From Bdellovibrio sp. (GTDB lineage: Bacteria; Bdellovibrionota; Bacteriovoracia; Bacteriovoracales; Bacteriovoracaceae), in NCBI GenBank assembly GCA_020720455.1, contig DYOQ01000002.1, positions 23,736 to 87,735 of the forward strand: a stretch of DNA of 64,000 nucleotides. Reading direction: 5' to 3'. Under the pieces are notes generated by a model that made no database searches, had not been told where the DNA came from, and saw only the letters and a program-made list of their open reading frames with translations. Numbering within the stretch: position 1 is the stretch's first letter; every line of letters begins with the position of its first letter. Shown here piece by piece: positions 1 through 64,000 of the stretch. The translations under genes were made by a program, and so were the position numbers.

Positions 1-751
1 CGATTTGAGGATCTCTAACATATTTAATTATAACTTCATCAAAATTATATGCGCCTTCATTTTGAAGAAGCACACCACCCCAATAATTCTTATTCTTAAC
101 AAGTACAGCGCGTTCTCCTTTCGTCATCTCTTTAACTAAGTAAGGGCCACTTCCTTGAGGATTTTTGATATACTCATTCCTAGAAAGCTTCTCTGGATCA
201 GTGTAGTAATATAAATGTTTTGGAAGAATAAGCGTTGAAGTTATAAAACCTAAATGTGAAAAGAGTCTAGTTTTTGCATAAAATGTAACGACACCATTAC
301 TTGCTTCAATTTTAGAAAAATCGCTCACGCTCTCTTTTTTAAAAGCAGCATTAGCTCCTGGCATTGAAAAAACATCGAAGGAAAACTTAACATCTTCAGC
401 TGTTACAGGTTTACCATCTGCCCATTTCGCTCGCTCATCAATCCAGAATGTAAAAACTTTACCATCCTTAGAGATATCCCATTTTTTTGCAATTCTTGGA
501 ATCATCTCACCTGTTACAGCATCACAATCGGTCAATGTTTCAAAAACCCAATTAACTAAAATTTCAATAGAACCAGCTTGTCTAAAATTTATCGGATTAA
601 TGTGATCTGGCTCGTAAAACTCATAAGTGAGTGTCCCACCCTTTTTTGCGTTACTATCCCCACCAGTTATTTTAGATTTTATCGCTGCGAAACTATCGGC
701 CAACAATAGTAACAAAAAACAAGCAATCAAAAGCTTTACCTTCACTCTCAT
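1..751 (-). CDS. ABC transporter substrate-binding protein, family 5 (OppA/DppA/YejA-like); N-terminal part, gene runs off the window
   Basis: Own translation of the minus strand from the ATG at 749-751 gives a signal peptide, MRVKVKLLIACFLLLLLADSFA. It continues KKGGTLTYEF...IPRIAKKWDISKDGKVFTFWIDERAKWADGKPVTAEDVKFSF, typical of family-5 solute-binding proteins. It starts 16 nt after the upstream ATPase stop. It is absent from the ORF track because it has no stop inside the window. Confidence 0.8.
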   Translation of the reverse strand, partial: MRVKVKLLIACFLLLLLADSFAAIKSKITGGDSNAKKGGTLTYEFYEPDHINPINFRQAGSIEILVNWVFETLTDCDAVTGEMIPRIAKKWDISKDGKVFTFWIDERAKWADGKPVTAEDVKFSFDVFSMPGANAAFKKESVSDFSKIEASNGVVTFYAKTRLFSHLGFITSTLILPKHLYYYTDPEKLSRNEYIKNPQGSGPYLVKEMTKGERAVLVKNKNYWGGVLLQNEGAYNFDEVIIKYVRDPQI

Positions 752-767
752 AAACTCCCCCGATACA

Positions 768-1763
768 CTACTTAATTTTATGACAATCAATATTTTTACA
801 CGAAACAAAATGGCCAGACTCAACCTCAACCAAACTTTTTCCCCAGCTCTTACAGTTAGCATCGGCAACTGGACACCGTGGATGGAAATAACATCCTGTC
901 GGTGGATTAATTGGACTTGGCACATCACCTTGCAAAACTACTCTAGCATCTCTTCTTTTTGAATTTTTTGTCCGTATTGTTGGAACGGCCGAAAGAAGTG
1001 CTTTCGTATATGGATGAACAGGATTTGTAAACAGCTGCTCCTTGCTTGCCACCTCGACAAAATTCCCAAGATACATTACCGCAATTTTATCGCTAATATG
1101 CCTTACTACATGGAGATCATGAGAAATAAAAACATAAGAGAACTTATATTTTTTTTGTAAATCTATTAACAAATTTAAAATTTGCGACTGAATAGAGACA
1201 TCAAGCGCAGAGACAGGCTCATCGCAAACAATCAGTTTTGGCATACTAGCTAATGCACGGCCAATACTAATTCTTTGTCGCTGGCCTCCACTAAACTCAT
1301 GAGGAAATCTAGTGCTATACTCTGGGCGTATACCAACATCTGACATAAGTGTTTCGACTCTTTTTTCAATTTCACTTTTGCTCAGTTCTGGAAAAAAATT
1401 TTTCATCGGATCAGCAAGAAGTTGAAACACCGTCATCTTCGGATTAAGCGATGAGTAAGGGTCTTGAAAAATAATTTGAAAATCTTTTCTTTTTTTTCTT
1501 AACTCTTTCGATGAGAGTTTCGTTAAATCAATACCATCGAAAATTATCTGCCCACTAGTTACTTGCTCTAAATGCATGATAGCTCGACCAAGCGTCGACT
1601 TCCCACACCCACTCTCACCAACAATTCCAAGAGTCTCACCATGTTTTAAATCAAAAGTTACTCCAGAGACCGCTTTAACTTGGTTGATCACTCGATTAAA
1701 CACTCCACCCTTAACTGGGTAATGCTTAACAACATCTTTTATACTCAATAAATTTTCATTCAC
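768..1763 (-). CDS. Oligopeptide/dipeptide ABC transporter ATP-binding protein (OppF/DppF-like)
   Basis: 331 aa. Walker A GESGCGKST, ABC signature FSGGQRQR, Walker B LIVCDEPVSALD. Has the oligopeptide-type C-terminal extension (HPYTKALL, Cys-rich tail). Confidence 0.9.
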   Translation of the reverse strand: MNENLLSIKDVVKHYPVKGGVFNRVINQVKAVSGVTFDLKHGETLGIVGESGCGKSTLGRAIMHLEQVTSGQIIFDGIDLTKLSSKELRKKRKDFQIIFQDPYSSLNPKMTVFQLLADPMKNFFPELSKSEIEKRVETLMSDVGIRPEYSTRFPHEFSGGQRQRISIGRALASMPKLIVCDEPVSALDVSIQSQILNLLIDLQKKYKFSYVFISHDLHVVRHISDKIAVMYLGNFVEVASKEQLFTNPVHPYTKALLSAVPTIRTKNSKRRDARVVLQGDVPSPINPPTGCYFHPRCPVADANCKSWGKSLVEVESGHFVSCKNIDCHKIK

Positions 1764-1766
1764 AAA

Positions 1767-2741
1767 CTATTCCACGTTAATACACGATACAAAATGTTCC
1801 GCACCACAGTTTATAAAATATGGGACTTTATCCAAACAACTATCAATCTTCCTTGAACAACGATTATAAAAAGCACAGCCAGGAGGAAGCGATCGTAAAT
1901 CAGGAACCGTTCCTTCTATCGTATTTAGCCTCTCACCTTTTGGGCGACTCTGTTCATCAACATGAGGAATACATTTTAATAACCCTTTGGTATACGGATG
2001 TTTAGGGTTTGAAAAAATCTCTTCAACAGGTCCACTTTCAACCACTCTGCCTGCATACATAACGGCCACCTTGTCGGCCGTCTCAGAAATAATCGCAAGA
2101 TCGTGAGTGATTAAAATAACAGAGAGTTTTCTTTTTTCTCTCAGGTCGTTAATTATATCTAAAATTTGGGCCTGAATTGTAACATCAAGGGCCGTCGTTG
2201 GCTCGTCTGCAATTAATAGTTTTGGATCACAGACTAGGCTAATCGCAATCATCGCTCGTTGTCTCATCCCACCACTTAATTCATGTGGATAACAATCAAA
2301 CCTACTCTCTGGAGAAGGTATCCCAACCTGTTTAAGCGCATCAACTGCTCGCTGCTTTGCTTCTAATTTATTTAAGTGAGGAAAATGAATTTTTAACGCT
2401 TCAACAATCTGATCACCAATAGTAAAGACTGGATTTAAAGATGTCATCGGCTCTTGAAAAATCATTCCAATAGATCTTCCTCTTATTTTATTTAGTTCTT
2501 CTTCGCTCTTTGTCAAAAGATTTTCACCCTCAAAAAGAATCTCCCCTTTTGAGATTTTCCCAGGTGGCATTGGCACAAGGCCAAGGATGGCATGGGTTGC
2601 AACGCTCTTACCAGAACCACTCTCGCCAACAATTCCTAAGATTTCACCCTCGGCCACATCGAGCGTGACTCCATTTACGGCCTTAACTACGCCGTCAAAA
2701 GTATGAAACTCAACCCATAAATCTTTTATCTGTAAACGCAC
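1767..2741 (-). CDS. Oligopeptide/dipeptide ABC transporter ATP-binding protein (OppD/DppD-like)
   Basis: 324 aa. Walker A GESGSGKSV, signature LSGGMRQR, Walker B LLIADEPTTALD, then HPYTKGLL. GTG start preceded by GGAGAG. Confidence 0.9.
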   Translation of the reverse strand: MRLQIKDLWVEFHTFDGVVKAVNGVTLDVAEGEILGIVGESGSGKSVATHAILGLVPMPPGKISKGEILFEGENLLTKSEEELNKIRGRSIGMIFQEPMTSLNPVFTIGDQIVEALKIHFPHLNKLEAKQRAVDALKQVGIPSPESRFDCYPHELSGGMRQRAMIAISLVCDPKLLIADEPTTALDVTIQAQILDIINDLREKRKLSVILITHDLAIISETADKVAVMYAGRVVESGPVEEIFSNPKHPYTKGLLKCIPHVDEQSRPKGERLNTIEGTVPDLRSLPPGCAFYNRCSRKIDSCLDKVPYFINCGAEHFVSCINVE

Positions 2742-2867
2742 GCTCTCTCCAAAGAATTCTAACGATCAATTTAGATATAATAAAATGTCAAAAATGTATA
2801 TACTTACCGTCATCCTTGTAATAATAGTTTTGTCTAAAATGCAGCAACAAAAAAACGGTGCAACAAA

Positions 2868-3884
2868 ATGCTTGTATACATTGCTAGAAGGTTACTACTT
2901 TTAATTCCTACTCTTTTTGGAATAAGTTTAGTTGTTTTTTTCATCATCCAATCCGCGCCAGGTGGCCCTATAGAACAGGCGATACAGGAGGTTATGGACG
3001 GAGGTGGCGATCTCTCTTCAAATACTAATAGTGGCACAATCAGTGAAGAGGTAATTCAAGATCTCAAAAAACAGTACGGGTTTGACCAACCTATTCATAT
3101 CCGCTATTTCAAATGGCTTGGGAACGTTTTAACACTAGATTTTGGCAGAAGCATGATCTATGACGAACCAGTTTTTAACGTCATAAAAAGCAAATTTCCC
3201 GTCTCCTTACAGTTTGGACTTACATCGCTATTATTAACATATTTATTATTCATTCCTCTTGGTATCGCTAAAGCAGTTAAAGATAAAACTCGTTTTGACT
3301 ACATCACAAGTTTTATTATTTTCCTTGGGCACTCAACACCAGGGTTTGTGCTTGGAATACTCTTGATTGTATTTTTTGGCGGTGGCTCTTACTTTAGTTT
3401 TTTTCCAATCGGTGGCCTCTACTCAAGTGAGTACATGGACCTCTCTTTCTTTGGCCAAATAATAGATCGCCTTCATCATGCAGTACTGCCAGTTCTTTGC
3501 TACATGGTCTCACATATTGCAGTTATAACGATGCTTATGAAGAACTCTTTAATTGGTGAGTTAAGCAAAGACTATATCAAAACCGCAAAAGCAAAAGGGG
3601 TTCCAAGCAGAACAATCGTTTATAAACACGCCCTTCGAAATGCGCTCATTCCAATAGCTACAGGGATTGGAAACATTTTCAAACTAGTGTTTGCTGGAAG
3701 TTTACTTATAGAAACTGTTTTTAATCTCGATGGTATCGGACTACTAACCTACACCTCAGTTATAAAACGAGACTATACTGTCATTATGGCATCGGTTTGT
3801 CTTCACTCTGTCTTAATCATGCTTGGAAACATCGTCTCAGACGTGATGCTAGTTGTGGTTGATCCAAGAATAGACTTTGAATAG
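2868..3884 (+). CDS. yejB: Peptide ABC transporter permease, YejB-like
   Basis: 338 aa polytopic protein. The N-terminus MLVYIARRLLLLIPTLFGISLVVFFIIQSAPGGP and the motif QYGFDQPIHIRYFKW closely parallel E. coli YejB as I recall it. Divergently transcribed from the ATPase/SBP genes. Confidence 0.85.
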   Translation: MLVYIARRLLLLIPTLFGISLVVFFIIQSAPGGPIEQAIQEVMDGGGDLSSNTNSGTISEEVIQDLKKQYGFDQPIHIRYFKWLGNVLTLDFGRSMIYDEPVFNVIKSKFPVSLQFGLTSLLLTYLLFIPLGIAKAVKDKTRFDYITSFIIFLGHSTPGFVLGILLIVFFGGGSYFSFFPIGGLYSSEYMDLSFFGQIIDRLHHAVLPVLCYMVSHIAVITMLMKNSLIGELSKDYIKTAKAKGVPSRTIVYKHALRNALIPIATGIGNIFKLVFAGSLLIETVFNLDGIGLLTYTSVIKRDYTVIMASVCLHSVLIMLGNIVSDVMLVVVDPRIDFE

Positions 3885-4902
3885 TAAAGAGGATAACGTG
3901 CTAAAGAAAATTACAAACAATAGAAAATGGCAAAAATTTAGAGATAGGAAAACTGCATACATCTCAATGTTTTTCCTTGTTGCAATGATTATTATTAGCT
4001 TTGCGGCAGAGCTTGTTGCCAACAATAGGCCATATTTTATTATTTATAAAAACTCCATCCACTTCCCAATTTTTAAAGATCATCCAACATCAACATTTGA
4101 TTATTTTAGCATTCGTCCTGACTATCGAAAGATTTGCGAGAGAGAGACAACGACCTGTCTATTTCCTCCTGTTAAATTTGATCCAATTGAAATCGATCGA
4201 ACCATTTTTAAATATCCAGCACCACCAACACTTGAACATCCAATGGGGCTAGACTCATTAGGAAGAGATATTTTTGCTAGGATGGTCTACGGTTTTAGAA
4301 TCTCTTTTAGCTACGCTCTTGGTGTATGGCTTATCTCCTTTACGGTTGGAACAGTCCTTGGCTCATGCATGGGTTACTTCGGAGGCCTTGTTGATTTAAC
4401 CATATATCGTTTAATGGAGATTTTTTTCGCTATCCCATATTTAATTGTTCTAATTACTCTCGTCTCAATATTTACTCCAAACATAACACTACTCGTTGTC
4501 ATATCATCGCTCTTTTCCTGGGGCTACATAACGAGATATATGAGGTCAGAATTTTTAAAAATAAGGAAACTCGATTATATCAGTTCGGCCATAGCTTCAG
4601 GCAACAGCACCACTCAAATAATTTTTAAACACATACTTCCAAATGCGCTTATCCCGCTAATTACCTTTTCTCCATTTTTCATTGCCGCAAACATACTTGG
4701 ACTAAGCTCTCTCGATTTTTTAGGTCTTGGAGTTATGCCTCCAACTCCAAGTTGGGGTGAGTTATTACGGCAAGGCAAAGAGTATTTTTTAGGAGCGTGG
4801 TATCTCGCAGTTTTTCCGGCCATTGGGCTCTTTATCACGCTGGCACTTATAAATTTTGTCGGTGAGGGTATTAGAGATGCAGTCGATCCACGTAGGTATT
4901 AA
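3877..4902 (+). CDS. yejE: Peptide ABC transporter permease, YejE-like
   Basis: 341 aa. Long N-terminal segment (NRKWQKFRDRKTAYISMFFLV...ELVANNRPYFIIY), then a BPD-type permease core (DYISSAIASG...HILPNALIPLITF...LDFLGLGV). Matches my recollection of YejE. Overlaps yejB by 8 nt. Confidence 0.85.
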   Translation: MNSKEDNVLKKITNNRKWQKFRDRKTAYISMFFLVAMIIISFAAELVANNRPYFIIYKNSIHFPIFKDHPTSTFDYFSIRPDYRKICERETTTCLFPPVKFDPIEIDRTIFKYPAPPTLEHPMGLDSLGRDIFARMVYGFRISFSYALGVWLISFTVGTVLGSCMGYFGGLVDLTIYRLMEIFFAIPYLIVLITLVSIFTPNITLLVVISSLFSWGYITRYMRSEFLKIRKLDYISSAIASGNSTTQIIFKHILPNALIPLITFSPFFIAANILGLSSLDFLGLGVMPPTPSWGELLRQGKEYFLGAWYLAVFPAIGLFITLALINFVGEGIRDAVDPRRY

Positions 4903-7000
4903 GTTTCTTTTAGTATTACTTCTCTCTCTTCAATTAAACTCAGCTGACAATATCCCAAGCGGATTAACTCAATTAACGTCGCTTGCCAAAGAGAGTTCAT
5001 TCACACTGAGAGAAAATTCTGACAAGCATATCGTGTTGGTTGACTGGAATCCAATAAATAGCAATAGTGGCGATTTAACCATTAGAGTTCTTGCTCTTGA
5101 TGGCCTAGATATATTAGTATCAAATAAAAAAATAGATTCCATTACTTTAAGTAAAATACTTGGCCAAAAAGATTTTAGCTTCCAAATTGAACATGGCCTA
5201 ACGATCAAAACGCTCTCTCCGTTTGATTATATAACCGATACAAAAACAGGACAAATTACACCAACGCTTGAAATCTCAATCATTGGCAATAAAACAAAAA
5301 AAATAACTCTTGCTCCTAAAATTTCACTTAAACATCAGATCGATATTGCAACACTCAACTTACTTCAGCTTTGGGACGTAAATCCATCAAACTCAACGGA
5401 AGAGCAACTCTATAACTACGACCTTTTTCGACCTGGGTTTTCTAACTGGTATGATCCAAAAATCTACCTTGCGAAAATTGCCAATTTAATTCAAGAGCTT
5501 CGAGTAATGGGGCTTCCTGACATTGTCGCGCTTCAAGAGCTAGAATCAGCAAGCAATAATGCCGAACATTTTTTGCCAAACTCAGTTCTGTCACTTGAGC
5601 TAAAAAAACTTGGGTACAACTATTCTTACCTTGGAATTCAAGAGGAGAGTAACCCTGTTGCACTAACAACTGGGTTTATCAGTAAATATAAAATGGAAAA
5701 TGGGAGCGTTCCATTTAATACAAAGACAGACGAGTTCTCGCTATTTTCTGAAAAAGATAAACACATTGCAGGTTACACAACAAGAGATATTCAAGTTGGC
5801 ACCATCACTCTTGGAAAAAGCATTATTAAAATTTACAACAACCACTGGCGAAGCCAAGGGTGCTCTTCTCCATCTAACTGCGAATTCTCACTACAAGTAA
5901 GAGTTGCAAATGCTAAACTGCTCAAAAAGAAAATTGAAGATGATAAAAAGAAAAACCCAAACACTGATATTATTCTAGCTGGTGACTTTAACTGTAATTA
6001 TCTCGATACCCCGTTTAAAATTTTTGGAAATATCAGCAACGAAAAACAGATGCAACAAATCGGTGAAAATTCCCTTTATAATTTATGGCACGAACTTATT
6101 CCTGAAAAAAGATGGGAAGCATCACATGGTGGAAAAAACGATACTCTCTCTCACCTTTTTATAAATAACAACTTATACGATAATATCGGATTTCAATATT
6201 TAGATAACTCATTTAGAGTAATAGGACATCACGGAGCTGAAAAAAAACTTCTTCTAAATGTCGATGGAACTCCTTTTCGCTGGCAAGAGATCAGGGTTAA
6301 ACCAGAAGAAGTATCAAAACGTGATCAAGAACTAATTCAACAAGTAATGGCAACTCAAGACTGTAACGGAAAAAAAGCAAACAAACCAAAGTGTCGGCCA
6401 ATCTACACAGATTTCACTGGCGACGGCTTTGGCGATCACCTTCCACTCATTACCTCGTTCTATTTTGTTGGTGAGAGACCACTTAAACCAACAACATTTT
6501 CACCAACCAGTTTTGAACCAGCTACAAAAGAGATTAATACAACACCAGATATATGTTCTACCTTTGAACCATTAACCGATAAGATTAATTTAAAAACTGC
6601 GAAAGGTGGATGTTACGCTCTTAACTTTAACGACAAACCTATTGAACTAAATTACCAAGGAATTTATCAAACACCATTTCTAAAAATTGGAAACTCCTCT
6701 CTTGGAATCTCTATGGCCAGAAGTTTCGATCCAAGAAAAATCGTTGCTGGACAACCGATTAATACCAAGAGCGAAGAGATGGATGAAGAGAGCGATATGT
6801 GTTTTGCCAGAAAAATTCTCCAAGGAAGAGGAGGAAAACTTAAATCTATTCGAGGTATTCTTGGTTTTCAAAATGGACTACCAACACTATTTGCCTTAAA
6901 TCGAAGTGACATTGAACTTACCGATCTTCCTGAACATAAAAAGAGTAGTTGTGTAGCAGGAAGTTATCAGTCACCGAACAGTTCTAGAAAAAGAGATTAA
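4877..7000 (+). CDS. Secreted endonuclease/exonuclease/phosphatase (EEP) family protein with extra N- and C-terminal regions
   Basis: Signal peptide MQSIHVGIKFLLVLLLSLQLNSA from ATG 4877, with GAGGG upstream; the track start 4856 is a TTG inside yejE. EEP motifs DIVALQELE, ILAGDFNC and GDHLPLITSF occur in the expected order. The flanking ~190 aa and ~170 aa have no motif I recognise. Confidence 0.75.
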   Translation: MQSIHVGIKFLLVLLLSLQLNSADNIPSGLTQLTSLAKESSFTLRENSDKHIVLVDWNPINSNSGDLTIRVLALDGLDILVSNKKIDSITLSKILGQKDFSFQIEHGLTIKTLSPFDYITDTKTGQITPTLEISIIGNKTKKITLAPKISLKHQIDIATLNLLQLWDVNPSNSTEEQLYNYDLFRPGFSNWYDPKIYLAKIANLIQELRVMGLPDIVALQELESASNNAEHFLPNSVLSLELKKLGYNYSYLGIQEESNPVALTTGFISKYKMENGSVPFNTKTDEFSLFSEKDKHIAGYTTRDIQVGTITLGKSIIKIYNNHWRSQGCSSPSNCEFSLQVRVANAKLLKKKIEDDKKKNPNTDIILAGDFNCNYLDTPFKIFGNISNEKQMQQIGENSLYNLWHELIPEKRWEASHGGKNDTLSHLFINNNLYDNIGFQYLDNSFRVIGHHGAEKKLLLNVDGTPFRWQEIRVKPEEVSKRDQELIQQVMATQDCNGKKANKPKCRPIYTDFTGDGFGDHLPLITSFYFVGERPLKPTTFSPTSFEPATKEINTTPDICSTFEPLTDKINLKTAKGGCYALNFNDKPIELNYQGIYQTPFLKIGNSSLGISMARSFDPRKIVAGQPINTKSEEMDEESDMCFARKILQGRGGKLKSIRGILGFQNGLPTLFALNRSDIELTDLPEHKKSSCVAGSYQSPNSSRKRD

Positions 7001-7003
7001 TAA

Positions 7004-10000
7004 TCAATAATCATATGTGTGATACTTATCACTATAATTATCTGGATCTATTATAGAACTAGATATTGGAGTCACACACCTAAAACCGTGGATAACACTT
7101 ACATCCCCAGATGAACTACCACCAGTTAAATAACCTGGGGCATAGATCGTCTGAGCAGTAGCGCCAGTACCTGTTACAGTGGCCGTCACATATGCATTGC
7201 ACGGTAGAACATTAATAGCAGCTGCTAGCGCTGCTGCTGTTGTTCCTAAAACAAAAGTAACGGTCAACCTAATTGGATTAGTACCAGAAGCTGTACAACC
7301 GACACCACCAGATGCATATTCAACCCTAATATTATTACCAGCAGTTCCAGCATAAGCTGCTGTCGCTGTATACGTTAAATCCTGAATTGTTGCTGCGGCC
7401 CTAGTTCCAAATCCAATCGTAGTATCATGTGTTGTTTGGGCCATTGTAGGAGCATAAACTGTTGCGGTCATCGCGGTGGCCGCAATACCACCAATTGCAG
7501 TATTAATATCATTAGCAGTTGTAGTGGCACTATCAACTACGACATATAACGCTTTTTGAGTAGTGTTAATACAAACATTATTTGCTACTGCTAAAGATAA
7601 ATTAGCAGGGCCATCACATATTCCATTAACTGATCCAGTTCCAGCAGGGAGATATGTAACCGACCAGTTATCTCCACTACTACCTGGATAATCACTACCA
7701 GCTGTATAAGTAACTCCACTCCTCGTTAAACGAGCAGATGTCGATGTTGCAAAATCTACAGAGAATGGGTTCATTGAATTTGTTGTATACCCAGCAGGAT
7801 ATGTTGTAGTAAAAAGTTTTGTAGCACCAAGGGCCGAATCAATTGCATTTTTCACATCTAAATAAGTACTATACTTGCCCGCATCTCTACAAAGGCCAAC
7901 TGTGACTTGATGGTTAGGACAATCAATCGCCGCTACTGCATCTGATGGATTACATGCTACTGCAAGTGCAACGGTATTAACATTCCAAGCATCCGCTTCT
8001 GCACCTGTAATCATCATGGTACAAACACTATCGGTTGAATTGGTAGACGTAAAAGTCATCCCACCTATCGTTGCGCTAGCACTCACTCCTCCAACTAACC
8101 TTGATCCTGAAATATGTTGAGCAACATTACTTCCAACTAAGGATGCTGTTAATTCCGCACTAACAAGTGCTGTGTTATTAATCGAATCAACTATCTCTTG
8201 CGCAAGTGTTACACCATCAACAATTGTGACAACAATTAAATACGCAGTACCAGAAATGGTTACTCGTGATGAATTTAAAGTTGATCCTGGAATAAATACA
8301 ACAGACACACTATTTTCAGTATCAACACTAAATCCGATATCTCCTATCGTAGTTGCCACTGCGCTCATTCCACCAGTCAAAGATACTGAGGTAGTTAAAC
8401 TCTGGGCCATCGTCGATGCACCTCCAACAACACTTGCAACAACTAATGCAGATGCCGACGCATCACCATTTACTAAAGTAACAATCGTTCCTGCCGTTGT
8501 TACACCATTATCAATATTTATAGTTATCTCTTGAGATGAGACCGTTACCGAAGGAATACAGCCAGCTGTTCCACAGCTACTATACCCAACCTTTATACTG
8601 TTCCCACTATTTCCTGTCTCAACCGCAGTATAAAGCACATCTCGAATAGTTAATGTCGCAGCAGACTCTGTGTCCGTCCCAGACCGAGGAATCGCTGCCA
8701 TAAAATAACGGCCGGCCCTATCACCAGATTTATAACTTCCACCAACAGAGAGATCTCCATCATATGGGCCAGCAAGCAAGGTTGAACTTCCAATATCAAT
8801 ATAGTCGTTATGTAGTGCTGAAGTTGAAATCCCAGAGCTATTGCCAATTTGAAGCATACTCTTTCCACTCTCACTCGTTGGATTACTACTTATATAATCA
8901 CCAACAGCAGGAAGGCCCATCGGCAAAATAAAATAGGTAGCATTATTTTTCTTTTCGTAAAGAGTCCAGCCATTAATTGGAGAATCACAAGTTCCATCTA
9001 AATCAATATCAACACATGGGCCAGTTATACCGTTAAACGCATAAGTAAAAGGAACGGGATCAGCTGCATCAGCATAATCACCAGCTGGGTTTGAAGCAAT
9101 GGTACAAGTATCTCCAACTGCACAAGTGACAACATCACTGGCCCACTCTCCAACGTTTCCAATAAAGTCTTGAACTCCATATTTTGAAACACAAAGCTTT
9201 GTCTCGTCAGATCCTGTAATAACGGAACGAATTTCCGATGCTTCCGTTCCTGGAAGTGTGACGAAATACTCAGAGAGCGGAAGCTGAGTATCGGTATACC
9301 AATCTATAAGCCCACTAGCTTCTGTCGTATTACATTTTGACGTACTAGCAAGAGCTAACCCTGCCTCCATATTCGATATTTCTGCATCAGAGTAACCTGA
9401 ATCCCATGATGAGTATGCGATCTGTTCTCTTCTCGTTGGAATTCTCGGAGTTATCAACGGACTATTTTTATCAACATTAGATGAATCTGCATATTCAAAA
9501 GATAGTTCATCTTTATAAGTACAAATACTATTTGCACTCCCTCTTGAAACATAAGTAAGAGGTGCGAGATGAGCGTTATCTGTGTTATTAGCAACACCAC
9601 TCTCCCAAAGTGCTTGCGTAACTGCAGATGCTTCAACCCAATTATTTGCAGCTAACGATGAGTCATAGACATAACATTTACCTGAAGATCTATCATAATA
9701 AACATATCCATCTGCTTTATCATCAGCATCAAACGGTTCTGTACTATTAGGGTTTCCAATTCCAATACAACCATTGTATCCACATGCTCCATATGAATCA
9801 TGAGCGCTTGTATATGGGCAGCCAGCTTCAAACGCATCAACAATCATATCTTGTCCAATATCGTAATATCCATTATCTCTACCACTACCTGGGCCATAAT
9901 ACTCACATCTAAAATTTGACGTCCCGTCACTCTCTTTATGCAGAAGCCCGCAGATCTCTTTGTTTACAATCCACCTGTGAACAAAAACTCTATTTTTAGG

Positions 10001-12784
10001 AGGTAGAATAACTCTTATCTCACTAAAAATTTCATTTGTTGGAGCTGGTAGACTTCTTACTGAATCGATAGGTCTTACTGTATAATAGTAAACCTGTCCT
10101 TTATCATCTTCACTTACTGAATTAAAATCTTCATCCTTATATGTATAGGTAGTTGATGCAACGATACTGCTTTCATTTAGGGCCCCGTTTACGAAGTTAT
10201 AATCCTCTCCGGCCATTCTTCTATAAATTTTATATCCAGCTATCGTTACGCTACTATTATTTCCACTACCAACTAACAAGAATGGCTCCCACCCTAGCTG
10301 AACGTATGGTTCACTAAGAAGCTCTCTATCAAATGAATATTTTGCTCCCATGGCCTTTAAATCTGTCCACCCTTTATGAATCGCTCCGATTGAATGGACC
10401 GTCAGCTTAAACTCGCCATTATTAAAACTTGTTGCAAGAGAGTTAACTGCTAATAACGCATCAGTTGTATAATCTTGAGCATGAATATTAATATTTGCTA
10501 CACCTGAAATATTATCAACTGGATTAATATCGACTCTAAATTCAGCAAGTCCTATACTTGCTCCACCAATAGCAACGTAGGTATCCACTAAAAATTTTCT
10601 TCCACACCCAGTTTCCGTCCACGACAAATCATCAAGGCCACTACTAATCCAACATCTATTGTTTGTTATTTCATAGTATAAAACACCTATCGCCCTAGGT
10701 GTTATCGCTCCACTTGGTGAACTATCTCCACGACAGGCAACAGTGCTTGCTCCAGAAATACAACCGCCAGCAGTATATGAGTTAATACACGGTGTCTCTT
10801 TCCAAACAAAATCTTCATCTGAACGATAGCACGTTTGGAACCCTGCTGTATTATCATAATAAACACAGTTCTCAGCACCAGCAGCTACAGCAGGAGGTGA
10901 ACCTGCTCCAGTACAAGCAGCACCACCACAGCATGTTATATTGTTACTGTACGCAACATCTGCCCACCAATAAATTACAGAAGCAGAACTGCCATCTTTA
11001 TACAACTCTATATTACTAGCAGGAAGCAAACTTTTATTGTCAGTCAGAAGAGAGACGAATACACCTTGAGGATCTTCAACACTCCCTCCTCCCTCATCAA
11101 TTTTTATTCCAGTAATCCTGATACTATCACCCTCATTAGTCTCTCTATCAGGTAATACGGCGCTATTTTTTAAAACTGTTGGCGGATCATCGACCTCGAC
11201 AAAATTAACATATAAATTACAAGTAACACTATTAGCACTAGTAGAACCATCATCAACTCCAACAAGCGAAACAACCACTGTTGTATTAGAGGCCCCTGTT
11301 TTAGGTGTTAAAGTTAAAGTAACGCTACTACTGCTAGCATCATTTGAACTATTTGGAATTAAAACTGAATCTAAACCATTATATCCTAGATCAGTCTCGC
11401 CATATTTGATTCCTACGCCACCACGTTCAGAATCAATAATAGTTGAATCTAAAACCGTTGGAGTTGAAGCTAATGCTATAGTAGCTGATAGTTTTAATGC
11501 TTGAGCATCCTCGTTCGTTCCACCACCTTCGTCGGCAACCATTGTAATCACCATAGGCACGTTTTCTAGGCCGTTCATAACGTTTGTTGCTGCAGCACTA
11601 TTACATACGTATGAGTTGCCATTATATTTAATAGTTGAAAAAGTTGGAATATCATTAACAGATTTTATCGTTATCTCTACCGCCTCATCCGTTCCAGCTA
11701 CTCCATTAATATAACGTGGAACCGATACCTTTCCAGATGCCGATGTAATCTTATATTTGAATGATGCTGTATTTGATGTCCCCTCAGTAAAATAATTAGC
11801 TTCCCCACTTATATTGACGGTACAAACTCCAAGGAGACAACTACATGCACCTGCAGTTAATCCAACTAAATCAGAAACTGAACATGTGTACGAAGTGTCT
11901 AATCCATCTGGATCAGTAAACGACAACGTTACTGATTTCGTAAAATCTTCGTCCTGAGCAGCAATAGATGTCTCAACTGTACTGACATTATTGTAAGGTG
12001 GATCATCAACACCAAGTACTCTAACGTTAACATAACTTTTCACAGTCGAATTACCATCTGGGAATGAAACTTTATAACGGAGTTGAGCTCCGTAATGATA
12101 AGTTCCCCCAGCAGGATCAACCACTCCGCTATACTTAACCACAACACTACAAACACCTGCGTAGCATGCACACGACGAAACTTCTGTTAGCTCTGCATAG
12201 TAATCAATCGAGCAAGATGAAGCTTGGGCAACATAATCATCATTATCGTTATAGTTAAGATAAATTATTTCATCGGCATCCTCATCAATTGCAATAGTTG
12301 TGGTTCCGTTTGATGGATTATCATCGACAGAAATAACATTAATGAACATGTTATAATTTCCTGATGTTCCTTTACTGTTTGATAAATTGTAACTAATCCC
12401 AGTCATACCATCAAAATCTCTGACAGGATAAACCGTGACTCTACATATACCATTTGCACATCTACAAGTTGGAGCATAAGGAGCAATATTTTCAAGACCA
12501 GAATCGACTGTAAGAATTCTACATGTTTCAGCTAAGCGATTCGCAACATAAACAACTGGCAGATCAAGCGTGTTATACCCACTATCTTCATAAATAGTCG
12601 CATCGACTCTGCCACCATTTCCATCAGAACTACCAGTGCTGCTACAGGTTCGAGAAAGAGCATCAAAAGTGCTTCCAGCTCCACAGTCAGGAGTTTTAGA
12701 ACCAGTTTGGCCGGCGACACAACCTCCAAGAAAGATTGCAAGTGATGCCAAAATTATGTAATTAAACAAGCTATACAATTTCAC
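7004..12784 (-). CDS. Giant (1926 aa) surface lipoprotein: cadherin-like Cys-motif modules, Cys-rich region, FN3-like module, FGE-sulfatase (SUMF1)-like domain, five C-terminal ~100-aa repeats
   Basis: Uninterrupted 5.8 kb ORF with a GTG start. Lipoprotein signal MKLYSLFNYIILASLAIFLGG|C. Three modules carry CxCxxGxCxV, each followed by VDD(N/P)P. FGE-type signature GVQDFIGNVGEWASD plus the distal GGSYKSGDRAGRY. Thr/Ala/Gly/Val-rich repeats fill aa 1375-1890. Confidence 0.9.
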   Translation of the reverse strand: MKLYSLFNYIILASLAIFLGGCVAGQTGSKTPDCGAGSTFDALSRTCSSTGSSDGNGGRVDATIYEDSGYNTLDLPVVYVANRLAETCRILTVDSGLENIAPYAPTCRCANGICRVTVYPVRDFDGMTGISYNLSNSKGTSGNYNMFINVISVDDNPSNGTTTIAIDEDADEIIYLNYNDNDDYVAQASSCSIDYYAELTEVSSCACYAGVCSVVVKYSGVVDPAGGTYHYGAQLRYKVSFPDGNSTVKSYVNVRVLGVDDPPYNNVSTVETSIAAQDEDFTKSVTLSFTDPDGLDTSYTCSVSDLVGLTAGACSCLLGVCTVNISGEANYFTEGTSNTASFKYKITSASGKVSVPRYINGVAGTDEAVEITIKSVNDIPTFSTIKYNGNSYVCNSAAATNVMNGLENVPMVITMVADEGGGTNEDAQALKLSATIALASTPTVLDSTIIDSERGGVGIKYGETDLGYNGLDSVLIPNSSNDASSSSVTLTLTPKTGASNTTVVVSLVGVDDGSTSANSVTCNLYVNFVEVDDPPTVLKNSAVLPDRETNEGDSIRITGIKIDEGGGSVEDPQGVFVSLLTDNKSLLPASNIELYKDGSSASVIYWWADVAYSNNITCCGGAACTGAGSPPAVAAGAENCVYYDNTAGFQTCYRSDEDFVWKETPCINSYTAGGCISGASTVACRGDSSPSGAITPRAIGVLYYEITNNRCWISSGLDDLSWTETGCGRKFLVDTYVAIGGASIGLAEFRVDINPVDNISGVANINIHAQDYTTDALLAVNSLATSFNNGEFKLTVHSIGAIHKGWTDLKAMGAKYSFDRELLSEPYVQLGWEPFLLVGSGNNSSVTIAGYKIYRRMAGEDYNFVNGALNESSIVASTTYTYKDEDFNSVSEDDKGQVYYYTVRPIDSVRSLPAPTNEIFSEIRVILPPKNRVFVHRWIVNKEICGLLHKESDGTSNFRCEYYGPGSGRDNGYYDIGQDMIVDAFEAGCPYTSAHDSYGACGYNGCIGIGNPNSTEPFDADDKADGYVYYDRSSGKCYVYDSSLAANNWVEASAVTQALWESGVANNTDNAHLAPLTYVSRGSANSICTYKDELSFEYADSSNVDKNSPLITPRIPTRREQIAYSSWDSGYSDAEISNMEAGLALASTSKCNTTEASGLIDWYTDTQLPLSEYFVTLPGTEASEIRSVITGSDETKLCVSKYGVQDFIGNVGEWASDVVTCAVGDTCTIASNPAGDYADAADPVPFTYAFNGITGPCVDIDLDGTCDSPINGWTLYEKKNNATYFILPMGLPAVGDYISSNPTSESGKSMLQIGNSSGISTSALHNDYIDIGSSTLLAGPYDGDLSVGGSYKSGDRAGRYFMAAIPRSGTDTESAATLTIRDVLYTAVETGNSGNSIKVGYSSCGTAGCIPSVTVSSQEITINIDNGVTTAGTIVTLVNGDASASALVVASVVGGASTMAQSLTTSVSLTGGMSAVATTIGDIGFSVDTENSVSVVFIPGSTLNSSRVTISGTAYLIVVTIVDGVTLAQEIVDSINNTALVSAELTASLVGSNVAQHISGSRLVGGVSASATIGGMTFTSTNSTDSVCTMMITGAEADAWNVNTVALAVACNPSDAVAAIDCPNHQVTVGLCRDAGKYSTYLDVKNAIDSALGATKLFTTTYPAGYTTNSMNPFSVDFATSTSARLTRSGVTYTAGSDYPGSSGDNWSVTYLPAGTGSVNGICDGPANLSLAVANNVCINTTQKALYVVVDSATTTANDINTAIGGIAATAMTATVYAPTMAQTTHDTTIGFGTRAAATIQDLTYTATAAYAGTAGNNIRVEYASGGVGCTASGTNPIRLTVTFVLGTTAAALAAAINVLPCNAYVTATVTGTGATAQTIYAPGYLTGGSSSGDVSVIHGFRCVTPISSSIIDPDNYSDKYHTYDY
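7115..8662 (-). repeat. Five degenerate tandem ~95-113 aa coding repeats in the 3' third of the giant lipoprotein gene
   Basis: Repeat units begin near aa 1376 (ATLTI), 1476 (ATTIG), 1571 (ATIGG), 1684 (ARLTRSG) and 1798 (ATIQD). Each has a (Y/F)T(A/S) strand and a TTA..I...IN-like middle segment, and most end in L(T/V)GG. They are recognisable at protein level only. Confidence 0.6.
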
Positions 12785-12981
12785 CCCATTAATTCATAGA
12801 GTAGGTCTGAGTAGCTTATCGTTCGAATAAAAGTGAATCTTTAGATTAAACTCTCTTTCTTATATACTAAAAACAAATGGAGGCCATCGACACAATTACA
12901 AGAAGCTGATACCCTGATAATAGAGATGAGAGGTCGTCAGTAAATATTATTTCTAACCTAACAATCGTTCTTTTAATTTTC

Positions 12982-13887
12982 ATGGCATTAACTGCTATTG
13001 CAACAGATCGACTTGTCGTTGTGCAGGCAGTATCGAGCTCTAAAAGAACTTTAATTATTCAGCGAGGAATGGCCGAGGGTATTAGTGTCGGCCAAGAGGC
13101 AGTCTTTGCAACTAAAGAGGTCAGTTTTTTAGCAAGGGCAATAGAGGTCACTCCAGTTTTTTCTCAGTGGAAAGTTGCTACCTCGAGAGGGATCATACCA
13201 TTTGAAAAAGGTCAAGTAATACTAATGGGGGGAAATCCAAATACTATTTGGAGTGCTGGAACAACCGCGGATGGAACAGAAAGCTCCGGTAGCATTACTC
13301 CTGCGCTCTCAGTTAACACTGCCCTTTCAAGGGAGTTTTCTGATCGCTACTTTAGATCTAAAAGAAGTTGGATTTTTAAAGGTGCCTATACACATACAAT
13401 TAGTGACTCTGTAAGTGATACCGTCTCCTCTAATGAAATATCAAGAAATGGAATGCAAGGTGAAGTTGTATACAGTTTTCAAATGACACCATCATATGAG
13501 TTTACCCTTGGAACACGAATAGATTTTGAAAATCAGGAGAGAAAAGAACCTGCACTAAGCGTACCCACAACTCGAATTCTGGGAACACTGAATTTAAACT
13601 ATCATTTTTATCACCACTTTCAAGATAAAAACCATTTCTATACAGGAGCTACATTTGGCCTTGGCCAAAGCACAACAACTGTTGGCGAAGTTAGTTCAAG
13701 CGGATACTGCATGATACTTCCTTCTGTTACTTTTGGAATGGAGACTGGAAGAAGTTCAAGCAAAAAATACTCTTTTATCACTGAAGCTGTTGCTGAATCA
13801 ATCAACAGTAAAGAGTCATTTCCAAATGGAGAGACTCAATCGACAAATATTATAAATGCAAAAATCAGTTTTGGAATCAAGTTCTAA
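12982..13887 (+). CDS. Outer-membrane beta-barrel protein with N-terminal soluble barrel-like domain (true start probably upstream or non-ATG)
   Basis: 301 aa. The C-terminal half has alternating hydrophobic strands and ends in ...AKISFGIKF, the terminal aromatic residue typical of OMPs. The in-frame codons upstream of the ATG encode the hydrophobic core of a signal peptide (NIISNLTIVLLIF-MALTAIA). Confidence 0.7.
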   Translation: MALTAIATDRLVVVQAVSSSKRTLIIQRGMAEGISVGQEAVFATKEVSFLARAIEVTPVFSQWKVATSRGIIPFEKGQVILMGGNPNTIWSAGTTADGTESSGSITPALSVNTALSREFSDRYFRSKRSWIFKGAYTHTISDSVSDTVSSNEISRNGMQGEVVYSFQMTPSYEFTLGTRIDFENQERKEPALSVPTTRILGTLNLNYHFYHHFQDKNHFYTGATFGLGQSTTTVGEVSSSGYCMILPSVTFGMETGRSSSKKYSFITEAVAESINSKESFPNGETQSTNIINAKISFGIKF

Positions 13888-13928
13888 AAAAAGGCCCTGG
13901 ATAAAATCCAAGGCCAATTTTTTTATTC
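13886..13928. terminator. Bidirectional rho-independent terminator between convergent OMP and HU genes
   Basis: A7 tract, stem GGCCCTGGAT (13893-13902), loop AAA, stem ATCCAAGGCC (13906-13915; 9 of 10 pairs), then AA + T7. The A- and T-tracts flank the hairpin on both sides. Confidence 0.6.
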
Positions 13929-13938
13929 TACAAAAAAA

Positions 13939-14217
13939 TTATAACATCTCTTTCCAAGCTTTTCCTGGCCTAAACTTTGGAACTGTTTTTGCTTTAATTT
14001 TAATTTTAGCACCAGTCGAAGGGTTAACACCTGTTCTTGCTGCTCTCTTTGACTTTGTCCACGTTCCAAATCCAACTAGCGAAACATCATCTCCATTTTT
14101 TACAGTTTTCTTGATCACATCAATAGCTGTGTTAAGGAACTTCTCACTATCCTTCTTTGTCCAATGGTTGATGTTCTTGTCGCTTAGAATAGATTCTATT
14201 AGCTCTTTTTTGTTCAT
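13939..14217 (-). CDS. hup: HU/IHF-family DNA-binding protein
   Basis: 92 aa. MNKKELIE...VSLVGFGTW...RAARTGVNPSTGAKIKIKAKTVPKFRPGKAWKE matches the HU fold signature (GFG..., R.GRNP.TG..I.I). Confidence 0.9.
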   Translation of the reverse strand: MNKKELIESILSDKNINHWTKKDSEKFLNTAIDVIKKTVKNGDDVSLVGFGTWTKSKRAARTGVNPSTGAKIKIKAKTVPKFRPGKAWKEML

Positions 14218-14287
14218 TAAGTCCTCCGTTACTATAAGAAAATTACTAATAAAAAATTGTTACTTAAAAATTATCAGATGACAATAC

Positions 14288-15454
14288 TCAAGACAGTGAT
14301 TTGATCAGCTTTAACAACTTTTCTGCTGTTTTTTTTGCTTGTTCCATTCTAAACTGAGGCGAAAAAGATAAACGGATTGCACTCTTTGCCTCTTCCTCAC
14401 TAAATCCATAAGCAAGCAACACCTTACTTGGTTGTCTATTACCAGATGAACAAGCAGACCCAGTGCCAACTTCGATACCGTTAATATCTAAGGCCGCAAG
14501 AAGTGTATCCATTTTTTTATTTTTTAAAATCATGAAGATGGTATTACCATTTCGATTTTTAGAACCATCACTAGCAATAACTATATTTGTCCCGAGCTCT
14601 CTCTTTAGCTCTGCCTCAATATATCTAGTAGCACTATTCATCTCTTCAAAATTAAAATCATTTTTTAGCTCTTCAAGTGCAAGCTTCACACTGTGCACAC
14701 CCATTGGATTTTCAGTTCCGGACCTCATACCATTTTGCTGGCCTCCTCCAATAAGAAGTGGTTGAAATGGAAAATCTTTTCTTACAAAAGTAAACCCTAT
14801 TCCCTTAATAGCTCCAAACTTATGGGCCGAAAATGTGTACGCATCTATCTCTGGCAAAAGCCTGTTCCACTCTTTAATTTTGCCTGGAGCTTGTACGGCA
14901 TCAACATGAATATAACACCCTGTTAATCTCTTTAACTCCTTGGCAAGAGCTAATGGCCAAACTACACCCGACTCATTATTAACATAAGTAAAATTAACCA
15001 GAATTTTATCACTCGTAGATTTTTGTACTCTTCTAACTAACTCATCTAAATCAACATCTCCATACCGTTCAACATTATACTGATGAATGCTACTACCATC
15101 ATTTTGTAAAATAGGCGCAAGCGAAGAGACCGCTGGATGGTCGCAGTTAGAAAAAAAGAAATCAATTTTTTTATCTTTTTTTTTACAACTTGCCGCAAAC
15201 CCAAGAATAGATGTCGTTATTCCTTCAGTTGCTCCTGAATGAAAAAAAAGCTCATGGCCCAAAAGTCCAAAAGACTCTTTAATAAAAGAAGTAGCTTCAG
15301 TAATAATTTTTTTTGAATATCGACCAGAACGATAAACAGAAGCAGGATTTGCAAAAGGGACATCACCACTACTTAACCATTTAGAAACAGTTAAAGCTAA
15401 TGGTGATGTCGCATTATAGTCGAAGTAATCGATCTTATTGATTGATCTCTCCAA
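14288..15454 (-). CDS. Cysteine desulfurase, NifS/IscS-like class V aminotransferase
   Basis: 388 aa. N-terminal YFDYNATSP, PLP-lysine motif SAHKFGAIKGIG, catalytic-loop GSACSSG. TTG start overlapping the upstream Rrf2 gene by 20 nt. Confidence 0.85.
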   Translation of the reverse strand: MERSINKIDYFDYNATSPLALTVSKWLSSGDVPFANPASVYRSGRYSKKIITEATSFIKESFGLLGHELFFHSGATEGITTSILGFAASCKKKDKKIDFFFSNCDHPAVSSLAPILQNDGSSIHQYNVERYGDVDLDELVRRVQKSTSDKILVNFTYVNNESGVVWPLALAKELKRLTGCYIHVDAVQAPGKIKEWNRLLPEIDAYTFSAHKFGAIKGIGFTFVRKDFPFQPLLIGGGQQNGMRSGTENPMGVHSVKLALEELKNDFNFEEMNSATRYIEAELKRELGTNIVIASDGSKNRNGNTIFMILKNKKMDTLLAALDINGIEVGTGSACSSGNRQPSKVLLAYGFSEEEAKSAIRLSFSPQFRMEQAKKTAEKLLKLIKSLS

Positions 15455-15968
15455 ATGTGCTTCTTATAGAGGAAACCATACCCACAACTTCATTTGTAGA
15501 TGTTGCAGAGATAACTGGTGCTGATTCAGCATTCGCAGATCTCTCAATTACAACTTCACCAGACTTTCTTGTCAAATCTCCGAGTGATGTTGTCTGGAGA
15601 TACTCTTGCATAATCATGCCAAGGTTGACAAAATAGTTCTTTGATAGATGAAACTCAACACTATTTGAGTGTTCTGCTTCACTACCAATGATGTCTCTAG
15701 CAGGATTAATGTTCTCACCAACACATCCTAAAACATCCTTAATTGTGATCTCATCCATAGAACGTGATAGAACGTATCCACCACCTGGACCTCTAACAGA
15801 TCTTACAACCTGGCCATTTCTCAACTTTCTAAAAAGTTGCTCCAAGTAATGTAAGCTGATTGCCTGTCTCGTTGAAATTTCTTGCAGTCTGACCGGATTA
15901 CCGTGGCCGTGTTGTGCTAGATCCAACATTGCTCTTACGGCATACCTTCCTTTCGATGTTAGTCTCAT
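15435..15968 (-). CDS. Rrf2-family transcriptional regulator (CymR/IscR-like, single Cys)
   Basis: 177 aa. MRLTSKGRYAVRAMLDLA...ISLHYLEQLFRKLR...RGPGGGY is the Rrf2 winged-helix signature. It has only one cysteine (LGCVGEN), so the three-Cys Fe-S ligand set of IscR is absent. Confidence 0.85.
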   Translation of the reverse strand: MRLTSKGRYAVRAMLDLAQHGHGNPVRLQEISTRQAISLHYLEQLFRKLRNGQVVRSVRGPGGGYVLSRSMDEITIKDVLGCVGENINPARDIIGSEAEHSNSVEFHLSKNYFVNLGMIMQEYLQTTSLGDLTRKSGEVVIERSANAESAPVISATSTNEVVGMVSSIRSTFGEINQ

Positions 15969-16065
15969 TTGCCTTCCTCCATAAACACAAATTAAATAAA
16001 TTCTTTTAGGCTTCCCGCCCTTGTTCTTAAAAAAACGGACTAAGTTGCACGCTTTTTAGAACGTA

Positions 16066-16100
16066 TTTAGTATGACTCGAGTTCACTATTCACGTCAACT
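16066..16100 (-). promoter_or_regulatory. Candidate sigma70-type promoter overlapped by an imperfect palindrome (possible Rrf2 operator)
   Basis: Read on the minus strand: TTGACG (16098-16093), an 18-nt spacer, then CATACT (16074-16069). The spacer and -10 region contain TAGTGAACTCGAGTCATACTA, an imperfect inverted repeat centred on CTCGAG. It lies ~100 nt upstream of the Rrf2 start. Motif-level evidence only. Confidence 0.3.
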
Positions 16101-16226
16101 CGATTTCTACAAAATAACTGAATATTTAGGTTAGCTAAAGGTTTAGTGTACTTTTCCTTATAATTACGAAGTATTACAATTTTTTGAAATTTTTTGAATA
16201 ATCGTAACAAATATTACCAAACTACT

Positions 16227-16679
16227 TTACTGGGAAATATGTTCCAGATAATAGTTTCGATCTGGCCGATAGGCCAACGATTCACCAAGTTCAATTCGAA
16301 GTTGGTAGTAATTAAAACTATCTCCCAACTCATTTTGGATCTCATTTAAATAATCCATTCCCCACTCAATCAAAACATAGTTTTTATCTTCGGAGTAAAG
16401 GCCAAGTTCCAAGTGTTCAAACTCACTCGCACTCTTTAATCTAAAAAAATCGGCATGCAAAAGATCATCTACTTCATTTATGATTGAGTATGTTGGACTG
16501 ACAATCTGATACTTAGCTAAAAAGTTTTTAGCAAAAGTTGTTTTTCCAGCTCCGACTACTCCGCTTAAAATTATGACAGCGGGAATCTCTACACTATTTT
16601 TTACCTCTGTTGTGACACAAGAGATATCATGTTCCTGCGCTTTTTTCCAACTTCCAACCAGCGCAAGATCTGCGATCAT
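16227..16679 (-). CDS. tsaE: tRNA t6A37 biosynthesis ATPase TsaE
   Basis: 150 aa. Walker A GVVGAGKTTFAK followed by SPTYSIINEV, the TsaE/YjeE signature. ATGA overlap with the upstream gene. Confidence 0.85.
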   Translation of the reverse strand: MIADLALVGSWKKAQEHDISCVTTEVKNSVEIPAVIILSGVVGAGKTTFAKNFLAKYQIVSPTYSIINEVDDLLHADFFRLKSASEFEHLELGLYSEDKNYVLIEWGMDYLNEIQNELGDSFNYYQLRIELGESLAYRPDRNYYLEHISQ

Positions 16680-18268
16680 GTCGTCTCCACAAGAAGGCCA
16701 ATGATCTCATCTAGCTCCGCAAAAGCTTTTCCAAAATATTCAATAATTGTCGTTGCACTCATCGATCTAGTTCCTGCCGCTTCTGCCGCAAGTTTGCCGG
16801 CCCTTGCATGTAAAAAAACTGCTAAGCAATGAGGTGCTACCACATCAAACAAGGCCCGTTTTTCCTTTACATCATGATATGCTTGAGCAAGGAATCCTCC
16901 AGTAATTCCGGCCAACACATCACCACTACCAGCTTTTGCTAGGCCATCATTTGGTAAATAATTAATAAAAATTTCACCAGAGGTAAGAGCGATAAATGTA
17001 CACGCTCCTTTTAAAATCAAATTTGAATTTGTTCTACTTACAAACGACTTCATGTGTTCCATCGAAGCTGTCAAAACTTCATCCACACTAAGCTTCATAA
17101 ATCTTGCGAACTCTCCAATGTGTGGAGTAAATGTTACAGGCGTCTTTCTTCCACTAAACAGTTCCACATCATCTATACTTAGAGAGTTAATTCCGTCAGC
17201 ATCAATAACGATTGGGCCTGAGAAACTGCTTAGAAGTCTAACAACACTTTTCCTCACCCACTCACCCTGTCCAATTCCAGGGCCAATAACTATCGCATCA
17301 TACTTATCGTTTAGCTCACGAAGAATCGCATCGGCCTCTTCGGTAGATGGAATAACTCCAGTAATTACTTCTGGCATCATTTTAGCAAACAACTCATGGT
17401 AATTATCCTTCCATGTTGCAGAACTAACTAATCCTGTTCCAACTCTTATTGCAGCAGTAGATGCCATCACAACAGCACCAGTCATTCCAGTAGATCCTCC
17501 AACGACAAGAAGGTGGCCAAAACTATTTTTATGTCCAAAGCTATCCCTTTGTCTGTAGTAATAGAGTGCTTGATCAACATCTAAAAGAAATTTATCCCCC
17601 TGCTCTTCACACTCAGAAGGAAAACCAACATCTAACACAACAATCTCTCCCGAATGTTTGGCACCTTTATATAAATATAGTCCAACCTTTGGATTACCAA
17701 TCGTCATTGTGCAATCTGCTTTAATTGCAGCTCCACTCATAGAACCACAATCTCCTGTTATTCCTGAAGGTATGTCGATAGAAACTGTAACCGTTGCACT
17801 TTCGTTTACAATATTAAAAATATCAAAAAGATGTTGTGAAATTGGTAGACGCGTCCCTGTACCAAGAACCGCATCCAAAACGAAATATCCTGACTGTGTA
17901 TTAGCAAAATATCCTTGAAGTTGTTCAGCATCTCTAATGGTAGAAATTTTAACTCCATACTTTCTCGCCATAAATAACTGTCTCTTTAACTCTTCCGTAC
18001 TCTCATCTTCTGGAAAAACTAAAAAGGAACGTACTGAATAACCACGATTTCTTAAATGTCTAGCAATCGCCATCCCATCTGCGCCGTTATTACCTCTTCC
18101 AACTAAAACAACAAGCTCATCATAATTAGCTTTAACTAGAAAATTTTCCTCTATGTAATCTGCCCCTCTTACTCCAACATTTTCAATGATGATTGACTCA
18201 ATAACTCCAAACTCTCCAAAAGTCCTAGTCTCAATATCCTTCATCTCTTTAATACTCGTTACTCTCAC
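16676..18268 (-). CDS. nnr: Bifunctional NAD(P)H-hydrate repair enzyme Nnr (epimerase + ADP-dependent dehydratase)
   Basis: 530 aa. YjeF N-terminal domain (GRGNNGADGMAIARHL) plus a C-terminal carbohydrate-kinase-like domain (HKNSFGHLLVVGGS..., GSGDVLAGI). GTG start with AGGAGA. Confidence 0.9.
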   Translation of the reverse strand: MRVTSIKEMKDIETRTFGEFGVIESIIIENVGVRGADYIEENFLVKANYDELVVLVGRGNNGADGMAIARHLRNRGYSVRSFLVFPEDESTEELKRQLFMARKYGVKISTIRDAEQLQGYFANTQSGYFVLDAVLGTGTRLPISQHLFDIFNIVNESATVTVSIDIPSGITGDCGSMSGAAIKADCTMTIGNPKVGLYLYKGAKHSGEIVVLDVGFPSECEEQGDKFLLDVDQALYYYRQRDSFGHKNSFGHLLVVGGSTGMTGAVVMASTAAIRVGTGLVSSATWKDNYHELFAKMMPEVITGVIPSTEEADAILRELNDKYDAIVIGPGIGQGEWVRKSVVRLLSSFSGPIVIDADGINSLSIDDVELFSGRKTPVTFTPHIGEFARFMKLSVDEVLTASMEHMKSFVSRTNSNLILKGACTFIALTSGEIFINYLPNDGLAKAGSGDVLAGITGGFLAQAYHDVKEKRALFDVVAPHCLAVFLHARAGKLAAEAAGTRSMSATTIIEYFGKAFAELDEIIGLLVETT

Positions 18269-18280
18269 AAATATCTCCTA

Positions 18281-19654
18281 CTATTTAATCAATTCCTCTT
18301 CTACAATTAACTTAAGTTCATTTGCCAATTTTTGAATCTGATCATTATCTTCTCCTTCAAACATAATTCGAAGTAATGCTTCTGTTCCAGAATACCTAAC
18401 AAGAAGTCTTCCTTTGTCTCCAAGTTCTGCTTCACACTGTTTAATTTTGTTAGCAATTCGTGGAACATCATTAACTGGTATTTTTCTCGTGACCTTTACA
18501 TTATGAAGTACTTGAGGATAAAGCATTATCTCATCAGTGAGCTCCTTAATACCTTTCTTATAATAACGTACGGCCTCTAACAGTTTTAGGGAAGCAATAA
18601 TTCCATCTCCCGTTGTATTATACTCTTTCAAAATAATGTGGCCAGAAGGCTCTCCACCAATCAGTGAACCAACCTCTCTCATTCTTGCAGCAATATAACG
18701 ATCCCCTACCTGCGTTCGGTAAAATTTAGGCCCTAATTTTTTTATAAAATTCTCTACACCAAGATTATTCATCACTGTCCCAACGACTTCATCATCGTCA
18801 GTGATAACACCTAAATCATAAAAATATTTTGCGAGCAAACCAATTACTTTGTCACCATCAACAATTGTACCACTACTATCAACAACAATTAAACGATCAG
18901 CATCACCATCAAGACAGATGCCAATATCAGCACGATACTGCAAAACTGCATTTGCACAGTGTTCAGGATGCAAGGCCCCACACCCATCATTTATATTTTG
19001 TCCATTAGGTGATACACTTAACTTTATAACCTCGGCCCCAAGCTCTTCAAAAATCATTGGAGCTACTCGATAAGCTGCACCGTTAGCACAATCAACAACA
19101 ACTCGTAGTCCATTTAAATCACACTTCGAATTTAGTGCAGATTTTGCAAAAACAATATATCTTCCAATCACCTCATCTAAGCGCTCGGCCCTTCCAAGAA
19201 GATCGCCTCTTTGAGTCGGAATTAACGATGGATCAAGTACCATTTTTTCAATCTCAAGCTCAACAGAGTCAGGTAACTTGTGTCCATCAGCATCGAAAAT
19301 TTTAATTCCATTATCACCAAAAGGGTTATGAGAAGCAGATATCATAACTCCAGCATCGGCCCTCATGGAACATGTAACAAAAGCAATACCAGGTGTAGGA
19401 AGAGGGCCTGTCAGGATAACTCTTCCACCTTGAGAACAGATGCCTGAAGAGAGTGCGAGCTCTAACATATAACAACTAAGTCTCGTATCTTTGCCAACAA
19501 TGATTAGTGGCCTTTTTCCATCTCTTCCATGTTTTTTTTGAAAATAGTTAGTAATAGCTCGACCTAATGCTACGGCAACTTCACACGTCATCGGATAAGT
19601 ATTTGCTTCACCACGAATTCCATCTGTCCCAAACAATTTTCTAATCTGAGTCAC
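18281..19654 (-). CDS. glmM: Phosphoglucosamine mutase
   Basis: 457 aa. LFGTDGIRG, phosphoserine loop GVMISASHNPFGDNGIKIF, metal loop DGDADR, and GEPSGH. Confidence 0.95.
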   Translation of the reverse strand: MTQIRKLFGTDGIRGEANTYPMTCEVAVALGRAITNYFQKKHGRDGKRPLIIVGKDTRLSCYMLELALSSGICSQGGRVILTGPLPTPGIAFVTCSMRADAGVMISASHNPFGDNGIKIFDADGHKLPDSVELEIEKMVLDPSLIPTQRGDLLGRAERLDEVIGRYIVFAKSALNSKCDLNGLRVVVDCANGAAYRVAPMIFEELGAEVIKLSVSPNGQNINDGCGALHPEHCANAVLQYRADIGICLDGDADRLIVVDSSGTIVDGDKVIGLLAKYFYDLGVITDDDEVVGTVMNNLGVENFIKKLGPKFYRTQVGDRYIAARMREVGSLIGGEPSGHIILKEYNTTGDGIIASLKLLEAVRYYKKGIKELTDEIMLYPQVLHNVKVTRKIPVNDVPRIANKIKQCEAELGDKGRLLVRYSGTEALLRIMFEGEDNDQIQKLANELKLIVEEELIK

Positions 19655-19681
19655 GTTAGCTCCTTACAAGTAACAATAAAT

Positions 19682-20575
19682 TTATTTGACTGATACATTA
19701 ATATACTTAGGGCGAATCTGCAAAAGATGAATGGATTCGGGAAGCTCACATTTTAACTCCACTTCTTGACTTCCACTTATTTGCTCAGGGATATCTGCAA
19801 CAACCTTAATTTTATCTTTTAGTGATGATATCAAACTACTATCTATCGTCATCAGCTCTAGATGGGCCACCGCAGCACTAGTTTTTATATTTCTAATTGA
19901 TGATAAAAACCTTATCGGTACTGTTAATGTTAAATTGGCCTTTCTTGGTACTACCAAGTACTCGAACTTAATTGGTACAGTGGTAAGTAGGTTCACCTTT
20001 GATGAAACCGGTTCTAACCCAACGATTGCCTCACCCTCCCCCTCTAACTCACTTACATCTAGCGGTGATACCATTAACTTTCCAATTTTTCTCATCTCTC
20101 CAATAGGCCCTTCAATCATAATCTCGCCAGGAGTTAGCTTCTCCTTTACTAATCTGTAATTTGAATCTATCTCTCCAACATACTGCATCTTTAGAGGGAC
20201 CACTTTTTTTATTGTTCGCTCTAGCGTTACATCTACACTTTTAGGAACTATTTTAACGACATTTAGGCCAACAGGAAGCCTATCTCTTGATATAGCAATT
20301 GGAACAGTTAGTGAGCTACTCTCATTGATATTTCCATCAACTTGAATCTCTATCTTATAAAGTTTTTTAAAAAACATTCTAGTTAAGGCCCTTGGCCCTT
20401 TAATAGTCACTTCCACAGATTCTGGAACATCGTTTCCAATAGCATTCCCAGATGGTGGAAGAAGTGTTAACTGAACATTTTGAGTCGTTATAAACGAAGA
20501 AGAACTAAAGACAAACAACCACAAAGCAAGTGAAAGAAATACGGCCATGATTTTTAAAAGGTGTTTTTTTAACAA
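19682..20575 (-). CDS. cdaR: YbbR-domain protein, CdaA regulator CdaR
   Basis: 297 aa. N-terminal anchor, then repeated YbbR-like beta modules (V.V.L.P......P..V.V.I.G). Position between cdaA and glmM is the conserved cdaA-cdaR-glmM order. TTG start with AGAGGAGAA. Confidence 0.75.
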   Translation of the reverse strand: MLKKHLLKIMAVFLSLALWLFVFSSSSFITTQNVQLTLLPPSGNAIGNDVPESVEVTIKGPRALTRMFFKKLYKIEIQVDGNINESSSLTVPIAISRDRLPVGLNVVKIVPKSVDVTLERTIKKVVPLKMQYVGEIDSNYRLVKEKLTPGEIMIEGPIGEMRKIGKLMVSPLDVSELEGEGEAIVGLEPVSSKVNLLTTVPIKFEYLVVPRKANLTLTVPIRFLSSIRNIKTSAAVAHLELMTIDSSLISSLKDKIKVVADIPEQISGSQEVELKCELPESIHLLQIRPKYINVSVK

Positions 20576-20596
20576 GCAGTTCTCCTCTACCTCTAA

Positions 20597-21403
20597 TTAC
20601 GCTTTAACCTCAAAAAAATCAGCCTGTGAATTTAGATTCTTCTCCCAAAGTGTTTTAACCATATTAAATAGCTCTACCACATTTTTGGCCTCATAGACAA
20701 ATCCACTTTTACAAACACTCATCCGACCACTCTCTTCACTAACAATGATGACCACCGCATCAGTTGCTTCAGTAACACCAATACCAGCTCTATGCCTAGT
20801 CCCAAACCTTTTATCAAGTTTTAAATTTTTTGACAGTGGTAAAAAACAACCAGCAGCACCTATCCGTTCTCTTGAAATAATTACCGCCCCATCATGTAGT
20901 GGAGATGCTCTATTGAAAATTGAACATAATAAATCTGCACTAATATTACAGTCAAGAAGACTTCCGGCCCTCATATAATTCATTAGGCCCTGTCTTCTTT
21001 CAAACACGATTAACCCACCCTCTTTGTTCTTACTTAGAATAGAACAAGCATCCACAACCTCTGCCAATTTCAAATCAACATCATTTGTTGTTGTCCAGCT
21101 AGAAAAAAACTGTTTCCCTGTTCCAAACGTCGCCAAAGTATTTCTAATCTGATCTTGAAAAATAATAACTAGCAAAATGATCAATGCATCGAAAAAATGC
21201 TCTAAAATCCAAGTCAAAGAGTATAGTTCATAATACTTGCCAAGGATGAACAAGAGTCCAAGAGCACCAATTCCAATCAACATTTGAACGGCCCTAGTTC
21301 CATAAATAACTAATAGCATTTGATAAAAGAGGGCCGCCACCACAGTGATATCTAAAAGATCTTTAAAAGTTACTTGTGACCAAATTAAGCTGAGTATATC
21401 CAC
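20597..21403 (-). CDS. cdaA: Diadenylate cyclase CdaA (membrane-anchored DAC domain)
   Basis: 268 aa. Three N-terminal TM helices, then DAC motifs SPLHDGAVII and GTRHRAGIGVTEATDAVVIIVSEESG. Confidence 0.9.
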   Translation of the reverse strand: MDILSLIWSQVTFKDLLDITVVAALFYQMLLVIYGTRAVQMLIGIGALGLLFILGKYYELYSLTWILEHFFDALIILLVIIFQDQIRNTLATFGTGKQFFSSWTTTNDVDLKLAEVVDACSILSKNKEGGLIVFERRQGLMNYMRAGSLLDCNISADLLCSIFNRASPLHDGAVIISRERIGAAGCFLPLSKNLKLDKRFGTRHRAGIGVTEATDAVVIIVSEESGRMSVCKSGFVYEAKNVVELFNMVKTLWEKNLNSQADFFEVKA

Positions 21404-21420
21404 AATCGCTTCTCCGCTAT

Positions 21421-23367
21421 CTAAGCTGCCTTTTTTACTGCGTCATCAATGTCACTACTGTTATGATTATCCATAACCTTATCACTCGCTATCAACTTTT
21501 TACGTAATGCCTCTCTACTAATTCCCATTGCAGTTGCCGCCTTAGTCTTATTTCCGTTATGTCTTTTAATCTCACCATAGATCATCTCTCGTTCCATAAT
21601 TGCCAAACGATCTTTGAGTGGAATGTTAAAATCACTAACATAAGGCAGATCTCCAAAACGCCTCTTCTTTACATCAACATCAAATGGTGGAAGCGCAGAA
21701 TCGTCTAGCATCTCATTTGAAACAATATGTTCCTTTGGATTATAAGTAACAATTCTAGAAATACATGTTTTTAGCTCGCTAACATTATGTGGCCAATCAT
21801 ATTCAACAAGCCTTTTCATCGCTTTAGCATCAACAGTTTTTGCTAATAACCCTTGTGCATTACACTCAACCCTCATGAAATGATCTACAAGATCAACAAT
21901 ATCATCTCTTCTTCGTCTTAAAGCATCAACGTGAAGATAAATTTTAGATAAAATTTCAAACAACTCTTTTTGAAAACTTCCATGCTCCACTAATTCTGCT
22001 AAATCGACAGTAGCAGTCGCCATAATCCGACATTCCAAGTGATAATTGTTAACATCATCCACGCTAGAATTTAAAATTTTGTACAATCTATTTTGCTGTT
22101 CGCTAGTTAATTCTGAAACATCCTCTAGCATTACTGTTCCACCTTTTGCTTTTTCAAAAATAGATTTTTTCCCATGTCCACCAAAGATTGCTGTTTCAAT
22201 ATCTACGCCTTCAATTTTTTTACAACTTACTAGCTCATAAGGGTTCAGCCCACGACATCCCTCATTATGAATAACAATCCCCATTAGTGTCTTGCCAACA
22301 CCGGCCTCACCATACATTAGGATGGGATCATCTAAATCTTTAATCTTAGTAATTGCGCCCCTAAGAGATGCTGCATGTGCTGACTTACCGATAAGTGCAT
22401 ACTTCCGAGCAGAAGGAGTACTAAACCTTCTGACCATCGATGCTTCATCTATTGGATCGAAACTATGAAACAAAGACGAAAATACCAGCGATAAAACTTT
22501 CATTGTCTTTTCATCTTCAACTGTAAACCTATCTTGATTTTTCTTATTTAAGACTTCAATTACACCAATAATTTTATCCTCTCTATTGTGAATTGGATAA
22601 CAAATTACTGATGTAGTTTTGAAACCGAACCGATGATCAAAATCGTCGTGAAACCGAGACTTATCTTTTTGAGTGTCAATATTAAGCGCTACACCAGTAG
22701 TAAAAACAGATCCAGCAACACCTAACCTATAATCAAACTTTAAATACTCTTTATCAATTCCGGTGGCCGTCACTGCCTCTAATTCATTATTTTCAGGATT
22801 AATTAAAAAGACAGATGCTCTACTTCCATTTAAAATTCGAACGACTTCATCTAGCATTGTTTCTATGAATCCCTCTCTCTCCTTAAAATTTGTTATATCT
22901 TTAAATAAAGATAAGAGTAATGAAAACATTTCAAAACCATCACTGACTTTAGTATAGCGTTCTTCTCGCGTAGATTTAATCAAACAATCTCTTAGTCTAT
23001 CCGCAGAAAAAGTCATGACGTAATTTTCTAAAAATTTTGCCAACTTTTTATCCTCATCTAGCTCTACCCCATAAATTAATAAATCATTACTGACAGCATC
23101 CGAAAATGCACGAACTACGCTACCTGTAAGATCCAAATGATCTTTTTTAAACTGTAAGGAAATCTGTACAGATGTTCCAACAGAGACTCTCTCTTTTGTC
23201 AACATCCCAAATCCAGTAACACTTATATCCATAAGCTTAGCATCTTCTAAATATTGTTTGTGGCCAAGCTCATCTTCTATCTCGATAAGAAACCTTAACC
23301 CATCGGCCTCTTCTACTGGCATTCTAAAAGATTGATAAAACTTAAATTCTGAAAAACTTGTCAACAT
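21421..23367 (-). CDS. PilZ-GAF-AAA+(NtrC-type, degenerate)-Fis HTH transcriptional regulator
   Basis: 648 aa. N-terminal PilZ-like half motif DISVTGFG. GAF-like segment (SVFLIN...IGVIEVLNK). AAA+ Walker A GEAGVGKT. C-terminal HTH KTKAATAMGISREALRKKL. The GAFTGA loop is missing (IFGGHGKKSIFEKAKGG), Walker B reads MLEDV, and WPHNVSEL replaces WPGNVREL. Confidence 0.8.
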   Translation of the reverse strand: MLTSFSEFKFYQSFRMPVEEADGLRFLIEIEDELGHKQYLEDAKLMDISVTGFGMLTKERVSVGTSVQISLQFKKDHLDLTGSVVRAFSDAVSNDLLIYGVELDEDKKLAKFLENYVMTFSADRLRDCLIKSTREERYTKVSDGFEMFSLLLSLFKDITNFKEREGFIETMLDEVVRILNGSRASVFLINPENNELEAVTATGIDKEYLKFDYRLGVAGSVFTTGVALNIDTQKDKSRFHDDFDHRFGFKTTSVICYPIHNREDKIIGVIEVLNKKNQDRFTVEDEKTMKVLSLVFSSLFHSFDPIDEASMVRRFSTPSARKYALIGKSAHAASLRGAITKIKDLDDPILMYGEAGVGKTLMGIVIHNEGCRGLNPYELVSCKKIEGVDIETAIFGGHGKKSIFEKAKGGTVMLEDVSELTSEQQNRLYKILNSSVDDVNNYHLECRIMATATVDLAELVEHGSFQKELFEILSKIYLHVDALRRRRDDIVDLVDHFMRVECNAQGLLAKTVDAKAMKRLVEYDWPHNVSELKTCISRIVTYNPKEHIVSNEMLDDSALPPFDVDVKKRRFGDLPYVSDFNIPLKDRLAIMEREMIYGEIKRHNGNKTKAATAMGISREALRKKLIASDKVMDNHNSSDIDDAVKKAA

Positions 23368-23478
23368 AGCATCACTCCATTGTTGCGACTAAAAAGCTTT
23401 TCGACATTTTTCTTTATAGATTTAGATCTTTTGCCAATTATTTTCGGCGGCAATTTTATTTGTACCTATTACTAATCT

Positions 23479-23500
23479 GTTTTGCTCTAGTTTTGCTCTA
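23479..23500. repeat. Perfect 11-bp tandem direct repeat (GTTTTGCTCTA x2) spanning the stop codon of the 208-aa gene
   Basis: Read directly: 23479-23489 and 23490-23500 are identical. Confidence 0.9.
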
Positions 23501-24124
23501 GTAAGCGGACCATCTTCTTTTTGACTTATTGTACGAGTAGACTCTTGAAATTAGCTTGTTTTTTATAGATATATCCATTACGCCATCACCATTGAAATCA
23601 AAAAAATCAGTAGAATAAACTTTTTGCTCATAATTTTCTAACCAATCTTCTCTCTCTTCAAATATATGCGGACCTCTAATCATATCTATCTTTCTTAAAT
23701 CCCCATCAACAATCGCTCCAAAATAAACTCTAGTTACACTCTGCATATTTAAGTATGTTGTATACCCTTCATAAAAATAGAGAATCAAGGCAACAACTTT
23801 AGGAGCAATAGTTTTTAGTCTAACTCTATATAGTTTTGAATCAAGGCCTGTTGGCAATAATTTATAAGTGAAAACCTGACGTTTTCCTTCATATATAGAG
23901 AGCCATGTCTCGCTATCCTTAAACTCGACAACCATCCCCTCTTTCTCACCATCTTGATCAAGATCTAGCTTATAGACTTTACTTGCAACACTCCACTTAT
24001 AGTCAAACTTACCATCTGCATCAACATTTCGTTTATCAAACAGTTGATAAAACGAACGTTCATCTTGTCCAAGCATTGTTGAAGAGAATAAAAATAGTAT
24101 CGTAAACAGGTAGAATTTCCCCAT
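23498..24124 (-). CDS. Secreted hypothetical protein with FG-GAP/VCBS-like Asp-rich motifs
   Basis: 208 aa. Signal peptide MGKFYLFTILFLFSSTMLG. Motifs DLDQDGEKEGMVV and FDFNGDGVMDISI resemble FG-GAP calcium-binding loops. Confidence 0.7.
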   Translation of the reverse strand: MGKFYLFTILFLFSSTMLGQDERSFYQLFDKRNVDADGKFDYKWSVASKVYKLDLDQDGEKEGMVVEFKDSETWLSIYEGKRQVFTYKLLPTGLDSKLYRVRLKTIAPKVVALILYFYEGYTTYLNMQSVTRVYFGAIVDGDLRKIDMIRGPHIFEEREDWLENYEQKVYSTDFFDFNGDGVMDISIKNKLISRVYSYNKSKRRWSAY

Positions 24125-24203
24125 ATTATAACTATATTTTATCTCAGAAAAAAATGAAAGCTTGGTGTAGCAGCAGAGATTTTTGCCGACACTACTCTCT
24201 TGG

Positions 24204-24225
24204 TGGCCCTTAAATGGCCCTTAAA
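24204..24225. repeat. Perfect 11-bp tandem direct repeat (TGGCCCTTAAA x2) in a divergent intergenic region
   Basis: Read directly: 24204-24214 and 24215-24225 are identical. Located 66 nt upstream of the + strand gene start at 24291. Confidence 0.9.
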
Positions 24226-24290
24226 CATTCGACATCTTATAGAGAGTTGGTTAAACTTCATTCGTACTTTATATAAAAGAAGGTTGTAGC

Positions 24291-25022
24291 ATGAGTTTCT
24301 CTCTTGGTTTACTTGATATCAATGGCCGCTTAAGTGTTAAATCTTTTGGTAGTGAAAATCTGATAAGTGAAACAGTTATCGGACCTGAACACCTAAGTGG
24401 TATGGACATCTCCGCTATTTTTTATCGACCAGAAGAACTAACGAGTGAACTAATCCAGATAATTAATTCAAAAAAAGATCAGTACCCGATATCTCCAATA
24501 ATGGACCAATATACTTTTGAACGTTTAACTCCTAGCGAAGCAAAAGAGTTACTATCACAAGCAACAACAAACTGGGTGCTAAAAAATAACCTAATTCTAA
24601 TTTCTGATATTTTTAAAGTTAGAGAACATCTATTAACACTGCTTCACAAAGACCGCTTAACGTTTTTTGAAGAACTCTGGGCCATCCTTCACAAAAACCT
24701 CGGAACAACCTCTTTAACCATTATATACAACGGTCTTGAAAAAGGCGAAAACAGCAAAAATCATCTAGTGCTTTCAAAAATACATGGGCACTCTACTCCA
24801 AATCCGCTCCCAGCAGAAGAGATCGACCACAAATTAATGGTCGAATATAAAGCAGAGTTTGGAAACAGATTTTCAATCAGTGAATATTCAAAAGGAGCTG
24901 GTGAGTTGGTTGCTACTGCCCAAATTTACGGAGGCCCAATTCTACTTTTAGCAAAGATAAGTGAGCTAACACCGCTTCAACGAGCAATAGCTAACGCTAT
25001 TTTTGATGGTTTGCAAGAGTAG
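24291..25022 (+). CDS. Hypothetical cytoplasmic protein
   Basis: 243-aa ORF with AAGGTTG upstream of the ATG. No signal peptide and no motif I recognise. Confidence 0.6.
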   Translation: MSFSLGLLDINGRLSVKSFGSENLISETVIGPEHLSGMDISAIFYRPEELTSELIQIINSKKDQYPISPIMDQYTFERLTPSEAKELLSQATTNWVLKNNLILISDIFKVREHLLTLLHKDRLTFFEELWAILHKNLGTTSLTIIYNGLEKGENSKNHLVLSKIHGHSTPNPLPAEEIDHKLMVEYKAEFGNRFSISEYSKGAGELVATAQIYGGPILLLAKISELTPLQRAIANAIFDGLQE

Positions 25023-25071
25023 TTGTTAACTCAGCTTACTTTTTGTACAGTTAATCCTAAGTCTCCCACAT

Positions 25072-27114
25072 TCATCTATTAATAACAAACAGTGAAATAT
25101 CTGCACCATTATAAACTTTACTAAAGAGATCAGGTCTTGCGCTAAATCGTTCGGTTACGTTTTGTCCAAACTCTTTTTTTTCAATTGGCCCAACCTTAAT
25201 ATAATTAACACCAGCAGTTAAAAATTTTTGATAAACCTTATCCAGATCCTCTGCCACATATAAATCACGGATCAATTGACTTCTTTCGCTAATAATAACA
25301 GGATCAACATTTCTTCCATATCCAACGTGTCCAGTAGGACCTAGAAACGATAACATTCCTGTATGTGAAGCTACCAAGGCAACTGTCGAATCATACGACT
25401 CTCCGCCTTTTTCAACAATCACTGCAGGAATTTTTATATTTTTATTAATCCACTTAACAAGAACCTCTTCGGAGCTAAAATATCTCTTTAATGCAGCTGA
25501 ACCATTAAGTGTTGGTTTACCAGACAAAAATGGGGCAGTAACCATATTCAAATAGACACCACCACAAAGTAGTCCAACAAAGAAGAGTAACCCACAATTT
25601 AAAAATTTACTCTTTGATTCAACCATTAATCTCAAGATAAAATAAGGTATAAACAGTGAGACAAGCAGACCTAGGTTAGTCCCTAACTTAAAAAGAGTGT
25701 TGATACTATCGATGATAATAAAGTTCTGAGTGAAAAGGACAATAAAACAACCACCAACAAACAATAAAAAAAAGATCATCACCGACTCATTCTTTTCTTG
25801 CTTCCAATATTTTATCAAAAACATAGGTAGTAAATATAGTAAATACCCATACTGCAAAAAATAACCATTCCAGCTATGCACTTCATTATTTAAAAATGAC
25901 ACGGATAAACCTCTTCCCCCAAGATATGAAAAAAATATTGGCAAATAAATAACAAATAGACAAATAAGCGAGATTAAGCTTTGAAAAATGATAGTTCTAA
26001 ATACCAGGCCAGATAATTTTTTTCTAAACCAATAAAGCAAAAGAGATATAATCGGTATCATTAAAAGAAAAATAGCTATTGCATCCCAACTACTAATAAC
26101 TAAAGTGGCCCCAAGAAAAACTCCAAATAACACCGAATCATAAATAGAGGTAGACTTGCCAGCAAAAATTATCAAACGAATAAAAAAACAGATGGCCAAA
26201 ATTATAAACGGATAAGTTATCACATGAGGGTGAAAATCACCAAAAAGAAAAGACCAGAGGGGGTACTCCGCGAATGCGCCATTACTCTCAAAGGTTCTGG
26301 TCAACTCCCAAAAATAGCTCCCGTTAAGCTTATAACCATGTTTAATTAATCTGTGATAGCTTGCAGGAGTCGTAATAAAAACAGAGAGTATAGCTAAAGC
26401 TACTGCGATAAATCTTTTAACGTTTAAAATACGGTATAAAAAAAAAGAGGCAACTGAGGTGAGTGACACAATAGTGCTGAGAGAGAGATGATATCCTACA
26501 CCTGGGATTATCCCGAAAAGATTAATTGGCCGTGAAAAAATAAAATACCCAAAATAGTAATAATTAAATGAAACATTAGCGGCCCACGGGTCCTGAATTG
26601 GATAATCACTATTTTTAGAAAGAAAGGACAGGATTGAAATGTCCATCGGTTTTTCTCCCGATAGAAGATCAGGCCGAAACGAACTTATTAACATAAACAA
26701 AGTCCAGACATAAGCAAACAGAGTTTCAACCGTAACAAAATCTACCGTATCTAGAGTAGGTTTTACTTTTTTACGTAAAACTATCCACAGAGTTGGGCCT
26801 AGTATTAAACAAAACGAGATTATGGTTGTAAAACGTGAGAACGAAAAACCGATACGGCCCAGATACCAAGTAAGTATACCGACAAATAAAAAACCAACAA
26901 TCTTTGATAGCGCGTATTTTGCATCATCAAGAAGGTCTGGTAACATTAATTTTAGAAGTGGATAAGTAAGCAAACCTGTCAAGAAGAAGAATAAGTACCA
27001 AAAAAAAACTTTTATAAGTTCAATAAACTCTAAGTTGAAAAAAAAAATATTAAGAACATAAAGAATAAAAGGGAGCAAAAGAAGAGGGACAAATTTTAAA
27101 ACGTTACTACTCAT
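25072..27114 (-). CDS. Large polytopic membrane protein, DUF2298 / Chlor_Arch_YYY-type (putative GT-C-like glycosyltransferase)
   Basis: 680 aa with more than 12 hydrophobic helices and a ~150-aa soluble C-terminal domain. Contains the near-invariant family motif as I recall it (FNYYYFGYF). Confidence 0.7.
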   Translation of the reverse strand: MSSNVLKFVPLLLLPFILYVLNIFFFNLEFIELIKVFFWYLFFFLTGLLTYPLLKLMLPDLLDDAKYALSKIVGFLFVGILTWYLGRIGFSFSRFTTIISFCLILGPTLWIVLRKKVKPTLDTVDFVTVETLFAYVWTLFMLISSFRPDLLSGEKPMDISILSFLSKNSDYPIQDPWAANVSFNYYYFGYFIFSRPINLFGIIPGVGYHLSLSTIVSLTSVASFFLYRILNVKRFIAVALAILSVFITTPASYHRLIKHGYKLNGSYFWELTRTFESNGAFAEYPLWSFLFGDFHPHVITYPFIILAICFFIRLIIFAGKSTSIYDSVLFGVFLGATLVISSWDAIAIFLLMIPIISLLLYWFRKKLSGLVFRTIIFQSLISLICLFVIYLPIFFSYLGGRGLSVSFLNNEVHSWNGYFLQYGYLLYLLPMFLIKYWKQEKNESVMIFFLLFVGGCFIVLFTQNFIIIDSINTLFKLGTNLGLLVSLFIPYFILRLMVESKSKFLNCGLLFFVGLLCGGVYLNMVTAPFLSGKPTLNGSAALKRYFSSEEVLVKWINKNIKIPAVIVEKGGESYDSTVALVASHTGMLSFLGPTGHVGYGRNVDPVIISERSQLIRDLYVAEDLDKVYQKFLTAGVNYIKVGPIEKKEFGQNVTERFSARPDLFSKVYNGADISLFVINR

Positions 27115-28183
27115 GTTTTTTTGCCTGAGCTATGTTTTGTAACAACTCACCAACAGTAGCTACCAAATTAAGCTTTAACACCACGTCTATCTCATTTTGA
27201 ATCTGTGACAGTAGCGATGGCCCATTAAAAATCAAAGAGGTCAAAACTTGAACTGCCTTACCACCTCTTTTCCAAAATCTCCAAACATCATCAAAAGTTG
27301 AAACTCCGCCGACTCCAATTAACTGAAGTTCTGGACACTCTCGCAATTCATCTAAAATATGAAATCTAACTGTTTCAGATTTTTTCTTTAACAACTCTCC
27401 AGAAATTCCACCCTCACCTCTTTCTGGCATTATCGTTGTATTAGTCGCAATAAGTCCTGTAAAAGAAAATTCCTTAACCAATTTAACAATTTCAGAAACA
27501 TCGGCAAGCGCTAGATCTGGAGATATTTTTACATAAATGTCTCGTCTAAACGTTGATGCTGAATGCTGTTTTCTAATCTCTTGAAAATTTTCTCTCATAC
27601 GATCAATTTGCTGAAGATCTCGCAATCCTGGAGTATTTGGAGAAGAAAAATTCATAACCACATAATCAGCATCATTTTGAAAAAGGTCAAACAGTTTTAA
27701 ATAATCTTTAATCGCGTCTTTTTGAGAAGTTAATTTGTTCTTTCCAAAATTTACTCCAACAGGAACGTCAACAATCTTTTTGACTGCCAATAGATTTTTC
27801 AATAACTCTTCACTGCCTCTATTATTAAATCCCATTTTGTTTCGAATAGAATTTTCATCTTTATAACGAAAGAGTCTTGGTTTATCATTTCCAAGCTGAG
27901 GAAGAGGTGTCACTGTACCAACCTCGATGGCCCCAAATCCTACTCTAGAAAAAAACTCGACTGCCTGACAATCCTTATCCATACCTGCAGCTAGGCCAAC
28001 CGGAAAATGCCAATTGCAACTACCAACATTTATACCATATTTTAATTTATCAATCGTTACACTACTCATTAAACTAGCAATTGCCGAATAACGTCCTGCT
28101 AATTTAATTGAAAAATCATGAACCAGTTCTGGATCGAAATTAAAAAGAACGTTTTTTAACAGATCATACGGTACTATTTTCAT
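27107..28183 (-). CDS. pyrD: Dihydroorotate dehydrogenase (quinone), class 2
   Basis: 358 aa. GLAAGMDK, GAIEVGTVTP, NFSSPNTPGLRDLQ, and GGISG...IGVGGV. Confidence 0.9.
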   Translation of the reverse strand: MKIVPYDLLKNVLFNFDPELVHDFSIKLAGRYSAIASLMSSVTIDKLKYGINVGSCNWHFPVGLAAGMDKDCQAVEFFSRVGFGAIEVGTVTPLPQLGNDKPRLFRYKDENSIRNKMGFNNRGSEELLKNLLAVKKIVDVPVGVNFGKNKLTSQKDAIKDYLKLFDLFQNDADYVVMNFSSPNTPGLRDLQQIDRMRENFQEIRKQHSASTFRRDIYVKISPDLALADVSEIVKLVKEFSFTGLIATNTTIMPERGEGGISGELLKKKSETVRFHILDELRECPELQLIGVGGVSTFDDVWRFWKRGGKAVQVLTSLIFNGPSLLSQIQNEIDVVLKLNLVATVGELLQNIAQAKKHE

Positions 28184-28185
28184 AA

Positions 28186-29121
28186 TCAGTAAAGTTGAAC
28201 AAAATCACCTTCAACTACACTACCTCCAGAATGAAGAATTGCAATTGAACCATCGGTGCCAAGATAATCTATCACCTCAATTGTCCCTTTAACATCACCC
28301 TTTGAAACACCTATCAATGCGCCGGTTTCAGGATCAAATACTTCAACACCTTCAGTAATTACTCTTAAAATATCACCAACATTTAGGCCACTATCTCTTC
28401 CTGCGTTCAAATAAATCTTATTCCCAACTATTCTAGCTACCCGACCTGTCCACTCCATTTTTTTAGATATCGCAATAATTTCAGGAACAGTCTTTCTTAC
28501 TGCTACTCTTGCTGCATATCTTAATAACTCTTGCCTATAACTAAGGTACTCCTCTTTTTCAGCATTAAAAAAACGGTACGTATTATCATCTGCATAACCA
28601 TCTAACACTTCTGTGTAAATTTCTTTGCTCGCATTAACATCAAAAATTCTAAGTTCAATTTTTGCTTCGCAAGCTGATGTAGTTTTTCTTATTAGGCCAA
28701 TCTCGTCACTTTTCTCTCTTACTCTAGCATCTAGAACCCTGCCAAAGACAACAAAATTTAGACCCACAATCTTTGCCTTCCGTGAAAGTTGAGCAAGTTT
28801 TACTCCGCCACCAGAGTAAACCTCTTTAGAACTTCCAAAAATCTGATTACCAACATTATCGAGAACAAATCCACCAGTGCGAGATAACTCCATTCTTAAC
28901 TCTTCTGTAGCAATAAGTGCCAAATCCTCGCCACCAACAGGAGCTTCATTAAACAGAGGGAGCAATGCAATTTTCTTTTTAACGTGACCTGCAAAAACTC
29001 TTCCTTGTTGCTCACTCTCAGGAACACCGCTACTATTTCTTTTAATCGGTGCTTCTGAACAAGAGAGCAGTAACGCCGTTATTAGTATGGATATACAGGA
29101 CAATCTGAAGCAGTTAAACAT
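28186..29121 (-). CDS. Lipoprotein; CsgG/LpoB-like N-terminal part and FlgT_C-like beta-barrel C-terminal part (tentative)
   Basis: 311 aa. Lipobox LLLS|C. KKIALLPLFNEAP...ELRMELSRTGGFVL resembles LpoB/CsgG-type lipoproteins. The C-terminal GRVARIVGNKIYLNAGRDSGLNVGDILRV resembles FlgT C-terminal-type barrels. Domain calls come from memory only. Confidence 0.55.
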   Translation of the reverse strand: MFNCFRLSCISILITALLLSCSEAPIKRNSSGVPESEQQGRVFAGHVKKKIALLPLFNEAPVGGEDLALIATEELRMELSRTGGFVLDNVGNQIFGSSKEVYSGGGVKLAQLSRKAKIVGLNFVVFGRVLDARVREKSDEIGLIRKTTSACEAKIELRIFDVNASKEIYTEVLDGYADDNTYRFFNAEKEEYLSYRQELLRYAARVAVRKTVPEIIAISKKMEWTGRVARIVGNKIYLNAGRDSGLNVGDILRVITEGVEVFDPETGALIGVSKGDVKGTIEVIDYLGTDGSIAILHSGGSVVEGDFVQLY

Positions 29122-29122
29122 C

Positions 29123-30514
29123 TCAACCCTCTCCTCTTTTGGCCATTTTTTTTAACGTCAAACTAAATGGATTACTTACCGGAACCTCAACTCGCAATGT
29201 TTCACTAATGATTTGCTCTGGAAGTGCTTTAAAAAATGATATCAGCTTCTCTCTATCACCGCTATAACGAACCTCAACCTTACCCTGTTTTCCATCATAC
29301 GACGCAATACTTAACTTGAGCTGCAGAACAACCCCTTTGGTTGCAACGTATTCATTAAATGACATGAGATCAACTATTGAATCAATATTTAAAATATCGA
29401 TAACAACTACACCGCTATCTGCCTCCATACTTACCACCTTCTCCTTAAACTGAGTCAACATCTCAAGAGGGCGTTGATATATGAAACTAGCAATATTCGA
29501 ACTTAATTGATGATCATTTGCTGTTGAATAAGAGAGAATTTCTTTATTAAAATCAACACTAGAGACAGAGTTTCGCTCTTGAATATCAAGTACAATTGCA
29601 TCTCCACCTATTTCAAACTCTCTTCGTTTAGTTGCTACATTCTCAGATAGTTTACTAACACGAATATTTATCTTCACCCAAAGCGTTCCGCCACTAGTTT
29701 CTGCGGTAAAACTCTCATCACCTTCAGACTTAAATGTTGACAGCGATTCATTAATAACAATATTTGCGGCCCGAGGTGTTCTATACAACTTATCTAGCTC
29801 ATTTATTTTATCATCATTAGCAACAAATACCTGAGCTACTACACCAGAATAATTCTCACTAACCCATTTTTTCCAATGATTATTTACGGTATCTGTTAAA
29901 TCAGAAGCGTTTGCAACGCCTAGTTCTTGCCATGACGTTGAAACCAAATCAAAACTACTTGAGATATAAATTGTAGAAAAACTTCTCACACTGCCAGAGA
30001 CTAAAAACCTACGATACATCTCGCTTAGAATTTTTCGATCAACATGTGCAGATATCTTCAAATAACGTGAACTCGCATTTTCAACAGAACGACTCATCTG
30101 CTGCTCTGAGTACGAAATAAGGGCCCTATCAAGTCTTCCAAAACGACTCTGAAGGGTAAACTTCTTCTCTCTTAACTCTTTGTGATACTTATCCGTATCG
30201 TTGATCTCACCAGTAGTCTTATCTGTATATTTTTGCTTTAAATCCTCCCAAGGCTTCTTAAAATACTCTTCAAATCTTGCATCATACGATTGCCAAAATG
30301 GTTCAGGGTCAAGCCCAAGATTTTTTAACTCTTTTGTAATAACATCTTTAAACGCACTATAAATCAACTGTTTCTTTACAAACGATAATGAATCATCACT
30401 TTGAGCATAAAACTGCCCATCACCAAGTACTGTCGTGCCGACAGAATTCGCTAATGAAAACTTCATTCCTAAAATACAAAAAAGTCCAAGAAGAATCAGG
30501 TAAATTTTTTTCAT
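29123..30514 (-). CDS. Secreted hypothetical protein
   Basis: 463 aa. Signal peptide MKKIYLILLGLFCILGMKFSLA. No recognisable catalytic motif. Tightly packed between dnaE and the lipoprotein gene (9-nt and 1-nt gaps). Confidence 0.7.
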   Translation of the reverse strand: MKKIYLILLGLFCILGMKFSLANSVGTTVLGDGQFYAQSDDSLSFVKKQLIYSAFKDVITKELKNLGLDPEPFWQSYDARFEEYFKKPWEDLKQKYTDKTTGEINDTDKYHKELREKKFTLQSRFGRLDRALISYSEQQMSRSVENASSRYLKISAHVDRKILSEMYRRFLVSGSVRSFSTIYISSSFDLVSTSWQELGVANASDLTDTVNNHWKKWVSENYSGVVAQVFVANDDKINELDKLYRTPRAANIVINESLSTFKSEGDESFTAETSGGTLWVKINIRVSKLSENVATKRREFEIGGDAIVLDIQERNSVSSVDFNKEILSYSTANDHQLSSNIASFIYQRPLEMLTQFKEKVVSMEADSGVVVIDILNIDSIVDLMSFNEYVATKGVVLQLKLSIASYDGKQGKVEVRYSGDREKLISFFKALPEQIISETLRVEVPVSNPFSLTLKKMAKRGEG

Positions 30515-30523
30515 AACATATTC

Positions 30524-33500
30524 CTATTGATAACTCTCTACACTCTCAAGTTTACCATCAACTATAAACTTAACACTATCACTGTTTAATATCTCATTAA
30601 CTTTTGCCGCCATCTGTGGTGTTGGCCCAACATGAAACTCTTTGCCAAGAGGCATTCTCGCCTTGCCCATATCATTTTCTAAAATTAAGTGAACAGGAAC
30701 TGTCCCTCTATAGCTTAAAATAATCTCTTTTATTTTTTCAATATTAGCTATTGTAGTCTTTCTTAGATCGACACTAATTCTAACACCTGTCACTCTCTCT
30801 TCTGACTCATCTTCAAGCAACTGAATTTTTTCTGGAAACAACTTTCTTGGCGACTCTTCTAAATTAACACTACCTTTGATAACAATTAACTTATCCGATT
30901 CAAGTAACGATTCATACTCCAAAAATGTTTTTGGAAAAACCAAACACTCAAGCTTACCGGAGAGATCTTCTAAAGTGACAAATGCCATTTTATCACCTTT
31001 TTTAGTGGTATGCTTTTTAAGTGAAGATACCATTCCGGCCACTGTCATATTTCTTTTCCCACTACCTTCAAGATTATGAATATCAGAAATTTTCATCGAA
31101 GATATCTGATTAATTATGTTCTGATAAGAGTCAAGCGGATGGCCAGAAACATAGATCCCCATCAACTCAAACTCGTATGCCAACTTTTCTTTATCACTAA
31201 AGTCAGGTATTTCATGGTACTCAAAATTAATAACCTTAGTGTTATTTGAAGATGAGAGCATCATCTCAAACATATTTACTTGACCGACCTCTTTATCCTC
31301 TCTGACCTTTTGAGTATAGGCCATTACCGCTTCCATCTCTTCAAGTAATGTAGCACGGTTATGTGAATCACATCTATCAAACGCTCCAACTTTTATCAGA
31401 GACTCCATCACTCTTTTATTTATTAAATGATGATCCATTCTCTCGCAAAAATCCATAAAACTTTTATATGGGCCACTTAGCTGTCGCTCTTTAATAAGCG
31501 CCTCGACCGCGCCTTGCCCAACATTTTTAATTGCACCCATTCCAAATCTAATAGAGTCACCAATAACATTAAACAACCAGAGAGACTCATTAATATCTGG
31601 TGGCAATACTTCGACACTAAATTTTCTTGCATCTTCAATATACGCTGTCACTTTTTCTATTTTATCAAGCTCAGTACTAAGAAGGGCGGCAAAAAATGAG
31701 GCCGGATAATATCTTTTTAAAAACGCTGTTTGATAAGCAATCATCGCATAAGCAAGCGCATGAGATTTATTAAAACCGTATCTAGCAAAATTGGCCATTA
31801 AATCGTACAGCTCTCCGGCCTTAACTTCATCAAACTTATTCTCTCTTGCGCCCTTTAAAAAAATCTCTCGATGTTTTATCATCTCAGACTCTTTCTTCTT
31901 TCCCATTGCACGTCTTAACATATCAGCTTGGCCAAGAGAGTAATTCGCAACAGTTCTGGCCACGTTCATTACCTGTTCTTGGTAGACAATTACTCCATAG
32001 GTATCCTTGAGTATTGGTTCTAGCTCTGGGAAAGTAAAATGCATCTCTTTTCTTTTATGTTTTATCTCAATAAAATCATCGACCATCCCAGACTCAAGTG
32101 GGCCTGGCCGATATAAAGCATTAATTGCTGTAATATCATCAATATTATCTGGCTTAATTCTTTTACAAAGATCGATCATTCCTGAAGATTCTAGCTGGAA
32201 AACACCAACCGTTTCACCGTCAGAAATAAAAGAATAAACCTCTTTATCTTCAATATCTATGTGTTCAATATCAAAATGTGAATCGTGATCTCTTCTTATA
32301 AAAGAGACGGCCCGATCAATTACCGTCAATGTTTTCAAACCAAGAAAATCAAACTTAACAAGTCCAATCTCTTCCGCAAAATTTTTATCAAACTGACAAA
32401 CCTGCTCACCATCCTTACCTTTAAAAAGTGGGCCATAATTAACTAGTGGTTCATCGGTAATGATTACTCCGGCAGCATGAATTCCTGCATGACGAAAAAG
32501 TCCTTCTAGTCGATATGAGATATCAAAAATTTTTTTTATCTTTTGATCATTTTCAATTAGCTCTTGAAGTTTGGGTTCTTTCTCAACAGCATCTTTTAGT
32601 TTAATCCCAAGCTCATCAGAGATGAGTTTGGAAATCAAATTTGCCTCAGTAAAATTTAGCGCAAAGACTCGACAAACATCTTTAATTACCGCTTTAGCTG
32701 AGAGTGTTCCGAAAGTAATAATTTGCCCAACTCTGTCAGAACCATATTTGTGAGTAACATAATCGATAACTCTGTTTCTTCCTTGCTGACAAAAATCTAT
32801 ATCAAAATCTGGCATAGAGATTCTTTCTGGATTGATAAATCTCTCAAATAGCAAATTGTACGGGATTGGGTTTATATTAGTTATTTCTAAAGAGTAAGCG
32901 ACTAATGAACCAGCGCCAGAGCCTCTGCCTGGCCCAACTGGAATCTGATTATCTTTTGACCACTTGATAAAATCAGCAACGATTAAAAAATACCCAGGAA
33001 ATCCCATCTCGATAATTAGTCGCAACTCCTCTTCTAATCTTGCTAAATATAGTGGCTTAGTCGCACTCTCCCAATCACTGCTATTTATAAGCTTTTTAAA
33101 ATGAGGTCCAAGAAATCTTTTTTCTAATCCCTCTCTAGCTAACCTTGAAAAATAATCATTCGTTGTTTCATTAGAAGTGATCTCAAAATTTGGCAATAGA
33201 TAAATCTGTTTACCTTTATCATCTGTCCACTTAAGTTCAACATTACACCTGCTTGCAATCTCTAACGTATTATCACAAGCTGCGGGCAAATCTTTGAAAG
33301 CATCTCTCATCTCTTGAGCACTTTTAAAATAGAACTGATCCGTACTCATTCTCATTCTAGATTCATCATCTAAAGCTTTTCCTGTCTGAATACATAAAAG
33401 AACTTCTTGAGCAAATGCGTCTTCTCTCGTTAGATAATGACAATCGTTTGTAGCGACAAGAGGAATCTTACTTAACTTTGAATACTCAATAATTTTTTTA

Positions 33501-34114
33501 TTAGCAATTTTCTGTTCAGGTAGGCCATTTTCTTGAATTTCTAAAAAAAAATCTTCACCAAAAACATCGTACAACCGATGAATCGCCTCGATCGCCTTAT
33601 CATCTCTGTTATTTGCAAAATTATATGCAACTTCTCCACTCAGGCAAGCAGTCGTTGCTAACAACCCTTCACTATGAGTTCTAATAATCTCAAAATCTGT
33701 TCTTGGTTTATAGTAAAAACCTTCAAGATACGCCTTGGATACTATTTTGCATAGATTTCTATAACCAATTTCATTCTTACAAAGCAGCACGAGATGATTA
33801 ATTTTATGACTAACCTCATCTACATCTTGAGTTGCACTTACTTTTCCTTTAGCTGTAGCTGGACGATCAAAGCGACTACCTGAAGTGAAATAAACTTCAC
33901 AACCAAGAATAGGTTTTACCCCAGAAGCTTTTCCATGTTTGTAAAAATCAATGGCCCCAAACATATTACCATGATCTGTTTGAGCAACCGCCGGCATATT
34001 AAACTCTTTGGCCTTTTTAAAAAGATCATCTAACCTAATCGCTCCATCAAGCAGCGAATACTGTGTATGCAAATGCAGATGAACAAAGTCGCCTTTATGG
34101 CCAATTTCAGACAT
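30524..34114 (-). CDS. dnaE: DNA polymerase III alpha subunit
   Basis: 1196 aa. PHP domain FVHLHLHTQYSLLDG. Polymerase core (GFPGYFLIVADFI, GPGRGSGAGSLVAY, FDIDF). Followed by the HhH and OB-fold regions. Confidence 0.97.
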   Translation of the reverse strand: MSEIGHKGDFVHLHLHTQYSLLDGAIRLDDLFKKAKEFNMPAVAQTDHGNMFGAIDFYKHGKASGVKPILGCEVYFTSGSRFDRPATAKGKVSATQDVDEVSHKINHLVLLCKNEIGYRNLCKIVSKAYLEGFYYKPRTDFEIIRTHSEGLLATTACLSGEVAYNFANNRDDKAIEAIHRLYDVFGEDFFLEIQENGLPEQKIANKKIIEYSKLSKIPLVATNDCHYLTREDAFAQEVLLCIQTGKALDDESRMRMSTDQFYFKSAQEMRDAFKDLPAACDNTLEIASRCNVELKWTDDKGKQIYLLPNFEITSNETTNDYFSRLAREGLEKRFLGPHFKKLINSSDWESATKPLYLARLEEELRLIIEMGFPGYFLIVADFIKWSKDNQIPVGPGRGSGAGSLVAYSLEITNINPIPYNLLFERFINPERISMPDFDIDFCQQGRNRVIDYVTHKYGSDRVGQIITFGTLSAKAVIKDVCRVFALNFTEANLISKLISDELGIKLKDAVEKEPKLQELIENDQKIKKIFDISYRLEGLFRHAGIHAAGVIITDEPLVNYGPLFKGKDGEQVCQFDKNFAEEIGLVKFDFLGLKTLTVIDRAVSFIRRDHDSHFDIEHIDIEDKEVYSFISDGETVGVFQLESSGMIDLCKRIKPDNIDDITAINALYRPGPLESGMVDDFIEIKHKRKEMHFTFPELEPILKDTYGVIVYQEQVMNVARTVANYSLGQADMLRRAMGKKKESEMIKHREIFLKGARENKFDEVKAGELYDLMANFARYGFNKSHALAYAMIAYQTAFLKRYYPASFFAALLSTELDKIEKVTAYIEDARKFSVEVLPPDINESLWLFNVIGDSIRFGMGAIKNVGQGAVEALIKERQLSGPYKSFMDFCERMDHHLINKRVMESLIKVGAFDRCDSHNRATLLEEMEAVMAYTQKVREDKEVGQVNMFEMMLSSSNNTKVINFEYHEIPDFSDKEKLAYEFELMGIYVSGHPLDSYQNIINQISSMKISDIHNLEGSGKRNMTVAGMVSSLKKHTTKKGDKMAFVTLEDLSGKLECLVFPKTFLEYESLLESDKLIVIKGSVNLEESPRKLFPEKIQLLEDESEERVTGVRISVDLRKTTIANIEKIKEIILSYRGTVPVHLILENDMGKARMPLGKEFHVGPTPQMAAKVNEILNSDSVKFIVDGKLESVESYQ

Positions 34115-34207
34115 ATCTCTTTTCCAAAAAAATTTGATAAATAGTAAATCATTTTGATTCTAGTGTCATAAAAATTATCCACTAACGCAGAGTGGCCACT
34201 TGTGATA

Positions 34208-35998
34208 TCAGCTCAATTTCTTAGAATTTTTTAAATTAAGGGCACGAAATGTAACATTTTGCAACGTAGTTGGGCGAACAGGTTTTAAACAGTGAATATC
34301 CATCCCTACACTATAGCATTTTTCAATGCCTTCTTTATAGGCATTGGCCGTTAATGCAATAATGGGAGTTCGACTACCAGACATACTCTCTAGTTCACGA
34401 ATCCGCTTAGTCGTATCGTAACCATCTAACTCTGGCATTAAACAATCCATATAAATCAAATCAAAATTTGTTTTACTGAAAATTTCAATAGCTTCAATTC
34501 CGTTAGACGCTGTAACAATATCGAGAATACCTATCTTATTAAGCATCCTAATAATAATTTTCTGAGTAAAATAATCATCCTCTACGAGTAGCACCTTTTC
34601 TTTGCCACTAATTGATTTTAAAATCAGGCCGTCATTTCCACAATCTATTGCATCTGTTACAAGTTCTACAGTAAAGGATACTGAGTTCTCACCCTCACCA
34701 AGATCATTTGCCCAAATTTTTCCACCTAATGCTTCAATTATTTTTTTAGAAACTTTATAAGAAAAATCTGTTCGCTCTATATCAAGAAATTTAACCCCAG
34801 TATCTTTAATATCAAACTCAATCTTTACGCCGTTAGAATCGAGCTTCAACATTTTAGCACTCAAGATTATATAACCTTCCCTCGTGTGCTTTAGAGAGTT
34901 ACCACATAAAATCATAATAACCTGTTTAATCCTTGTAACATCCCCCATAACATGAAGCGGGATTGAATCATCAATCTCAGTTTTAAACTCTAAAACTCTA
35001 TTCTGGGCCTTAAATTTAAAAATTTTTTCAATCTCTTCAAGCATATCATTAACAGAAAAATTAATTTTATCAATGACGAATCTATTTGTTCCAAGATTAT
35101 CCAAATCTAAAATTAGGTTTATAGAGTGGGCCAAAATATCTACAGAGTCTATAATAGCTCGAATATTTTTTTTATAAGTTTGATTAATATCGCTACCAAG
35201 CATAAACTGGCCTAGTCCAATAATGTTACTTAATGGGGTTCTTATTTCATGGGCCATCCCGGCCAGAAAACTAGATTTTTCAATCATCAAGTTTTCATTC
35301 ACGACCGTCTCGCCAAATATCTTATCTTTTATGAGAAAGATAATAATCATGATTGATGCAAAAATTGTTAAAAGCAAAATACCAAAATGTATTAGCAAGG
35401 AGTCTTTTAAAATTGCAATGCCATTACGAGGATTATTTACTGGGGCAATTACACTTAAGACACCGGCCAAATCGCCTATATTATAGAGAAAGCTAGTATA
35501 AGATCCATTATCGTTATTTGCCCCGTGACACTTTAAACAATATCTCTCAACCCATACTGGAACCGCGTAGCTATAGGCCTCTTTTTTGTTTATCAAAGTC
35601 TTTTCAAAAAACATCGCCGCATCACTGTTTTTTCTAAAATGATTGATCGCTCTTTGTTGTGACTCATTTGCTAAACGCTGCCTACCGACCGGATTATCAG
35701 AAACGTTACTAAAATACAACTCTTTGCTCTGCCACTTTTTTTCAAACTCTTCAAATAAAAAAGAGGTCGCATGCACAGGTGCTCTTTTTTCTTGAACTGA
35801 TGATTCATTAATTAAAACTCGCAAGTTTGCCTTATTCACCGACAACACTAAGTCACTCATGGCCTTAGAAAGTTTTATGTGTTCATGCATTTCATCATTG
35901 CTTAAAGAGGTGTACAGAAGCAACTCAATAAATACAAACAACACAATTGAGATCAGAGAACAAATTACAATAAGACGAGTTTTTACTGAAGTTTTCAT
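34208..35998 (-). CDS. Hybrid sensor histidine kinase with periplasmic CxxCH (DUF3365/Tll0287-like) sensor domain and C-terminal receiver
   Basis: 596 aa. TM1 at aa 8-30. The periplasmic domain contains CLKCH (aa 154-158, nt 35525-35539) followed by GDLAGVLSVIAP. TM2 at aa ~200-223. H-box MAHEIRTPLSN, N-box GNSLKHT. Receiver: VLLVEDD...DLIYMDCLMPELDG...ALTANA...KP. Confidence 0.85.
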   Translation of the reverse strand: MKTSVKTRLIVICSLISIVLFVFIELLLYTSLSNDEMHEHIKLSKAMSDLVLSVNKANLRVLINESSVQEKRAPVHATSFLFEEFEKKWQSKELYFSNVSDNPVGRQRLANESQQRAINHFRKNSDAAMFFEKTLINKKEAYSYAVPVWVERYCLKCHGANNDNGSYTSFLYNIGDLAGVLSVIAPVNNPRNGIAILKDSLLIHFGILLLTIFASIMIIIFLIKDKIFGETVVNENLMIEKSSFLAGMAHEIRTPLSNIIGLGQFMLGSDINQTYKKNIRAIIDSVDILAHSINLILDLDNLGTNRFVIDKINFSVNDMLEEIEKIFKFKAQNRVLEFKTEIDDSIPLHVMGDVTRIKQVIMILCGNSLKHTREGYIILSAKMLKLDSNGVKIEFDIKDTGVKFLDIERTDFSYKVSKKIIEALGGKIWANDLGEGENSVSFTVELVTDAIDCGNDGLILKSISGKEKVLLVEDDYFTQKIIIRMLNKIGILDIVTASNGIEAIEIFSKTNFDLIYMDCLMPELDGYDTTKRIRELESMSGSRTPIIALTANAYKEGIEKCYSVGMDIHCLKPVRPTTLQNVTFRALNLKNSKKLS

Positions 35999-36012
35999 TA
36001 CATCCCTTAGTT

Positions 36013-36759
36013 CTAAAAAACTCTGCTATATGGTGGCAAAATATCTCCCTCTTTAATTTTCATTCCATGAGAAATTTCGCTCGAATGACCTATAGTAACT
36101 CCATTTGGTAATTTTGACAAAGGATAGAGCGTACAATTTCTTCCAATATTACAGTTGTCACCAATTGTAGTTCCTGCAGTAATAGAGCTGTACGCTCCGA
36201 TATTACAATTTTGGCCAATCTTTACCCTCATTAAACAGAGTTTATCTCCAATGAAACTGTGGCCGGAAATAATTACATCTAACCCAAGTATTGCTCCGGC
36301 ACCAATCGATACCATAAATGGATCATTTATTCGCGAATAGACACTCGGGGCCATATTAAAAGATATTTTAGCTCCACACGCTCTTAAAAAAATAGGTCTT
36401 AAAAGAAATGAAGCGAATATAAAATGCCTTACTAGTGGTAACTGCCAAATTTTAGCAAATTGGAAATTTACAAACCAGATGACAACCATTTTATCACCAG
36501 TCTTATACAGTCCTGGTTTTGGCCTTGGAAGCAAGAAACCTACCACACATAATGATAAATAAAACGACAACGCAGAAATTATTAAAAGTAACAACGTATG
36601 TAGTACTGGAAAATTTTCAAGAATCGAGACAAAAGTAAACAGTTTAAAAAAAACAATCGTAATTGCTATCACTATTACCCAAAGAACCCAGTAAATAAAC
36701 TCACCAATCACATACTTTTTTGCATTTTGAGCATTATTATAATTACCAGCAGGCCTCAT
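36013..36759 (-). CDS. Membrane-anchored left-handed beta-helix (hexapeptide-repeat) transferase-like protein, paralogue B
   Basis: 248 aa. Two N-terminal TM helices, LPRPKPGLYK, LRACGAKISF, then hexapeptide turns IGQNCNIGAYSSITAGTTIGDNCNIGRNC. Paralogous to the upstream ORF. Confidence 0.8.
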   Translation of the reverse strand: MRPAGNYNNAQNAKKYVIGEFIYWVLWVIVIAITIVFFKLFTFVSILENFPVLHTLLLLIISALSFYLSLCVVGFLLPRPKPGLYKTGDKMVVIWFVNFQFAKIWQLPLVRHFIFASFLLRPIFLRACGAKISFNMAPSVYSRINDPFMVSIGAGAILGLDVIISGHSFIGDKLCLMRVKIGQNCNIGAYSSITAGTTIGDNCNIGRNCTLYPLSKLPNGVTIGHSSEISHGMKIKEGDILPPYSRVF

Positions 36760-36761
36760 TT

Positions 36762-37493
36762 TTAAACCTCTTTTTCAGAACTATCAGCAACAAGATATTT
36801 TCTGTTTTTACCATACTCATATTCAAAATTTTTAATGATAGTATTCGGCGCAACCGTATCAAACGATAAATTATTATTGCCACCGATTGACACATCATCG
36901 CCTATTGTAGTTTTAGGTCCAATAAGCGTTTTCATTCCAATAAAAACGTTTTTTCCTATCACAATTGGAGCTAATAAAATTTTCTCCCCTTGAAAATTAT
37001 GACACGATATGTGGCAATAGGCACCTATTGAAGAACCCTCACCTATTGTGATCAATGGGTACTCTCTAAACGTCACAAGTGTTGATGAAAAAATCCCGAA
37101 AGCAATTTTTGCGCCCATCGCTCTAAAATAGAGCCACTTCAAAGTTTTATTACTAAAGATCAACATTTTAAGAGATGCTATCTCTAATCCTTGAGCAAGA
37201 GAGTTATTTAGATGCCAAACAATTGCACCTTTACTAACGCCAGGCCGGTAAATTCCTGGTTTCATTTTTGGAAGTACTCGTTGAAATAAAAAACAAATTA
37301 AAATAAACAGTAACGATAAAACTAGTGGTGATATGATCACAGCTAAAAACATTAACCATACGTTTGTAGATAAAATATAAATAAAAGCACCAGCACCAAA
37401 CCAAGCAAGAGCAGCTGGTACTGCCGAATAAAAATAACCGACCATATCTGCAAGTAACAAAAACACTATCGATGGCCGTTTAGATGTACTCAT
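36762..37493 (-). CDS. Membrane-anchored left-handed beta-helix (hexapeptide-repeat) transferase-like protein, paralogue A
   Basis: 243 aa. Two N-terminal TM helices, LPKMKPGIYR, FRAMGAKIAF, then hexapeptide turns IGKNVFIGMKTLIGPKTTIGDDVSIGGNN. ATGA overlap with the SDR gene. Confidence 0.8.
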   Translation of the reverse strand: MSTSKRPSIVFLLLADMVGYFYSAVPAALAWFGAGAFIYILSTNVWLMFLAVIISPLVLSLLFILICFLFQRVLPKMKPGIYRPGVSKGAIVWHLNNSLAQGLEIASLKMLIFSNKTLKWLYFRAMGAKIAFGIFSSTLVTFREYPLITIGEGSSIGAYCHISCHNFQGEKILLAPIVIGKNVFIGMKTLIGPKTTIGDDVSIGGNNNLSFDTVAPNTIIKNFEYEYGKNRKYLVADSSEKEV

Positions 37494-38242
37494 TTCAACA
37501 ACCCTTTGGATCTAATAAGCGGCAACCCTCCACTTACGTTAATACTAGTTCCGCTGATATATGAGTCTTTATCGATAAAAGGCAAAGTTGCTTTTGCTAC
37601 CTGAGTAGCTTCTCCCATCCTCATCGCCGGAATTGGTCTGGAGACTTTTGCTATATAAAAATCTTTCTCCCAAAACCGTTTAGTTCTTTCCGTCTTAATT
37701 ATGCCAGGCCTTAGAATGTTTGAAAAAATATTATACTCACCATAATCAACAGCTAAATTATAAATAATCCCTTCCATCGCCGCTTTTCCAAGGCAGTACA
37801 TTCCGTATCTGCTAGCTCCATTTATCGCTGCTATTGAAGAGATAAACAGTACTCTACCAAAATTTTTATCCTTCATGTGTGGCAATATTTGTTTAAGAAG
37901 CCAGAGATTTCCTTTTACATTGTCCAGTTCCGTTTCCATCTCTTCATTAGAACAATCGTGAAATAGTTGCAAGTTTTCAACTTTGTTCCAAGCATTCAGT
38001 ATCACAACATCTATGCCACTATCTTCAAGCAATGATTGAATCACCTCTTGTGATTCCTCTGCTCTTTCAAGCAAAAAACGAACAACCTTTACTTTCGGTT
38101 CGATATTAAGATAAAGCTTAGTGACATCTAACACACTCTCATCACTTGAAGCTGTGACAATACACGAGTGGCCAATAGCAGAGTATCTTTTTACCATTTC
38201 ATACGCCATATCTGAGCGTCCACCAGTAATTAAAATATTCAT
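37490..38242 (-). CDS. Short-chain dehydrogenase/reductase (FabG-like ketoreductase)
   Basis: 250 aa. N-terminal ILITGG Rossmann start, NAW..., and the catalytic SS...YCLGKAA (S-Y-K) arrangement. Confidence 0.8.
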   Translation of the reverse strand: MNILITGGRSDMAYEMVKRYSAIGHSCIVTASSDESVLDVTKLYLNIEPKVKVVRFLLERAEESQEVIQSLLEDSGIDVVILNAWNKVENLQLFHDCSNEEMETELDNVKGNLWLLKQILPHMKDKNFGRVLFISSIAAINGASRYGMYCLGKAAMEGIIYNLAVDYGEYNIFSNILRPGIIKTERTKRFWEKDFYIAKVSRPIPAMRMGEATQVAKATLPFIDKDSYISGTSINVSGGLPLIRSKGLLK

Positions 38243-38263
38243 AACAACCTCTTTTCTATCCTT

Positions 38264-39220
38264 CTATCTTTTCTTAAATCTTAACATCTTTTTGCTTTCA
38301 AAATAGGTAATACTACTCTTTATCATCTCCTCTATCTCAATTTGGGGGGCATATCCAAAATCACGAAATGCTTTTTCGCTGCTTGCACTATACGAAAGAC
38401 AAAACTCTTTAACCATCTCTCCATTTATTATATCCGAGAAATCTATTTTTCCCAGGTCAACTTCCGTGATATTGGAAATAGATTCACCAGTAATTTTAGC
38501 ATAGCAATCTAAAAACTCTTTTATCTTATAATTATATCCGCCAAGTATATAATTTCCACTAGCACCACTTGATATTGCATCTAACACGCCCCTTGCTACA
38601 TCCGAAGCGGCAACAAAATTTTTGGTATTATTAATATAGCTTGTAAACTTGCCCATTTTAAGCGCGAAAAAAATAGCACCAGATGATGGCCTACTATCAA
38701 ACTCCCCTAACATATAACAAGGATGAATAGTCAAGAGTGGAAGCTGACTATTATTAGACAACCAAAGGTCAGCCTCTTTTTTTGTTCTACCATAAACAGT
38801 CTCTCTCCAAAAACTAGAGCTACATTCATCTATCATAGATGCATAACTGCTACTTCCAAAACAGGCGATACTTGAAATTTGAATAAATTTTTTTACTCCG
38901 CTAGCAAGCGCCCAGTGATAAAGGTTTTTAACACCACTAACATTTACCATCTCCATCATAGAACTATCTTTTTCAAAAGGACTAGCAAAAGCAGCGGCAT
39001 TAATTACGACATCAAACTTTTCTGTAACAAACGTCTCAACATTTGAAAGATCCATTGAGACTGTCGTATAGTTAACATTTTCGACAGTTCCAATATACGT
39101 TTTTGATGATACGTTTCTAGCAGCGCCGACTACTGTAAATCCTCGCGCTAAAGATTCCTTAACCAGATGGGAACCAAGAAGTCCAGAGGCCCCAGTAATT
39201 AAAATTTTCAAATGCCCCAC
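38264..39220 (-). CDS. NAD-dependent epimerase/dehydratase-family (extended SDR) protein
   Basis: 318 aa. ILITGASGLLGSHL and YGRTKKEAD (YxxxK). A TTG at 39211 (MKILITG...) preceded by AGGTGG is an alternative start. Confidence 0.8.
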   Translation of the reverse strand: MGHLKILITGASGLLGSHLVKESLARGFTVVGAARNVSSKTYIGTVENVNYTTVSMDLSNVETFVTEKFDVVINAAAFASPFEKDSSMMEMVNVSGVKNLYHWALASGVKKFIQISSIACFGSSSYASMIDECSSSFWRETVYGRTKKEADLWLSNNSQLPLLTIHPCYMLGEFDSRPSSGAIFFALKMGKFTSYINNTKNFVAASDVARGVLDAISSGASGNYILGGYNYKIKEFLDCYAKITGESISNITEVDLGKIDFSDIINGEMVKEFCLSYSASSEKAFRDFGYAPQIEIEEMIKSSITYFESKKMLRFKKR

Positions 39221-40197
39221 CTAATTGAAACTAACCCTAAATGGTATCCAGCACCCATTGCCATCATTAGAACTCTATCCCCTTTTTTTATCACACCTTT
39301 ATTATACGCATGCGATAGCGAAACTCCAGCGCTAGCGCTAGAAGAGTTTCCAAAAGTTTCAAAATTTATCCACGCCTTTTCTAGTGGTATTCCAAGTCTT
39401 TGGCAAATAACTCTAATCAAATTTCCATTACCCTGATGAAAAATAAAGTGATCATAGTCACTCTTACTCATCCCTTTATTTTTTAGAGTGTTCTCTATTT
39501 CATTAATAAGTTCAACAGTAGTTTTTTCAAAAATTTTACTCCCATCAACCATAGTTATTAGATGGCCACCGCTTGCAAAACTTTCATTAGTTAAAGGAGC
39601 AGCACTCCCGCCACCTGGAATTAAAATCTCATACTCATCACTACCAACAGTCTGAGTAACAATCCACTCGATCTCACCAGGTGGATTGTCACTTCTTTCT
39701 AATTTAATAGCACAAGCAGCATCAGAAAAAAGAAAAACTGTCCGTCTATCTTGAGTATTTAAAAATTTACTTCTTACTTCAGAAGCTATGACTAGCACCT
39801 CACTATCAACAGAAGAGGTCATCAACTTATTATATCCAAGTTCTAATGCAAATATTTGGCCAGCACATGCAGCATTAACATCAGTAGCACTTGATCTACC
39901 AGAAATTCCTAATTTACGTTTTACAATTGAGCTTGTTGATGGTGTTGGAAAATCACCGGAAATTGTAGAAAGATATATTGGGCCACAAAACCCTTCGAGG
40001 TCTAATTGTTTGGCCGCACTTACGGCCAAATCACTTGCGGCCTCGTTGGCGTTTGCCCAACGTCTCTCTTTTATTCCTATGACTTTCTCAACCCAAGCTG
40101 GTTTCATTCTAATATTAAATCGTTCAATCATCTCACTATTGGTTACAACTTGTTCAGGAACGTAGTGTGAAATTCCAGAAATCCAAATTTTACTCAT
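39208..40197 (-). CDS. 3-oxoacyl-ACP synthase III (KAS III/FabH-like), copy 2
   Basis: Start taken at MSKIWISGISHYVPEQ (ATG 40197, 8-nt overlap with the ligase stop); the track ORF extends 22 codons further upstream. Cys-His-Asn triad contexts: NAACAGQ, FHQGN, FGNSSSAS. Confidence 0.85.
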   Translation of the reverse strand: MSKIWISGISHYVPEQVVTNSEMIERFNIRMKPAWVEKVIGIKERRWANANEAASDLAVSAAKQLDLEGFCGPIYLSTISGDFPTPSTSSIVKRKLGISGRSSATDVNAACAGQIFALELGYNKLMTSSVDSEVLVIASEVRSKFLNTQDRRTVFLFSDAACAIKLERSDNPPGEIEWIVTQTVGSDEYEILIPGGGSAAPLTNESFASGGHLITMVDGSKIFEKTTVELINEIENTLKNKGMSKSDYDHFIFHQGNGNLIRVICQRLGIPLEKAWINFETFGNSSSASAGVSLSHAYNKGVIKKGDRVLMMAMGAGYHLGLVSIRWGI

Positions 40198-41521
40198 GTT
40201 TAATCCTTGATAAAAGATCTTGTCTATTAACCTTTCCCAATGAAAAGCGAGGAAATTGCTCAAAACAGTGGATCTCTTTTGGCACCTGATAAATAGTTAA
40301 TTTATGCTTTAAAAAATCATCAAGAAGTTTAACCTCAATCATTCCTTCTACGGCGAGGATTGGATACTCTTCATATTCACTACTTTTCTTTTTAAACACG
40401 ATACAATCAGTGATCAAATCATACTCTTTAACAACATCTTCAATATCTTTTGGATAAACGCTAATTCCACCAACGTTGATTAAATCATCCTCTCTTGAGA
40501 GAAAATTCACGCTCCCACATTCATCTATGCATACCAAATCTCTCGTTAGTAAATAATCATCGACCAACTCGTCTGCGCCAAGATTAATCTTGAGATATGG
40601 AGTTTTAATACAAAGTTTTCCCTCTCCACTTTTTTTAACTACTCCGTTTCTTAGAACTGCAAGCGTTACTCCTGAGATTGATTCACCAATATAACCCGTA
40701 GGCCTATCTCTTTTCCAAACTCCTGTAGTCACCCTTGGCCCAGCTTCAGTGAGGCCATAAGTTGTATAAATCTTTGTCGCAGGAAATAGTTCGGATAACT
40801 TCTCAAGTAAACCAGTGGACGCCATCCCACCTCCGACACTAAAACTCTTTATCCCCTTAATTCCTCCGCTCCTCTCTTTTACTACAAATGAGAGTTGAGC
40901 TGGACTAAGATGTAAAATGCAATCACAAAGCTCTCTTTTTTGCAAGGCCCTTATTCCTAAGAATGCTCGATTAAAATTTAGCCTATTTCCGACTTCAATC
41001 GTTGTAAAAATATACGCGATTATTCCAAATGAATGATAAATTGGTAGCGACTGAATAACTTGGTCTTCACTAGCAATATTTAAACTATCAGCATGTGCCT
41101 TAGCACAAGCTCTTGCATTAACCGCATCAAGTACACATAGCTTGGGAACACTCGTTGTCCCAGATGTTAAAGATCCATAGCAACCAGTGACGCTAGCTTT
41201 AACACTACCGCCAGTAACTTTAAAATTATCAAGAACCACTGGATTTCCACGAGACATCTTAATCTTATCAAATTGAAAATCTGGAAGATCTGTTGGGATA
41301 GCTACTGGAAAATGTCCAGCATCAATGGCCGCCAGAAAAATTAGAGCAAACCTAAATGGGTCTTTATCTCTTAACAAGATCTCACTATTTGAGGCCAACT
41401 CATTAATAATGGAGCTTACCTCTAGAAGAAGTTGCTCTTTAAACTCCTGAGTACAAACACTCTTCTCGACTGAGATCTCTCTTGAAATAAATAGTGAACA
41501 AAGATTACTAGACATTATCAC
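40190..41521 (-). CDS. AMP-dependent synthetase/ligase (adenylate-forming enzyme), short form
   Basis: 443 aa. Core motifs LTSGTTSVPK, YGLTEAGP, TRDLV...REDDLINVGGISVYPKDIE, and the terminal LGKVNR. Alternative ATG start at 41515. Confidence 0.85.
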   Translation of the reverse strand: MIMSSNLCSLFISREISVEKSVCTQEFKEQLLLEVSSIINELASNSEILLRDKDPFRFALIFLAAIDAGHFPVAIPTDLPDFQFDKIKMSRGNPVVLDNFKVTGGSVKASVTGCYGSLTSGTTSVPKLCVLDAVNARACAKAHADSLNIASEDQVIQSLPIYHSFGIIAYIFTTIEVGNRLNFNRAFLGIRALQKRELCDCILHLSPAQLSFVVKERSGGIKGIKSFSVGGGMASTGLLEKLSELFPATKIYTTYGLTEAGPRVTTGVWKRDRPTGYIGESISGVTLAVLRNGVVKKSGEGKLCIKTPYLKINLGADELVDDYLLTRDLVCIDECGSVNFLSREDDLINVGGISVYPKDIEDVVKEYDLITDCIVFKKKSSEYEEYPILAVEGMIEVKLLDDFLKHKLTIYQVPKEIHCFEQFPRFSLGKVNRQDLLSRIKHE

Positions 41522-41760
41522 TCAAGCCTTTCTAAATGCTTTACACAATCATCAATGGTACTCCAATCAGCTATGGCCATCTCGTCTAGCGCTGGATAGG
41601 CTTCTTGAAGTTCATAAACTAAACTCATTAATGCTAAAGAATCAAAGCCAAGATCTGCTTTAAACTCCATCTCTTGACGAATCTCTTTTAGATTAACCTT
41701 TGGATTTAAATCTTCACACTTTTCAATTACTGATAATACTTTTTCAAAGATCATGTTCAT
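41518..41760 (-). CDS. Acyl/peptidyl carrier protein
   Basis: 80 aa from MNMIFEK. Phosphopantetheine attachment motif DLGFDSLALMSL. AAGGTG RBS lies inside the end of the upstream gene. The track ORF carries an 11-codon N-terminal extension, which I discard. Confidence 0.85.
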   Translation of the reverse strand: MNMIFEKVLSVIEKCEDLNPKVNLKEIRQEMEFKADLGFDSLALMSLVYELQEAYPALDEMAIADWSTIDDCVKHLERLE

Positions 41761-41762
41761 AC

Positions 41763-42779
41763 TTACACCTTTTGCATGGCAAGAGCTGCCCAAGAGAGGC
41801 CACCACCAACTGCATGATAAACAATAATATCACCACTATTTATTTTCCTAGTACTCATCCACTGCATATAGTTCAAAAATATTGTAGGACAACCCATATT
41901 ACCAAACTGTTCAAAATTAAGAGCGATCGCCTCATCTGGAATATCAAACTCTTTGGCAAACTGATAATTTTTTGAACCGTCAACTTGATGTGCAATATAG
42001 TGATGAATCTCTCTTCCAGAAATATTAGAGACTCTAAGTAAATCTTCTAACGATTTTTTCCAATAGTGAGCAATCATCTCAGAGGTTCCCCCCTTCTCGC
42101 TAAAATTAAACGTATACTCTAACGGATTATAGCACTTGACATCTACTGGATACTTCCCTGGAACATACATAGATTTCATAAACCGGGCATCTGTACCATG
42201 AACTGCTCCTAAAACTTTAAAATCTTTTGCTGGCTCCACAACAAAGGCAACTGCCCCATCCCCTATCGAAGCTGCCATCTGCAATGTCTCTTTATTGGTA
42301 AATTTTGAAAAAGTCTCACTACAAACAATAATCCCTTTCTTTGCCCCTCTGTTGACCCATTCAAGTGCCTGCATAAGAGCTAGCACTCCTGTCGAACAAC
42401 CAGATTTCAAATCCCAGCAACTTGTATTTTGCAACTCGAGTTCTGAAGCTAAAAATGCACTCTGACATACTGTTGGCATGGGATTAGAAATTCCAGCAAA
42501 AATCATAAACTCGGCATCTGTTACAAGGCCTGGATCACTCTGTATTAACTTAGAGAGGGCACTCTTTGCTAAATCAAGCGAGTCAACACCATCTTTGGCC
42601 CAATACCGATTTTTAATCTTCATCTTCTTCGTAATAAACTCAAGAAGTCGAACATCCGCATTCCCATCTCGGCCATATTTTAAAATATCTTCGTTCTCAA
42701 TAGAGTGCATAGTAGAAAAATCACAGCTTTTAATAGATCTAATGTTAATTCCAAAAAAAAAATTATTTGCATTAAACAT
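41763..42779 (-). CDS. 3-oxoacyl-ACP synthase III (KAS III/FabH-like), copy 1
   Basis: 338 aa. Triad contexts LKSGCSTGVLAL, IAHQVDG, FGNMGCPT. 8-nt overlap with the upstream carboxyltransferase. Confidence 0.85.
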   Translation of the reverse strand: MFNANNFFFGINIRSIKSCDFSTMHSIENEDILKYGRDGNADVRLLEFITKKMKIKNRYWAKDGVDSLDLAKSALSKLIQSDPGLVTDAEFMIFAGISNPMPTVCQSAFLASELELQNTSCWDLKSGCSTGVLALMQALEWVNRGAKKGIIVCSETFSKFTNKETLQMAASIGDGAVAFVVEPAKDFKVLGAVHGTDARFMKSMYVPGKYPVDVKCYNPLEYTFNFSEKGGTSEMIAHYWKKSLEDLLRVSNISGREIHHYIAHQVDGSKNYQFAKEFDIPDEAIALNFEQFGNMGCPTIFLNYMQWMSTRKINSGDIIVYHAVGGGLSWAALAMQKV

Positions 42780-44310
42780 TATCCACCAACCTGTTTAAAT
42801 CTTCATCAACCCCAACATACTTCGAATATCCTGACATCAATTTGCTAGTAGAATACCCACTAAATGACATCAGATACTCATCAACATTGACATCATTTTC
42901 TGCAACATTTCTATTATTAATAAGCGTAGCAATGATTTCAGTACCGATTTCATCACGTTTAATGATTTTATCTAAAATTCCTTGTTCCATATAATCTGAA
43001 AAATCTGCTTTCTCATTCGTACGATTCTCTTCCCATTCGGCATGAAGTCTTGGTGACGACGATAGAAGATGAGAAATAATATTATCACCCATTATTCCAC
43101 AAGCTCCACCCTCTACGATTGTTGTTTTTTGACCACCAAAGAATGGAGGTATTGAACTAACCGAAGCTCCACCATAACAACGGCCAGTAATAAACCCCTT
43201 TTTTAAATATGGATAATCAATTATATCTACCGTCATCTGAGTCATCTCTTCTAGTATCCCTTTATCATTTTCTTCTACGCGAGGATCTCCACCAGGAGTG
43301 TCAACTATTGTAAAGATCGGAAGCTTTAATTTTTTTAGCAAATTAAGAGCAAGCCTAAATTTTTTAATGGCCTCAACGGTAATCATGTTGGCCTTCCCTT
43401 TAGGATTCATGAAGGTTGCAAAATTATAAATTAGCATCTTATGCATATGAATTTTAACAACTGGGCTTAATTGTGAAAATAGCTCTATCCGAGTTGAACC
43501 AATTGCATCCAGTGTTGGGTCTGCATCAGCATTTGAACCGTGCCTACTAGATTCCACAAGCAAACCATTATCAACAACATTTGAAAATAGAAAAATTTCC
43601 CGAATCTTGCGGTTAACTTCCTCTTGAGAATCACAGATATCATGAACAATCGAATTTTTTTTCTGCTGCCTCTTACTAGAAGCTATCTCATCAAAATTTG
43701 CCTTTGCTCCAAAAAACATCTTAAAGACTTCTGGCCCCGTTAAATTTAGATGAGAATCCTCTGAAATTGCAAAGCGGTAATCTCCAAAAGTGTATAACAA
43801 TGCTCCAATGCCAAGTGCTCTTTTTTTCACTACAGTAATTAATAAATTATCCTTAACAAAATCCTTGAGAGCAGGAATCACTCGAAAGGCACCATCAAAA
43901 ACCTTTCGCCCCTCCATAATCCTTACCCCTATTGAATCGATAATAAATATTACAGGGGTCTCTTCATTTTTCATCTGCTTTAAAAATGCAACCATTCTTC
44001 TAGAATTTTCAGTTCCAAACCCGCCACCCTTAATCTTAAAATCATTAAGGACAACTCCGACACTTTTACCAGCAATGATACCTCTAGCTGTTATAATGCC
44101 ATCACACTCGGTTCTGATCGAGCCTGTTAGGTTTTCGCTTGGGAGATAGAGTTCTAGTGGAGTCCCTGTATCAAAAAGAGATTTAATTGTTGAAAGAAAC
44201 GACAAGGTATTATCTGTCAGTATAAATTCGTAGTTCAAAACAGCTCCTTTGTTCAACCTATATATAACACCCACTTTCGGCGAAAAAGCTATTCTTGTCG
44301 ATTTAATCAT
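42772..44310 (-). CDS. Carboxyltransferase-family protein (fused AccD-like + AccA-like halves, PccB-type)
   Basis: 512 aa. N-half: GKSVGVVLNDFKIKGGGFG...PVIFIIDSIGVRIMEG. C-half: LPIFTIVDTPGGDP...ITGRCYGGAS. AGGGGG RBS. First gene of the operon. Confidence 0.8.
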   Translation of the reverse strand: MIKSTRIAFSPKVGVIYRLNKGAVLNYEFILTDNTLSFLSTIKSLFDTGTPLELYLPSENLTGSIRTECDGIITARGIIAGKSVGVVLNDFKIKGGGFGTENSRRMVAFLKQMKNEETPVIFIIDSIGVRIMEGRKVFDGAFRVIPALKDFVKDNLLITVVKKRALGIGALLYTFGDYRFAISEDSHLNLTGPEVFKMFFGAKANFDEIASSKRQQKKNSIVHDICDSQEEVNRKIREIFLFSNVVDNGLLVESSRHGSNADADPTLDAIGSTRIELFSQLSPVVKIHMHKMLIYNFATFMNPKGKANMITVEAIKKFRLALNLLKKLKLPIFTIVDTPGGDPRVEENDKGILEEMTQMTVDIIDYPYLKKGFITGRCYGGASVSSIPPFFGGQKTTIVEGGACGIMGDNIISHLLSSSPRLHAEWEENRTNEKADFSDYMEQGILDKIIKRDEIGTEIIATLINNRNVAENDVNVDEYLMSFSGYSTSKLMSGYSKYVGVDEDLNRLVDNV

Positions 44311-44440
44311 TTAACAAACCCCCTGCATAACTGTCAAACAAGACATTTATGATAACTTTTTTAATATGGCAGTCTATACTACAAAAATGGGCCGGCCATT
44401 GTGTAATTAGCTTAAACATGTAATTTATACAGATTTTTTT

Positions 44441-45229
44441 TCAAGCAAAACTCATTGCCCTGGTAAAAGCTGCCTGTAACGCTTTTTCAAAAATAGTCTC
44501 TAAACAGTGTTCTTTGAAAATATTCAATGCTGCTTCAGTTGTGCCACCTGGACTTGTAACATTAACTCTTAACTCTTCAGGAGAAAGTGAACTTGAGAGC
44601 AAAAGTTCAGCAGATCCTGCAATCATTTCACCGATAAGTTTAACCGCAAGGGAACGCTCCACGCCCTCCCTAACTAAAACTTCACTCATAATTCTTACTA
44701 TCTCAAAAATATAAGCTGGGCCTGATCCAGTATGTCCTGTTGTTATATCGATCATAGTTTCATCAGTAAATGGATGAAAAAAAGGCCCCATTTTTAAAAA
44801 CATATATTTAACAAGATCTAAATCAATATTTGAAAGAGATTTGTCAAAAAATGCTGTGATCACACCTTTTCCAACTAATACTGGAGTACTCGGCATTATT
44901 CTAATCGCCCGTGAAGATCCTAATGATTTAGAAATAAGATCTAAGCGCTTTCCGGCCAACATTGAAACAATCAATCTATTTTTCGTTATCATTGAAATCT
45001 GTGAAGCAAGATTTTCAAACTGATTTGGCTTACACCCAATTATAAAAATATCTGCTTTTGCCAAATCAAGAGGAGTCGTTACACTCTTGCCTCCAATCGT
45101 ATCTGCCAACGCTTCTGCTTTTTCACTCTGTGGATCAAAGCAAAGAAACTCTTTAAATGGAGGGAGCCTCTTGGCAAGAGCGCTCCCCATATTGCCACAT
45201 CCACAAATGGCGACAGATAAATTGTGCAA
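44441..45229 (-). CDS. proC: Pyrroline-5-carboxylate reductase
   Basis: 262 aa. VAICGCGNMGSAL Rossmann motif and the C-terminal SPGGTTEAAL signature. TTG start directly after the putA stop. Confidence 0.9.
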   Translation of the reverse strand: MHNLSVAICGCGNMGSALAKRLPPFKEFLCFDPQSEKAEALADTIGGKSVTTPLDLAKADIFIIGCKPNQFENLASQISMITKNRLIVSMLAGKRLDLISKSLGSSRAIRIMPSTPVLVGKGVITAFFDKSLSNIDLDLVKYMFLKMGPFFHPFTDETMIDITTGHTGSGPAYIFEIVRIMSEVLVREGVERSLAVKLIGEMIAGSAELLLSSSLSPEELRVNVTSPGGTTEAALNIFKEHCLETIFEKALQAAFTRAMSFA

Positions 45230-48200
45230 TTATAACTCTAAATTTAAAGGTGCCCCATGCCTCATCGTATTAACGGCAAGAGATCTCTCCCAACAAAACT
45301 GCCGTAAATAAGTATAAAAATCATCAACATCAGGAGATTCATAAGGAGTAACAAACGATGTCATTACCTTTTCATCAAAACTGTTATCATAAACAGTGTT
45401 TAGCGCATCTTGAACGTTTGCATCAGAACCACTCACTATAACACAAGCAAGATAGTTATCTTTTAGGGCCTTGTCTAACAAGGTTTCTGTTGGAAAAAAC
45501 ACATTCAAATTCTCTTTAGAAATTCCGGCCTTTTCAAAATGTTTAATAAACAATGACCACCAAACAAAAGATCTTTGGTTTCTTGCCAAAACAGTTACAC
45601 CTGTTCCAACACTTATTGCAGATAACACTTGTAAAAGAGTCCTAATACCAGGCATCTCATTGTAAGCAACAACGATCGCCTTCTCTCTTGGTAAGAAATA
45701 GTTGTTATAACTAAGTTGTCCAGGGATGGCCTTATTGGAATGTTTTTCCCCAACAAAACCTACTAGCTGGCCATCTAACCAATCTCTAAAATTCGAAATA
45801 ACCTCTTTGTTACTAGAATTAACACCTTTAAAAATTGTTTCAAAATGTAACAAGACTGAGCTAAATGCTCTTTTCAGTCTAAGTAGCCTTGCATCTGCAC
45901 CAAGCCCTGATTTTTTACAAAGATCAAAAATGTAATCATTTCCTTTTTCAATCTGAGTATCACTCTTATTAACCTCATCAGCTGGAAGAAGATGGAATGA
46001 GCTTAAATACCCTGTTCCACCGGCCTTTGGCCCAGTTCCTGATAGTTTAAAACCACCAAATGGTTCAATTCCTACTCTAGCTCCTGTAATTGATCTATTA
46101 ACATAGACATTACCAACTTCCATTCTTTCTACTAAGTAATCAATATCATCTTGTGACTGACTAAATATTCCGCCTGTAAGAGCGTACTCTGTATTGTTAA
46201 ATAGCTTTATCGCTTCATCTAAATCATCAAAGCCGATAACGTGAAGTGCTGGGCCAAATAGCTCTTTATTTGCGTAGCTATCTGGTTGTAGTGCTCTTTT
46301 TGCAGGAAGCTCAATGACTGCCGGGCCAACACAAAAACCAGGAAGATTATCTTTAGATCTATCTGCAACAACTTTTCCACCAAAGTTCAGGGCCTCTTTT
46401 GAAGCAGCCTCAATCTCAGTTCTAAGTCTTCGCTTATCAGCTTCACATATAACCGGATTAACAGTAGTTGAAAATTTATACGCCTCAGCGACCTCAAGAT
46501 CATTAACTGCCTCTTTTAATCTTTCCAGCAATCTATCTTTAACTCTATTATCGACTAAAACTCTAGAAGCAGCAGAACACTTTTGTCCGCTATGGGCAAA
46601 TGATGAATAAAGAATTCCAGAAACCGTCTCATCTAATTCCGCATTTGCAGTAACGATGATCGCGTTTTTGCCACCCATCTCTGTAATAACTTTTGCCGGA
46701 AAACTTACATTGAATAGTTTGTTTTCAACAATTCGCTTACCAAGCTTATGAGCAATTCTCATCCCAACTTCTTTAGAACCTGTAAAGACTACGCCACTTA
46801 TATATTCGTGCTCGATTAAAACATCCCCAATTGCTGAACCTTGACCTGGCAAGTGAATCAAAACATTTTTTGGAACTCCTGCTTCGTGCATGATATCGAC
46901 AAATTTTTGCGCTATTAACGGTGTATGTTTTGCTGATTTTAAAACAACACTATTACCAGCAACTAGTGCGCTTGTCGCCATACCGCAAGGAATCGCTAAA
47001 GGAAAATTCCAAGGAGCAACGACAGCAAAGACACCTCTTGAAATAATGGTTGGATTCTTCTTATTAAGCCTTCTCTCCTCTCTTGCATAAAAATTCAAAA
47101 AATCTACAGCTTCATCAACATCTGCCAAAGATTCTGGAATTGATTTTCCTGCTTCGTAACAAATCAGGGCCGCAAGATCATTTCTTCTTGCCACCATTAC
47201 TGATGCTGCTTTTAATAGAACACTTGCTCTTACTATCCAGTTGGCCTTTGCCCAACTACCATTTAAGTATGACTCATTAGCAAGCTCAACTGCCATGGCC
47301 GCATCTTTTGCTGTTGCAAATCTAATTTTACCAATAATAAGCTCTGGCCCAGACGAGGAAATAATCTCATGCCAATCTCCGCTAATTTCAAAACTATTTG
47401 GATATTCGCCACCAACATTCTCTTTAAATCTATCCAAAGAACATTTCATCCAATCTCTAGACTCTTTAACATAAAGTCGAAGGGGGGCAACATTAAAAAA
47501 TGCTGTAGTAAGTTCAGACATTGTAAGATTACGAACTAGCTCCCCTTTTTTCTTCTTTGAAGAGTGAACTTTATTAGGCGAATCAACACTCTGTGTTTTT
47601 CTATGTGATCTCATTATGGTTAAAACACCAACCTGCGATGAGTTCTCCATAATTCTTCTAACCAAGTAGGCCATCCCAACCAACAAACTACCAACTGGGA
47701 CGTAGTTTCTAACTGCAACCCCCATTTTGCTTAAACCATTTGAAAGCGCTTCATAAGTCATGTGAAGACATTGATGCTCAACAATCGGTGCTGATGGGAA
47801 AAGAGTCTCTCTTGCCACCATGGCAAAACAGTGATCAAGATAGTTATGAGAAGCTACCGCAAGAGTCAGATATTTACCCTCTTCAAGAATCTTAACAATC
47901 AACTGTCTAAAATGAATATCGGTCTCTTCTTTATTCAAAAATTCAGGAGCATCAAAACTATGAGCATCAGCGTGAATTGTTTCTGCATCCCAATATGCCC
48001 CCTTAACGATTCTTACAGGCATATTAATTCTTCGCTCTTTTGCCAAACTAATAATATCTTGTAAGTGAACATATGCATCTCTTAAATATGCTTGCAATAC
48101 AATTCCGGTTTTCGCAAAATCTTGTAACTCTGGCGTCTCAAGTAACACTCGTCTATAAACGTAAAAGACAATGTCTCGATAATCGTAATGTTCAGCATCG

Positions 48201-49432
48201 ATATTTAAGAAGACATCCTCTTGCTTTGCTGCAAGAAGGATCTTTTTTAATCTTGGTGCTACTTTCCCGTATGTGTACTCTTGAGCATGAGGTTTAAAAT
48301 CGTTGCTAAGCGCTGAGACTTTAATAGAAACGTACGCTCTATTCATACCTGCTCTATTTTTTGCACCTCTATCAACGTGAAGTGAAAAACCACGAATCAG
48401 TCTTATTACCTCTTCACAATAATTATCTGCCTCTTTATTAGAGACAACCAACTCACCTAACTGATCAAGGCTGACATCTCTTTCAGTTGCATATAAAACC
48501 TTTAATGATTGCTCCGCTTTTTCAATACTCTCACCCGCAATAAATCTTTTTGCCATTAGCTTCACTAGATACCTTACGACAAAGGTCAAAATATTAGGTG
48601 GAGTAAATTTTGAAAGATTAAACACCATGTTAAAAAAAACTACAGCAGAATCTGTAAGAGGCCTTTCTTGACCTTTCCTCTTAAGGTTTTTGGCTTTTTC
48701 TGAATCAATTAACAATCGTCTAATCGACTCTAATAAAATTCTTTTTACCTCAACTCCACTTTTATCGTAATCAAGAGATGGTAAAATTGCCAAAAACTTA
48801 AGCATGTGAATTCTAAGAAGTGCAAAATTTGCAGTAAGGTTCAACCCCCAATCACTAAGTTTTTCAAATATTGACTGTTTGTACGATCGCATGTGCGCAA
48901 GCAGTTCTTCTGCTCTTTCGTGAGTTTTGCTCTCTAGTTGCTTATACTCTTCACCATTTAATAGATCTGGTAGTGAAAACTTTTTGGTAATAATATCAAC
49001 ATCTGATGAAAAATTTATATGTGAAAGAGATGCGGCCTTATTAACATGATTTTCAAGCGCCTGATGATCTTTACAAAAAACTCCTTCAACTTTTTTACAG
49101 ACCTCTAGCTCTTGCAATAAGAATAGCTCTCTTCCTAGGCGAGGAGAATAAAATCTCACCTCTCTATCTTTAAAAAAAATGCCAATTAAAGTGGTGAGTC
49201 CTTTTATATCTAGCTGAAGTCTAAAATCATTAAGTCCTTCTGCCATGTATGGTGCTAATTTAAACTTAACATCATTATCAATTTCTCCAGAACTATTTAA
49301 AAGTGTCTCTGAAAACTCTTCATAAAAATAAAAAGACCACGATGTGTCCCCACTATAATTTGTTAATCTCTTGCTAACAATTTTTGGTAAAACAGGTAGT
49401 AGAGATTCTACTTCACCGCCTACATTTCTCAT
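45230..49432 (-). CDS. putA: Bifunctional proline dehydrogenase / L-glutamate-gamma-semialdehyde dehydrogenase PutA (long form, ~1400 aa)
   Basis: PRODH barrel region (SIKVSAL..., VKGAYWD). ALDH domain (VAPWNFPLAIP, EMGGKNAIIV, GQKCSAASRV). Plus a ~280-aa C-terminal domain. Start set at ATG 49432, preceded by GGAGGAAAA; the track start 49522 adds 30 unlikely codons. Confidence 0.9.
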   Translation of the reverse strand: MRNVGGEVESLLPVLPKIVSKRLTNYSGDTSWSFYFYEEFSETLLNSSGEIDNDVKFKLAPYMAEGLNDFRLQLDIKGLTTLIGIFFKDREVRFYSPRLGRELFLLQELEVCKKVEGVFCKDHQALENHVNKAASLSHINFSSDVDIITKKFSLPDLLNGEEYKQLESKTHERAEELLAHMRSYKQSIFEKLSDWGLNLTANFALLRIHMLKFLAILPSLDYDKSGVEVKRILLESIRRLLIDSEKAKNLKRKGQERPLTDSAVVFFNMVFNLSKFTPPNILTFVVRYLVKLMAKRFIAGESIEKAEQSLKVLYATERDVSLDQLGELVVSNKEADNYCEEVIRLIRGFSLHVDRGAKNRAGMNRAYVSIKVSALSNDFKPHAQEYTYGKVAPRLKKILLAAKQEDVFLNIDAEHYDYRDIVFYVYRRVLLETPELQDFAKTGIVLQAYLRDAYVHLQDIISLAKERRINMPVRIVKGAYWDAETIHADAHSFDAPEFLNKEETDIHFRQLIVKILEEGKYLTLAVASHNYLDHCFAMVARETLFPSAPIVEHQCLHMTYEALSNGLSKMGVAVRNYVPVGSLLVGMAYLVRRIMENSSQVGVLTIMRSHRKTQSVDSPNKVHSSKKKKGELVRNLTMSELTTAFFNVAPLRLYVKESRDWMKCSLDRFKENVGGEYPNSFEISGDWHEIISSSGPELIIGKIRFATAKDAAMAVELANESYLNGSWAKANWIVRASVLLKAASVMVARRNDLAALICYEAGKSIPESLADVDEAVDFLNFYAREERRLNKKNPTIISRGVFAVVAPWNFPLAIPCGMATSALVAGNSVVLKSAKHTPLIAQKFVDIMHEAGVPKNVLIHLPGQGSAIGDVLIEHEYISGVVFTGSKEVGMRIAHKLGKRIVENKLFNVSFPAKVITEMGGKNAIIVTANAELDETVSGILYSSFAHSGQKCSAASRVLVDNRVKDRLLERLKEAVNDLEVAEAYKFSTTVNPVICEADKRRLRTEIEAASKEALNFGGKVVADRSKDNLPGFCVGPAVIELPAKRALQPDSYANKELFGPALHVIGFDDLDEAIKLFNNTEYALTGGIFSQSQDDIDYLVERMEVGNVYVNRSITGARVGIEPFGGFKLSGTGPKAGGTGYLSSFHLLPADEVNKSDTQIEKGNDYIFDLCKKSGLGADARLLRLKRAFSSVLLHFETIFKGVNSSNKEVISNFRDWLDGQLVGFVGEKHSNKAIPGQLSYNNYFLPREKAIVVAYNEMPGIRTLLQVLSAISVGTGVTVLARNQRSFVWWSLFIKHFEKAGISKENLNVFFPTETLLDKALKDNYLACVIVSGSDANVQDALNTVYDNSFDEKVMTSFVTPYESPDVDDFYTYLRQFCWERSLAVNTMRHGAPLNLEL

Positions 49433-49575
49433 TTTTCCTCCAGTCGAAATGCGCTCACATTGCACGAATATATTTGAAACATAAATTTTTACCCTAGCTT
49501 TCACAATTAGTCTATTCGTCATTAATAAAGAACTATCATTGACTGACAGAGTCGTACATCTTAAGATATTTTAAT

Positions 49576-50763
49576 ATGTCGTTAAAAAAAATTGTACTAC
49601 TCCACTCGATATTAATACTTGGAATCGCCTTACCGTATAAGGCCAATTTCTCTGCCTTATACACAATCAAAGACCTTGAAATTTTAGAACGGGCCAATGA
49701 TTATAGTGAGTTTCTTTCTCATGCTAAAGATATCCCTCCCACCAAGAGGGATTCTCACTGGAAAGAGATGGTTCAAGGTGTCGCAGAAAAATTCGTTGTC
49801 GATTGCGAAAAAAATAGTCGTTTTGAAGAGAAATGGTTCTCCTACATAGAGTCACTACTAATGTGGCCAGAAATAATTAGTGATGTAATTTTTCTAAATA
49901 ATAGAGCTTCATACGGAGTAAAGTACTTAGATTACTGCCTAACAAAGAAAATTGATGAAAAGTGCAAAGATGAAGTTAGTAAATTTTGGAAAAGAACCCC
50001 AGGTCAAGACCCTTATCTTGCAACCGGCCTCTTAACGCTGATCGGAAAATATAAGATCAGCACAGATACTTGGCCATTATATTCCACAATTGCTCGCTCA
50101 GATGGCTCAACATTTCTATGTAGGCGCCAAGATGTAAAAGATAGCTTGATCCAAGAGTTAATTACTAGAATTGATAAAAAAGCTCAGGGAGTCTTACTTC
50201 CCAATCAAGATTTACAAATAATAATTTATGAAATAATGAACGATGATTGTTGGGCCGAACTAAAAAAAGATTTAGTCACATCCCTCTACTCAAAATCACC
50301 GCTAAGAAGAGAGATCAGCTTTACTCTTCTTTATGGCCAAAATAGTTTATCTCAGGATGAAATCGATACTTTTTCTGCATTCTTCATTCTCTCAGGTCCA
50401 ACTGCTGGGCCTATCTTTAATATCGCCTGGAATAATGTTAAAAATCTTGGATTAAATTTTGAAAGAAGAAATGAAGTTTTAAAAAAACTACAATTGATGG
50501 ACCCTCTTCCTGGTGAGTTATTTAATATTTTTGACCAAAAGAAAAAGACCATCCTCTTAAATCATTTGCATAAAAATTTTCCTGAATATCTTGATCATTA
50601 TGCTAAGACTTGTATCGACTATTTATCTGGAAAAAATAAATTCCCAAATGGTAATCCAACCATTCAATGTAAAGATTTTTTTAAAAATGTATCTGGGACA
50701 GATCTAATTAGCAGTAAACTTCAACAAGAATACATGTCCATCAATATAAATAACTCAAAATAA
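49576..50763 (+). CDS. Secreted hypothetical protein
   Basis: 395 aa. Signal peptide MSLKKIVLLHSILILGIALPYKA. No recognisable motif. Confidence 0.65.
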   Translation: MSLKKIVLLHSILILGIALPYKANFSALYTIKDLEILERANDYSEFLSHAKDIPPTKRDSHWKEMVQGVAEKFVVDCEKNSRFEEKWFSYIESLLMWPEIISDVIFLNNRASYGVKYLDYCLTKKIDEKCKDEVSKFWKRTPGQDPYLATGLLTLIGKYKISTDTWPLYSTIARSDGSTFLCRRQDVKDSLIQELITRIDKKAQGVLLPNQDLQIIIYEIMNDDCWAELKKDLVTSLYSKSPLRREISFTLLYGQNSLSQDEIDTFSAFFILSGPTAGPIFNIAWNNVKNLGLNFERRNEVLKKLQLMDPLPGELFNIFDQKKKTILLNHLHKNFPEYLDHYAKTCIDYLSGKNKFPNGNPTIQCKDFFKNVSGTDLISSKLQQEYMSININNSK

Positions 50764-50790
50764 AAAGGACCAGCAAACGCCAGTCCCTTC
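50762..50790 (-). terminator. Possible rho-independent terminator for the SWIB gene
   Basis: Minus strand reads GGGACTGGC-GTTT-GCTGGTCC followed by TTTTTATTTT. The stem has 6 of 8 pairs with an internal mismatch. Confidence 0.35.
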
Positions 50791-50813
50791 AATTACATTA
50801 GAAATCTTTTAAT

Positions 50814-51209
50814 TTATTTTAGATGTTTTCCAATAAATTTTGCCATTTCGAACATAGAAACAGTCGACTTACCCATAACAACTTTCATTACGTCGTCACA
50901 GTTAATGTTTCTTTTGTTTTTTGTATCTTGAAGATTGTTCTTCTTGATGTAGTCCCAAAGCTTCTTCATAACTTGAGTTCTTGGCAATGGCTTTGGACCA
51001 GTAATTTTTGCCAAATCAGCTGATGGAGTAAGTGGCTTCATAAACGCAGCATTTGGCTTTCTTTTTGTCTTCGCCTTTACTTTTTTTGCTACTTTCTTAG
51101 TCGCTACTTTCTTTGTTGCCTTCTTGGCCACTTTCTTTGTTGTAGCTTTTTTTGCTACTTTCTTCGTTGCCTTCTTCGTCGCCTTCTTCGTTGCCTTCTT
51201 CGTCGCCAC
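50814..51209 (-). CDS. Histone-H1-like Lys/Ala-rich tail fused to a SWIB/MDM2 domain
   Basis: 131 aa. GTG start with AGGAGG 5 nt upstream. The N-terminal 50 aa are (KKAT/KKVA) repeats. The C-terminal part, FMKPLTPSADLAKITGPKPLPRTQVMKKLWDYIKKNNLQDTKNKRNINCDDVMKVV...MFEMAKFIGKHL, is very close to the chlamydial stand-alone SWIB protein as I recall it. Confidence 0.9.
   Translation of the reverse strand: MATKKATKKATKKATKKVAKKATTKKVAKKATKKVATKKVAKKVKAKTKRKPNAAFMKPLTPSADLAKITGPKPLPRTQVMKKLWDYIKKNNLQDTKNKRNINCDDVMKVVMGKSTVSMFEMAKFIGKHLK
51070..51206. repeat. Imperfect 12-nt (and multiples) tandem repeats encoding the KKAT/KKVA tail
   Basis: The units GCCTTCTTCGT(C/T) at 51169-51180, 51181-51192 and 51193-51204 are near-identical. 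More degenerate copies extend to ~51070. Confidence 0.8.
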
Positions 51210-51311
51210 AAAAACCTCCTAAAAATTTAGTGGATAATATTCCTAAAAAACTCGTAACCTCATCGTAAAAATATTCACTTACTTAAACAAAATCTCCACG
51301 CTATAGATATA

Positions 51312-51752
51312 TTATTTTATATTTTTCACCCATTCGACAATATTTTTATTACTTTCAAGGTTACCTTTTTTTTCATACCCATGACTTTCATTAAGCGAGT
51401 ACATCCTAAAGTTATCAATTCTACAGTAGTGAACAACCTTTTTCAGACGTGATTCCTTCGCCCTTATCTCAAAAAAATTCTTAATTTCATGAGAGTAACC
51501 ACTCCCTTGAAACTCTCTTTTAACCGAAGTGTTTTTGGTAAGAAGAGCGTCTCCGTCCTCCATAACCAGCATGGCAGCAACAATCTCTTTATCAACACTA
51601 GCGGCATAAACTTCCCATCCGCTTTTAACTTCGTGTTGAAGCCCTTGAACAGTCCAGTCAAAATCAAACGAGTCACTAAAGGCATCCAGATTAAATCCCA
51701 TAACCTCATCCAACTCTTTCTTCGATTTTAAGAGCTTAAATTTTAACGTCAA
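51312..51752 (-). CDS. GNAT-family N-acetyltransferase
   Basis: 146 aa. Size and the acetyl-CoA loop-like motif REFQGSGYSHE fit the GNAT fold. TTG start with GGAG. Confidence 0.65.
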   Translation of the reverse strand: MTLKFKLLKSKKELDEVMGFNLDAFSDSFDFDWTVQGLQHEVKSGWEVYAASVDKEIVAAMLVMEDGDALLTKNTSVKREFQGSGYSHEIKNFFEIRAKESRLKKVVHYCRIDNFRMYSLNESHGYEKKGNLESNKNIVEWVKNIK

Positions 51753-51870
51753 AGTGACTCCACTCTATGTATTCATTTAATTCTTTACTAATGATAGCTA
51801 AACAGTGCTTCAATCGCAAGATTTTTTCTCTTATACTTATAATAATCAATTAATAGTAGGAAGTATTCTC

Positions 51871-52209
51871 ATGAGTATTAAAAACAGAGGTTCAAAACTT
51901 TACAAAAATGATGGATTCTCCCTTGTAGAGATAATGATCGCAATAGCTCTTCTAGGCGGAGTAACAATCATATTTCTACACCTAACTGACAATATCAAAA
52001 AAACCGAACAGGCAATGCTTTCAACAATCGACGCTTCTGATTCTGTCATGATCCGAGTCTGTCGCTCTCTTGGGACTACCTATGATGCAAAAAATAGCAA
52101 GTGCGAGCTAAATATTAACTCTCCCGAGATGAACTCCATGAAAGATATCAAATTAGATTCTGCACAGATGGAAGAGTTAATGAAAAATATGCAAAAGATG
52201 TTTCAGTAA
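51871..52209 (+). CDS. Type IV pilin-like / pseudopilin protein with prepilin N-terminal methylation motif
   Basis: Start at ATG 51871. MSIKNRGSKLYKNDG|FSLVEIMIAIALLGGVTIIF contains the G|FxxxE cleavage/methylation motif plus a hydrophobic helix. 112 aa. Confidence 0.8.
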   Translation: MSIKNRGSKLYKNDGFSLVEIMIAIALLGGVTIIFLHLTDNIKKTEQAMLSTIDASDSVMIRVCRSLGTTYDAKNSKCELNINSPEMNSMKDIKLDSAQMEELMKNMQKMFQ

Positions 52210-54587
52210 AAGAGTATCTTATCAGTCGCCTCTGAAAGAATAAGATCCCAATCTAATAATTGATAGCGATACTCACCATCTAAATACATTCTTACCTGAT
52301 CTTGATAGTTAGGTGATAGCACATGTCCTGATTGTCCGGCCGGTAAAATACCCATACTAAGCTCTGGATAAGCAAAATCGATTAGCCGTCGAGTAGAAGG
52401 GAGCGAGGTGATTTTCAACTCATTACCACACCCAGAAGCTCTCATATTGTTTATCTGATTAAATCCACCACTAGCAGGAAGGGGCCCGATATTAAAAATC
52501 TTATTCAGAGGCGATACCGATCCCAAAGGGTGTTCATATTCAAGAGTATGCAACCGGCCCCAGTACCAAGTGTTAATATCTCCTCCAAACTTGCTCTTTA
52601 ACGTATCAATTGTCTCTTTCCAACCAGCAATAATAATATCTCCACCCCTTTCAACAACACTCGTATTAACTTGGTCCCACCACACATCACCCATATCATT
52701 AAGGACTCTTTTATAAAAAAACCAGTATGTCGTTAAGTCACAATATTTTTCCAAACTATCTGACGAGAGCTCATCCACGATAAGTCTCACATTAGTTCGA
52801 TTCCACAAGTGAAACATCGTCGCTTCTGTCGAACTCATATCCGACTGATAATTCCATCTCTTTAATCTATTATAAGCTTCAAGATATATCCCCGTTAATT
52901 CACCGGCCCTCTCGTCCATCTCTTTCGTTAAAACAGACATTATATCCATAAATGTTGCATCAACCGCTCTAGTCTGCATAATTTGAAAATCTGAAAGATC
53001 CCATTTTTCCTTAACATTTAACATCTGAGTGATTGTATCAAACCTATCATTTGGCTCCCATAAACCTTGCCACTTATTATCAAAACCAGCTGGGATATAG
53101 TTTGCTGAAACGATATAACCGATATCCGGATTGACACTATGAGGATTTTTTTCAAACGGCAGATAACCTAAATACTCCTCCTTACCAGAGCTACCATCTA
53201 AAAACCTATCCGACATTACACCTTTAGGCATTAGAGGAATTTTTCCATACACCCACCATCCAATATTTCCCTTAGCATCAGCATAACTTATATTTAGTCC
53301 TGGAGCAGATCCAAGAACTATCGCCGATTTAAACTCATCCATACTAGATGCTGTTCCTAACTTATAAAGTGCCTCAATAGAGTAATTATCATCATCAAAA
53401 TAGACCCACCTCAAAGAGAGATCATTCTTAATTTTACCTGTATCCATAATTGAGTTTATTAATGGGCCATGTGGGGTAATCAAAATCTCCAGATTATAAT
53501 CCGGCCCACCTTTCACCTTGATAACTTCACTCTCTTTTTCTAATGCGACCCACTCTCCCTTAAACTTAACTAGGCCTTTTTCCCGATCAACCTGTTCATT
53601 ATAAAGATTAATCTCGTCAATCTTTGACATCGTCATTGCCCATCCATAATGTTCATTATGGCCAAGAACAGGGAACGGAAGAATCGGAAGAAAATGGCCG
53701 TACATTCTATAGCTACCACTTTCGATATGTGCCTCATACCAAGTTCCAGGGTGAGATGTTGCGATATGAGGATCATTAGCAAGAATTGGATACCCACTTT
53801 TTGTTCTCTTTCCTGAGACAACCCACGAATTACTACCGTGCAGATTACCACCAAAACGAGAGAGCGTACTCTCTGTCGTTTTAATAATATTATTCCAAAT
53901 CTCGATCTCTTTCTTATTTAATACAACTGGAACACCAGCTCTTGAAACTTTCTCTGGGAAAATTTTCAAATCATCGAGCATCTTCTCGCTCAATTTATCT
54001 TGAAGCTCCTGAAACAAAAGATCATTTCTAAATGAGGTTGCAAAGCTATATCCCATGTAACCGATAAATGAGATTCCATCAAGCATATCAAAATGGTCAG
54101 GTCGATATCCTAGCAACTTAAATTCAATTGGAAGAGGCCTAGTATCAATGTAATGATTTACTCCTTTATAAAACGCATCTAAATACCTGAGCATATCCTT
54201 ATTTAATCTATCTCTACTTTTTCCAAGCAGCTTTTTCATCGCTGCTTTAAAACGAAAAGTCCTAAATAGCTTGTCGGCCTCAAGTGCCCGCGCTCCAAAA
54301 ATCTCACTCAAACGGCCACTCGCTACCCTTCTATGAATATCCATCTGAAAAAGACGATCACTGGCCATCACAAACCCAAGAGTATGATACATCTCTTCTT
54401 TTGAATTTGCCTTGATATGAGGAACCCCGAAAGAATCCTTAATAACCGTTGTCTCGCTTGTAACAAGTGGAAGATCCGTGCCAGTCATATTTTTAGGAAG
54501 AGAACTCTCCCACACAGATTTAACAACCACGAATGGTAAATATATTATCGTTATTAAAATAATAGGAAGAACAAAACGAATCTTCAT
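52203..54587 (-). CDS. Penicillin/AHL acylase family Ntn-hydrolase (S45)
   Basis: Start at MKIRFVLPIILITIIYLPFVVV (ATG 54587). Autoprocessing/nucleophile motif G|SNSWVVSGKRTKSGYPILANDPH. ~794 aa. Confidence 0.85.
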   Translation of the reverse strand: MKIRFVLPIILITIIYLPFVVVKSVWESSLPKNMTGTDLPLVTSETTVIKDSFGVPHIKANSKEEMYHTLGFVMASDRLFQMDIHRRVASGRLSEIFGARALEADKLFRTFRFKAAMKKLLGKSRDRLNKDMLRYLDAFYKGVNHYIDTRPLPIEFKLLGYRPDHFDMLDGISFIGYMGYSFATSFRNDLLFQELQDKLSEKMLDDLKIFPEKVSRAGVPVVLNKKEIEIWNNIIKTTESTLSRFGGNLHGSNSWVVSGKRTKSGYPILANDPHIATSHPGTWYEAHIESGSYRMYGHFLPILPFPVLGHNEHYGWAMTMSKIDEINLYNEQVDREKGLVKFKGEWVALEKESEVIKVKGGPDYNLEILITPHGPLINSIMDTGKIKNDLSLRWVYFDDDNYSIEALYKLGTASSMDEFKSAIVLGSAPGLNISYADAKGNIGWWVYGKIPLMPKGVMSDRFLDGSSGKEEYLGYLPFEKNPHSVNPDIGYIVSANYIPAGFDNKWQGLWEPNDRFDTITQMLNVKEKWDLSDFQIMQTRAVDATFMDIMSVLTKEMDERAGELTGIYLEAYNRLKRWNYQSDMSSTEATMFHLWNRTNVRLIVDELSSDSLEKYCDLTTYWFFYKRVLNDMGDVWWDQVNTSVVERGGDIIIAGWKETIDTLKSKFGGDINTWYWGRLHTLEYEHPLGSVSPLNKIFNIGPLPASGGFNQINNMRASGCGNELKITSLPSTRRLIDFAYPELSMGILPAGQSGHVLSPNYQDQVRMYLDGEYRYQLLDWDLILSEATDKILFY

Positions 54588-54646
54588 AAAAACTCCACAA
54601 GAAACAGTTTTGACATGGGCCACAGCATCTATGTTATAATAAATCC

Positions 54647-55348
54647 ATGAATAAAATTACAGCAAAGCAAACAAAACCACAAACTAGATTTTATCTCGTT
54701 GATCAGATCAGAGGTTTTGCCGTATTCCTAATGATATTCTTCCACCTATTTTACGATTTGGATATGTTCAACATCGTTAAAAATGATTTTTTTCATAACC
54801 CGTTCTGGTATGCACTACCAAGAGTGATTGTCGCTCTATTTCTGGGAACAGTCGGCGTATCTACGGTGCTGGCCCATCCAGAAAAAATTAATAAGAAAAA
54901 AATTATTAATAGATTTTTAAAAATTTCAGTCCTTGCTGCAATAATCTCTCTTGTAACCTACTACCTGTACCCAACAAAATGGATCTATTTTGGAACTCTT
55001 CACTGTATTGCTCTTTGTACACTCTGTGCGCTTCCATTTAGAAAATTTCCGAAACTTTCACTGGCTTTAGGAATTGCCCTATTCATCCCAGAAATTTTTT
55101 TTAACTATCAGTTACCGTGGTTCATCATGAAACACGCAGCAATGGATTACATCCCGTTTTTACCTTGGTTCGGTGCCACTCTTATCGGAATTTTTATTTA
55201 CTCCACCAAATTTCACAAACTTCAAACAGCAAATTACCGGTTTCTTGCACCACTTACGTTCCTAGGTTCACACGCTTTAATAATTTATTTAATACACCAA
55301 CCAATTCTCATGGCCTTAACTTGGACCATTACCTTTCTGGTAAAATAG
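54647..55348 (+). CDS. DUF1624 (heparan-alpha-glucosaminide N-acetyltransferase-like) membrane protein
   Basis: 233 aa with ~7 TM helices. The N-terminal RFYLVDQIRGFAVFLMIFFHL matches the family signature R..lD..RG......H as I recall it. Confidence 0.7.
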   Translation: MNKITAKQTKPQTRFYLVDQIRGFAVFLMIFFHLFYDLDMFNIVKNDFFHNPFWYALPRVIVALFLGTVGVSTVLAHPEKINKKKIINRFLKISVLAAIISLVTYYLYPTKWIYFGTLHCIALCTLCALPFRKFPKLSLALGIALFIPEIFFNYQLPWFIMKHAAMDYIPFLPWFGATLIGIFIYSTKFHKLQTANYRFLAPLTFLGSHALIIYLIHQPILMALTWTITFLVK

Positions 55349-55437
55349 ACAACCTTAATTTTATCTTAAGGGCCATAATTGTTGCTTGATGCCAAGAATT
55401 CTAGTATATATCTATTGATCAACAACTCGTTAAACAT

Positions 55438-55884
55438 ATGGTGAAGCCAATGAAACATTTTGCAAAATTAATTACAGTTTCAGTTATTCTTGTAATGTCT
55501 CTCTTTGCAAGATTTGCAAAGGCAAACGAGTGGGAGTGGATCATTAAGTGCCACACTAGATGTGGTGGCGCAGTTATTGATAAAAATCTATACAACGCTA
55601 GCGTTTATCAGCTAGTAGTAAAGGATGCTACTGCTATTAGACATCTGCTTGAAAGCGATGCCATCTTTGAGGATCAAATTAACGACAAAAATGAGTTTAT
55701 CACTAACCTAAATGCAGGAAGACAAGATAACTTTGATTACACCGTCGATATAAAAGGAATAAAAAGAAAATACCAAGCAGTATATTTTAATGGAGCATTA
55801 CTAGTTGAAGCTTTTGCTATAGCTGGTGATGGAAGAACCGTTCTTTACAAGATAGCAGATTATAGTTTTCACTACTGCAACTAA
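55438..55884 (+). CDS. Small secreted hypothetical protein
   Basis: 148 aa. Signal peptide MKHFAKLITVSVILVMSLFARFAKA, so the ATG at 55450 may be the true start. Confidence 0.6.
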   Translation: MVKPMKHFAKLITVSVILVMSLFARFAKANEWEWIIKCHTRCGGAVIDKNLYNASVYQLVVKDATAIRHLLESDAIFEDQINDKNEFITNLNAGRQDNFDYTVDIKGIKRKYQAVYFNGALLVEAFAIAGDGRTVLYKIADYSFHYCN

Positions 55885-55898
55885 TTGGAGCAATTATA

Positions 55899-57368
55899 AT
55901 GCAAAAAATATTAATGACACTTTTAGTGTCAATGATCTTACTACCATCTCATGCTATAACGATCTGTAGCGAAGAGCTTGAATCGCTGCCTATTCAACAA
56001 AACGGAAGGGCCAAGCCCCTACTTGTTCACGCTAGAGAAAATATCAAATACCTAACAGGCAGCTATAAGTTTAATGGCAAATCTAGCGTTACCACTTACT
56101 GCGAACTCTCAACTGGTACACTAACAGATTTAACTGCCAAAATTGAACACGTTGACTTAATGAAACTATTAAATATTGGGGAAGAACACTACGTAACCTA
56201 TAGCAAACTCCTCAGTATGCAGAATCTCCTAAGATCAAATTTTGCCTCTCTTCCAAAACATAGCTCTTTTCAAAAATCGATAGATTCATTGCTAGAAAAA
56301 ATAGAAATATACAAAAACATCACAACTGGGAACGATTGGCTTATTCCGGAAATTTCAAATGGTGCCACTAACTGGTCTACGTACTCACAACTTATCGCTA
56401 GCAAAGAACAACTAACACCAGAAAAATTTTCAACAATTAAAAATGATTACATTAAATTTTTTGGCGATAACTACTTATCAGAATTAACCTATACAAAACT
56501 TTATCTCTCTCACTGGGCCCTAATGTTTGTTATTCTAGCTCTATTTAGCTCTGTACTACTAAAGAAATTACACGTCGCTTTAAGTTTTTCTACTCTTGCA
56601 ATTGCTGCTCAAACAGCAATACTAGTATTTAGAACCATCATTTCAGAAAGAGCACCCATTACAAACATGTACGAGTCTGTCCTTTTTTCTGGGTATGGCG
56701 GCCTGATCCTAGCGATGATTCTTGGCCATCTTAAAAAAGATAAGATTCTTTTGATTGTTGGCCTTTCATACAACGTATGTACACTTTTCATGATAAATTT
56801 TGCCAATAACATGCTACCAAGCAGTATTGGACCACTTGTCCCTGTACTAAGAGATAACTTCTGGCTTAGCACCCACGTTACAACAATCATTATCTCTTAC
56901 GGCGCTTTAGCGCTGAGTTGGGTCCTTGCCAATATCGTTTTAATTAAAAAAAGATATCTAGGCCTTGGTGATAAAGATGATAGATACTACTCAGACTTAA
57001 TCTACCTTTGTCTAAAATATGGGACAGTATTTTTAGCAGCAGGAATTATTCTTGGAGGAGTCTGGGCAGATTACTCTTGGGGCAGATTCTGGGGCTGGGA
57101 CCCAAAAGAAACATGGAGTTTAATCGTACTATGTATCTATATGGCAATTATTCATGGAAAATATAGCTCTTGGATCAGACCTGACCTATTCATTCCTTTA
57201 ACTGCTGGAGCATTTATGAGTGTCATGATGGCATGGTTTGGAGTAAACTATATTTTAGCTTCAGGTCTACACTCTTACGGTTTTAGTCAAGGTGGAACGA
57301 TCTTTATTGGAGCATTCTTTATTCTTCAAATTATAACTTTAGCAATTACATTTCAGAAAAAAAATTAA
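55899..57368 (+). CDS. ccsA: System II cytochrome c biogenesis protein CcsA/ResC family (with N-terminal periplasmic extension)
   Basis: 489 aa. WWD motif WGRFWGWDPKETWSLI, flanking conserved His residues (STHVTT, IIHGKY) and multiple TM helices. Confidence 0.8.
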   Translation: MQKILMTLLVSMILLPSHAITICSEELESLPIQQNGRAKPLLVHARENIKYLTGSYKFNGKSSVTTYCELSTGTLTDLTAKIEHVDLMKLLNIGEEHYVTYSKLLSMQNLLRSNFASLPKHSSFQKSIDSLLEKIEIYKNITTGNDWLIPEISNGATNWSTYSQLIASKEQLTPEKFSTIKNDYIKFFGDNYLSELTYTKLYLSHWALMFVILALFSSVLLKKLHVALSFSTLAIAAQTAILVFRTIISERAPITNMYESVLFSGYGGLILAMILGHLKKDKILLIVGLSYNVCTLFMINFANNMLPSSIGPLVPVLRDNFWLSTHVTTIIISYGALALSWVLANIVLIKKRYLGLGDKDDRYYSDLIYLCLKYGTVFLAAGIILGGVWADYSWGRFWGWDPKETWSLIVLCIYMAIIHGKYSSWIRPDLFIPLTAGAFMSVMMAWFGVNYILASGLHSYGFSQGGTIFIGAFFILQIITLAITFQKKN

Positions 57369-58507
57369 TAATTAGATTTCAATAACTCAGTGGCCTCTGC
57401 AACTAGATGATCAACGCCAACTCTTTCCATACACTCATAATATGGACAATCACTTCCCATACAATTTTTCTGCTCACCACAGACAACGTTTGGGACAGCA
57501 ATTTTGACTCTCTCCTCTTCTCTAGGAATTGGCCCCCAGCGACTTGATGATTGGACAAGAATTGGAGAATAAATTCCTAAAATTTTCTTTCTTAAAGAAT
57601 TAGCAATATGAAGTGGCCCAGTACTTGGGCCAATAAAAAGTTTTGTCCCTGAAACAACGCCCATATAATCCCGAAGGCCTCTTAATCCGCCATCAAAATA
57701 ATAAATATCTGGGCGATATTTTGAATCAAACTCTTGATCATCATCAACGAGAAGTTGTTCAACTTCAGATTTAAAAGCATCTATCTGTTTTTTATCTGAA
57801 GATGTGTATGATATTAAAAAAAGATAACGAGACTTAAAGCTACCTGCAATTTTAAACATCACTCTAACATAATCAGAAATTGGAAGATTAAGAGTATGTC
57901 CAGTCATTCCTGGATGAATTATAATATAGTTACCATCATCAATATAGTTTGCTACCTGCGAACTATTTCTTGTAAGCATTAGATCCTTTTTTAATGCTGC
58001 TTGCGCAACACCTATCTCATAATCTGTCAGTTTTATTTCTGGATAAAATTGTGCCCTCTCTTCCAATCCTAAATCAATACCTAGAGGCTTAAGAAGTGAA
58101 AGATTATAATGAAACTCATGAGTCTCTACACTTGAACGTCTCTGTCTTACTCCGCTATTTAGAGTGAGAAATGATGGCCATCTCGATTTTAGTCCACACC
58201 GAACTCTAATTCCAGCAAAGATGGCCGCAAACGATGGAAGATGAGTACCTCCAACATAAATATAAACGTCATATTTTTTTTTCTTAAAAATTTTACGAAC
58301 GAGGAGATATTGAGAGAGCTTACTCCGTTTACGATCTAAAACAATTACCTCATTAACGCTACTCTCTTTTTCAAAAAGAGCTAACGACGGTTTAGTAATA
58401 AGAAACGCTATATACGCATCAGGATGCTGGGTCTTAATCGCTTTGGCCATCGGGATGGTAAGGATCGTATCGCCAATAGCATCGGTTCTATTAATTAATA
58501 CTCTCAT
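57365..58507 (-). CDS. Glycosyltransferase family 9 (LPS heptosyltransferase-like)
   Basis: 380 aa. The N-terminal MRVLINRTDAIGDTILTIPMAKAIK matches the GT9 signature (R.d.iGD......P). Also a C-terminal GPSTGPLHIA. Confidence 0.8.
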   Translation of the reverse strand: MRVLINRTDAIGDTILTIPMAKAIKTQHPDAYIAFLITKPSLALFEKESSVNEVIVLDRKRSKLSQYLLVRKIFKKKKYDVYIYVGGTHLPSFAAIFAGIRVRCGLKSRWPSFLTLNSGVRQRRSSVETHEFHYNLSLLKPLGIDLGLEERAQFYPEIKLTDYEIGVAQAALKKDLMLTRNSSQVANYIDDGNYIIIHPGMTGHTLNLPISDYVRVMFKIAGSFKSRYLFLISYTSSDKKQIDAFKSEVEQLLVDDDQEFDSKYRPDIYYFDGGLRGLRDYMGVVSGTKLFIGPSTGPLHIANSLRKKILGIYSPILVQSSSRWGPIPREEERVKIAVPNVVCGEQKNCMGSDCPYYECMERVGVDHLVAEATELLKSNY

Positions 58508-59211
58508 ATTTTCAATCTATTTTTACAAGAACTCTCTTTTACTAGGTCAATAATTTTTTCAACAACATCATCTTTACTCATATCAGAGCTATCGAGCAAA
58601 ATAGCATCGCTTGCCTGTTTTAATGGGGCAACAGCTCTATTCATATCTCTCTCATCGCGATCTTTCACATCTGCCAAGACTGTTTCAAACGTAACTGTAC
58701 AATCACCTTTTTCTTTCAACTGAAGCAATCTTCTGTTTGCCCGAACACTATCTTTTGCTGTCAAAAATATTTTACAAAATGAATGAGGAAAAACTACTGT
58801 TCCGATATCCCTTCCCTCCATCACACAAAGAGAGTGCTGAGCAATAGCACGTTGAAACATTAATAAAAAATCTCTAACAGTTTGTAACTTTGAAATCTTA
58901 GAAGCTAATTCAGAAACATAGTGCTCTCTTATAACATCTGTTAAATCCTCTCCCCCAATCTCAATATAAACACCACTCGAGTTATCACCTTTACGATATA
59001 CTAATTTTAAATCAGCAATACATGAACTTAAAGAGTCACCCTCACTGAATGGGATTTTGTTCTTAAAACAAAAATAACCGATGGCCCTAAACATCGCACC
59101 TGTATCAACGTACAGTGCGCCCAATCTTTCTGCTACAACCTTGGCGATTGAAGATTTCCCACTACCACAAGGCCCATCAATTGCAACACACTTTTCAATT
59201 AAAGCGGACAT
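58504..59211 (-). CDS. cmk: Cytidylate kinase
   Basis: 235 aa. VAIDGPCGSGKSSIAKVVAERLGALYVDTGAMFRA and GRDIGTVVFP. Confidence 0.92.
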   Translation of the reverse strand: MSALIEKCVAIDGPCGSGKSSIAKVVAERLGALYVDTGAMFRAIGYFCFKNKIPFSEGDSLSSCIADLKLVYRKGDNSSGVYIEIGGEDLTDVIREHYVSELASKISKLQTVRDFLLMFQRAIAQHSLCVMEGRDIGTVVFPHSFCKIFLTAKDSVRANRRLLQLKEKGDCTVTFETVLADVKDRDERDMNRAVAPLKQASDAILLDSSDMSKDDVVEKIIDLVKESSCKNRLKI

Positions 59212-59654
59212 AACTCTCCTTTAACATTTTCAATAATCTCTTTAAAGAGACGAGCAATTTTTAGTTGCCCAAGCTCTTTTGGATATAATAACGCAACAAG
59301 CATAGGATTAATCATTGAAATTTTCGCTAACGTAACATCCATAGACTCGATATGAACCATTTTACTCCATGCAGGATATTTGCCAATACCACCTCCCGCA
59401 TGCTCTTCGATTAATAAAGAAAATGCCAATAACTCTCCAAGGGAGAGTTGTTGCAAAACAATAAGTAACCGATTGTAAAGCTCCCACTCTCTTGCAGGTG
59501 CATAATTTGGGAACTGCTCCAAAAAAACTACTCCACTATCTTTTGACAACGAGATCTCTCGCACTAACTCTTTTCTCTCACTCAAAAGTTTAAAAAACTT
59601 ATCGTTAATAATTTCTAATTTATCTCGGAGTATAGACAGATTTTTTTTCATCAA
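59199..59654 (-). CDS. Chorismate mutase-like (AroQ class) protein
   Basis: 151 aa. The N-terminal LSILRDKLEIINDKFFKLLSERKELVREISLSK...PAREWELYNRLL follows the AroQ helix pattern (LR..ID.iD..ll.LL..R......K...RE). The C-terminal half is not recognisable. Confidence 0.5.
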   Translation of the reverse strand: MMKKNLSILRDKLEIINDKFFKLLSERKELVREISLSKDSGVVFLEQFPNYAPAREWELYNRLLIVLQQLSLGELLAFSLLIEEHAGGGIGKYPAWSKMVHIESMDVTLAKISMINPMLVALLYPKELGQLKIARLFKEIIENVKGELCPL

Positions 59655-59660
59655 ATAGTT

Positions 59661-60641
59661 TTACAAAGAGACCAGTCTAATTTCAACGCTAGTGTTTTTC
59701 CTGATACTAATATATTTTTCAAAAGCAAATGTGGCCAGCAAATTATATTTGTGGGCCTTGGCCCTTTTACCGTAGTAAACAAACGTATCTTTGTAGGGCC
59801 GCGTTTTTCTTCGCATCTCTCTTTGATAAATACCTGTTAACGATCGATAAGCATCCATAACCTTCCCAAGGTAATTGTGCTCGACTCCAACAGAAAACCA
59901 CTCTTCATCTCGATCATCTACCCAACGTGGGCCCATATTATAAGCAATCGTTGCTTTCGTAGCATCTCCATTATATTTATTTATCAACCAAGAAAGATAA
60001 TAAATCCCTACCTCTATATTAACAAATGGGTCGACATCAAATCTATTATAGTCACGAAAAACATCCCCATCTTTAGAAAGAAATTTTGCCAAATATTTTC
60101 CAGTATCTGGCATAATCTGCATTGGCCCAAGAGCTCCGACTCTGCTAACAGCATCGTGGCCAAAATGACTCTCAACCCACATAACTGCTATTGACCAAAA
60201 TGGATCGACACGATATTTTGCTGAATTAACAAGGGCATCTCTTAAAAACCACTTTAATTTTCCCCTCAAGTGATTCGGAGTCGACTCAAGGATCATCGCT
60301 TCAAACTCAGTAGAAGTTACTTCAGATGCTCTAAAGAGTTGAACACTCTTACTAAAACTACTGTCTATGGCATAATAATCGTAAGACTTATGATCGAGTA
60401 ACTTAAACCGGTCAACATTTAATAGTAGTTCAAAGGCAGGGAGTATGTTCGGTTCAGGTGGCCCTAAATGTTTATTCAACACACTATTTGTAATATTGAT
60501 AAAAAGCACCGGATCCAGATAAAGAGTTCCGTACAAATAAACCGATAGTATCACCGGTAAGTACTTAAAAGTGGCCGCCACAACATATTTCATAATTTGG
60601 CTTCTACCCTCATTCAGACCTAGTGTAAACAGTTGAGTCAA
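59661..60641 (-). CDS. Lytic transglycosylase (SLT domain) protein
   Basis: 326 aa. SLT catalytic region IAVMWVESHFGHDAVSRVGALGPMQIMPDTG...AYNMGP. The true start may be MKYVVAATF at 60593. Confidence 0.8.
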   Translation of the reverse strand: MTQLFTLGLNEGRSQIMKYVVAATFKYLPVILSVYLYGTLYLDPVLFINITNSVLNKHLGPPEPNILPAFELLLNVDRFKLLDHKSYDYYAIDSSFSKSVQLFRASEVTSTEFEAMILESTPNHLRGKLKWFLRDALVNSAKYRVDPFWSIAVMWVESHFGHDAVSRVGALGPMQIMPDTGKYLAKFLSKDGDVFRDYNRFDVDPFVNIEVGIYYLSWLINKYNGDATKATIAYNMGPRWVDDRDEEWFSVGVEHNYLGKVMDAYRSLTGIYQREMRRKTRPYKDTFVYYGKRAKAHKYNLLATFAFEKYISIRKNTSVEIRLVSL

Positions 60642-60746
60642 TAATTTTTATATTTTTTTAGGGAAGAGTATCGTCCAAAATTGTGGCCAAACCATTGGCA
60701 CAGAACTAAAATTAAGTTCAACTCAAAATATGAAACGAGGCATATA

Positions 60747-62819
60747 ATGGCAAAAAAGCCTAATTACAATCTGTTAAAAGACGAAAAATCTATTTTTTTA
60801 AACAATCGAAAAGATGACTTGGTGCACTGGCACAGGTTTGGCGTAGAGGCATTAGACATTGCGCAAAAAAACAGTTCTCCTATATTTCTTTTTATTGGAT
60901 CCGCTGCAGATTATATGTGCGACGAGTTAGCAACTGAATCATTTTTAAACGAAGAGATTGCAGCAGAACTCAATGGTAACTTTGTCTGTATCATTGTCGA
61001 TAGAGACGAGTTTCCAGATTTAGCAACACTATACTCGCGAGCGGCCTTACTTTATGGCCATGAGGGTATTCTACCCATAACAGCATTTTTAATGCCTGAC
61101 ATGAAACCATATTATGTTGGAAACTACTTCCCTGCAAAATCTGACGGGGATCAGACTGGCCTTTACGATATAATCAAAGAGCTCGCAAGCGTTTTTAAAA
61201 ATGACAAAGATAATGTTATTGAAAACGCAAATAAGGCGTGGGAGACACTTCAGCATGGTTCAACCCCAAAAGAATCGGTGAGCTTTGATGGCCATTTTCC
61301 TCATCCTATGGCCGTAATGAACGCCTTAAAGGAGTTTCAAGATAGCGCAAACGGGGGGTATGGGCCATCTCCACGCTTTCCTAATTTTTCTTTTTATGAG
61401 TGGGCATTAGAGCAGATGCTTGAAGGAATGATTGATGAACAGTTTGGGAAGCATATAATCTTTTCGCTAGAAAAAATGTTAATGGGGGGGATTGTCGATC
61501 ACGTTAGAGGAGGTATCCACAACTCTTCGAGAGATGCTAACTGGCAACTACCAACGTTCGAAAAATATTTATATAATCAGGCGGCCTTATTGAAAGTTCT
61601 GGCCAAAATGGGTTTACTCTACCCGTCACCGATTGTATTTGACTCAATCATCAAGATGCTGGATTACCTCCAAACAGAGATGCTTGGAGAGAGTGGAAAT
61701 CTTTTTTCAAGTCAAAGTGGAACAAGTGAAGGGACCCCTGGCCTCTATTTTTGTTTTAGTGAAGAGGAATTTGAACATGCTGTTATGGCAGAAAATGAAG
61801 AACAACAAAATCCAGAAATCGCTGAAAACATCGATAAGATAAAAAAATGGTTTAATATAACCAAAGATGGAAATTATACTTCGCAATTAAACACCATCAA
61901 ACTAAACCACGATTTTAAAGAGGAGATATTTACACCTAAGAGCTGGGACCTCATCCGAAAAGTTTATCATAATTTGCTCAGCGACAGAAAATTGAGAATA
62001 CCCCCAATTACTGATAATAAAAGTGTTGCCAGTGCAAACCTCTTAGTTCTTTCATCTCTAACAGATGTAGTTCAATACTGTTCTATTGATGTTATTCGTA
62101 GAACCGCATCACAACTATTCAATAAAATCCTAGACGGATTTTATGATGTTTTTTTGACAGAAAAACCTGATGGTGGCAAAACAATTATTCATACAAACAC
62201 AAGAAGTGACACACCTACTTATCTTGAAGACTATGTCTTTTTTGCTGAAGTCCAACTTCGAACATATGAAATAACAGCAAATGAGGTGTTTAAGAAAAAT
62301 TTCTTAGACACTCTAACATTTATCACCAAAGAGTTTATTGATGGCGAACAAGTTACAACAAGAAGAAAAAGAAATGATGACGTCTATGCCCACTTAAACC
62401 TAGACTGTTCACCTTTTGATGGCCCATACCGTTCAGCAAAAGCAACATTAATTGCAATAGCAAGAAGAGGGGCCGCGCTTTTTGATTCAACTGAACTACT
62501 TGACCAGCTTGAAAAAGCAAAAGAGAGACTTACTCATGACGTTTTAAAAAATCCATACCCAGCAGGAGAGGCCCTAAGAGCACTTACATATCCCGACAAC
62601 GCATATAAGGTATTAACGGTACCGGGCCAATGGACATCACTTGATAAATTTATTAAATTTACACCATATTTTATGCCAAGATTTGTCCTAAACTATCATA
62701 ATGAGAAAGAGCAGTGGTGGAAAATAGTCTCTCAAGGTAAATGCGAATTGCAAGGGAGTGGAATAGACGAACTAGTCTCTAATCTTACCCCAAAAGAAAA
62801 TGAGGCGAACTTACAATAA
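60747..62819 (+). CDS. DUF255/YyaL-type thioredoxin-fold + (alpha/alpha)6 barrel protein, redox motif degenerate
   Basis: Start taken at MAKKPNYNLLKDEKSIFL. Aligns by eye to B. subtilis YyaL (NRL..EKSPYL, VDW...GEEA, ESF.DEEIA..LN..FV.IKVDREE.PD). The CHWC motif is replaced by DYMC. Confidence 0.75.
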   Translation: MAKKPNYNLLKDEKSIFLNNRKDDLVHWHRFGVEALDIAQKNSSPIFLFIGSAADYMCDELATESFLNEEIAAELNGNFVCIIVDRDEFPDLATLYSRAALLYGHEGILPITAFLMPDMKPYYVGNYFPAKSDGDQTGLYDIIKELASVFKNDKDNVIENANKAWETLQHGSTPKESVSFDGHFPHPMAVMNALKEFQDSANGGYGPSPRFPNFSFYEWALEQMLEGMIDEQFGKHIIFSLEKMLMGGIVDHVRGGIHNSSRDANWQLPTFEKYLYNQAALLKVLAKMGLLYPSPIVFDSIIKMLDYLQTEMLGESGNLFSSQSGTSEGTPGLYFCFSEEEFEHAVMAENEEQQNPEIAENIDKIKKWFNITKDGNYTSQLNTIKLNHDFKEEIFTPKSWDLIRKVYHNLLSDRKLRIPPITDNKSVASANLLVLSSLTDVVQYCSIDVIRRTASQLFNKILDGFYDVFLTEKPDGGKTIIHTNTRSDTPTYLEDYVFFAEVQLRTYEITANEVFKKNFLDTLTFITKEFIDGEQVTTRRKRNDDVYAHLNLDCSPFDGPYRSAKATLIAIARRGAALFDSTELLDQLEKAKERLTHDVLKNPYPAGEALRALTYPDNAYKVLTVPGQWTSLDKFIKFTPYFMPRFVLNYHNEKEQWWKIVSQGKCELQGSGIDELVSNLTPKENEANLQ

Positions 62820-62913
62820 GTTAACCACTTAGTTCTATATTTTTTTTTGAAAAAACCGATAGATAGAAGATGGAATTTAGCTCCTTAACTACTATTGGTG
62901 AAAATTGGAATTT

Positions 62914-64000
62914 TTGAGAAAAAATAAAACATTTATCCTCATATCACTCATCACCATCGTGGCGACAGGAATATTTACCTATACACTCTATCAATCGAAA
63001 CAGGAGGAGTTTAAGACACAGTACATAAGCTCATTAAACCACCACTTAAATAATTTTGAACGCGATCAAAATAATATGTTCAAAAATCTTCAATATGTGA
63101 GTGAGTTCGTCGCTAGCGACACCGAAATTAACAATAGAGTAAACAGGCTATATAACTTCATGGATGAAAGTGGTAATTTGAATGAAAACACAAAACGGTC
63201 TTTAGAGCTACAACACCAAATTAATGACCGAATCCATTACTATAAAAATAAGTTTATTGATGACCCAAATCTAAAAAATCTTCACGTTCATGTTGGAAAA
63301 AAATTTAAATGCGCTTCACTCTCAAGTAACCCAGTCCTAAATGAGGCCAACAACCCTCATGATAAGACAGGCACACAAAATATCGCAATAGACGTATATG
63401 AACAAGCTATCCCACTTCAAGGTATCTTCATGCAGAATGATGAAATAATCTTTAAAGCTTTATCTCCAATTTTAAACTCAAAAACTAACGATAAATCTGT
63501 CGGCATAATCGCTGCTTTTACCACACTTGGCTTACTTGTTGAAAACTACCATAACAACGACTCTTTAGATATCGACTACGCAGTCATTCTGTATAAAAAC
63601 TTTAAAACACTAAACACATCAAACATTCACGAAGTGGAGCTATTCTCTGACGCATTAAAAGCTAAAACAAAATTTGATCCTACAATAAAAATTGATACTA
63701 TAGATAAAGATGAAGATAAAAATATAAATAACGTCATAAACACAAACAGCGCAAGCTACGTCTACTCGTATCGATATATTTATGAACAAAACAACGACCT
63801 ATACTCGGACACTCCGCCAATAGGAGTTCATCTTGTGTGGAAAAATATCACGCATGATCTTGCGCTATATAATAAAAGAAATTTAAAAAACATTGGTCAA
63901 CTCTCGACTATCCTTTTACTCTCTCTCTTCTTAATCCACTTTACGATTAAGATTTCAGAACGTTATTTACAAAAAATCATAGCTGAGCAGACTGAATCAC
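62914..64000 (+). CDS. Membrane sensor/signalling protein, N-terminal part (TM - ~300-aa periplasmic domain - TM), continues beyond window
   Basis: Own translation from TTG 62914: MRKNKTFILISLITIVATGIFTYTLY..., open to the window end. A second TM (LSTILLLSLFLIHFTI) lies near 63900, followed by ERYLQKIIAEQTES. Not in the ORF track because there is no stop. The output domain is not visible. Confidence 0.55.
   Translation, partial: MRKNKTFILISLITIVATGIFTYTLYQSKQEEFKTQYISSLNHHLNNFERDQNNMFKNLQYVSEFVASDTEINNRVNRLYNFMDESGNLNENTKRSLELQHQINDRIHYYKNKFIDDPNLKNLHVHVGKKFKCASLSSNPVLNEANNPHDKTGTQNIAIDVYEQAIPLQGIFMQNDEIIFKALSPILNSKTNDKSVGIIAAFTTLGLLVENYHNNDSLDIDYAVILYKNFKTLNTSNIHEVELFSDALKAKTKFDPTIKIDTIDKDEDKNINNVINTNSASYVYSYRYIYEQNNDLYSDTPPIGVHLVWKNITHDLALYNKRNLKNIGQLSTILLLSLFLIHFTIKISERYLQKIIAEQTES

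Follow-up and report, generated by a model that had tools for sequence, protein, structure and literature searches.

What is made by a run of ten genes that brings its own carrier protein and ligase and lies between proC and dnaE in the genome of a member of the Bacteriovoracaceae, related to predatory bacteria? We analysed the window that contains this locus, a stretch of 64,000 nucleotides. All ten open reading frames are present on the minus strand, from 44310 to 34208, at the coordinates given in a preliminary description, and gene prediction carried out separately on the source contig (MAG GCA_974332015.1, also JGI 3300000234) yielded the identical ten genes. With the gene-caller starts, the successive junctions are -8, +2, +2, -8, -4, +21, -4, +2 and +14 nt, and inspection of the junctions showed a purine-rich Shine-Dalgarno-like stretch 5′ of most of the ten starts. 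The tight overlaps and gaps described earlier were thus recovered, except for a 13-nt overlap that arises only if the gene for the extended SDR (eSDR) uses its alternative GTG start at 39220; of the two, the TTG at 39211 is preceded by the better ribosome-binding site. The gap to proC is 130 nt, and that to dnaE is 93 nt. The common strand of the ten genes carries little weight, because the minus strand holds almost all genes between 14 kb and 49 kb of the window, but their tight spacing and a gene order that recurs in other genomes indicate that they are together beyond chance. A consensus scan detected a terminator-like hairpin followed by a T-run (34195-34179, minus strand) 13 nt past the stop codon of the last gene, which is the sole such site outside coding sequence on that strand. 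The same type of scan gave a promoter-like site upstream of the first gene, in the gap to proC (TAGACT, 16 nt, TATCAT; 44349..44376, minus strand; 9/12 matches), a weak piece of evidence, as such sites are no more numerous in the region than in shuffled sequence. The junctions and the hairpin support one tightly coupled operon of ten genes.

Protein families were assigned with Pfam and NCBIfam models, and motifs and hydropathy were inspected separately. Every enzyme of the cluster scored below the curated cutoff of every named NCBIfam family, so that the enzyme specificities proposed below are guesses. The first gene (42772..44310; all genes are on the minus strand) codes for CT, a fused two-half carboxyltransferase of 512 aa (PF01039, 5.8e-25, 88 bits). 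It carries both halves, since its match to PccB/AccD6-type chains in the PDB spans residues 68-395. CT diverges from PccB, 12S and MmdA, its best PDB relatives being PccB/MmdA-type chains at about 2e-19, and its orthologues (32-46% identity) adjoin KAS1 in nine other loci.

KAS1 (41763..42779, 338 aa, PF08545 and PF08541) is a divergent KAS III and the signature gene of the cluster family, with 81 homologues at 43% identity or more. Its best FabH match in the PDB reaches just 1.6e-17, and no OleA match was found there. Across 18 homologues, Cys128, His264, Asn294 and the motif CWD(I/L)KSGCS do not vary. The second KAS III, KAS2 (39208..40197, 329 aa, same two Pfam families), is FabH-like, with 226 bits against NF006829 (cutoff 249), PDB matches to FabH down to 7e-41 and to OleA only down to 6e-16, and the active-site motif ACAG at residue 110. 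Between them lie the genes for a dedicated carrier protein, ACP (41518..41760, 80 aa, PF00550, DSL motif with Ser40), which scores under the cutoffs of the NCBIfam ACP models, and for LIG, a short ANL adenylate-forming ligase (40190..41515, 441 aa, PF00501). LIG has the P-loop TSGTT117, the motif YGLTE253 and a C-terminal GK; no NCBIfam model scored above its cutoff, and the closest solved structures, those of MenE, FadD5 and malonyl-CoA synthetase, match no better than 5e-19. A carrier protein and an adenylating ligase had been noted as belonging to the cluster, and both are borne out. LIG is presumed to load ACP, although a free acid or CoA could be its target instead.

Two reductases complete the soluble set. 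eSDR (38264..39211, 315 aa; PF01370, PF01073, PF07993) has the motifs TGASGLLG and YGRTK (TGxxGxxG and YxxxK) and lies in the neighbourhood of HpnA, 3-beta-HSD, OleD and thioester-reductases; the scores with the HpnA (111 bits), OleD (45 bits) and thioester-reductase (33 bits) models are all far under cutoff. SDR (37490..38242, 250 aa, PF00106 and PF13561) is a classical FabG-like ketoreductase with YCLGK at residue 149, and FabG-type models give it 90-100 bits, again under their cutoffs. Searches of the ten genes with Pfam and NCBIfam models found no dehydratase, enoyl reductase or thioesterase, as had been reported.

The next two genes encode paralogous membrane hexapeptide proteins, each with a hydrophobic hairpin at its N terminus according to hydropathy. 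LbH1 (36762..37493, 243 aa; TIGR02353, 7.5e-15) is a membrane hairpin and left-handed beta-helix acyltransferase, whose AlphaFold model (pLDDT 88.8) has helices at 9-43 and 45-73, a strand at 80-82, a helical stretch at 88-125 and then the beta-helix, in agreement with the published description of a PosA repeat (PMC10522769). LbH2 (36013..36759, 248 aa; TIGR02353, 1.6e-10 over residues 54-220) is 26% identical to LbH1 and similar in architecture, with two hydrophobic segments within residues 15-79. The profile of the family matches the A-T-containing, three-repeat Pls/PosA synthetases of about 1300 aa in three stretches each, at 1e-42 to 1e-30. This homology to the C-terminal repeats spans both the transmembrane hairpin and the beta-helix, and the motifs PKMKPGxY and RAMGAKI are common to LbH1 and those repeats. 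By sequence comparison, LbH1 and LbH2 are single-repeat homologues of the triple-repeat polymerisation domain of Pls/PosA. Thus, the statement that the cluster has no condensation domain is formally true, but the LbH pair is homologous to the domain that catalyses condensation and polymerisation in Pls/PosA. A loop histidine, His165, is invariant in LbH1, and LbH2 keeps a histidine within the motif SGH, whereas the Pls/PosA synthetases have it only in their third repeat (C3). Its invariance and its position within about 4 residues of the catalytic His115 of LacA, a proximity taken from a gapped alignment, suggest a catalytic role for His165. LpxA and LpxD, LbH enzymes that take acyl-ACP as donor, are among the weaker matches. 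In Pls the donor is bound to a carrier protein and the acceptor is free (PMC8949500, PMC10522769). Transfer of an acyl unit at the membrane, as first suggested, is the best reading of the pair.

The last gene (34208..35998) encodes a hybrid histidine kinase of 596 aa (HisKA-HATPase-REC; PF11845, PF00512, PF02518, PF00072) with a periplasmic Tll0287-like sensor, in which a CxxCH motif (CLKCH at residue 154) is flanked on each side by a transmembrane segment. Although it is probably co-transcribed with the cluster in this genome, as its listing as tenth operon gene implies, it is not a conserved cluster member: no comparable kinase was found beside the cluster in L005, L013, L015, L017 or L014 (L and P numbers denote related loci), and the two-component genes near the cluster in L003 and L016 are unrelated.

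The rest of the set is kept together elsewhere. KAS III–ACP–ligase–KAS III with two SDRs and a membrane hexapeptide protein occurs in at least five other Bacteriovoracaceae/Halobacteriovoraceae genomes, often with genes for an MMPL exporter and the carboxyltransferase alongside and sometimes with one for a fatty-acid desaturase. The order KAS1-ACP-LIG-KAS2 with both SDRs is found, at 36-60% identity, in L005, L013 (from a Halobacteriovorax marinus MAG), L015 and L017, all with the ACP gene immediately 5′ of the ligase gene; L003 has the same gene set in a rearranged order. Of the 11 loci with enough flanking sequence, 8 carry a membrane LbH gene. This gene adjoins an MMPL gene in L005, L008 and L013, with a 4-nt overlap in the first two, and lies less than 3 kb from one in L003; the MMPL-adjacent LbH protein of the H. 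marinus MAG is nearer LbH2 than LbH1. In L015 the CT gene and a gene for a fatty-acid desaturase overlap, in the P0013 locus two such genes are adjacent, and in L016 the CT gene stands beside one for an 81-aa biotinyl protein. Other neighbours in relatives encode P450s and a PlsC-type acyltransferase. No exporter, biotin carboxylase or biotin carrier was found within this window; the absence of a transporter therefore holds here, but not for the relatives with an MMPL gene beside the hexapeptide gene. A minimal form (CT, two KAS III, SDR) occurs in the gammaproteobacteria Alteromonas and a Pseudomonadales MAG, and on metagenome contigs. The gammaproteobacterial form comes without ACP, without ligase and usually without LbH, which suggests that the core chemistry may run on CoA or a housekeeping ACP. 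LbH1 homologues were also found apart from any such cluster (L007, L008, L009).

We give about an even chance to an acyl-assembly pathway of type II, with discrete enzymes, that is dedicated to a specialised lipid or another hydrophobic acylated molecule of the envelope. Families, motifs, operon structure, cross-genome conservation and Pls/PosA homology were computed, and from these we infer all of the chemistry. LIG would adenylate a carboxylic acid and load it onto the dedicated ACP, and CT, whose biotin carrier and carboxylase would come from genes outside the cluster, would supply a carboxylated extender (malonyl or 2-alkylmalonyl thioester). KAS1 and KAS2, with their Cys-His-Asn triads intact, would each perform one decarboxylative Claisen condensation, although they could also form one heterodimer instead of serving two extension rounds. 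SDR and eSDR would reduce keto groups, unless eSDR acts on the thioester, and the chain would retain oxygen functions since there is neither dehydratase nor enoyl reductase. LbH1 and LbH2 may form a membrane-embedded beta-helix trimer with cytoplasmic catalytic domains, equivalent to a Pls/PosA polymerisation domain split into separate subunits. At the inner membrane this trimer would take the acyl group off the ACP thioester and pass it to an acceptor with a hydroxyl or an amine. In relatives, the product would be handed to the MMPL (RND-type) exporter. The heme-c kinase, co-transcribed in this genome only, would stand outside the chemistry and probably tie expression or signalling to redox state. 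The short acyl unit first envisaged is not established, as the MMPL, desaturase-coupled CT, P450 and PlsC-type neighbours suggest instead a product that is hydrophobic and may be long-chain.

No characterised cluster type among those testable or found in the literature matches this one, as stated before. The same core logic is seen in wfpC-G of Flavobacterium psychrophilum (KAS, ACP, KAS, reductase, hexapeptide acyltransferase), an O-antigen module predicted to make the 3,5-dihydroxyhexanoyl group of UDP-Qui2NAc4N (PMC6519341). It comes part of the way to a characterised O-antigen locus with the same genes, but is itself only predicted, and it differs in transferase type and genomic context. 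By a similar route, essentially that of the preliminary description, the KAS IIIs, ACP and reductases would assemble acetyl and malonyl units into a C4-C6 group, for instance 3,5-dihydroxyhexanoyl, with which the hexapeptide transferase would N-acylate an amino sugar or another amine of a surface glycan. The equal core composition, the missing dehydratase and enoyl reductase, which suit a dihydroxy product, and the closeness of KAS2 to FabH all fit. We nevertheless consider this unlikely: no glycosyltransferase, Wzx/Wzy or sugar aminotransferase/dehydratase turned up either in the window or at most of the related loci, the transferases are of the membrane-embedded Pls type and not of the soluble PglD type (22-32 bits with the NeuD/PglB/VioB model, cutoff 160), a wfp module can do without the ligase, carboxyltransferase, extended SDR and MMPL, and the desaturase, P450 and MMPL neighbours indicate a hydrophobic product. 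The same neighbours favour a lipid over a polymer. By analogy with Pls, in which a carrier-bound donor meets a free growing acceptor, an LbH trimer might add ACP-bound hydroxy or amino acyl units to the free end of the prior product and extrude an oligo-ester or oligo-amide via a six-helix membrane bundle; the LbH proteins are homologous, transmembrane hairpin included, to the sole known catalysts of this kind, and a never-dehydrated chain would have a hydroxyl to serve as nucleophile. This argument from analogy appears the least probable of all, given that the stand-alone LbH proteins form a distinct clade with the loop histidine in every subunit. We know of no such polymer from these bacteria.

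Each part of the mycolate system FadD32-Pks13-AccD4-CmrA-MmpL3 has a functional equivalent in this cluster or its relatives, namely CT, the ligase with ACP, a condensing enzyme, an SDR and MMPL. Likewise, the four families that make up LstABCD and NltABCD all recur in the cluster, with two KAS III proteins, one ANL ligase and one SDR of the 3-beta-HSD type. A head-to-head condensation, convergent with mycolate synthesis or related to the beta-lactone routes of Ole (PMC7064751) or Lst, would have CT carboxylate a long acyl-CoA at C2, LIG load a second fatty acid on ACP, KAS III form a 2-alkyl-3-ketoacyl thioester and an SDR reduce it. LbH would then transfer the product and MMPL export it, unless the ligase closes it into a beta-lactone. 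The coupling between CT and a membrane fatty-acid desaturase at two loci, and the biotinyl protein beside CT at one, agree with head-to-head condensation, as does the weak match of eSDR to the OleD model. This reading has, however, a small chance of being right, because neither KAS III is OleA-like, and the OleA of H. marinus, active in a published screen and 38% identical to Xanthomonas OleA, is a different gene, separate from the cluster KAS III genes. In addition, LIG is short, always paired with ACP and nearest to MenE/FadD rather than to the OleC model, OleB is missing, and two KAS III and two SDRs are left unexplained. Lastly, the operon may not be one pathway: CT, KAS1, KAS2 and SDR could be a paralogous fatty-acid initiation or short-elongation module feeding general lipid synthesis, with the ACP-ligase pair, the LbH proteins and the kinase as unrelated neighbours on a shared transcript. 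The minimal four-gene form, the LbH1 homologues outside such clusters and the kinase, which is clearly not kept, speak for this. It seems quite improbable, as the ACP-ligase pair lies between KAS1 and KAS2 in constant order in five genomes and an LbH gene is retained at 8 of the 11 loci although genes have been rearranged; that they stay together through such reshuffling speaks for a functional link.

The position of the locus had been described as fitting an accessory insertion. A recent insertion is not supported: GC and GC3 of the cluster equal those of its flanks, and no tRNA, integrase or flanking repeat was found around it. With proteins 40-70% identical, the cluster is apparently a trait of the Bacteriovoracaceae and Halobacteriovoraceae lineages. 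What is new in it is the kinship of LbH1 and LbH2 with the Pls/PosA polymerisation domain, together with the loop histidine that both proteins retain.

The ten minus-strand open reading frames at 44310-34208 listed in the preliminary description are present, and the public gene call agrees. They encode a fused carboxyltransferase (CT), a KAS III (KAS1), a carrier protein (ACP), an ANL ligase (LIG), a second KAS III (KAS2), an extended SDR (eSDR), a classical SDR, two paralogous membrane hexapeptide proteins (LbH1, 243 aa, and LbH2, 248 aa) and a hybrid histidine kinase. With the start sites of the public gene call, the successive junctions measure -8, +2, +2, -8, -4, +21, -4, +2 and +14 nt, and purine-rich ribosome-binding stretches are found 5' of most starts. 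The operon is separated by 130 nt from proC and by 93 nt from dnaE, and a terminator-like hairpin lies at 34195-34179 on the minus strand, 13 nt past the final stop codon. As nearly all genes at 14-49 kb of the window are on the same strand, co-directionality alone is uninformative; what counts as evidence for an operon is the tight coupling of the genes and their conservation in relatives. The identical contig sequence was found in the MAG GCA_974332015.1 and in the JGI metagenome 3300000234 (contig name prefix TB_GS09). By the names of its homologues, it belongs with Bacteriovoracaceae-like Bdellovibrionota.

The proposal that the cluster is an accessory insertion received no support from GC, GC3, tRNA, Rfam or repeat checks. 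Its GC content, 0.34-0.38, matches that of the flanks, and GC3 ranges from 0.24 to 0.33 inside the cluster versus 0.23 to 0.34 outside. No tRNA was found in the window, no Rfam element matched in the 33.9-44.7 kb interval, and no repeats bounding the cluster exceeded chance-level short matches. The flanking genes differ from genome to genome, a pattern more consistent with rearrangement during divergence at the family level than with recent acquisition.

Around the operon, the putA homologue (45230-49522, minus strand) codes for an unusually long protein, 1430 aa, in which a proline dehydrogenase domain is combined with an aldehyde dehydrogenase domain. The gene abuts proC with a 0-nt gap between stop and start, and the proline catabolic and biosynthetic genes therefore appear to be co-transcribed. 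Directly downstream of dnaE, between it and the dihydroorotate dehydrogenase gene, are two ORFs of 463 and 311 aa without a Pfam match (28186-30514, minus strand). A 1926-aa ORF at 7004-12784 (minus strand) has the highest GC content, 0.40, among the genes sampled. The 806-aa product of 52203-54623 (minus strand) belongs to the penicillin-amidase family (PF01804, 5.8e-189). This family includes acyl-homoserine-lactone acylases, a link that could be relevant to a predator.

The family label proposed for each of the ten genes was upheld by Pfam and NCBIfam. KAS1 is a divergent KAS III and KAS2 a FabH-like one; the ACP is an 80-aa carrier protein, LIG a short ANL ligase of 441 aa, SDR a FabG-like classical SDR, and eSDR an extended SDR near HpnA, 3-beta-HSD, OleD and thioester reductases. 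None of the cluster proteins reached a curated NCBIfam cutoff, the nearest being KAS2 (226 bits versus 249); they are therefore superfamily members but belong to no characterized orthologous group. Their motifs are intact, namely DSL in the ACP, the P-loop, YGLTE and terminal GK in LIG, YxxxK in both SDRs, and Cys-His-Asn in KAS1 and KAS2, this triad being invariant over 18 KAS1 homologues. CT matched PF01039 in two stretches, as expected of a two-half crotonase fold (88 bits, cutoff 22.3), and a PDB AccD6 alignment covers its residues 69-395. Its nearest solved structures are PccB, 12S and MmdA, and those of LIG are MenE, FadD5 and malonyl-CoA synthetase, all at about 1e-19. Against the PDB, KAS2 matched FabH at 7e-41 and OleA (3ROW) at 5.6e-16; KAS1 matched FabH at only 1.6e-17 and had no OleA match at E <= 0.001.

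The cluster is a recurring unit across genomes. In L005, a homologous locus of GCA_030425045.1, KAS1-ACP-LIG-KAS2-eSDR-SDR are found in unchanged order at 36-54% identity, with an LbH1 orthologue and a divergently transcribed MMPL gene. In a Halobacteriovorax marinus MAG (GCA_002163335.1, L013) the order is KAS1-ACP-LIG-KAS2-SDR-eSDR, followed by LbH and MMPL genes and then CT. A Bacteriovoracaceae MAG (L015) has CT overlapping a fatty-acid desaturase gene, then KAS1-ACP-LIG-KAS2-eSDR-LbH-like-SDR, and the same gene set occurs on a 5.8-kb contig (L017). The cluster is shuffled in a marine member of the Halobacteriovoraceae (L003), where CT and GH3, MFS and MMPL genes are present. The locus of the homologous protein P0013 comprises two LbH genes, a CT-desaturase pair, a glycosyltransferase, an Acyl_transf_3 protein, a MacB-type ABC system and a LolA-like protein. 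The ACP-ligase adjacency is kept in five genomes.

Alteromonas, Alkalilimnicola and Pseudomonadales also have KAS1 homologues (43-47% identity), and there the unit is reduced to CT, KAS1, KAS2 and SDR (L014, L016, L020 and L022). In L016, this unit adjoins an 81-aa biotinyl protein, two P450s and a PlsC-type acyltransferase. The cluster thus has a four-gene core (CT, KAS1, KAS2 and SDR), to which the predatory lineage added the ACP-ligase pair, eSDR and membrane LbH proteins, usually with an exporter. The hybrid histidine kinase is outside the conserved set. Run against 185,579 species genomes, the LbH alignment returned only three loci, all already found, but this pattern-based scan is insensitive and leaves rarity unproven. 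A metagenome scan with the KAS1 alignment yielded only 9 loci.

Some of the pairings in these loci deserve mention in their own right. MMPL and LbH genes overlap by 4 nt in L005 (7716-10723) and L008 (7701-10747) and directly abut in L013 (15307-18306). The pair persists in L008 although the rest of the cluster is absent; outside the cluster, LbH1 homologues are accompanied only by MMPL at that locus and stand alone in L007 and L009. CT lies beside the biotinyl-domain gene in L016, a Pseudomonadales MAG (7912-9976), and overlaps or abuts the membrane desaturase gene in two genomes (L015, 7376-9717, and the P0013 locus). At 8449-9942 of L003, a gene for a GH3-family protein adjoins the LbH gene, together with the MFS and MMPL transporter genes. 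GH3 proteins are acyl-acid amido synthetases in plants, and this neighbor is a hint that the variant involves an amino-acid conjugate.

The kinase gene (34208-35998) encodes a periplasmic sensor of the Tll0287-like type (PF11845). Its CLKCH motif for c-type heme binding (residues 154-158, window 35525-35539) lies between two transmembrane segments, which suggests that the predicted protein senses redox state or a gas. L015 also encodes a Tll0287-like protein on its own (1136-1663), about 8 kb from the related cluster.

The preliminary description reported no condensation domain, which is formally correct, but LbH1 and LbH2 proved homologous to the C-terminal membrane domain of the Pls/PosA family of epsilon-poly-L-lysine and delta-poly-L-ornithine synthetases, i.e., their polymerization domain. 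TIGR02353, the model of that domain, matched both proteins far below its cutoff of 423 bits (54.3 bits for LbH1 and 40.0 bits for LbH2), and in LbH2 the match (residues 54-220) spans both the hydrophobic hairpin and the beta-helix. A word-indexed search of 5.8 billion proteins identified only 14 relatives of LbH1, of which the few with an organism name are from Bacteriovoracaceae or Halobacteriovoraceae MAGs. An LbH profile search without word index, against 1.84 billion representatives, yielded about 60 additional proteins that stand alone and are 200-280 aa long, all cluster representatives, including members of the Myxococcota and Bdellovibrionota; named ones are from Hyalangium minutum (WP_044188888.1) and one Bdellovibrionales MAG. 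After them came proteins of about 1300 aa with three matches each, profile positions 30-219 aligning to each of the three tandem repeats, C1, C2 and C3, at 1e-42 to 1e-30. The long proteins that we scanned are bona fide Pls/PosA synthetases, with TIGR02353 at 1e-181 and an adenylation domain. LbH1 and LbH2 are therefore homologous to the Pls/PosA repeat unit over its transmembrane hairpin as well as its left-handed beta-helix, with one repeat each compared with three in about 700 residues of Pls/PosA.

In a few proteins of about 690 aa, the three repeats occur without the adenylation-thiolation part. One of them, P0066 (686 aa), matched TIGR02353 at 2e-161 and has no adenylation domain, and similar profile matches are about 650-760 aa long. 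Some of these three-repeat-only proteins may be fragments, and others may work with separate partners.

In the AlphaFold model of LbH1 (pLDDT 88.8), two long helices at 9-43 and 45-73 precede a short strand, which is followed by three more helices (88-125) and then the left-handed beta-helix. Each repeat of the modeled PosA domain has been described with this arrangement (PMC10522769). No experimental structure of a Pls-type domain was found in the PDB by sequence, family profile or fold (Foldseek); the folds nearest to LbH1 there are maltose, galactoside and serine acetyltransferases, which are generic soluble hexapeptide acyltransferases. In the profile alignment, the motifs (P/G)K(M/I)KPGxY, directly past the second helix, and R(A/L)MGAKI are common to the stand-alone proteins and the Pls repeats.

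His165 of LbH1, in the motif S-C/G-H, is invariant across all stand-alone proteins aligned, LbH2 included, and within the uncertainty of a gapped alignment it shares a loop with the catalytic His115 of LacA. In the five three-repeat proteins compared (P0063, P0066, P0073, P0085 and P0093), the equivalent His is present in C3 only (IQTHLFEDR), its position being occupied by Tyr, Phe or Val in C1 and by Met, Ala, Pro or Arg in C2. This implies one candidate catalytic site per Pls pseudo-trimer and predicts that the catalytic loop His of Pls itself lies in C3 only. No catalytic His or other residue of the Pls domain is named in the open-access literature and bioRxiv preprints that we searched. 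In Pls, the donor is a carrier-bound amino acid and the acceptor is free (PMC8949500, PMC10522769). It is most economical to infer that a trimer of LbH1 and LbH2 would take an acyl group from the ACP of the cluster and pass it to a nucleophile on the cytoplasmic side of the membrane. The membrane hairpin is flanked on both sides by basic residues, as read from the sequence, which fits a cytoplasmic beta-helix.

We give roughly even chances to a general scheme in which LIG would load an acid onto the ACP and CT would supply a carboxylated extender, with a biotin carrier and carboxylase encoded elsewhere. KAS1 and KAS2 would then condense and both SDRs reduce, the oxygen functions being kept because dehydratase and enoyl reductase are absent. 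The LbH trimer would finally transfer the product, which in relatives the MMPL protein would export. The biotinyl neighbor in L016 supports the biotin dependence of the predicted CT, and the coupling with desaturase genes hints at long acyl chains as CT substrates; that the acyl unit is short, as first proposed, is unproven. The large ORFs scanned elsewhere in the window encode no exporter or biotin carrier. The absence of a transporter thus holds for the window itself, but not for relatives, where an MMPL exporter is encoded beside LbH.

The first reading also held that the cluster is not of the FAS II, aryl-polyene, dialkylresorcinol or olefin type, and missing components and sub-cutoff scores bear this out. 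Of a complete FAS II cycle (FabD, FabH/F, FabG, FabZ/A and FabI), the cluster contains KAS III, ACP and SDRs only; Pfam and NCBIfam revealed no dehydratase, enoyl reductase or malonyl transferase in it, and all FAS models scored under their cutoffs. It lacks the KAS I/II, dehydratase and DarA of aryl-polyene and dialkylresorcinol clusters, and the DarB model gave 26-35 bits (cutoff 550). LpxA and LpxD of lipid A synthesis form soluble trimers that rely on the housekeeping ACP, with UDP-sugars as acceptors. They resemble the LbH proteins in their left-handed beta-helix and, by prediction, in their catalytic His in a helix loop and their beta-hydroxyacyl-ACP donor, but the similarity is confined to generic hexapeptide repeats (25-40 bits, cutoffs >200).

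Could the product be a short hydroxyacyl decoration? The wfpC-wfpG module of Flavobacterium psychrophilum is predicted to synthesize a 3,5-dihydroxyhexanoyl group and transfer it to nitrogen in the O-polysaccharide (PMC6519341). Compared by description rather than by sequence, both have two KAS around a dedicated ACP, then a ketoreductase and a hexapeptide acyltransferase, and neither has a dehydratase or enoyl reductase. However, ligase, carboxyltransferase, extended SDR and kinase are all missing from the wfp module, and its transferase is a soluble PglD homologue acting on a UDP-amino sugar inside a glycan locus. LbH1 and LbH2 have transmembrane hairpins and scored 22-32 bits with the NeuD/PglB/VioB model (cutoff 160), and no glycan biosynthesis genes were found in the window. 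We consider such a decoration unlikely. A branched condensation, Ole/Lst-like or mycolate-like, is also unlikely. OleABCD and LstABCD/NltABCD share with the cluster KAS III-fold condensing enzymes, an ANL ligase, a 3-beta-HSD-type extended SDR and the lack of a dehydratase. In contrast, KAS1 and KAS2 are FabH-like in the PDB comparison and not OleA-type thiolases of non-decarboxylative head-to-head condensation, and eSDR scored 45 bits with the OleD model NF042422 (cutoff 580) and higher, 111 bits, with that of HpnA. OleB is absent, the ligase gene adjoins the ACP gene in all loci compared, and the cluster has a carboxyltransferase and membrane LbH proteins in addition. Among the best 25 NCBIfam matches listed for LIG there is no model of OleC, the beta-lactone synthetase that acts on a free acid. 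An active OleA from Halobacteriovorax marinus has been published, with 38% identity to Xanthomonas OleA according to the supplement. That protein is genuinely OleA-like and the product of a different gene, and we rejected its identity with KAS1 or KAS2. As for mycolic acids, their condensation system is FadD32-Pks13-AccD4-CmrA-MmpL3. It likewise combines a carboxylated acyl extender from a carboxyltransferase, a carrier-loading ligase, Claisen condensation, keto-reduction by an SDR, transfer onto an acceptor and export by MMPL, a step that for the cluster is seen in relatives. Nevertheless, its proteins are unrelated or distant, a type I PKS takes the place of discrete KAS III enzymes, a thioesterase domain that of the LbH transferase, and the host here is Gram negative.

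Iterative oligomerization as in Pls appears very improbable. The LbH proteins do share with Pls/PosA the two-helix hairpin, short strand, core helices, beta-helix, motifs and C3 loop His, and a carrier-protein thioester is the expected donor in both. They differ in being single repeats from two paralogues with a His in every subunit, and in lacking a fused adenylation-thiolation didomain. Separate genes encode the ligase and the ACP, and the ligase is nearest to MenE/FadD, with 69 bits for the AA-adenyl-dom model (cutoff 317). In place of an amino-acid-activating module, the LbH partners are a FAS/PKS-type ACP, KAS III enzymes and reductases, and in relatives LbH is tied to MMPL exporters. A more specific version has a similarly slim chance: LbH1 and LbH2 would form a split heteromeric Pls-type polymerase that receives non-dehydrated hydroxyacyl units from a FAS/PKS-type ACP, rather than from the thiolation domain of an NRPS, links them iteratively by ester or amide bonds and extrudes an oligo- or polyester across the inner membrane. 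If true, predatory bacteria would have a polyester synthase of a new class, dependent on a carrier protein and embedded in the membrane. That a paralogous initiation module and unrelated genes are merely juxtaposed is, in our view, very improbable as well.

No description of the cluster or of stand-alone Pls-type proteins was found in open-access papers and bioRxiv preprints. The logic of the scheme of ACP loading, extension, reduction and LbH transfer is made of known kinds, namely, ACP assembly by discrete enzymes (wfpC-G, FAS II) and LbH-mediated transfer from carrier to acceptor (LpxA/D, Pls). Undescribed is the combination, in which a pair of single-repeat, membrane-bound Pls-type transferases would serve a KAS III/ACP pathway that has its own carboxyltransferase and, in relatives, an MMPL partner. 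Through this finding, the stand-alone, single-repeat proteins related to the Pls/PosA membrane polymerization domain can be defined as a family. Being small, with one repeat per chain, a candidate catalytic His in each subunit and a discrete ACP, these proteins should be much easier to study, in both structure and mechanism, than the 1300-residue synthetases. Bdellovibrio-like predators remodel both their own envelope and that of their prey, and a conserved, dedicated oxygenated-acyl pathway, coupled to MMPL in relatives, is a candidate for the production of an uncharacterized envelope lipid or membrane-active molecule.

Follow-up and report, generated by a model that had tools for sequence, protein, structure and literature searches.

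Two adjacent ORFs in the window, the 64,000-nt stretch of a Bdellovibrio sp. contig analysed here, code for proteins of 243 and 248 residues that we named LbhA and LbhB, respectively. Profile comparisons showed both to be homologous, along their full length, to the repeated unit of the three-unit C-terminal polymerisation domain of Pls, the epsilon-poly-L-lysine synthetase of Streptomyces albulus, and PosA, the delta-poly-L-ornithine synthetase of Acinetobacter baumannii. The clade of free-standing single-unit (FS) proteins to which they belong is persistently linked to stand-alone AMP-ligases, carrier proteins, KAS III/KS enzymes and reductases. We propose, with a probability of about 0.6, that LbhA and LbhB are catalytically competent, membrane-anchored left-handed beta-helix (LbH) acyltransferases, each of them corresponding to one Pls/PosA unit and working with an ACP-bound donor. 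Together, the conserved fatty-acid-like operon and the FS units point to an undescribed split version of the Pls machinery that makes a lipid.

The Pls domain forms amide bonds without a classical condensation domain, and its unit is now seen as a stand-alone protein of ~245 residues. To date, descriptions of the Pls/PosA membrane domain have been limited to three units fused into one block (PMC10522769), in an architecture that a 2021 paper confined to Pls-related synthetases (PMC8117764). We found no published description of a free-standing Pls-type unit or of a split machinery, and searches of the PDB by sequence or fold yielded no solved structure of the Pls membrane domain.

The sequence-only reading had likened the two proteins to Pls/PosA terminal modules, and three lines of evidence agree with this resemblance. 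First, TIGR02353 is the top NCBIfam match for LbhA (54.3 bits, E 7.5e-15; next family, 30.5) and the joint top match for LbhB (40.0 bits), in which it covers residues 54-220, including the second transmembrane helix and the linker. Both proteins score far below the TIGR02353 cutoff of 423 bits, each covering model positions ~41-202 of 695, which corresponds to one unit. They have no AMP-binding or PP-binding domain, and no fused A or T domain. LbhA and LbhB are related to the unit by homology but fall outside the Pls/PosA family.

Second, a profile of the LbhA/LbhB family matched proteins of 1300-1390 residues, with exactly three in-register matches in each (E 7e-46 to 1e-35) and each Pls unit aligning with profile positions ~12-220. 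These three-unit proteins rank before any ordinary LbH transferase, and the best matches outside the family are thus Pls/PosA proteins rather than the anchored sugar O-acetyltransferases that the sequence-only reading had named as the competing outcome. The four that we checked (P0066, P0069, P0085 and P0092) reach 558-605 bits on TIGR02353 and contain amino-acid adenylation domains, and two matches from Undibacterium (L019 and L027) are ordinary Pls-type genes coding for 1362 residues. Third, we built profiles of the non-hexapeptide N-terminal region only. The FS profile matched 18 of 24 Pls proteins and the Pls profile matched 83 of 117 FS proteins, with none of the 83 generic LbH proteins being matched by either of them. 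Alignment of the FS and Pls N-terminal regions with hhalign gave a probability of 97% (E 1.5e-11 to 2.3e-11). A narrow N-terminal profile of 17 sequences did not reach the Pls proteins at whole-database stringency, and it took the broader family profiles and hhalign to establish the FS-Pls link.

LbhA and LbhB are paralogs (34% identity over 185 residues, E 5e-26 with BLASTP) encoded 2 nt apart, with a GAGG sequence 8 nt upstream of the LbhB ATG (Table 1). The common architecture described for them from the sequence was recovered almost entirely, starting with the exact coordinates of the two ORFs. The two long hydrophobic N-terminal helices are borne out by Kyte-Doolittle windows of ≥1.6, which span residues 9-77 of LbhA and 15-79 of LbhB, and by the AlphaFold2 models, which place helices at residues 9-43 and 45-73 of LbhA, and 9-42 and 51-76 of LbhB. 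Both announced motifs are present verbatim, namely LPxxKPGxY (LPKMKPGIYR in LbhA and LPRPKPGLYK in LbhB) and a second one that reads FRAMGAKIAF in LbhA and LRACGAKISF in LbhB. The hexapeptide turns correspond to significant Pfam Hexapep matches (1.3e-9 for LbhA and 1.9e-12 for LbhB) and, in the LbhB model, to a regular beta-helix of approximately six turns from residue ~131 to 246. One element did not hold: what had been read as a further hydrophobic stretch, between the two motifs, does not form a third membrane segment. No Kyte-Doolittle window reaches 1.6 in this region, which is modelled in LbhA as a linker of three short amphipathic helices (88-106, 109-113 and 116-125).

The models (pLDDT 79 for LbhA; pLDDT 95 and pTM 0.90 for LbhB) agree with the anatomy of the published PosA model, in which bent membrane helices and helices preceding the beta-helix accompany three packed, five-turn beta-helices (PMC10522769). 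Based on the basic residues found at both ends of the LbhA hairpin, the beta-helix is probably cytoplasmic.

Table 1. Features of the LbhA/LbhB locus, in window coordinates.
Feature	Coordinates	Strand	Basis
LbhA, free-standing Pls-type unit (membrane hairpin, linker helices and left-handed beta-helix)	36762..37493	-	ORF, 243 aa
LbhA membrane hairpin, residues 9-73	37275..37469	-	Kyte-Doolittle windows, AlphaFold2 helices, translation checked
LbhA motif LPKMKPGIYR, P75 and G80 invariant in the family	37245..37274	-	Family alignment, translation checked
LbhA His165 codon (HISCH), putative catalytic base	36999..37001	-	Conservation; codon checked
LbhB, paralogous free-standing Pls-type unit	36013..36759	-	ORF, 248 aa
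LbhB membrane hairpin, residues 9-76	36532..36735	-	Kyte-Doolittle windows, AlphaFold2 helices, translation checked
LbhB His167 codon (SGHSF), putative catalytic base	36259..36261	-	Invariant in one alignment; codon checked
Hybrid sensor kinase/receiver	34208..35998	-	Tll0287-like, HisKA, HATPase_c, Response_reg
SDR/FabG-like ketoreductase, 250 aa	37490..38242	-	adh_short 6e-27; FabG-type NCBIfam matches all below cutoff
NAD-dependent epimerase/3-beta-HSD-like reductase, 318 aa	38264..39220	-	Epimerase 2e-22
KAS III (FabH-like) 'a'	39208..40263	-	ACP_syn_III and ACP_syn_III_C; PRK09352 226 bits
Short AMP-forming ligase, 443 aa	40190..41521	-	AMP-binding 1.9e-21; acyl-CoA ligase/MenE-type matches
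Acyl carrier protein, DSL phosphopantetheine site	41518..41793	-	PP-binding 3.4e-6; AcpP-type NCBIfam matches
Divergent KAS III 'b', 338 aa	41763..42779	-	ACP_syn_III and ACP_syn_III_C; PRK09352 124 bits
Carboxyltransferase-domain protein (PCC-beta/AccD/MdcD-like), 512 aa	42772..44310	-	Carboxyl_trans 5.8e-25

At least ~120 clusters of free-standing single-unit proteins form a separate clade. In a neighbour-joining phylogeny with the Pls/PosA units, the FS units split from the Pls units with a bootstrap value of 82/100, the bootstrap distances being computed with an upper limit and the FS-Pls distances being saturated, at 3.2-4.0 substitutions per site. Both proteins are placed in the FS clade, apart from Pls, with LbhA in FS subclade 0 and LbhB in a second, deeply diverged one, FS subclade 1. 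Searches with a subclade-1 profile retrieved mostly generic LpxA/LpxD-type hexapeptide proteins and added only P0144.

We defined the signature of the FS clade as a length of 200-310 residues and, in LbhA numbering, Pro75, Gly80, Trp93, Gly127, Asp/Glu144 and His165. These columns are 90-100% conserved in 118 FS members, and they read PGWGEH in LbhA and PGWGDH in LbhB. His165 is present in 99% of the FS members and in 100% of the Pls C3 units, and it is absent as a conserved residue from C1 and C2. Similarly, Asp/Glu144 is found in 90% of the FS members and 96% of the C3 units. Two relatives are fusion proteins. P0120 combines FAAL, acyl-CoA dehydrogenase and PP-binding domains with one unit, its carrier domain being directly upstream of the unit, and P0118 is a fusion of three FS-type units with the His residue in each, which supports a trimeric assembly.

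The nine genes of the operon (44310-36013) overlap or are separated by 2-21 nt. The carboxyltransferase gene, whose product has 1x0u as its nearest PDB entry (2e-19), heads the operon downstream of a 130-nt intergenic region, and at the other end the stop codon of the SDR gene overlaps the LbhA start codon (ATGA). The sequence-only reading had named an adenylating enzyme and a carrier protein as separate polypeptides, together with KAS III chemistry, and the operon indeed codes for an AMP-ligase, an ACP and two KAS III enzymes. The ligase, the probable loader of the carrier protein, has MenE, FadD5 and MatB as its nearest PDB entries. It is not of the amino-acid adenylation type, scoring 69 bits on AA-adenyl-dom, whose cutoff is 317. 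As the ligase and carrier belong to the fatty-acyl/ACP type instead of forming an amino-acid A-T pair, a lipid is a more probable product than a polyamino acid. No aminotransferase or other PLP-dependent enzyme was detected in the operon by Pfam and NCBIfam scans. The 318-residue reductase has HpnA-like (111 bits) and OleD-like (45 bits) NCBIfam matches, both below cutoff. The true starts of KAS III 'a', in whose translation Cys-His-Asn motifs were spotted by eye, and of the ACP are probably the ATG codons at 40197 (329 residues) and 41760 (80 residues), respectively.

The sensor kinase gene begins 14 nt past the LbhB stop codon, and the sole terminator-like site of the minus strand past the operon is beyond it, at 34195-34179. 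The kinase gene is thus possibly co-transcribed with the operon, its membership of the system being uncertain. There is no exporter gene near the operon within the window.

Analyses of the genetic environments of the homologs covered 18 informative loci from Bdellovibrionota and high-GC bacteria, and in 14 of them an AMP-ligase and/or carrier gene was no more than 10 kb away. Most of these loci also harbour KAS III, reductase and carboxyltransferase genes, and the SDR gene neighbouring the unit is conserved in related loci. No ligase or carrier gene was found near the homolog in four informative loci (L004/L009, L017, L042 and L045). The pair is therefore not commonly found without such genes, the pattern that would have spoken against the Pls comparison. 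Similar gene sets surround the homologs in metagenome-assembled genomes of Bacteriovoracia, Bdellovibrionales, Oligoflexia and Pseudobdellovibrionaceae, with shuffled gene orders and strands. The genes of distant relatives with 24-34% identity have a carrier-protein gene as their immediate neighbour in three loci: L040 and L044, where ligase, KS and SDR genes are close by, and L043, with a type I PKS gene in the vicinity. L040 also carries an ApeI-like dehydratase gene. Lastly, MMPL, MFS or MatE genes are adjacent to the homolog in L001, L003 and L007.

Based on these analyses, LbhA and LbhB most likely form membrane trimers that transfer an ACP-bound acyl product to an acceptor. The units would assemble with six membrane helices and cytoplasmic beta-helices, as homotrimers of each paralog or as mixed trimers, in the manner of all LbH transferases and of the pseudo-trimeric Pls domain. 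The dedicated ACP would receive from the ligase a carboxylic acid rather than an amino acid, and the KAS III pair, the carboxyltransferase and both reductases (SDR and 3-beta-HSD-like) would elaborate it, probably into a beta-hydroxy or branched acyl-ACP. The conserved His (165 in LbhA and 167 in LbhB) and Asp/Glu (144 and 146) residues would then activate an amine or hydroxyl acceptor for attack on the acyl-S-ACP thioester, freeing an amphiphilic product at the membrane. In related loci, an adjacent MMPL, MFS or MATE transporter would export this product. The two paralogs may perform two successive acylations or act as one mixed complex.

A more far-reaching interpretation, which we consider possible but doubtful, is that the free-standing units represent an ancestral or dissociated ('type II') Pls/PosA condensation machine. 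A six-helix, three-beta-helix complex of LbhA and LbhB would then join carrier-thioester monomers, possibly repeatedly, to a free acceptor and deliver the product into or across the membrane. If true, this would define a new biosynthetic class, in which FAS/PKS-type chemistry is joined to a release/condensation enzyme that is neither a C domain nor a thioesterase.

Regarding the acyl donor, the C-terminal ACP-docking domain of the LpxA/LpxD kind was not detected in LbhA and LbhB with Pfam. A sequence search of the PDB, and Foldseek with the lower-confidence LbhA model, returned nothing meaningful, and Foldseek with the LbhB model returned only soluble LbH folds. The closest ones, and the best global fold matches, are the acetyl-CoA-dependent maltose O-acetyltransferases 3srt, 1ocx, 3ect and 3hjj (TM-scores of 0.50-0.57, normalised to the target), and a CoA thioester donor is thus equally compatible with the LbhA/LbhB fold. 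LbhA and LbhB might accordingly be tailoring O-acetyl- or short-acyltransferases that use acetyl-CoA, like the maltose/galactoside enzymes or the lipid-directed YvoF, to decorate a hydroxyl of the operon lipid, their likeness to Pls reflecting common ancestry only. The two operon reductases would create such hydroxyls, and the His residue of SGHSF lines up with the catalytic His of the LacA 'GHP' motif, at an inferred alignment offset. We nevertheless regard this function as unlikely. The NCBIfam matches to the heptaprenylglyceryl phosphate O-acetyltransferase, WcaF, LacA and MAT families are weak (17-35 bits against cutoffs of 192-347), including those to the YvoF-like NF058585 (34.7 and 30.5 bits; cutoff 300), and the Mac domain is missing. 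Furthermore, the nearest outside relatives are the carrier-protein-dependent Pls/PosA enzymes, and a carrier gene borders that of the unit in three loci (L040, L043 and L044); in P0120, the carrier domain directly precedes the unit on the same chain.

Less probable still is a dissociated Pls-like polymerase, in which an iterative trimer would join ACP-tethered hydroxy- or aminoacyl monomers to a free chain and thread the resulting oligo-ester or oligo-amide through the six-helix bundle. A trimer would reproduce the architecture of the Pls units, with six membrane helices and three beta-helices in total; Pls itself is iterative, with a growing chain to which it has no covalent link (review PMC9205021), and KAS III and SDR enzymes would supply a 3-hydroxyacyl-ACP with its own nucleophile. 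However, the ligase does not belong to the amino-acid adenylation enzymes (69 vs 317 bits), the operon lacks an aminotransferase, the MMPL-type lipid exporters of related loci suggest a small amphiphile, and the sequences carry no sign bearing on iteration.

Acylation of lipid A or polysaccharides by envelope-modifying, LpxA/LpxD-like enzymes in a fortuitous operon arrangement is highly improbable: LpxD and LpxA models do match the hexapeptide region (E 1e-10 to 1e-5), one homolog was named an LpxA-type enzyme by JGI annotators and the P0013 locus harbours a glycosyltransferase and an Acyl_transf_3 gene, but the Lpx matches cover only residues 179-235 at 23-41 bits (cutoffs 207-243), the LpxD N-terminal and LpxA C-terminal domains are absent, and the genes are translationally coupled, with a ligase/ACP/KAS III/SDR linkage that persists across phyla despite gene-order shuffling.

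Two known types of gene clusters were also considered and rejected. The beta-lactone cassettes of the OleABCD, lipstatin or nocardiolactone type similarly combine two KAS III enzymes, a ligase and a 3-beta-HSD reductase. Such a cassette is not supported: its only sign is the OleD-like score, far below the cutoff of 580 bits, there is no OleA- or OleC-type match, and the reductase gene is missing from some related loci. A bacterial sphingolipid cluster does not fit an operon devoid of a PLP-dependent enzyme.

The occurrence of the unit as a stand-alone protein suggests a possible evolutionary path from trimers of identical active units to three-unit fusions such as P0118 and then to Pls, in which the Glu-His pair occurs only in the third unit. 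The small FS proteins should be usable for structural and mechanistic work, as tractable stand-ins for the structurally unsolved Pls domain. They also signal a conserved, unannotated class of lipid/polyketide-like gene clusters that current rules would miss and that is present in lineages of predatory bacteria (Bdellovibrionota) and in high-GC bacteria.

Among known systems, Pls and PosA share with LbhA and LbhB a two-helix membrane hairpin that leads, through a short strand and linker helices, into a left-handed beta-helix with five to six turns. Trp93 is common to C1 and C2, Gly127 to all three units and the Asp/Glu-His pair to C3. A trimer of LbhA/LbhB would reproduce the layout of six transmembrane segments and three LbH domains, and adenylating enzymes and phosphopantetheinyl carriers are associated with both systems. 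In contrast, Pls and PosA harbour three units per polypeptide with fused A and T domains, and only their C3 unit has the putative catalytic pair, which is present in every FS copy. The LbhA/LbhB partners are a fatty-acyl ligase, an ACP, KAS III enzymes, reductases and a carboxyltransferase, a context of fatty-acyl type that makes a diamino-acid substrate unlikely.

The maltose/galactoside O-acetyltransferases MAT, LacA and NodL, whose folds are the nearest solved ones to the soluble portion (rmsd 3.6-5.0 A over ~175-190 columns), also form LbH trimers, and their catalytic His likewise sits in a 'GH' context. Unlike LbhA and LbhB, they are soluble, use acetyl-CoA and have an N-terminal Mac domain and no membrane hairpin; on the MAT/LacA models NF007499 and NF007076, LbhA and LbhB score 17-24 bits against cutoffs of 314-347. 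LpxA and LpxD are LbH trimers that move a (3-hydroxy)acyl group from ACP to a hydroxyl or amine with a catalytic His, and by analogy they are the best functional parallel for a putative pair of ACP-dependent LbH enzymes that act one after the other. Both are soluble, with N- or C-terminal domains of their own (PF04613 and PF13720), neither of which is found in LbhA or LbhB, and the similarity is limited to the hexapeptide repeats.

Type II aryl-polyene and flexirubin-like clusters comprise a ligase, an ACP, a KS, KR/DH enzymes, an acyltransferase and an MMPL-type exporter. They share with the operon and its related loci a ligase that loads the starter, an ACP of their own, condensing enzymes and reductases, and a membrane acyltransferase for off-loading; with the related loci they also have in common an MMPL exporter and, in L040, the ApeI-like dehydratase. 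Their off-loading enzymes are acyltransferases of the LPLAT type, not LbH proteins, and the LbhA/LbhB operon differs from them by its KAS III-type condensing enzymes and its lack of dehydratase or aromatic-starter genes. Finally, by analogy only, the system might follow a logic similar to that of mycolic acids, with the carboxyltransferase in the role of AccD4, the ligase in that of FadD32, KAS III in that of the Pks13 KS, the SDR in that of CmrA, the LbH proteins at the off-loading step and MMPL in the role of MmpL3.

TIGR02353, the NCBIfam model of the Pls/PosA family of NRPS-type synthetases (695 positions, cutoff 423 bits), is the best NCBIfam match of LbhA (54.3 bits, E 7.5e-15; next family 30.5 bits) and the joint best match of LbhB (40.0 bits). 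Scores far under the cutoff are expected, since each protein holds one unit (membrane hairpin, linker helices and left-handed beta-helix, LbH) and the model three. The LbhB match covers residues 54-220, from membrane helix 2 through the linker into the beta-helix, and the match to LpxD is confined to the hexapeptides at 179-235. We then ran a profile of 17 sequences, made from the few close relatives that word-indexed searches gave, against 1.84 billion representative proteins. The list is headed by at least ~120 short proteins (200-310 aa) that match over their full length, and from E 7e-46 down it contains proteins of 1300-1390 aa with exactly three matched stretches each. No generic transferases of LpxA, LpxD or MAT size were found among the best 150 matches. 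The four long proteins checked (P0066, P0069, P0085 and P0092) reach 558-605 bits on TIGR02353 and contain amino-acid adenylation domains; in each of them, all three units cover profile positions ~12-220.

Because hexapeptide repeats alone give high scores (60-96 bits for generic LbH proteins against the subclade profile), the N-terminal, non-hexapeptide part was examined separately. Over region 1-135 (LbhA numbering), a profile of the free-standing, single-unit proteins gave in-register matches to 18 of 24 Pls-type proteins, and a Pls profile matched 83 of 117 free-standing proteins. A Pls profile limited to the linker (74-135, without the membrane helices) matched 44 of the 117, and none of the three matched any of 83 generic LbH proteins. 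Hhalign gave 97.3% probability for the linker region (E 2.3e-11, 57 columns) and 97.4% for the whole N-terminal region (E 1.5e-11, 121 columns). At whole-database stringency, the narrow N-terminal profile of 17 sequences did not by itself extend to Pls, and thus the N-terminal signal is real but modest. Together, these comparisons uphold the proposal of the sequence-only reading that LbhA and LbhB resemble the Pls/PosA terminal modules, and show homology with the unit.

LbhA and LbhB share 34% identity over 185 residues (E 5e-26). The architecture first read from their sequences was largely recovered: hydropathy and AlphaFold2 hairpins agree on two long N-terminal hydrophobic helices, the motifs LPKMKPGIYR/LPRPKPGLYK and FRAMGAKIAF/LRACGAKISF are present verbatim, and the hexapeptide turns give significant Hexapep matches in both. 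The further hydrophobic stretch exists, but it is modelled as a helical linker and not as a third membrane segment. The LbhB model (pLDDT 95, pTM 0.90) has a hairpin (9-42, 51-76), a strand (83-86), linker helices (90-105, 108-115, 120-127) and a regular beta-helix to ~246. The LbhA model (pLDDT 79, pTM 0.79) has a hairpin (9-43, 45-73), a strand (80-82), linker helices (88-106, 109-113, 116-125), a beta-helix at lower confidence and a disordered tail (216-243). In both proteins Lys/Arg clusters flank the hairpin, before helix 1 and past helix 2, so that by the positive-inside rule the beta-helix is probably cytoplasmic. No Pfam model covers the first 130 residues, and the relatives found in databases are named 'hypothetical' or carry generic or incorrect depositor names.

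In a neighbour-joining tree built from 118 free-standing proteins together with 72 Pls units, all free-standing proteins and one fusion stand apart from all Pls units, with C1, C2 and C3 (the three tandem Pls units) each largely monophyletic. In a 77-taxon subset, bootstrap support was 82/100 for this split, 96 for C2 and 98 for C3; distances across the split are saturated, and the tree gives neither root nor direction of evolution. LbhA and LbhB fall in the two deepest free-standing subclades, and thus the tandem pair stems from an old rather than a recent duplication.

Column statistics defined a free-standing signature (LbhA numbering) of Pro75, Gly80, Trp93, Gly127, Asp/Glu144 and His165. 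Gly127 is universal, Pls units included, and Gly80 and Trp93 are shared with C1 and C2. Among Pls units the Asp/Glu144-His165 pair is found only in C3 (96% and 100%); in the 24 Pls-type proteins (e.g. P0066, P0069), Glu and His occupy these columns in C3 only, and the His position of C1 and C2 holds Tyr, Ser or other residues. This pattern suggests that the Pls pseudo-trimer has only one active site; we found no mention of the pattern in the accessible literature. The His165/167 context is 'SCH' in LbhA and 'SGH' in LbhB, and from the alignment offset we infer that this His lines up with the catalytic His of the LacA 'GHP' motif. Each free-standing protomer would then be catalytically competent, with one active site retained in the fused pseudo-trimer. 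Three-unit fusions with the free-standing signature also exist (P0118, 651 aa; P0076, 683 aa; P0115, 960 aa), P0118 having His in all three units. They provide natural evidence of three such units working together and may be intermediate forms linking free trimers with Pls. Their units read PGWGD-, not the Pls C1/C2/C3 signatures.

The lbh genes close a tight nine-gene operon, with junctions of 4-13 nt overlap or 2-21 nt gap. The SDR stop and LbhA start overlap as ATGA, and 2 nt separate the LbhA stop from the LbhB start, which has GAGG 8 nt 5' of it.

Features of the window (operon genes numbered in order of transcription)
Feature	Position	Strand	Length	Basis
Operon, nine genes	44310 to 36013	-		window ORFs
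1 Carboxyltransferase		-	512 aa	Pfam/NCBIfam
2 Divergent KAS III ('b')		-	338 aa	Pfam/NCBIfam
3 Acyl carrier protein	41518-41793	-		Pfam/NCBIfam
4 Short AMP-forming ligase	40190-41521	-	443 aa	Pfam/NCBIfam
5 FabH-like KAS III ('a')	39208-40263	-		Pfam/NCBIfam
6 NAD-epimerase/3-beta-HSD-like reductase		-	318 aa	Pfam/NCBIfam
7 SDR		-	250 aa	Pfam/NCBIfam
8 LbhA	36762-37493	-	243 aa	
9 LbhB	36013-36759	-	248 aa	
Hybrid sensor kinase	34208-35998	-		
Penicillin-amidase-family protein	52203-54623	-	806 aa	
ORF without Pfam match at E 1e-5	7004-12784	-	1926 aa	

The adenylating enzyme and the carrier protein, as anticipated, are separate polypeptides. The TTG starts of the ACP and KAS III 'a' ORFs are mechanical and probably too far upstream; with the later ATGs at 41760 (80-aa ACP) and 40197 (329-aa KAS III), most apparent gene overlaps vanish. 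The carrier is AcpP-like with a DSL site, both KAS III enzymes are of the Cys-His-Asn type, and the carboxyltransferase is PCC-beta/MdcD-like. The ligase is N-terminally short, its Pfam match beginning at model position 169, and all core motifs are there on inspection of the translation by eye. It is closer to acyl-CoA/dicarboxylate ligases (MenE, MatB, FadD5) than to amino-acid A domains. Its best solved relatives include dicarboxylate ligases (MenE, malonyl-CoA synthetase/MatB, oxalate-CoA ligase) besides the fatty-acid-CoA ligases FadD5 and FadD13, and a dicarboxylic-acid starter is one possibility. The hybrid sensor kinase (Tll0287-like sensor, HisKA, HATPase, receiver) begins 14 nt past the LbhB stop, and in the related locus L007 a 7TMR-DISM histidine kinase also lies directly 3' of the LbhB homologue. 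The operon is preceded, ~8 kb upstream, by the gene for an AHL-acylase-like Ntn hydrolase of the penicillin-amidase family, whose members cleave N-acyl amides.

Close relatives are rare, with 14 and 5 matches in word-indexed searches of 5.8 billion proteins, and in species-representative genomes they come only from Bdellovibrionota MAGs (Bacteriovoracia, Bdellovibrionales, Oligoflexia, Pseudobdellovibrionaceae). The window sequence also matches a MAG contig (GCA_974332015.1) and one JGI metagenome contig. Using tblastn with the nine operon proteins and gene tables, we found an LbhA homologue within 10 kb of ligase, KAS III 'a' and SDR genes in L002/L011, L003/L008, L007, L010, L012, L014, L015, L016 and the P0013 locus. 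These genes are usually accompanied by those for the ACP, KAS III 'b' and the carboxyltransferase, and often by that for the 3-beta-HSD-like reductase; gene order and strand are extensively shuffled. MMPL, MFS or MatE transporter genes adjoin several of the sets, one locus has a GH3 amido-synthetase and another a fatty-acid desaturase. Proteins of both the LbhA and the LbhB type are encoded in the window, L007, L014, L016 and the P0013 locus, and each of these also has the 3-beta-HSD-like gene. The LbhB type is found only in loci with this reductase, which also occurs without LbhB in L003/L008 and L010.

More distant units keep this linkage. On the 15.2-kb metagenome contig L040, the LbH gene for P0144 (24% identical to LbhB) comes after those for a carboxyltransferase, a ligase and a carrier protein, in that order. 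The whole type II cluster there is larger and comprises two ligases, three carrier proteins, two KAS III, a split KS, a KR, a FabA/ApeI-like dehydratase and an HMG-CoA-synthase/ECH beta-branching cassette. The order in L041 is SDR, LbH, one unassigned gene, carrier protein. Among high-GC relatives (69-73% GC), L044 has LbH, carrier protein, KS, then ligase and SDR, and in L043 a carrier-protein gene lies directly 5' of LbH, beside a type I PKS gene. In P0120 (1556 aa, outside the window), one unit of the free-standing type (144 bits vs 19-79 bits for Pls units) shares a single chain with a fatty-acyl-AMP ligase, an acyl-CoA dehydrogenase and a PP-binding domain, a Rosetta-stone fusion that ties the unit to the chemistry of fatty-acyl carriers. 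In L004/L009, L017, L042 and L045, neither a ligase nor a carrier was observed close to the homologue. The pair thus does not commonly occur without these partners: linkage was observed in 14 of the 18 informative loci (L013, too short to judge, left out).

Homology to the Pls unit, the conserved His and Asp/Glu, the tight operon and the kept linkage to ligase, carrier and condensing enzymes are the basis of the following scheme. LbhA and LbhB would trimerise in the membrane, with their beta-helices on the cytoplasmic side. The ligase would load an acid onto the AcpP-like carrier, and the two KAS III, the carboxyltransferase and the two reductases would yield a modified acyl-ACP, probably a beta-hydroxy one. 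Its acyl group would then be passed by the LbH trimer(s) to an acceptor with an amine or a hydroxyl, much as LpxA and LpxD use 3-hydroxyacyl-ACP. In the main rival reading, the proteins would be tailoring acetyltransferases that depend on acetyl-CoA, as a MAT-like fold allows: maltose O-acetyltransferases (TM-score 0.50-0.57) are the nearest solved folds of the soluble part. Iterative polymerisation is a further possibility, though an unsupported one. The acyl-transfer step proposed here would be analogous to Pls catalysis, in which the free lysine amine attacks the T-domain thioester (review PMC9205021).

The unit architecture has been stated to occur only in Pls-related synthetases (PMC8117764), and in openly accessible full text we found it described only in fused synthetases; a description in subscription journals is possible. 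Free-standing units offer an evolutionary series that leads from a free trimer to the fused pseudo-trimer, and a tractable model for a structurally unsolved enzyme domain, and they mark an unannotated class of lipid-type gene clusters. By sequence and by fold, the PDB holds no solved structure with the hairpin-linker-LbH arrangement. LbhA and LbhB lack what defines the MAT/LacA, LpxA/LpxD and YvoF families (Pfam, NCBIfam). They differ from Pls/PosA in having neither three units per chain nor a fused A-T, in scoring below the TIGR02353 cutoff and in their partner ligase, which is not of the amino-acid type. The AlphaFold/RoseTTAFold model of the PosA domain shows six bent membrane helices in three pairs and three packed, five-turn left-handed beta-helices with approximate three-fold symmetry, two helices and a strand separating each helix pair from its beta-helix (PMC10522769). 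This anatomy is that of three copies of the LbhA and LbhB models, which are homologous to the Pls/PosA unit and probably act like it, outside that family.
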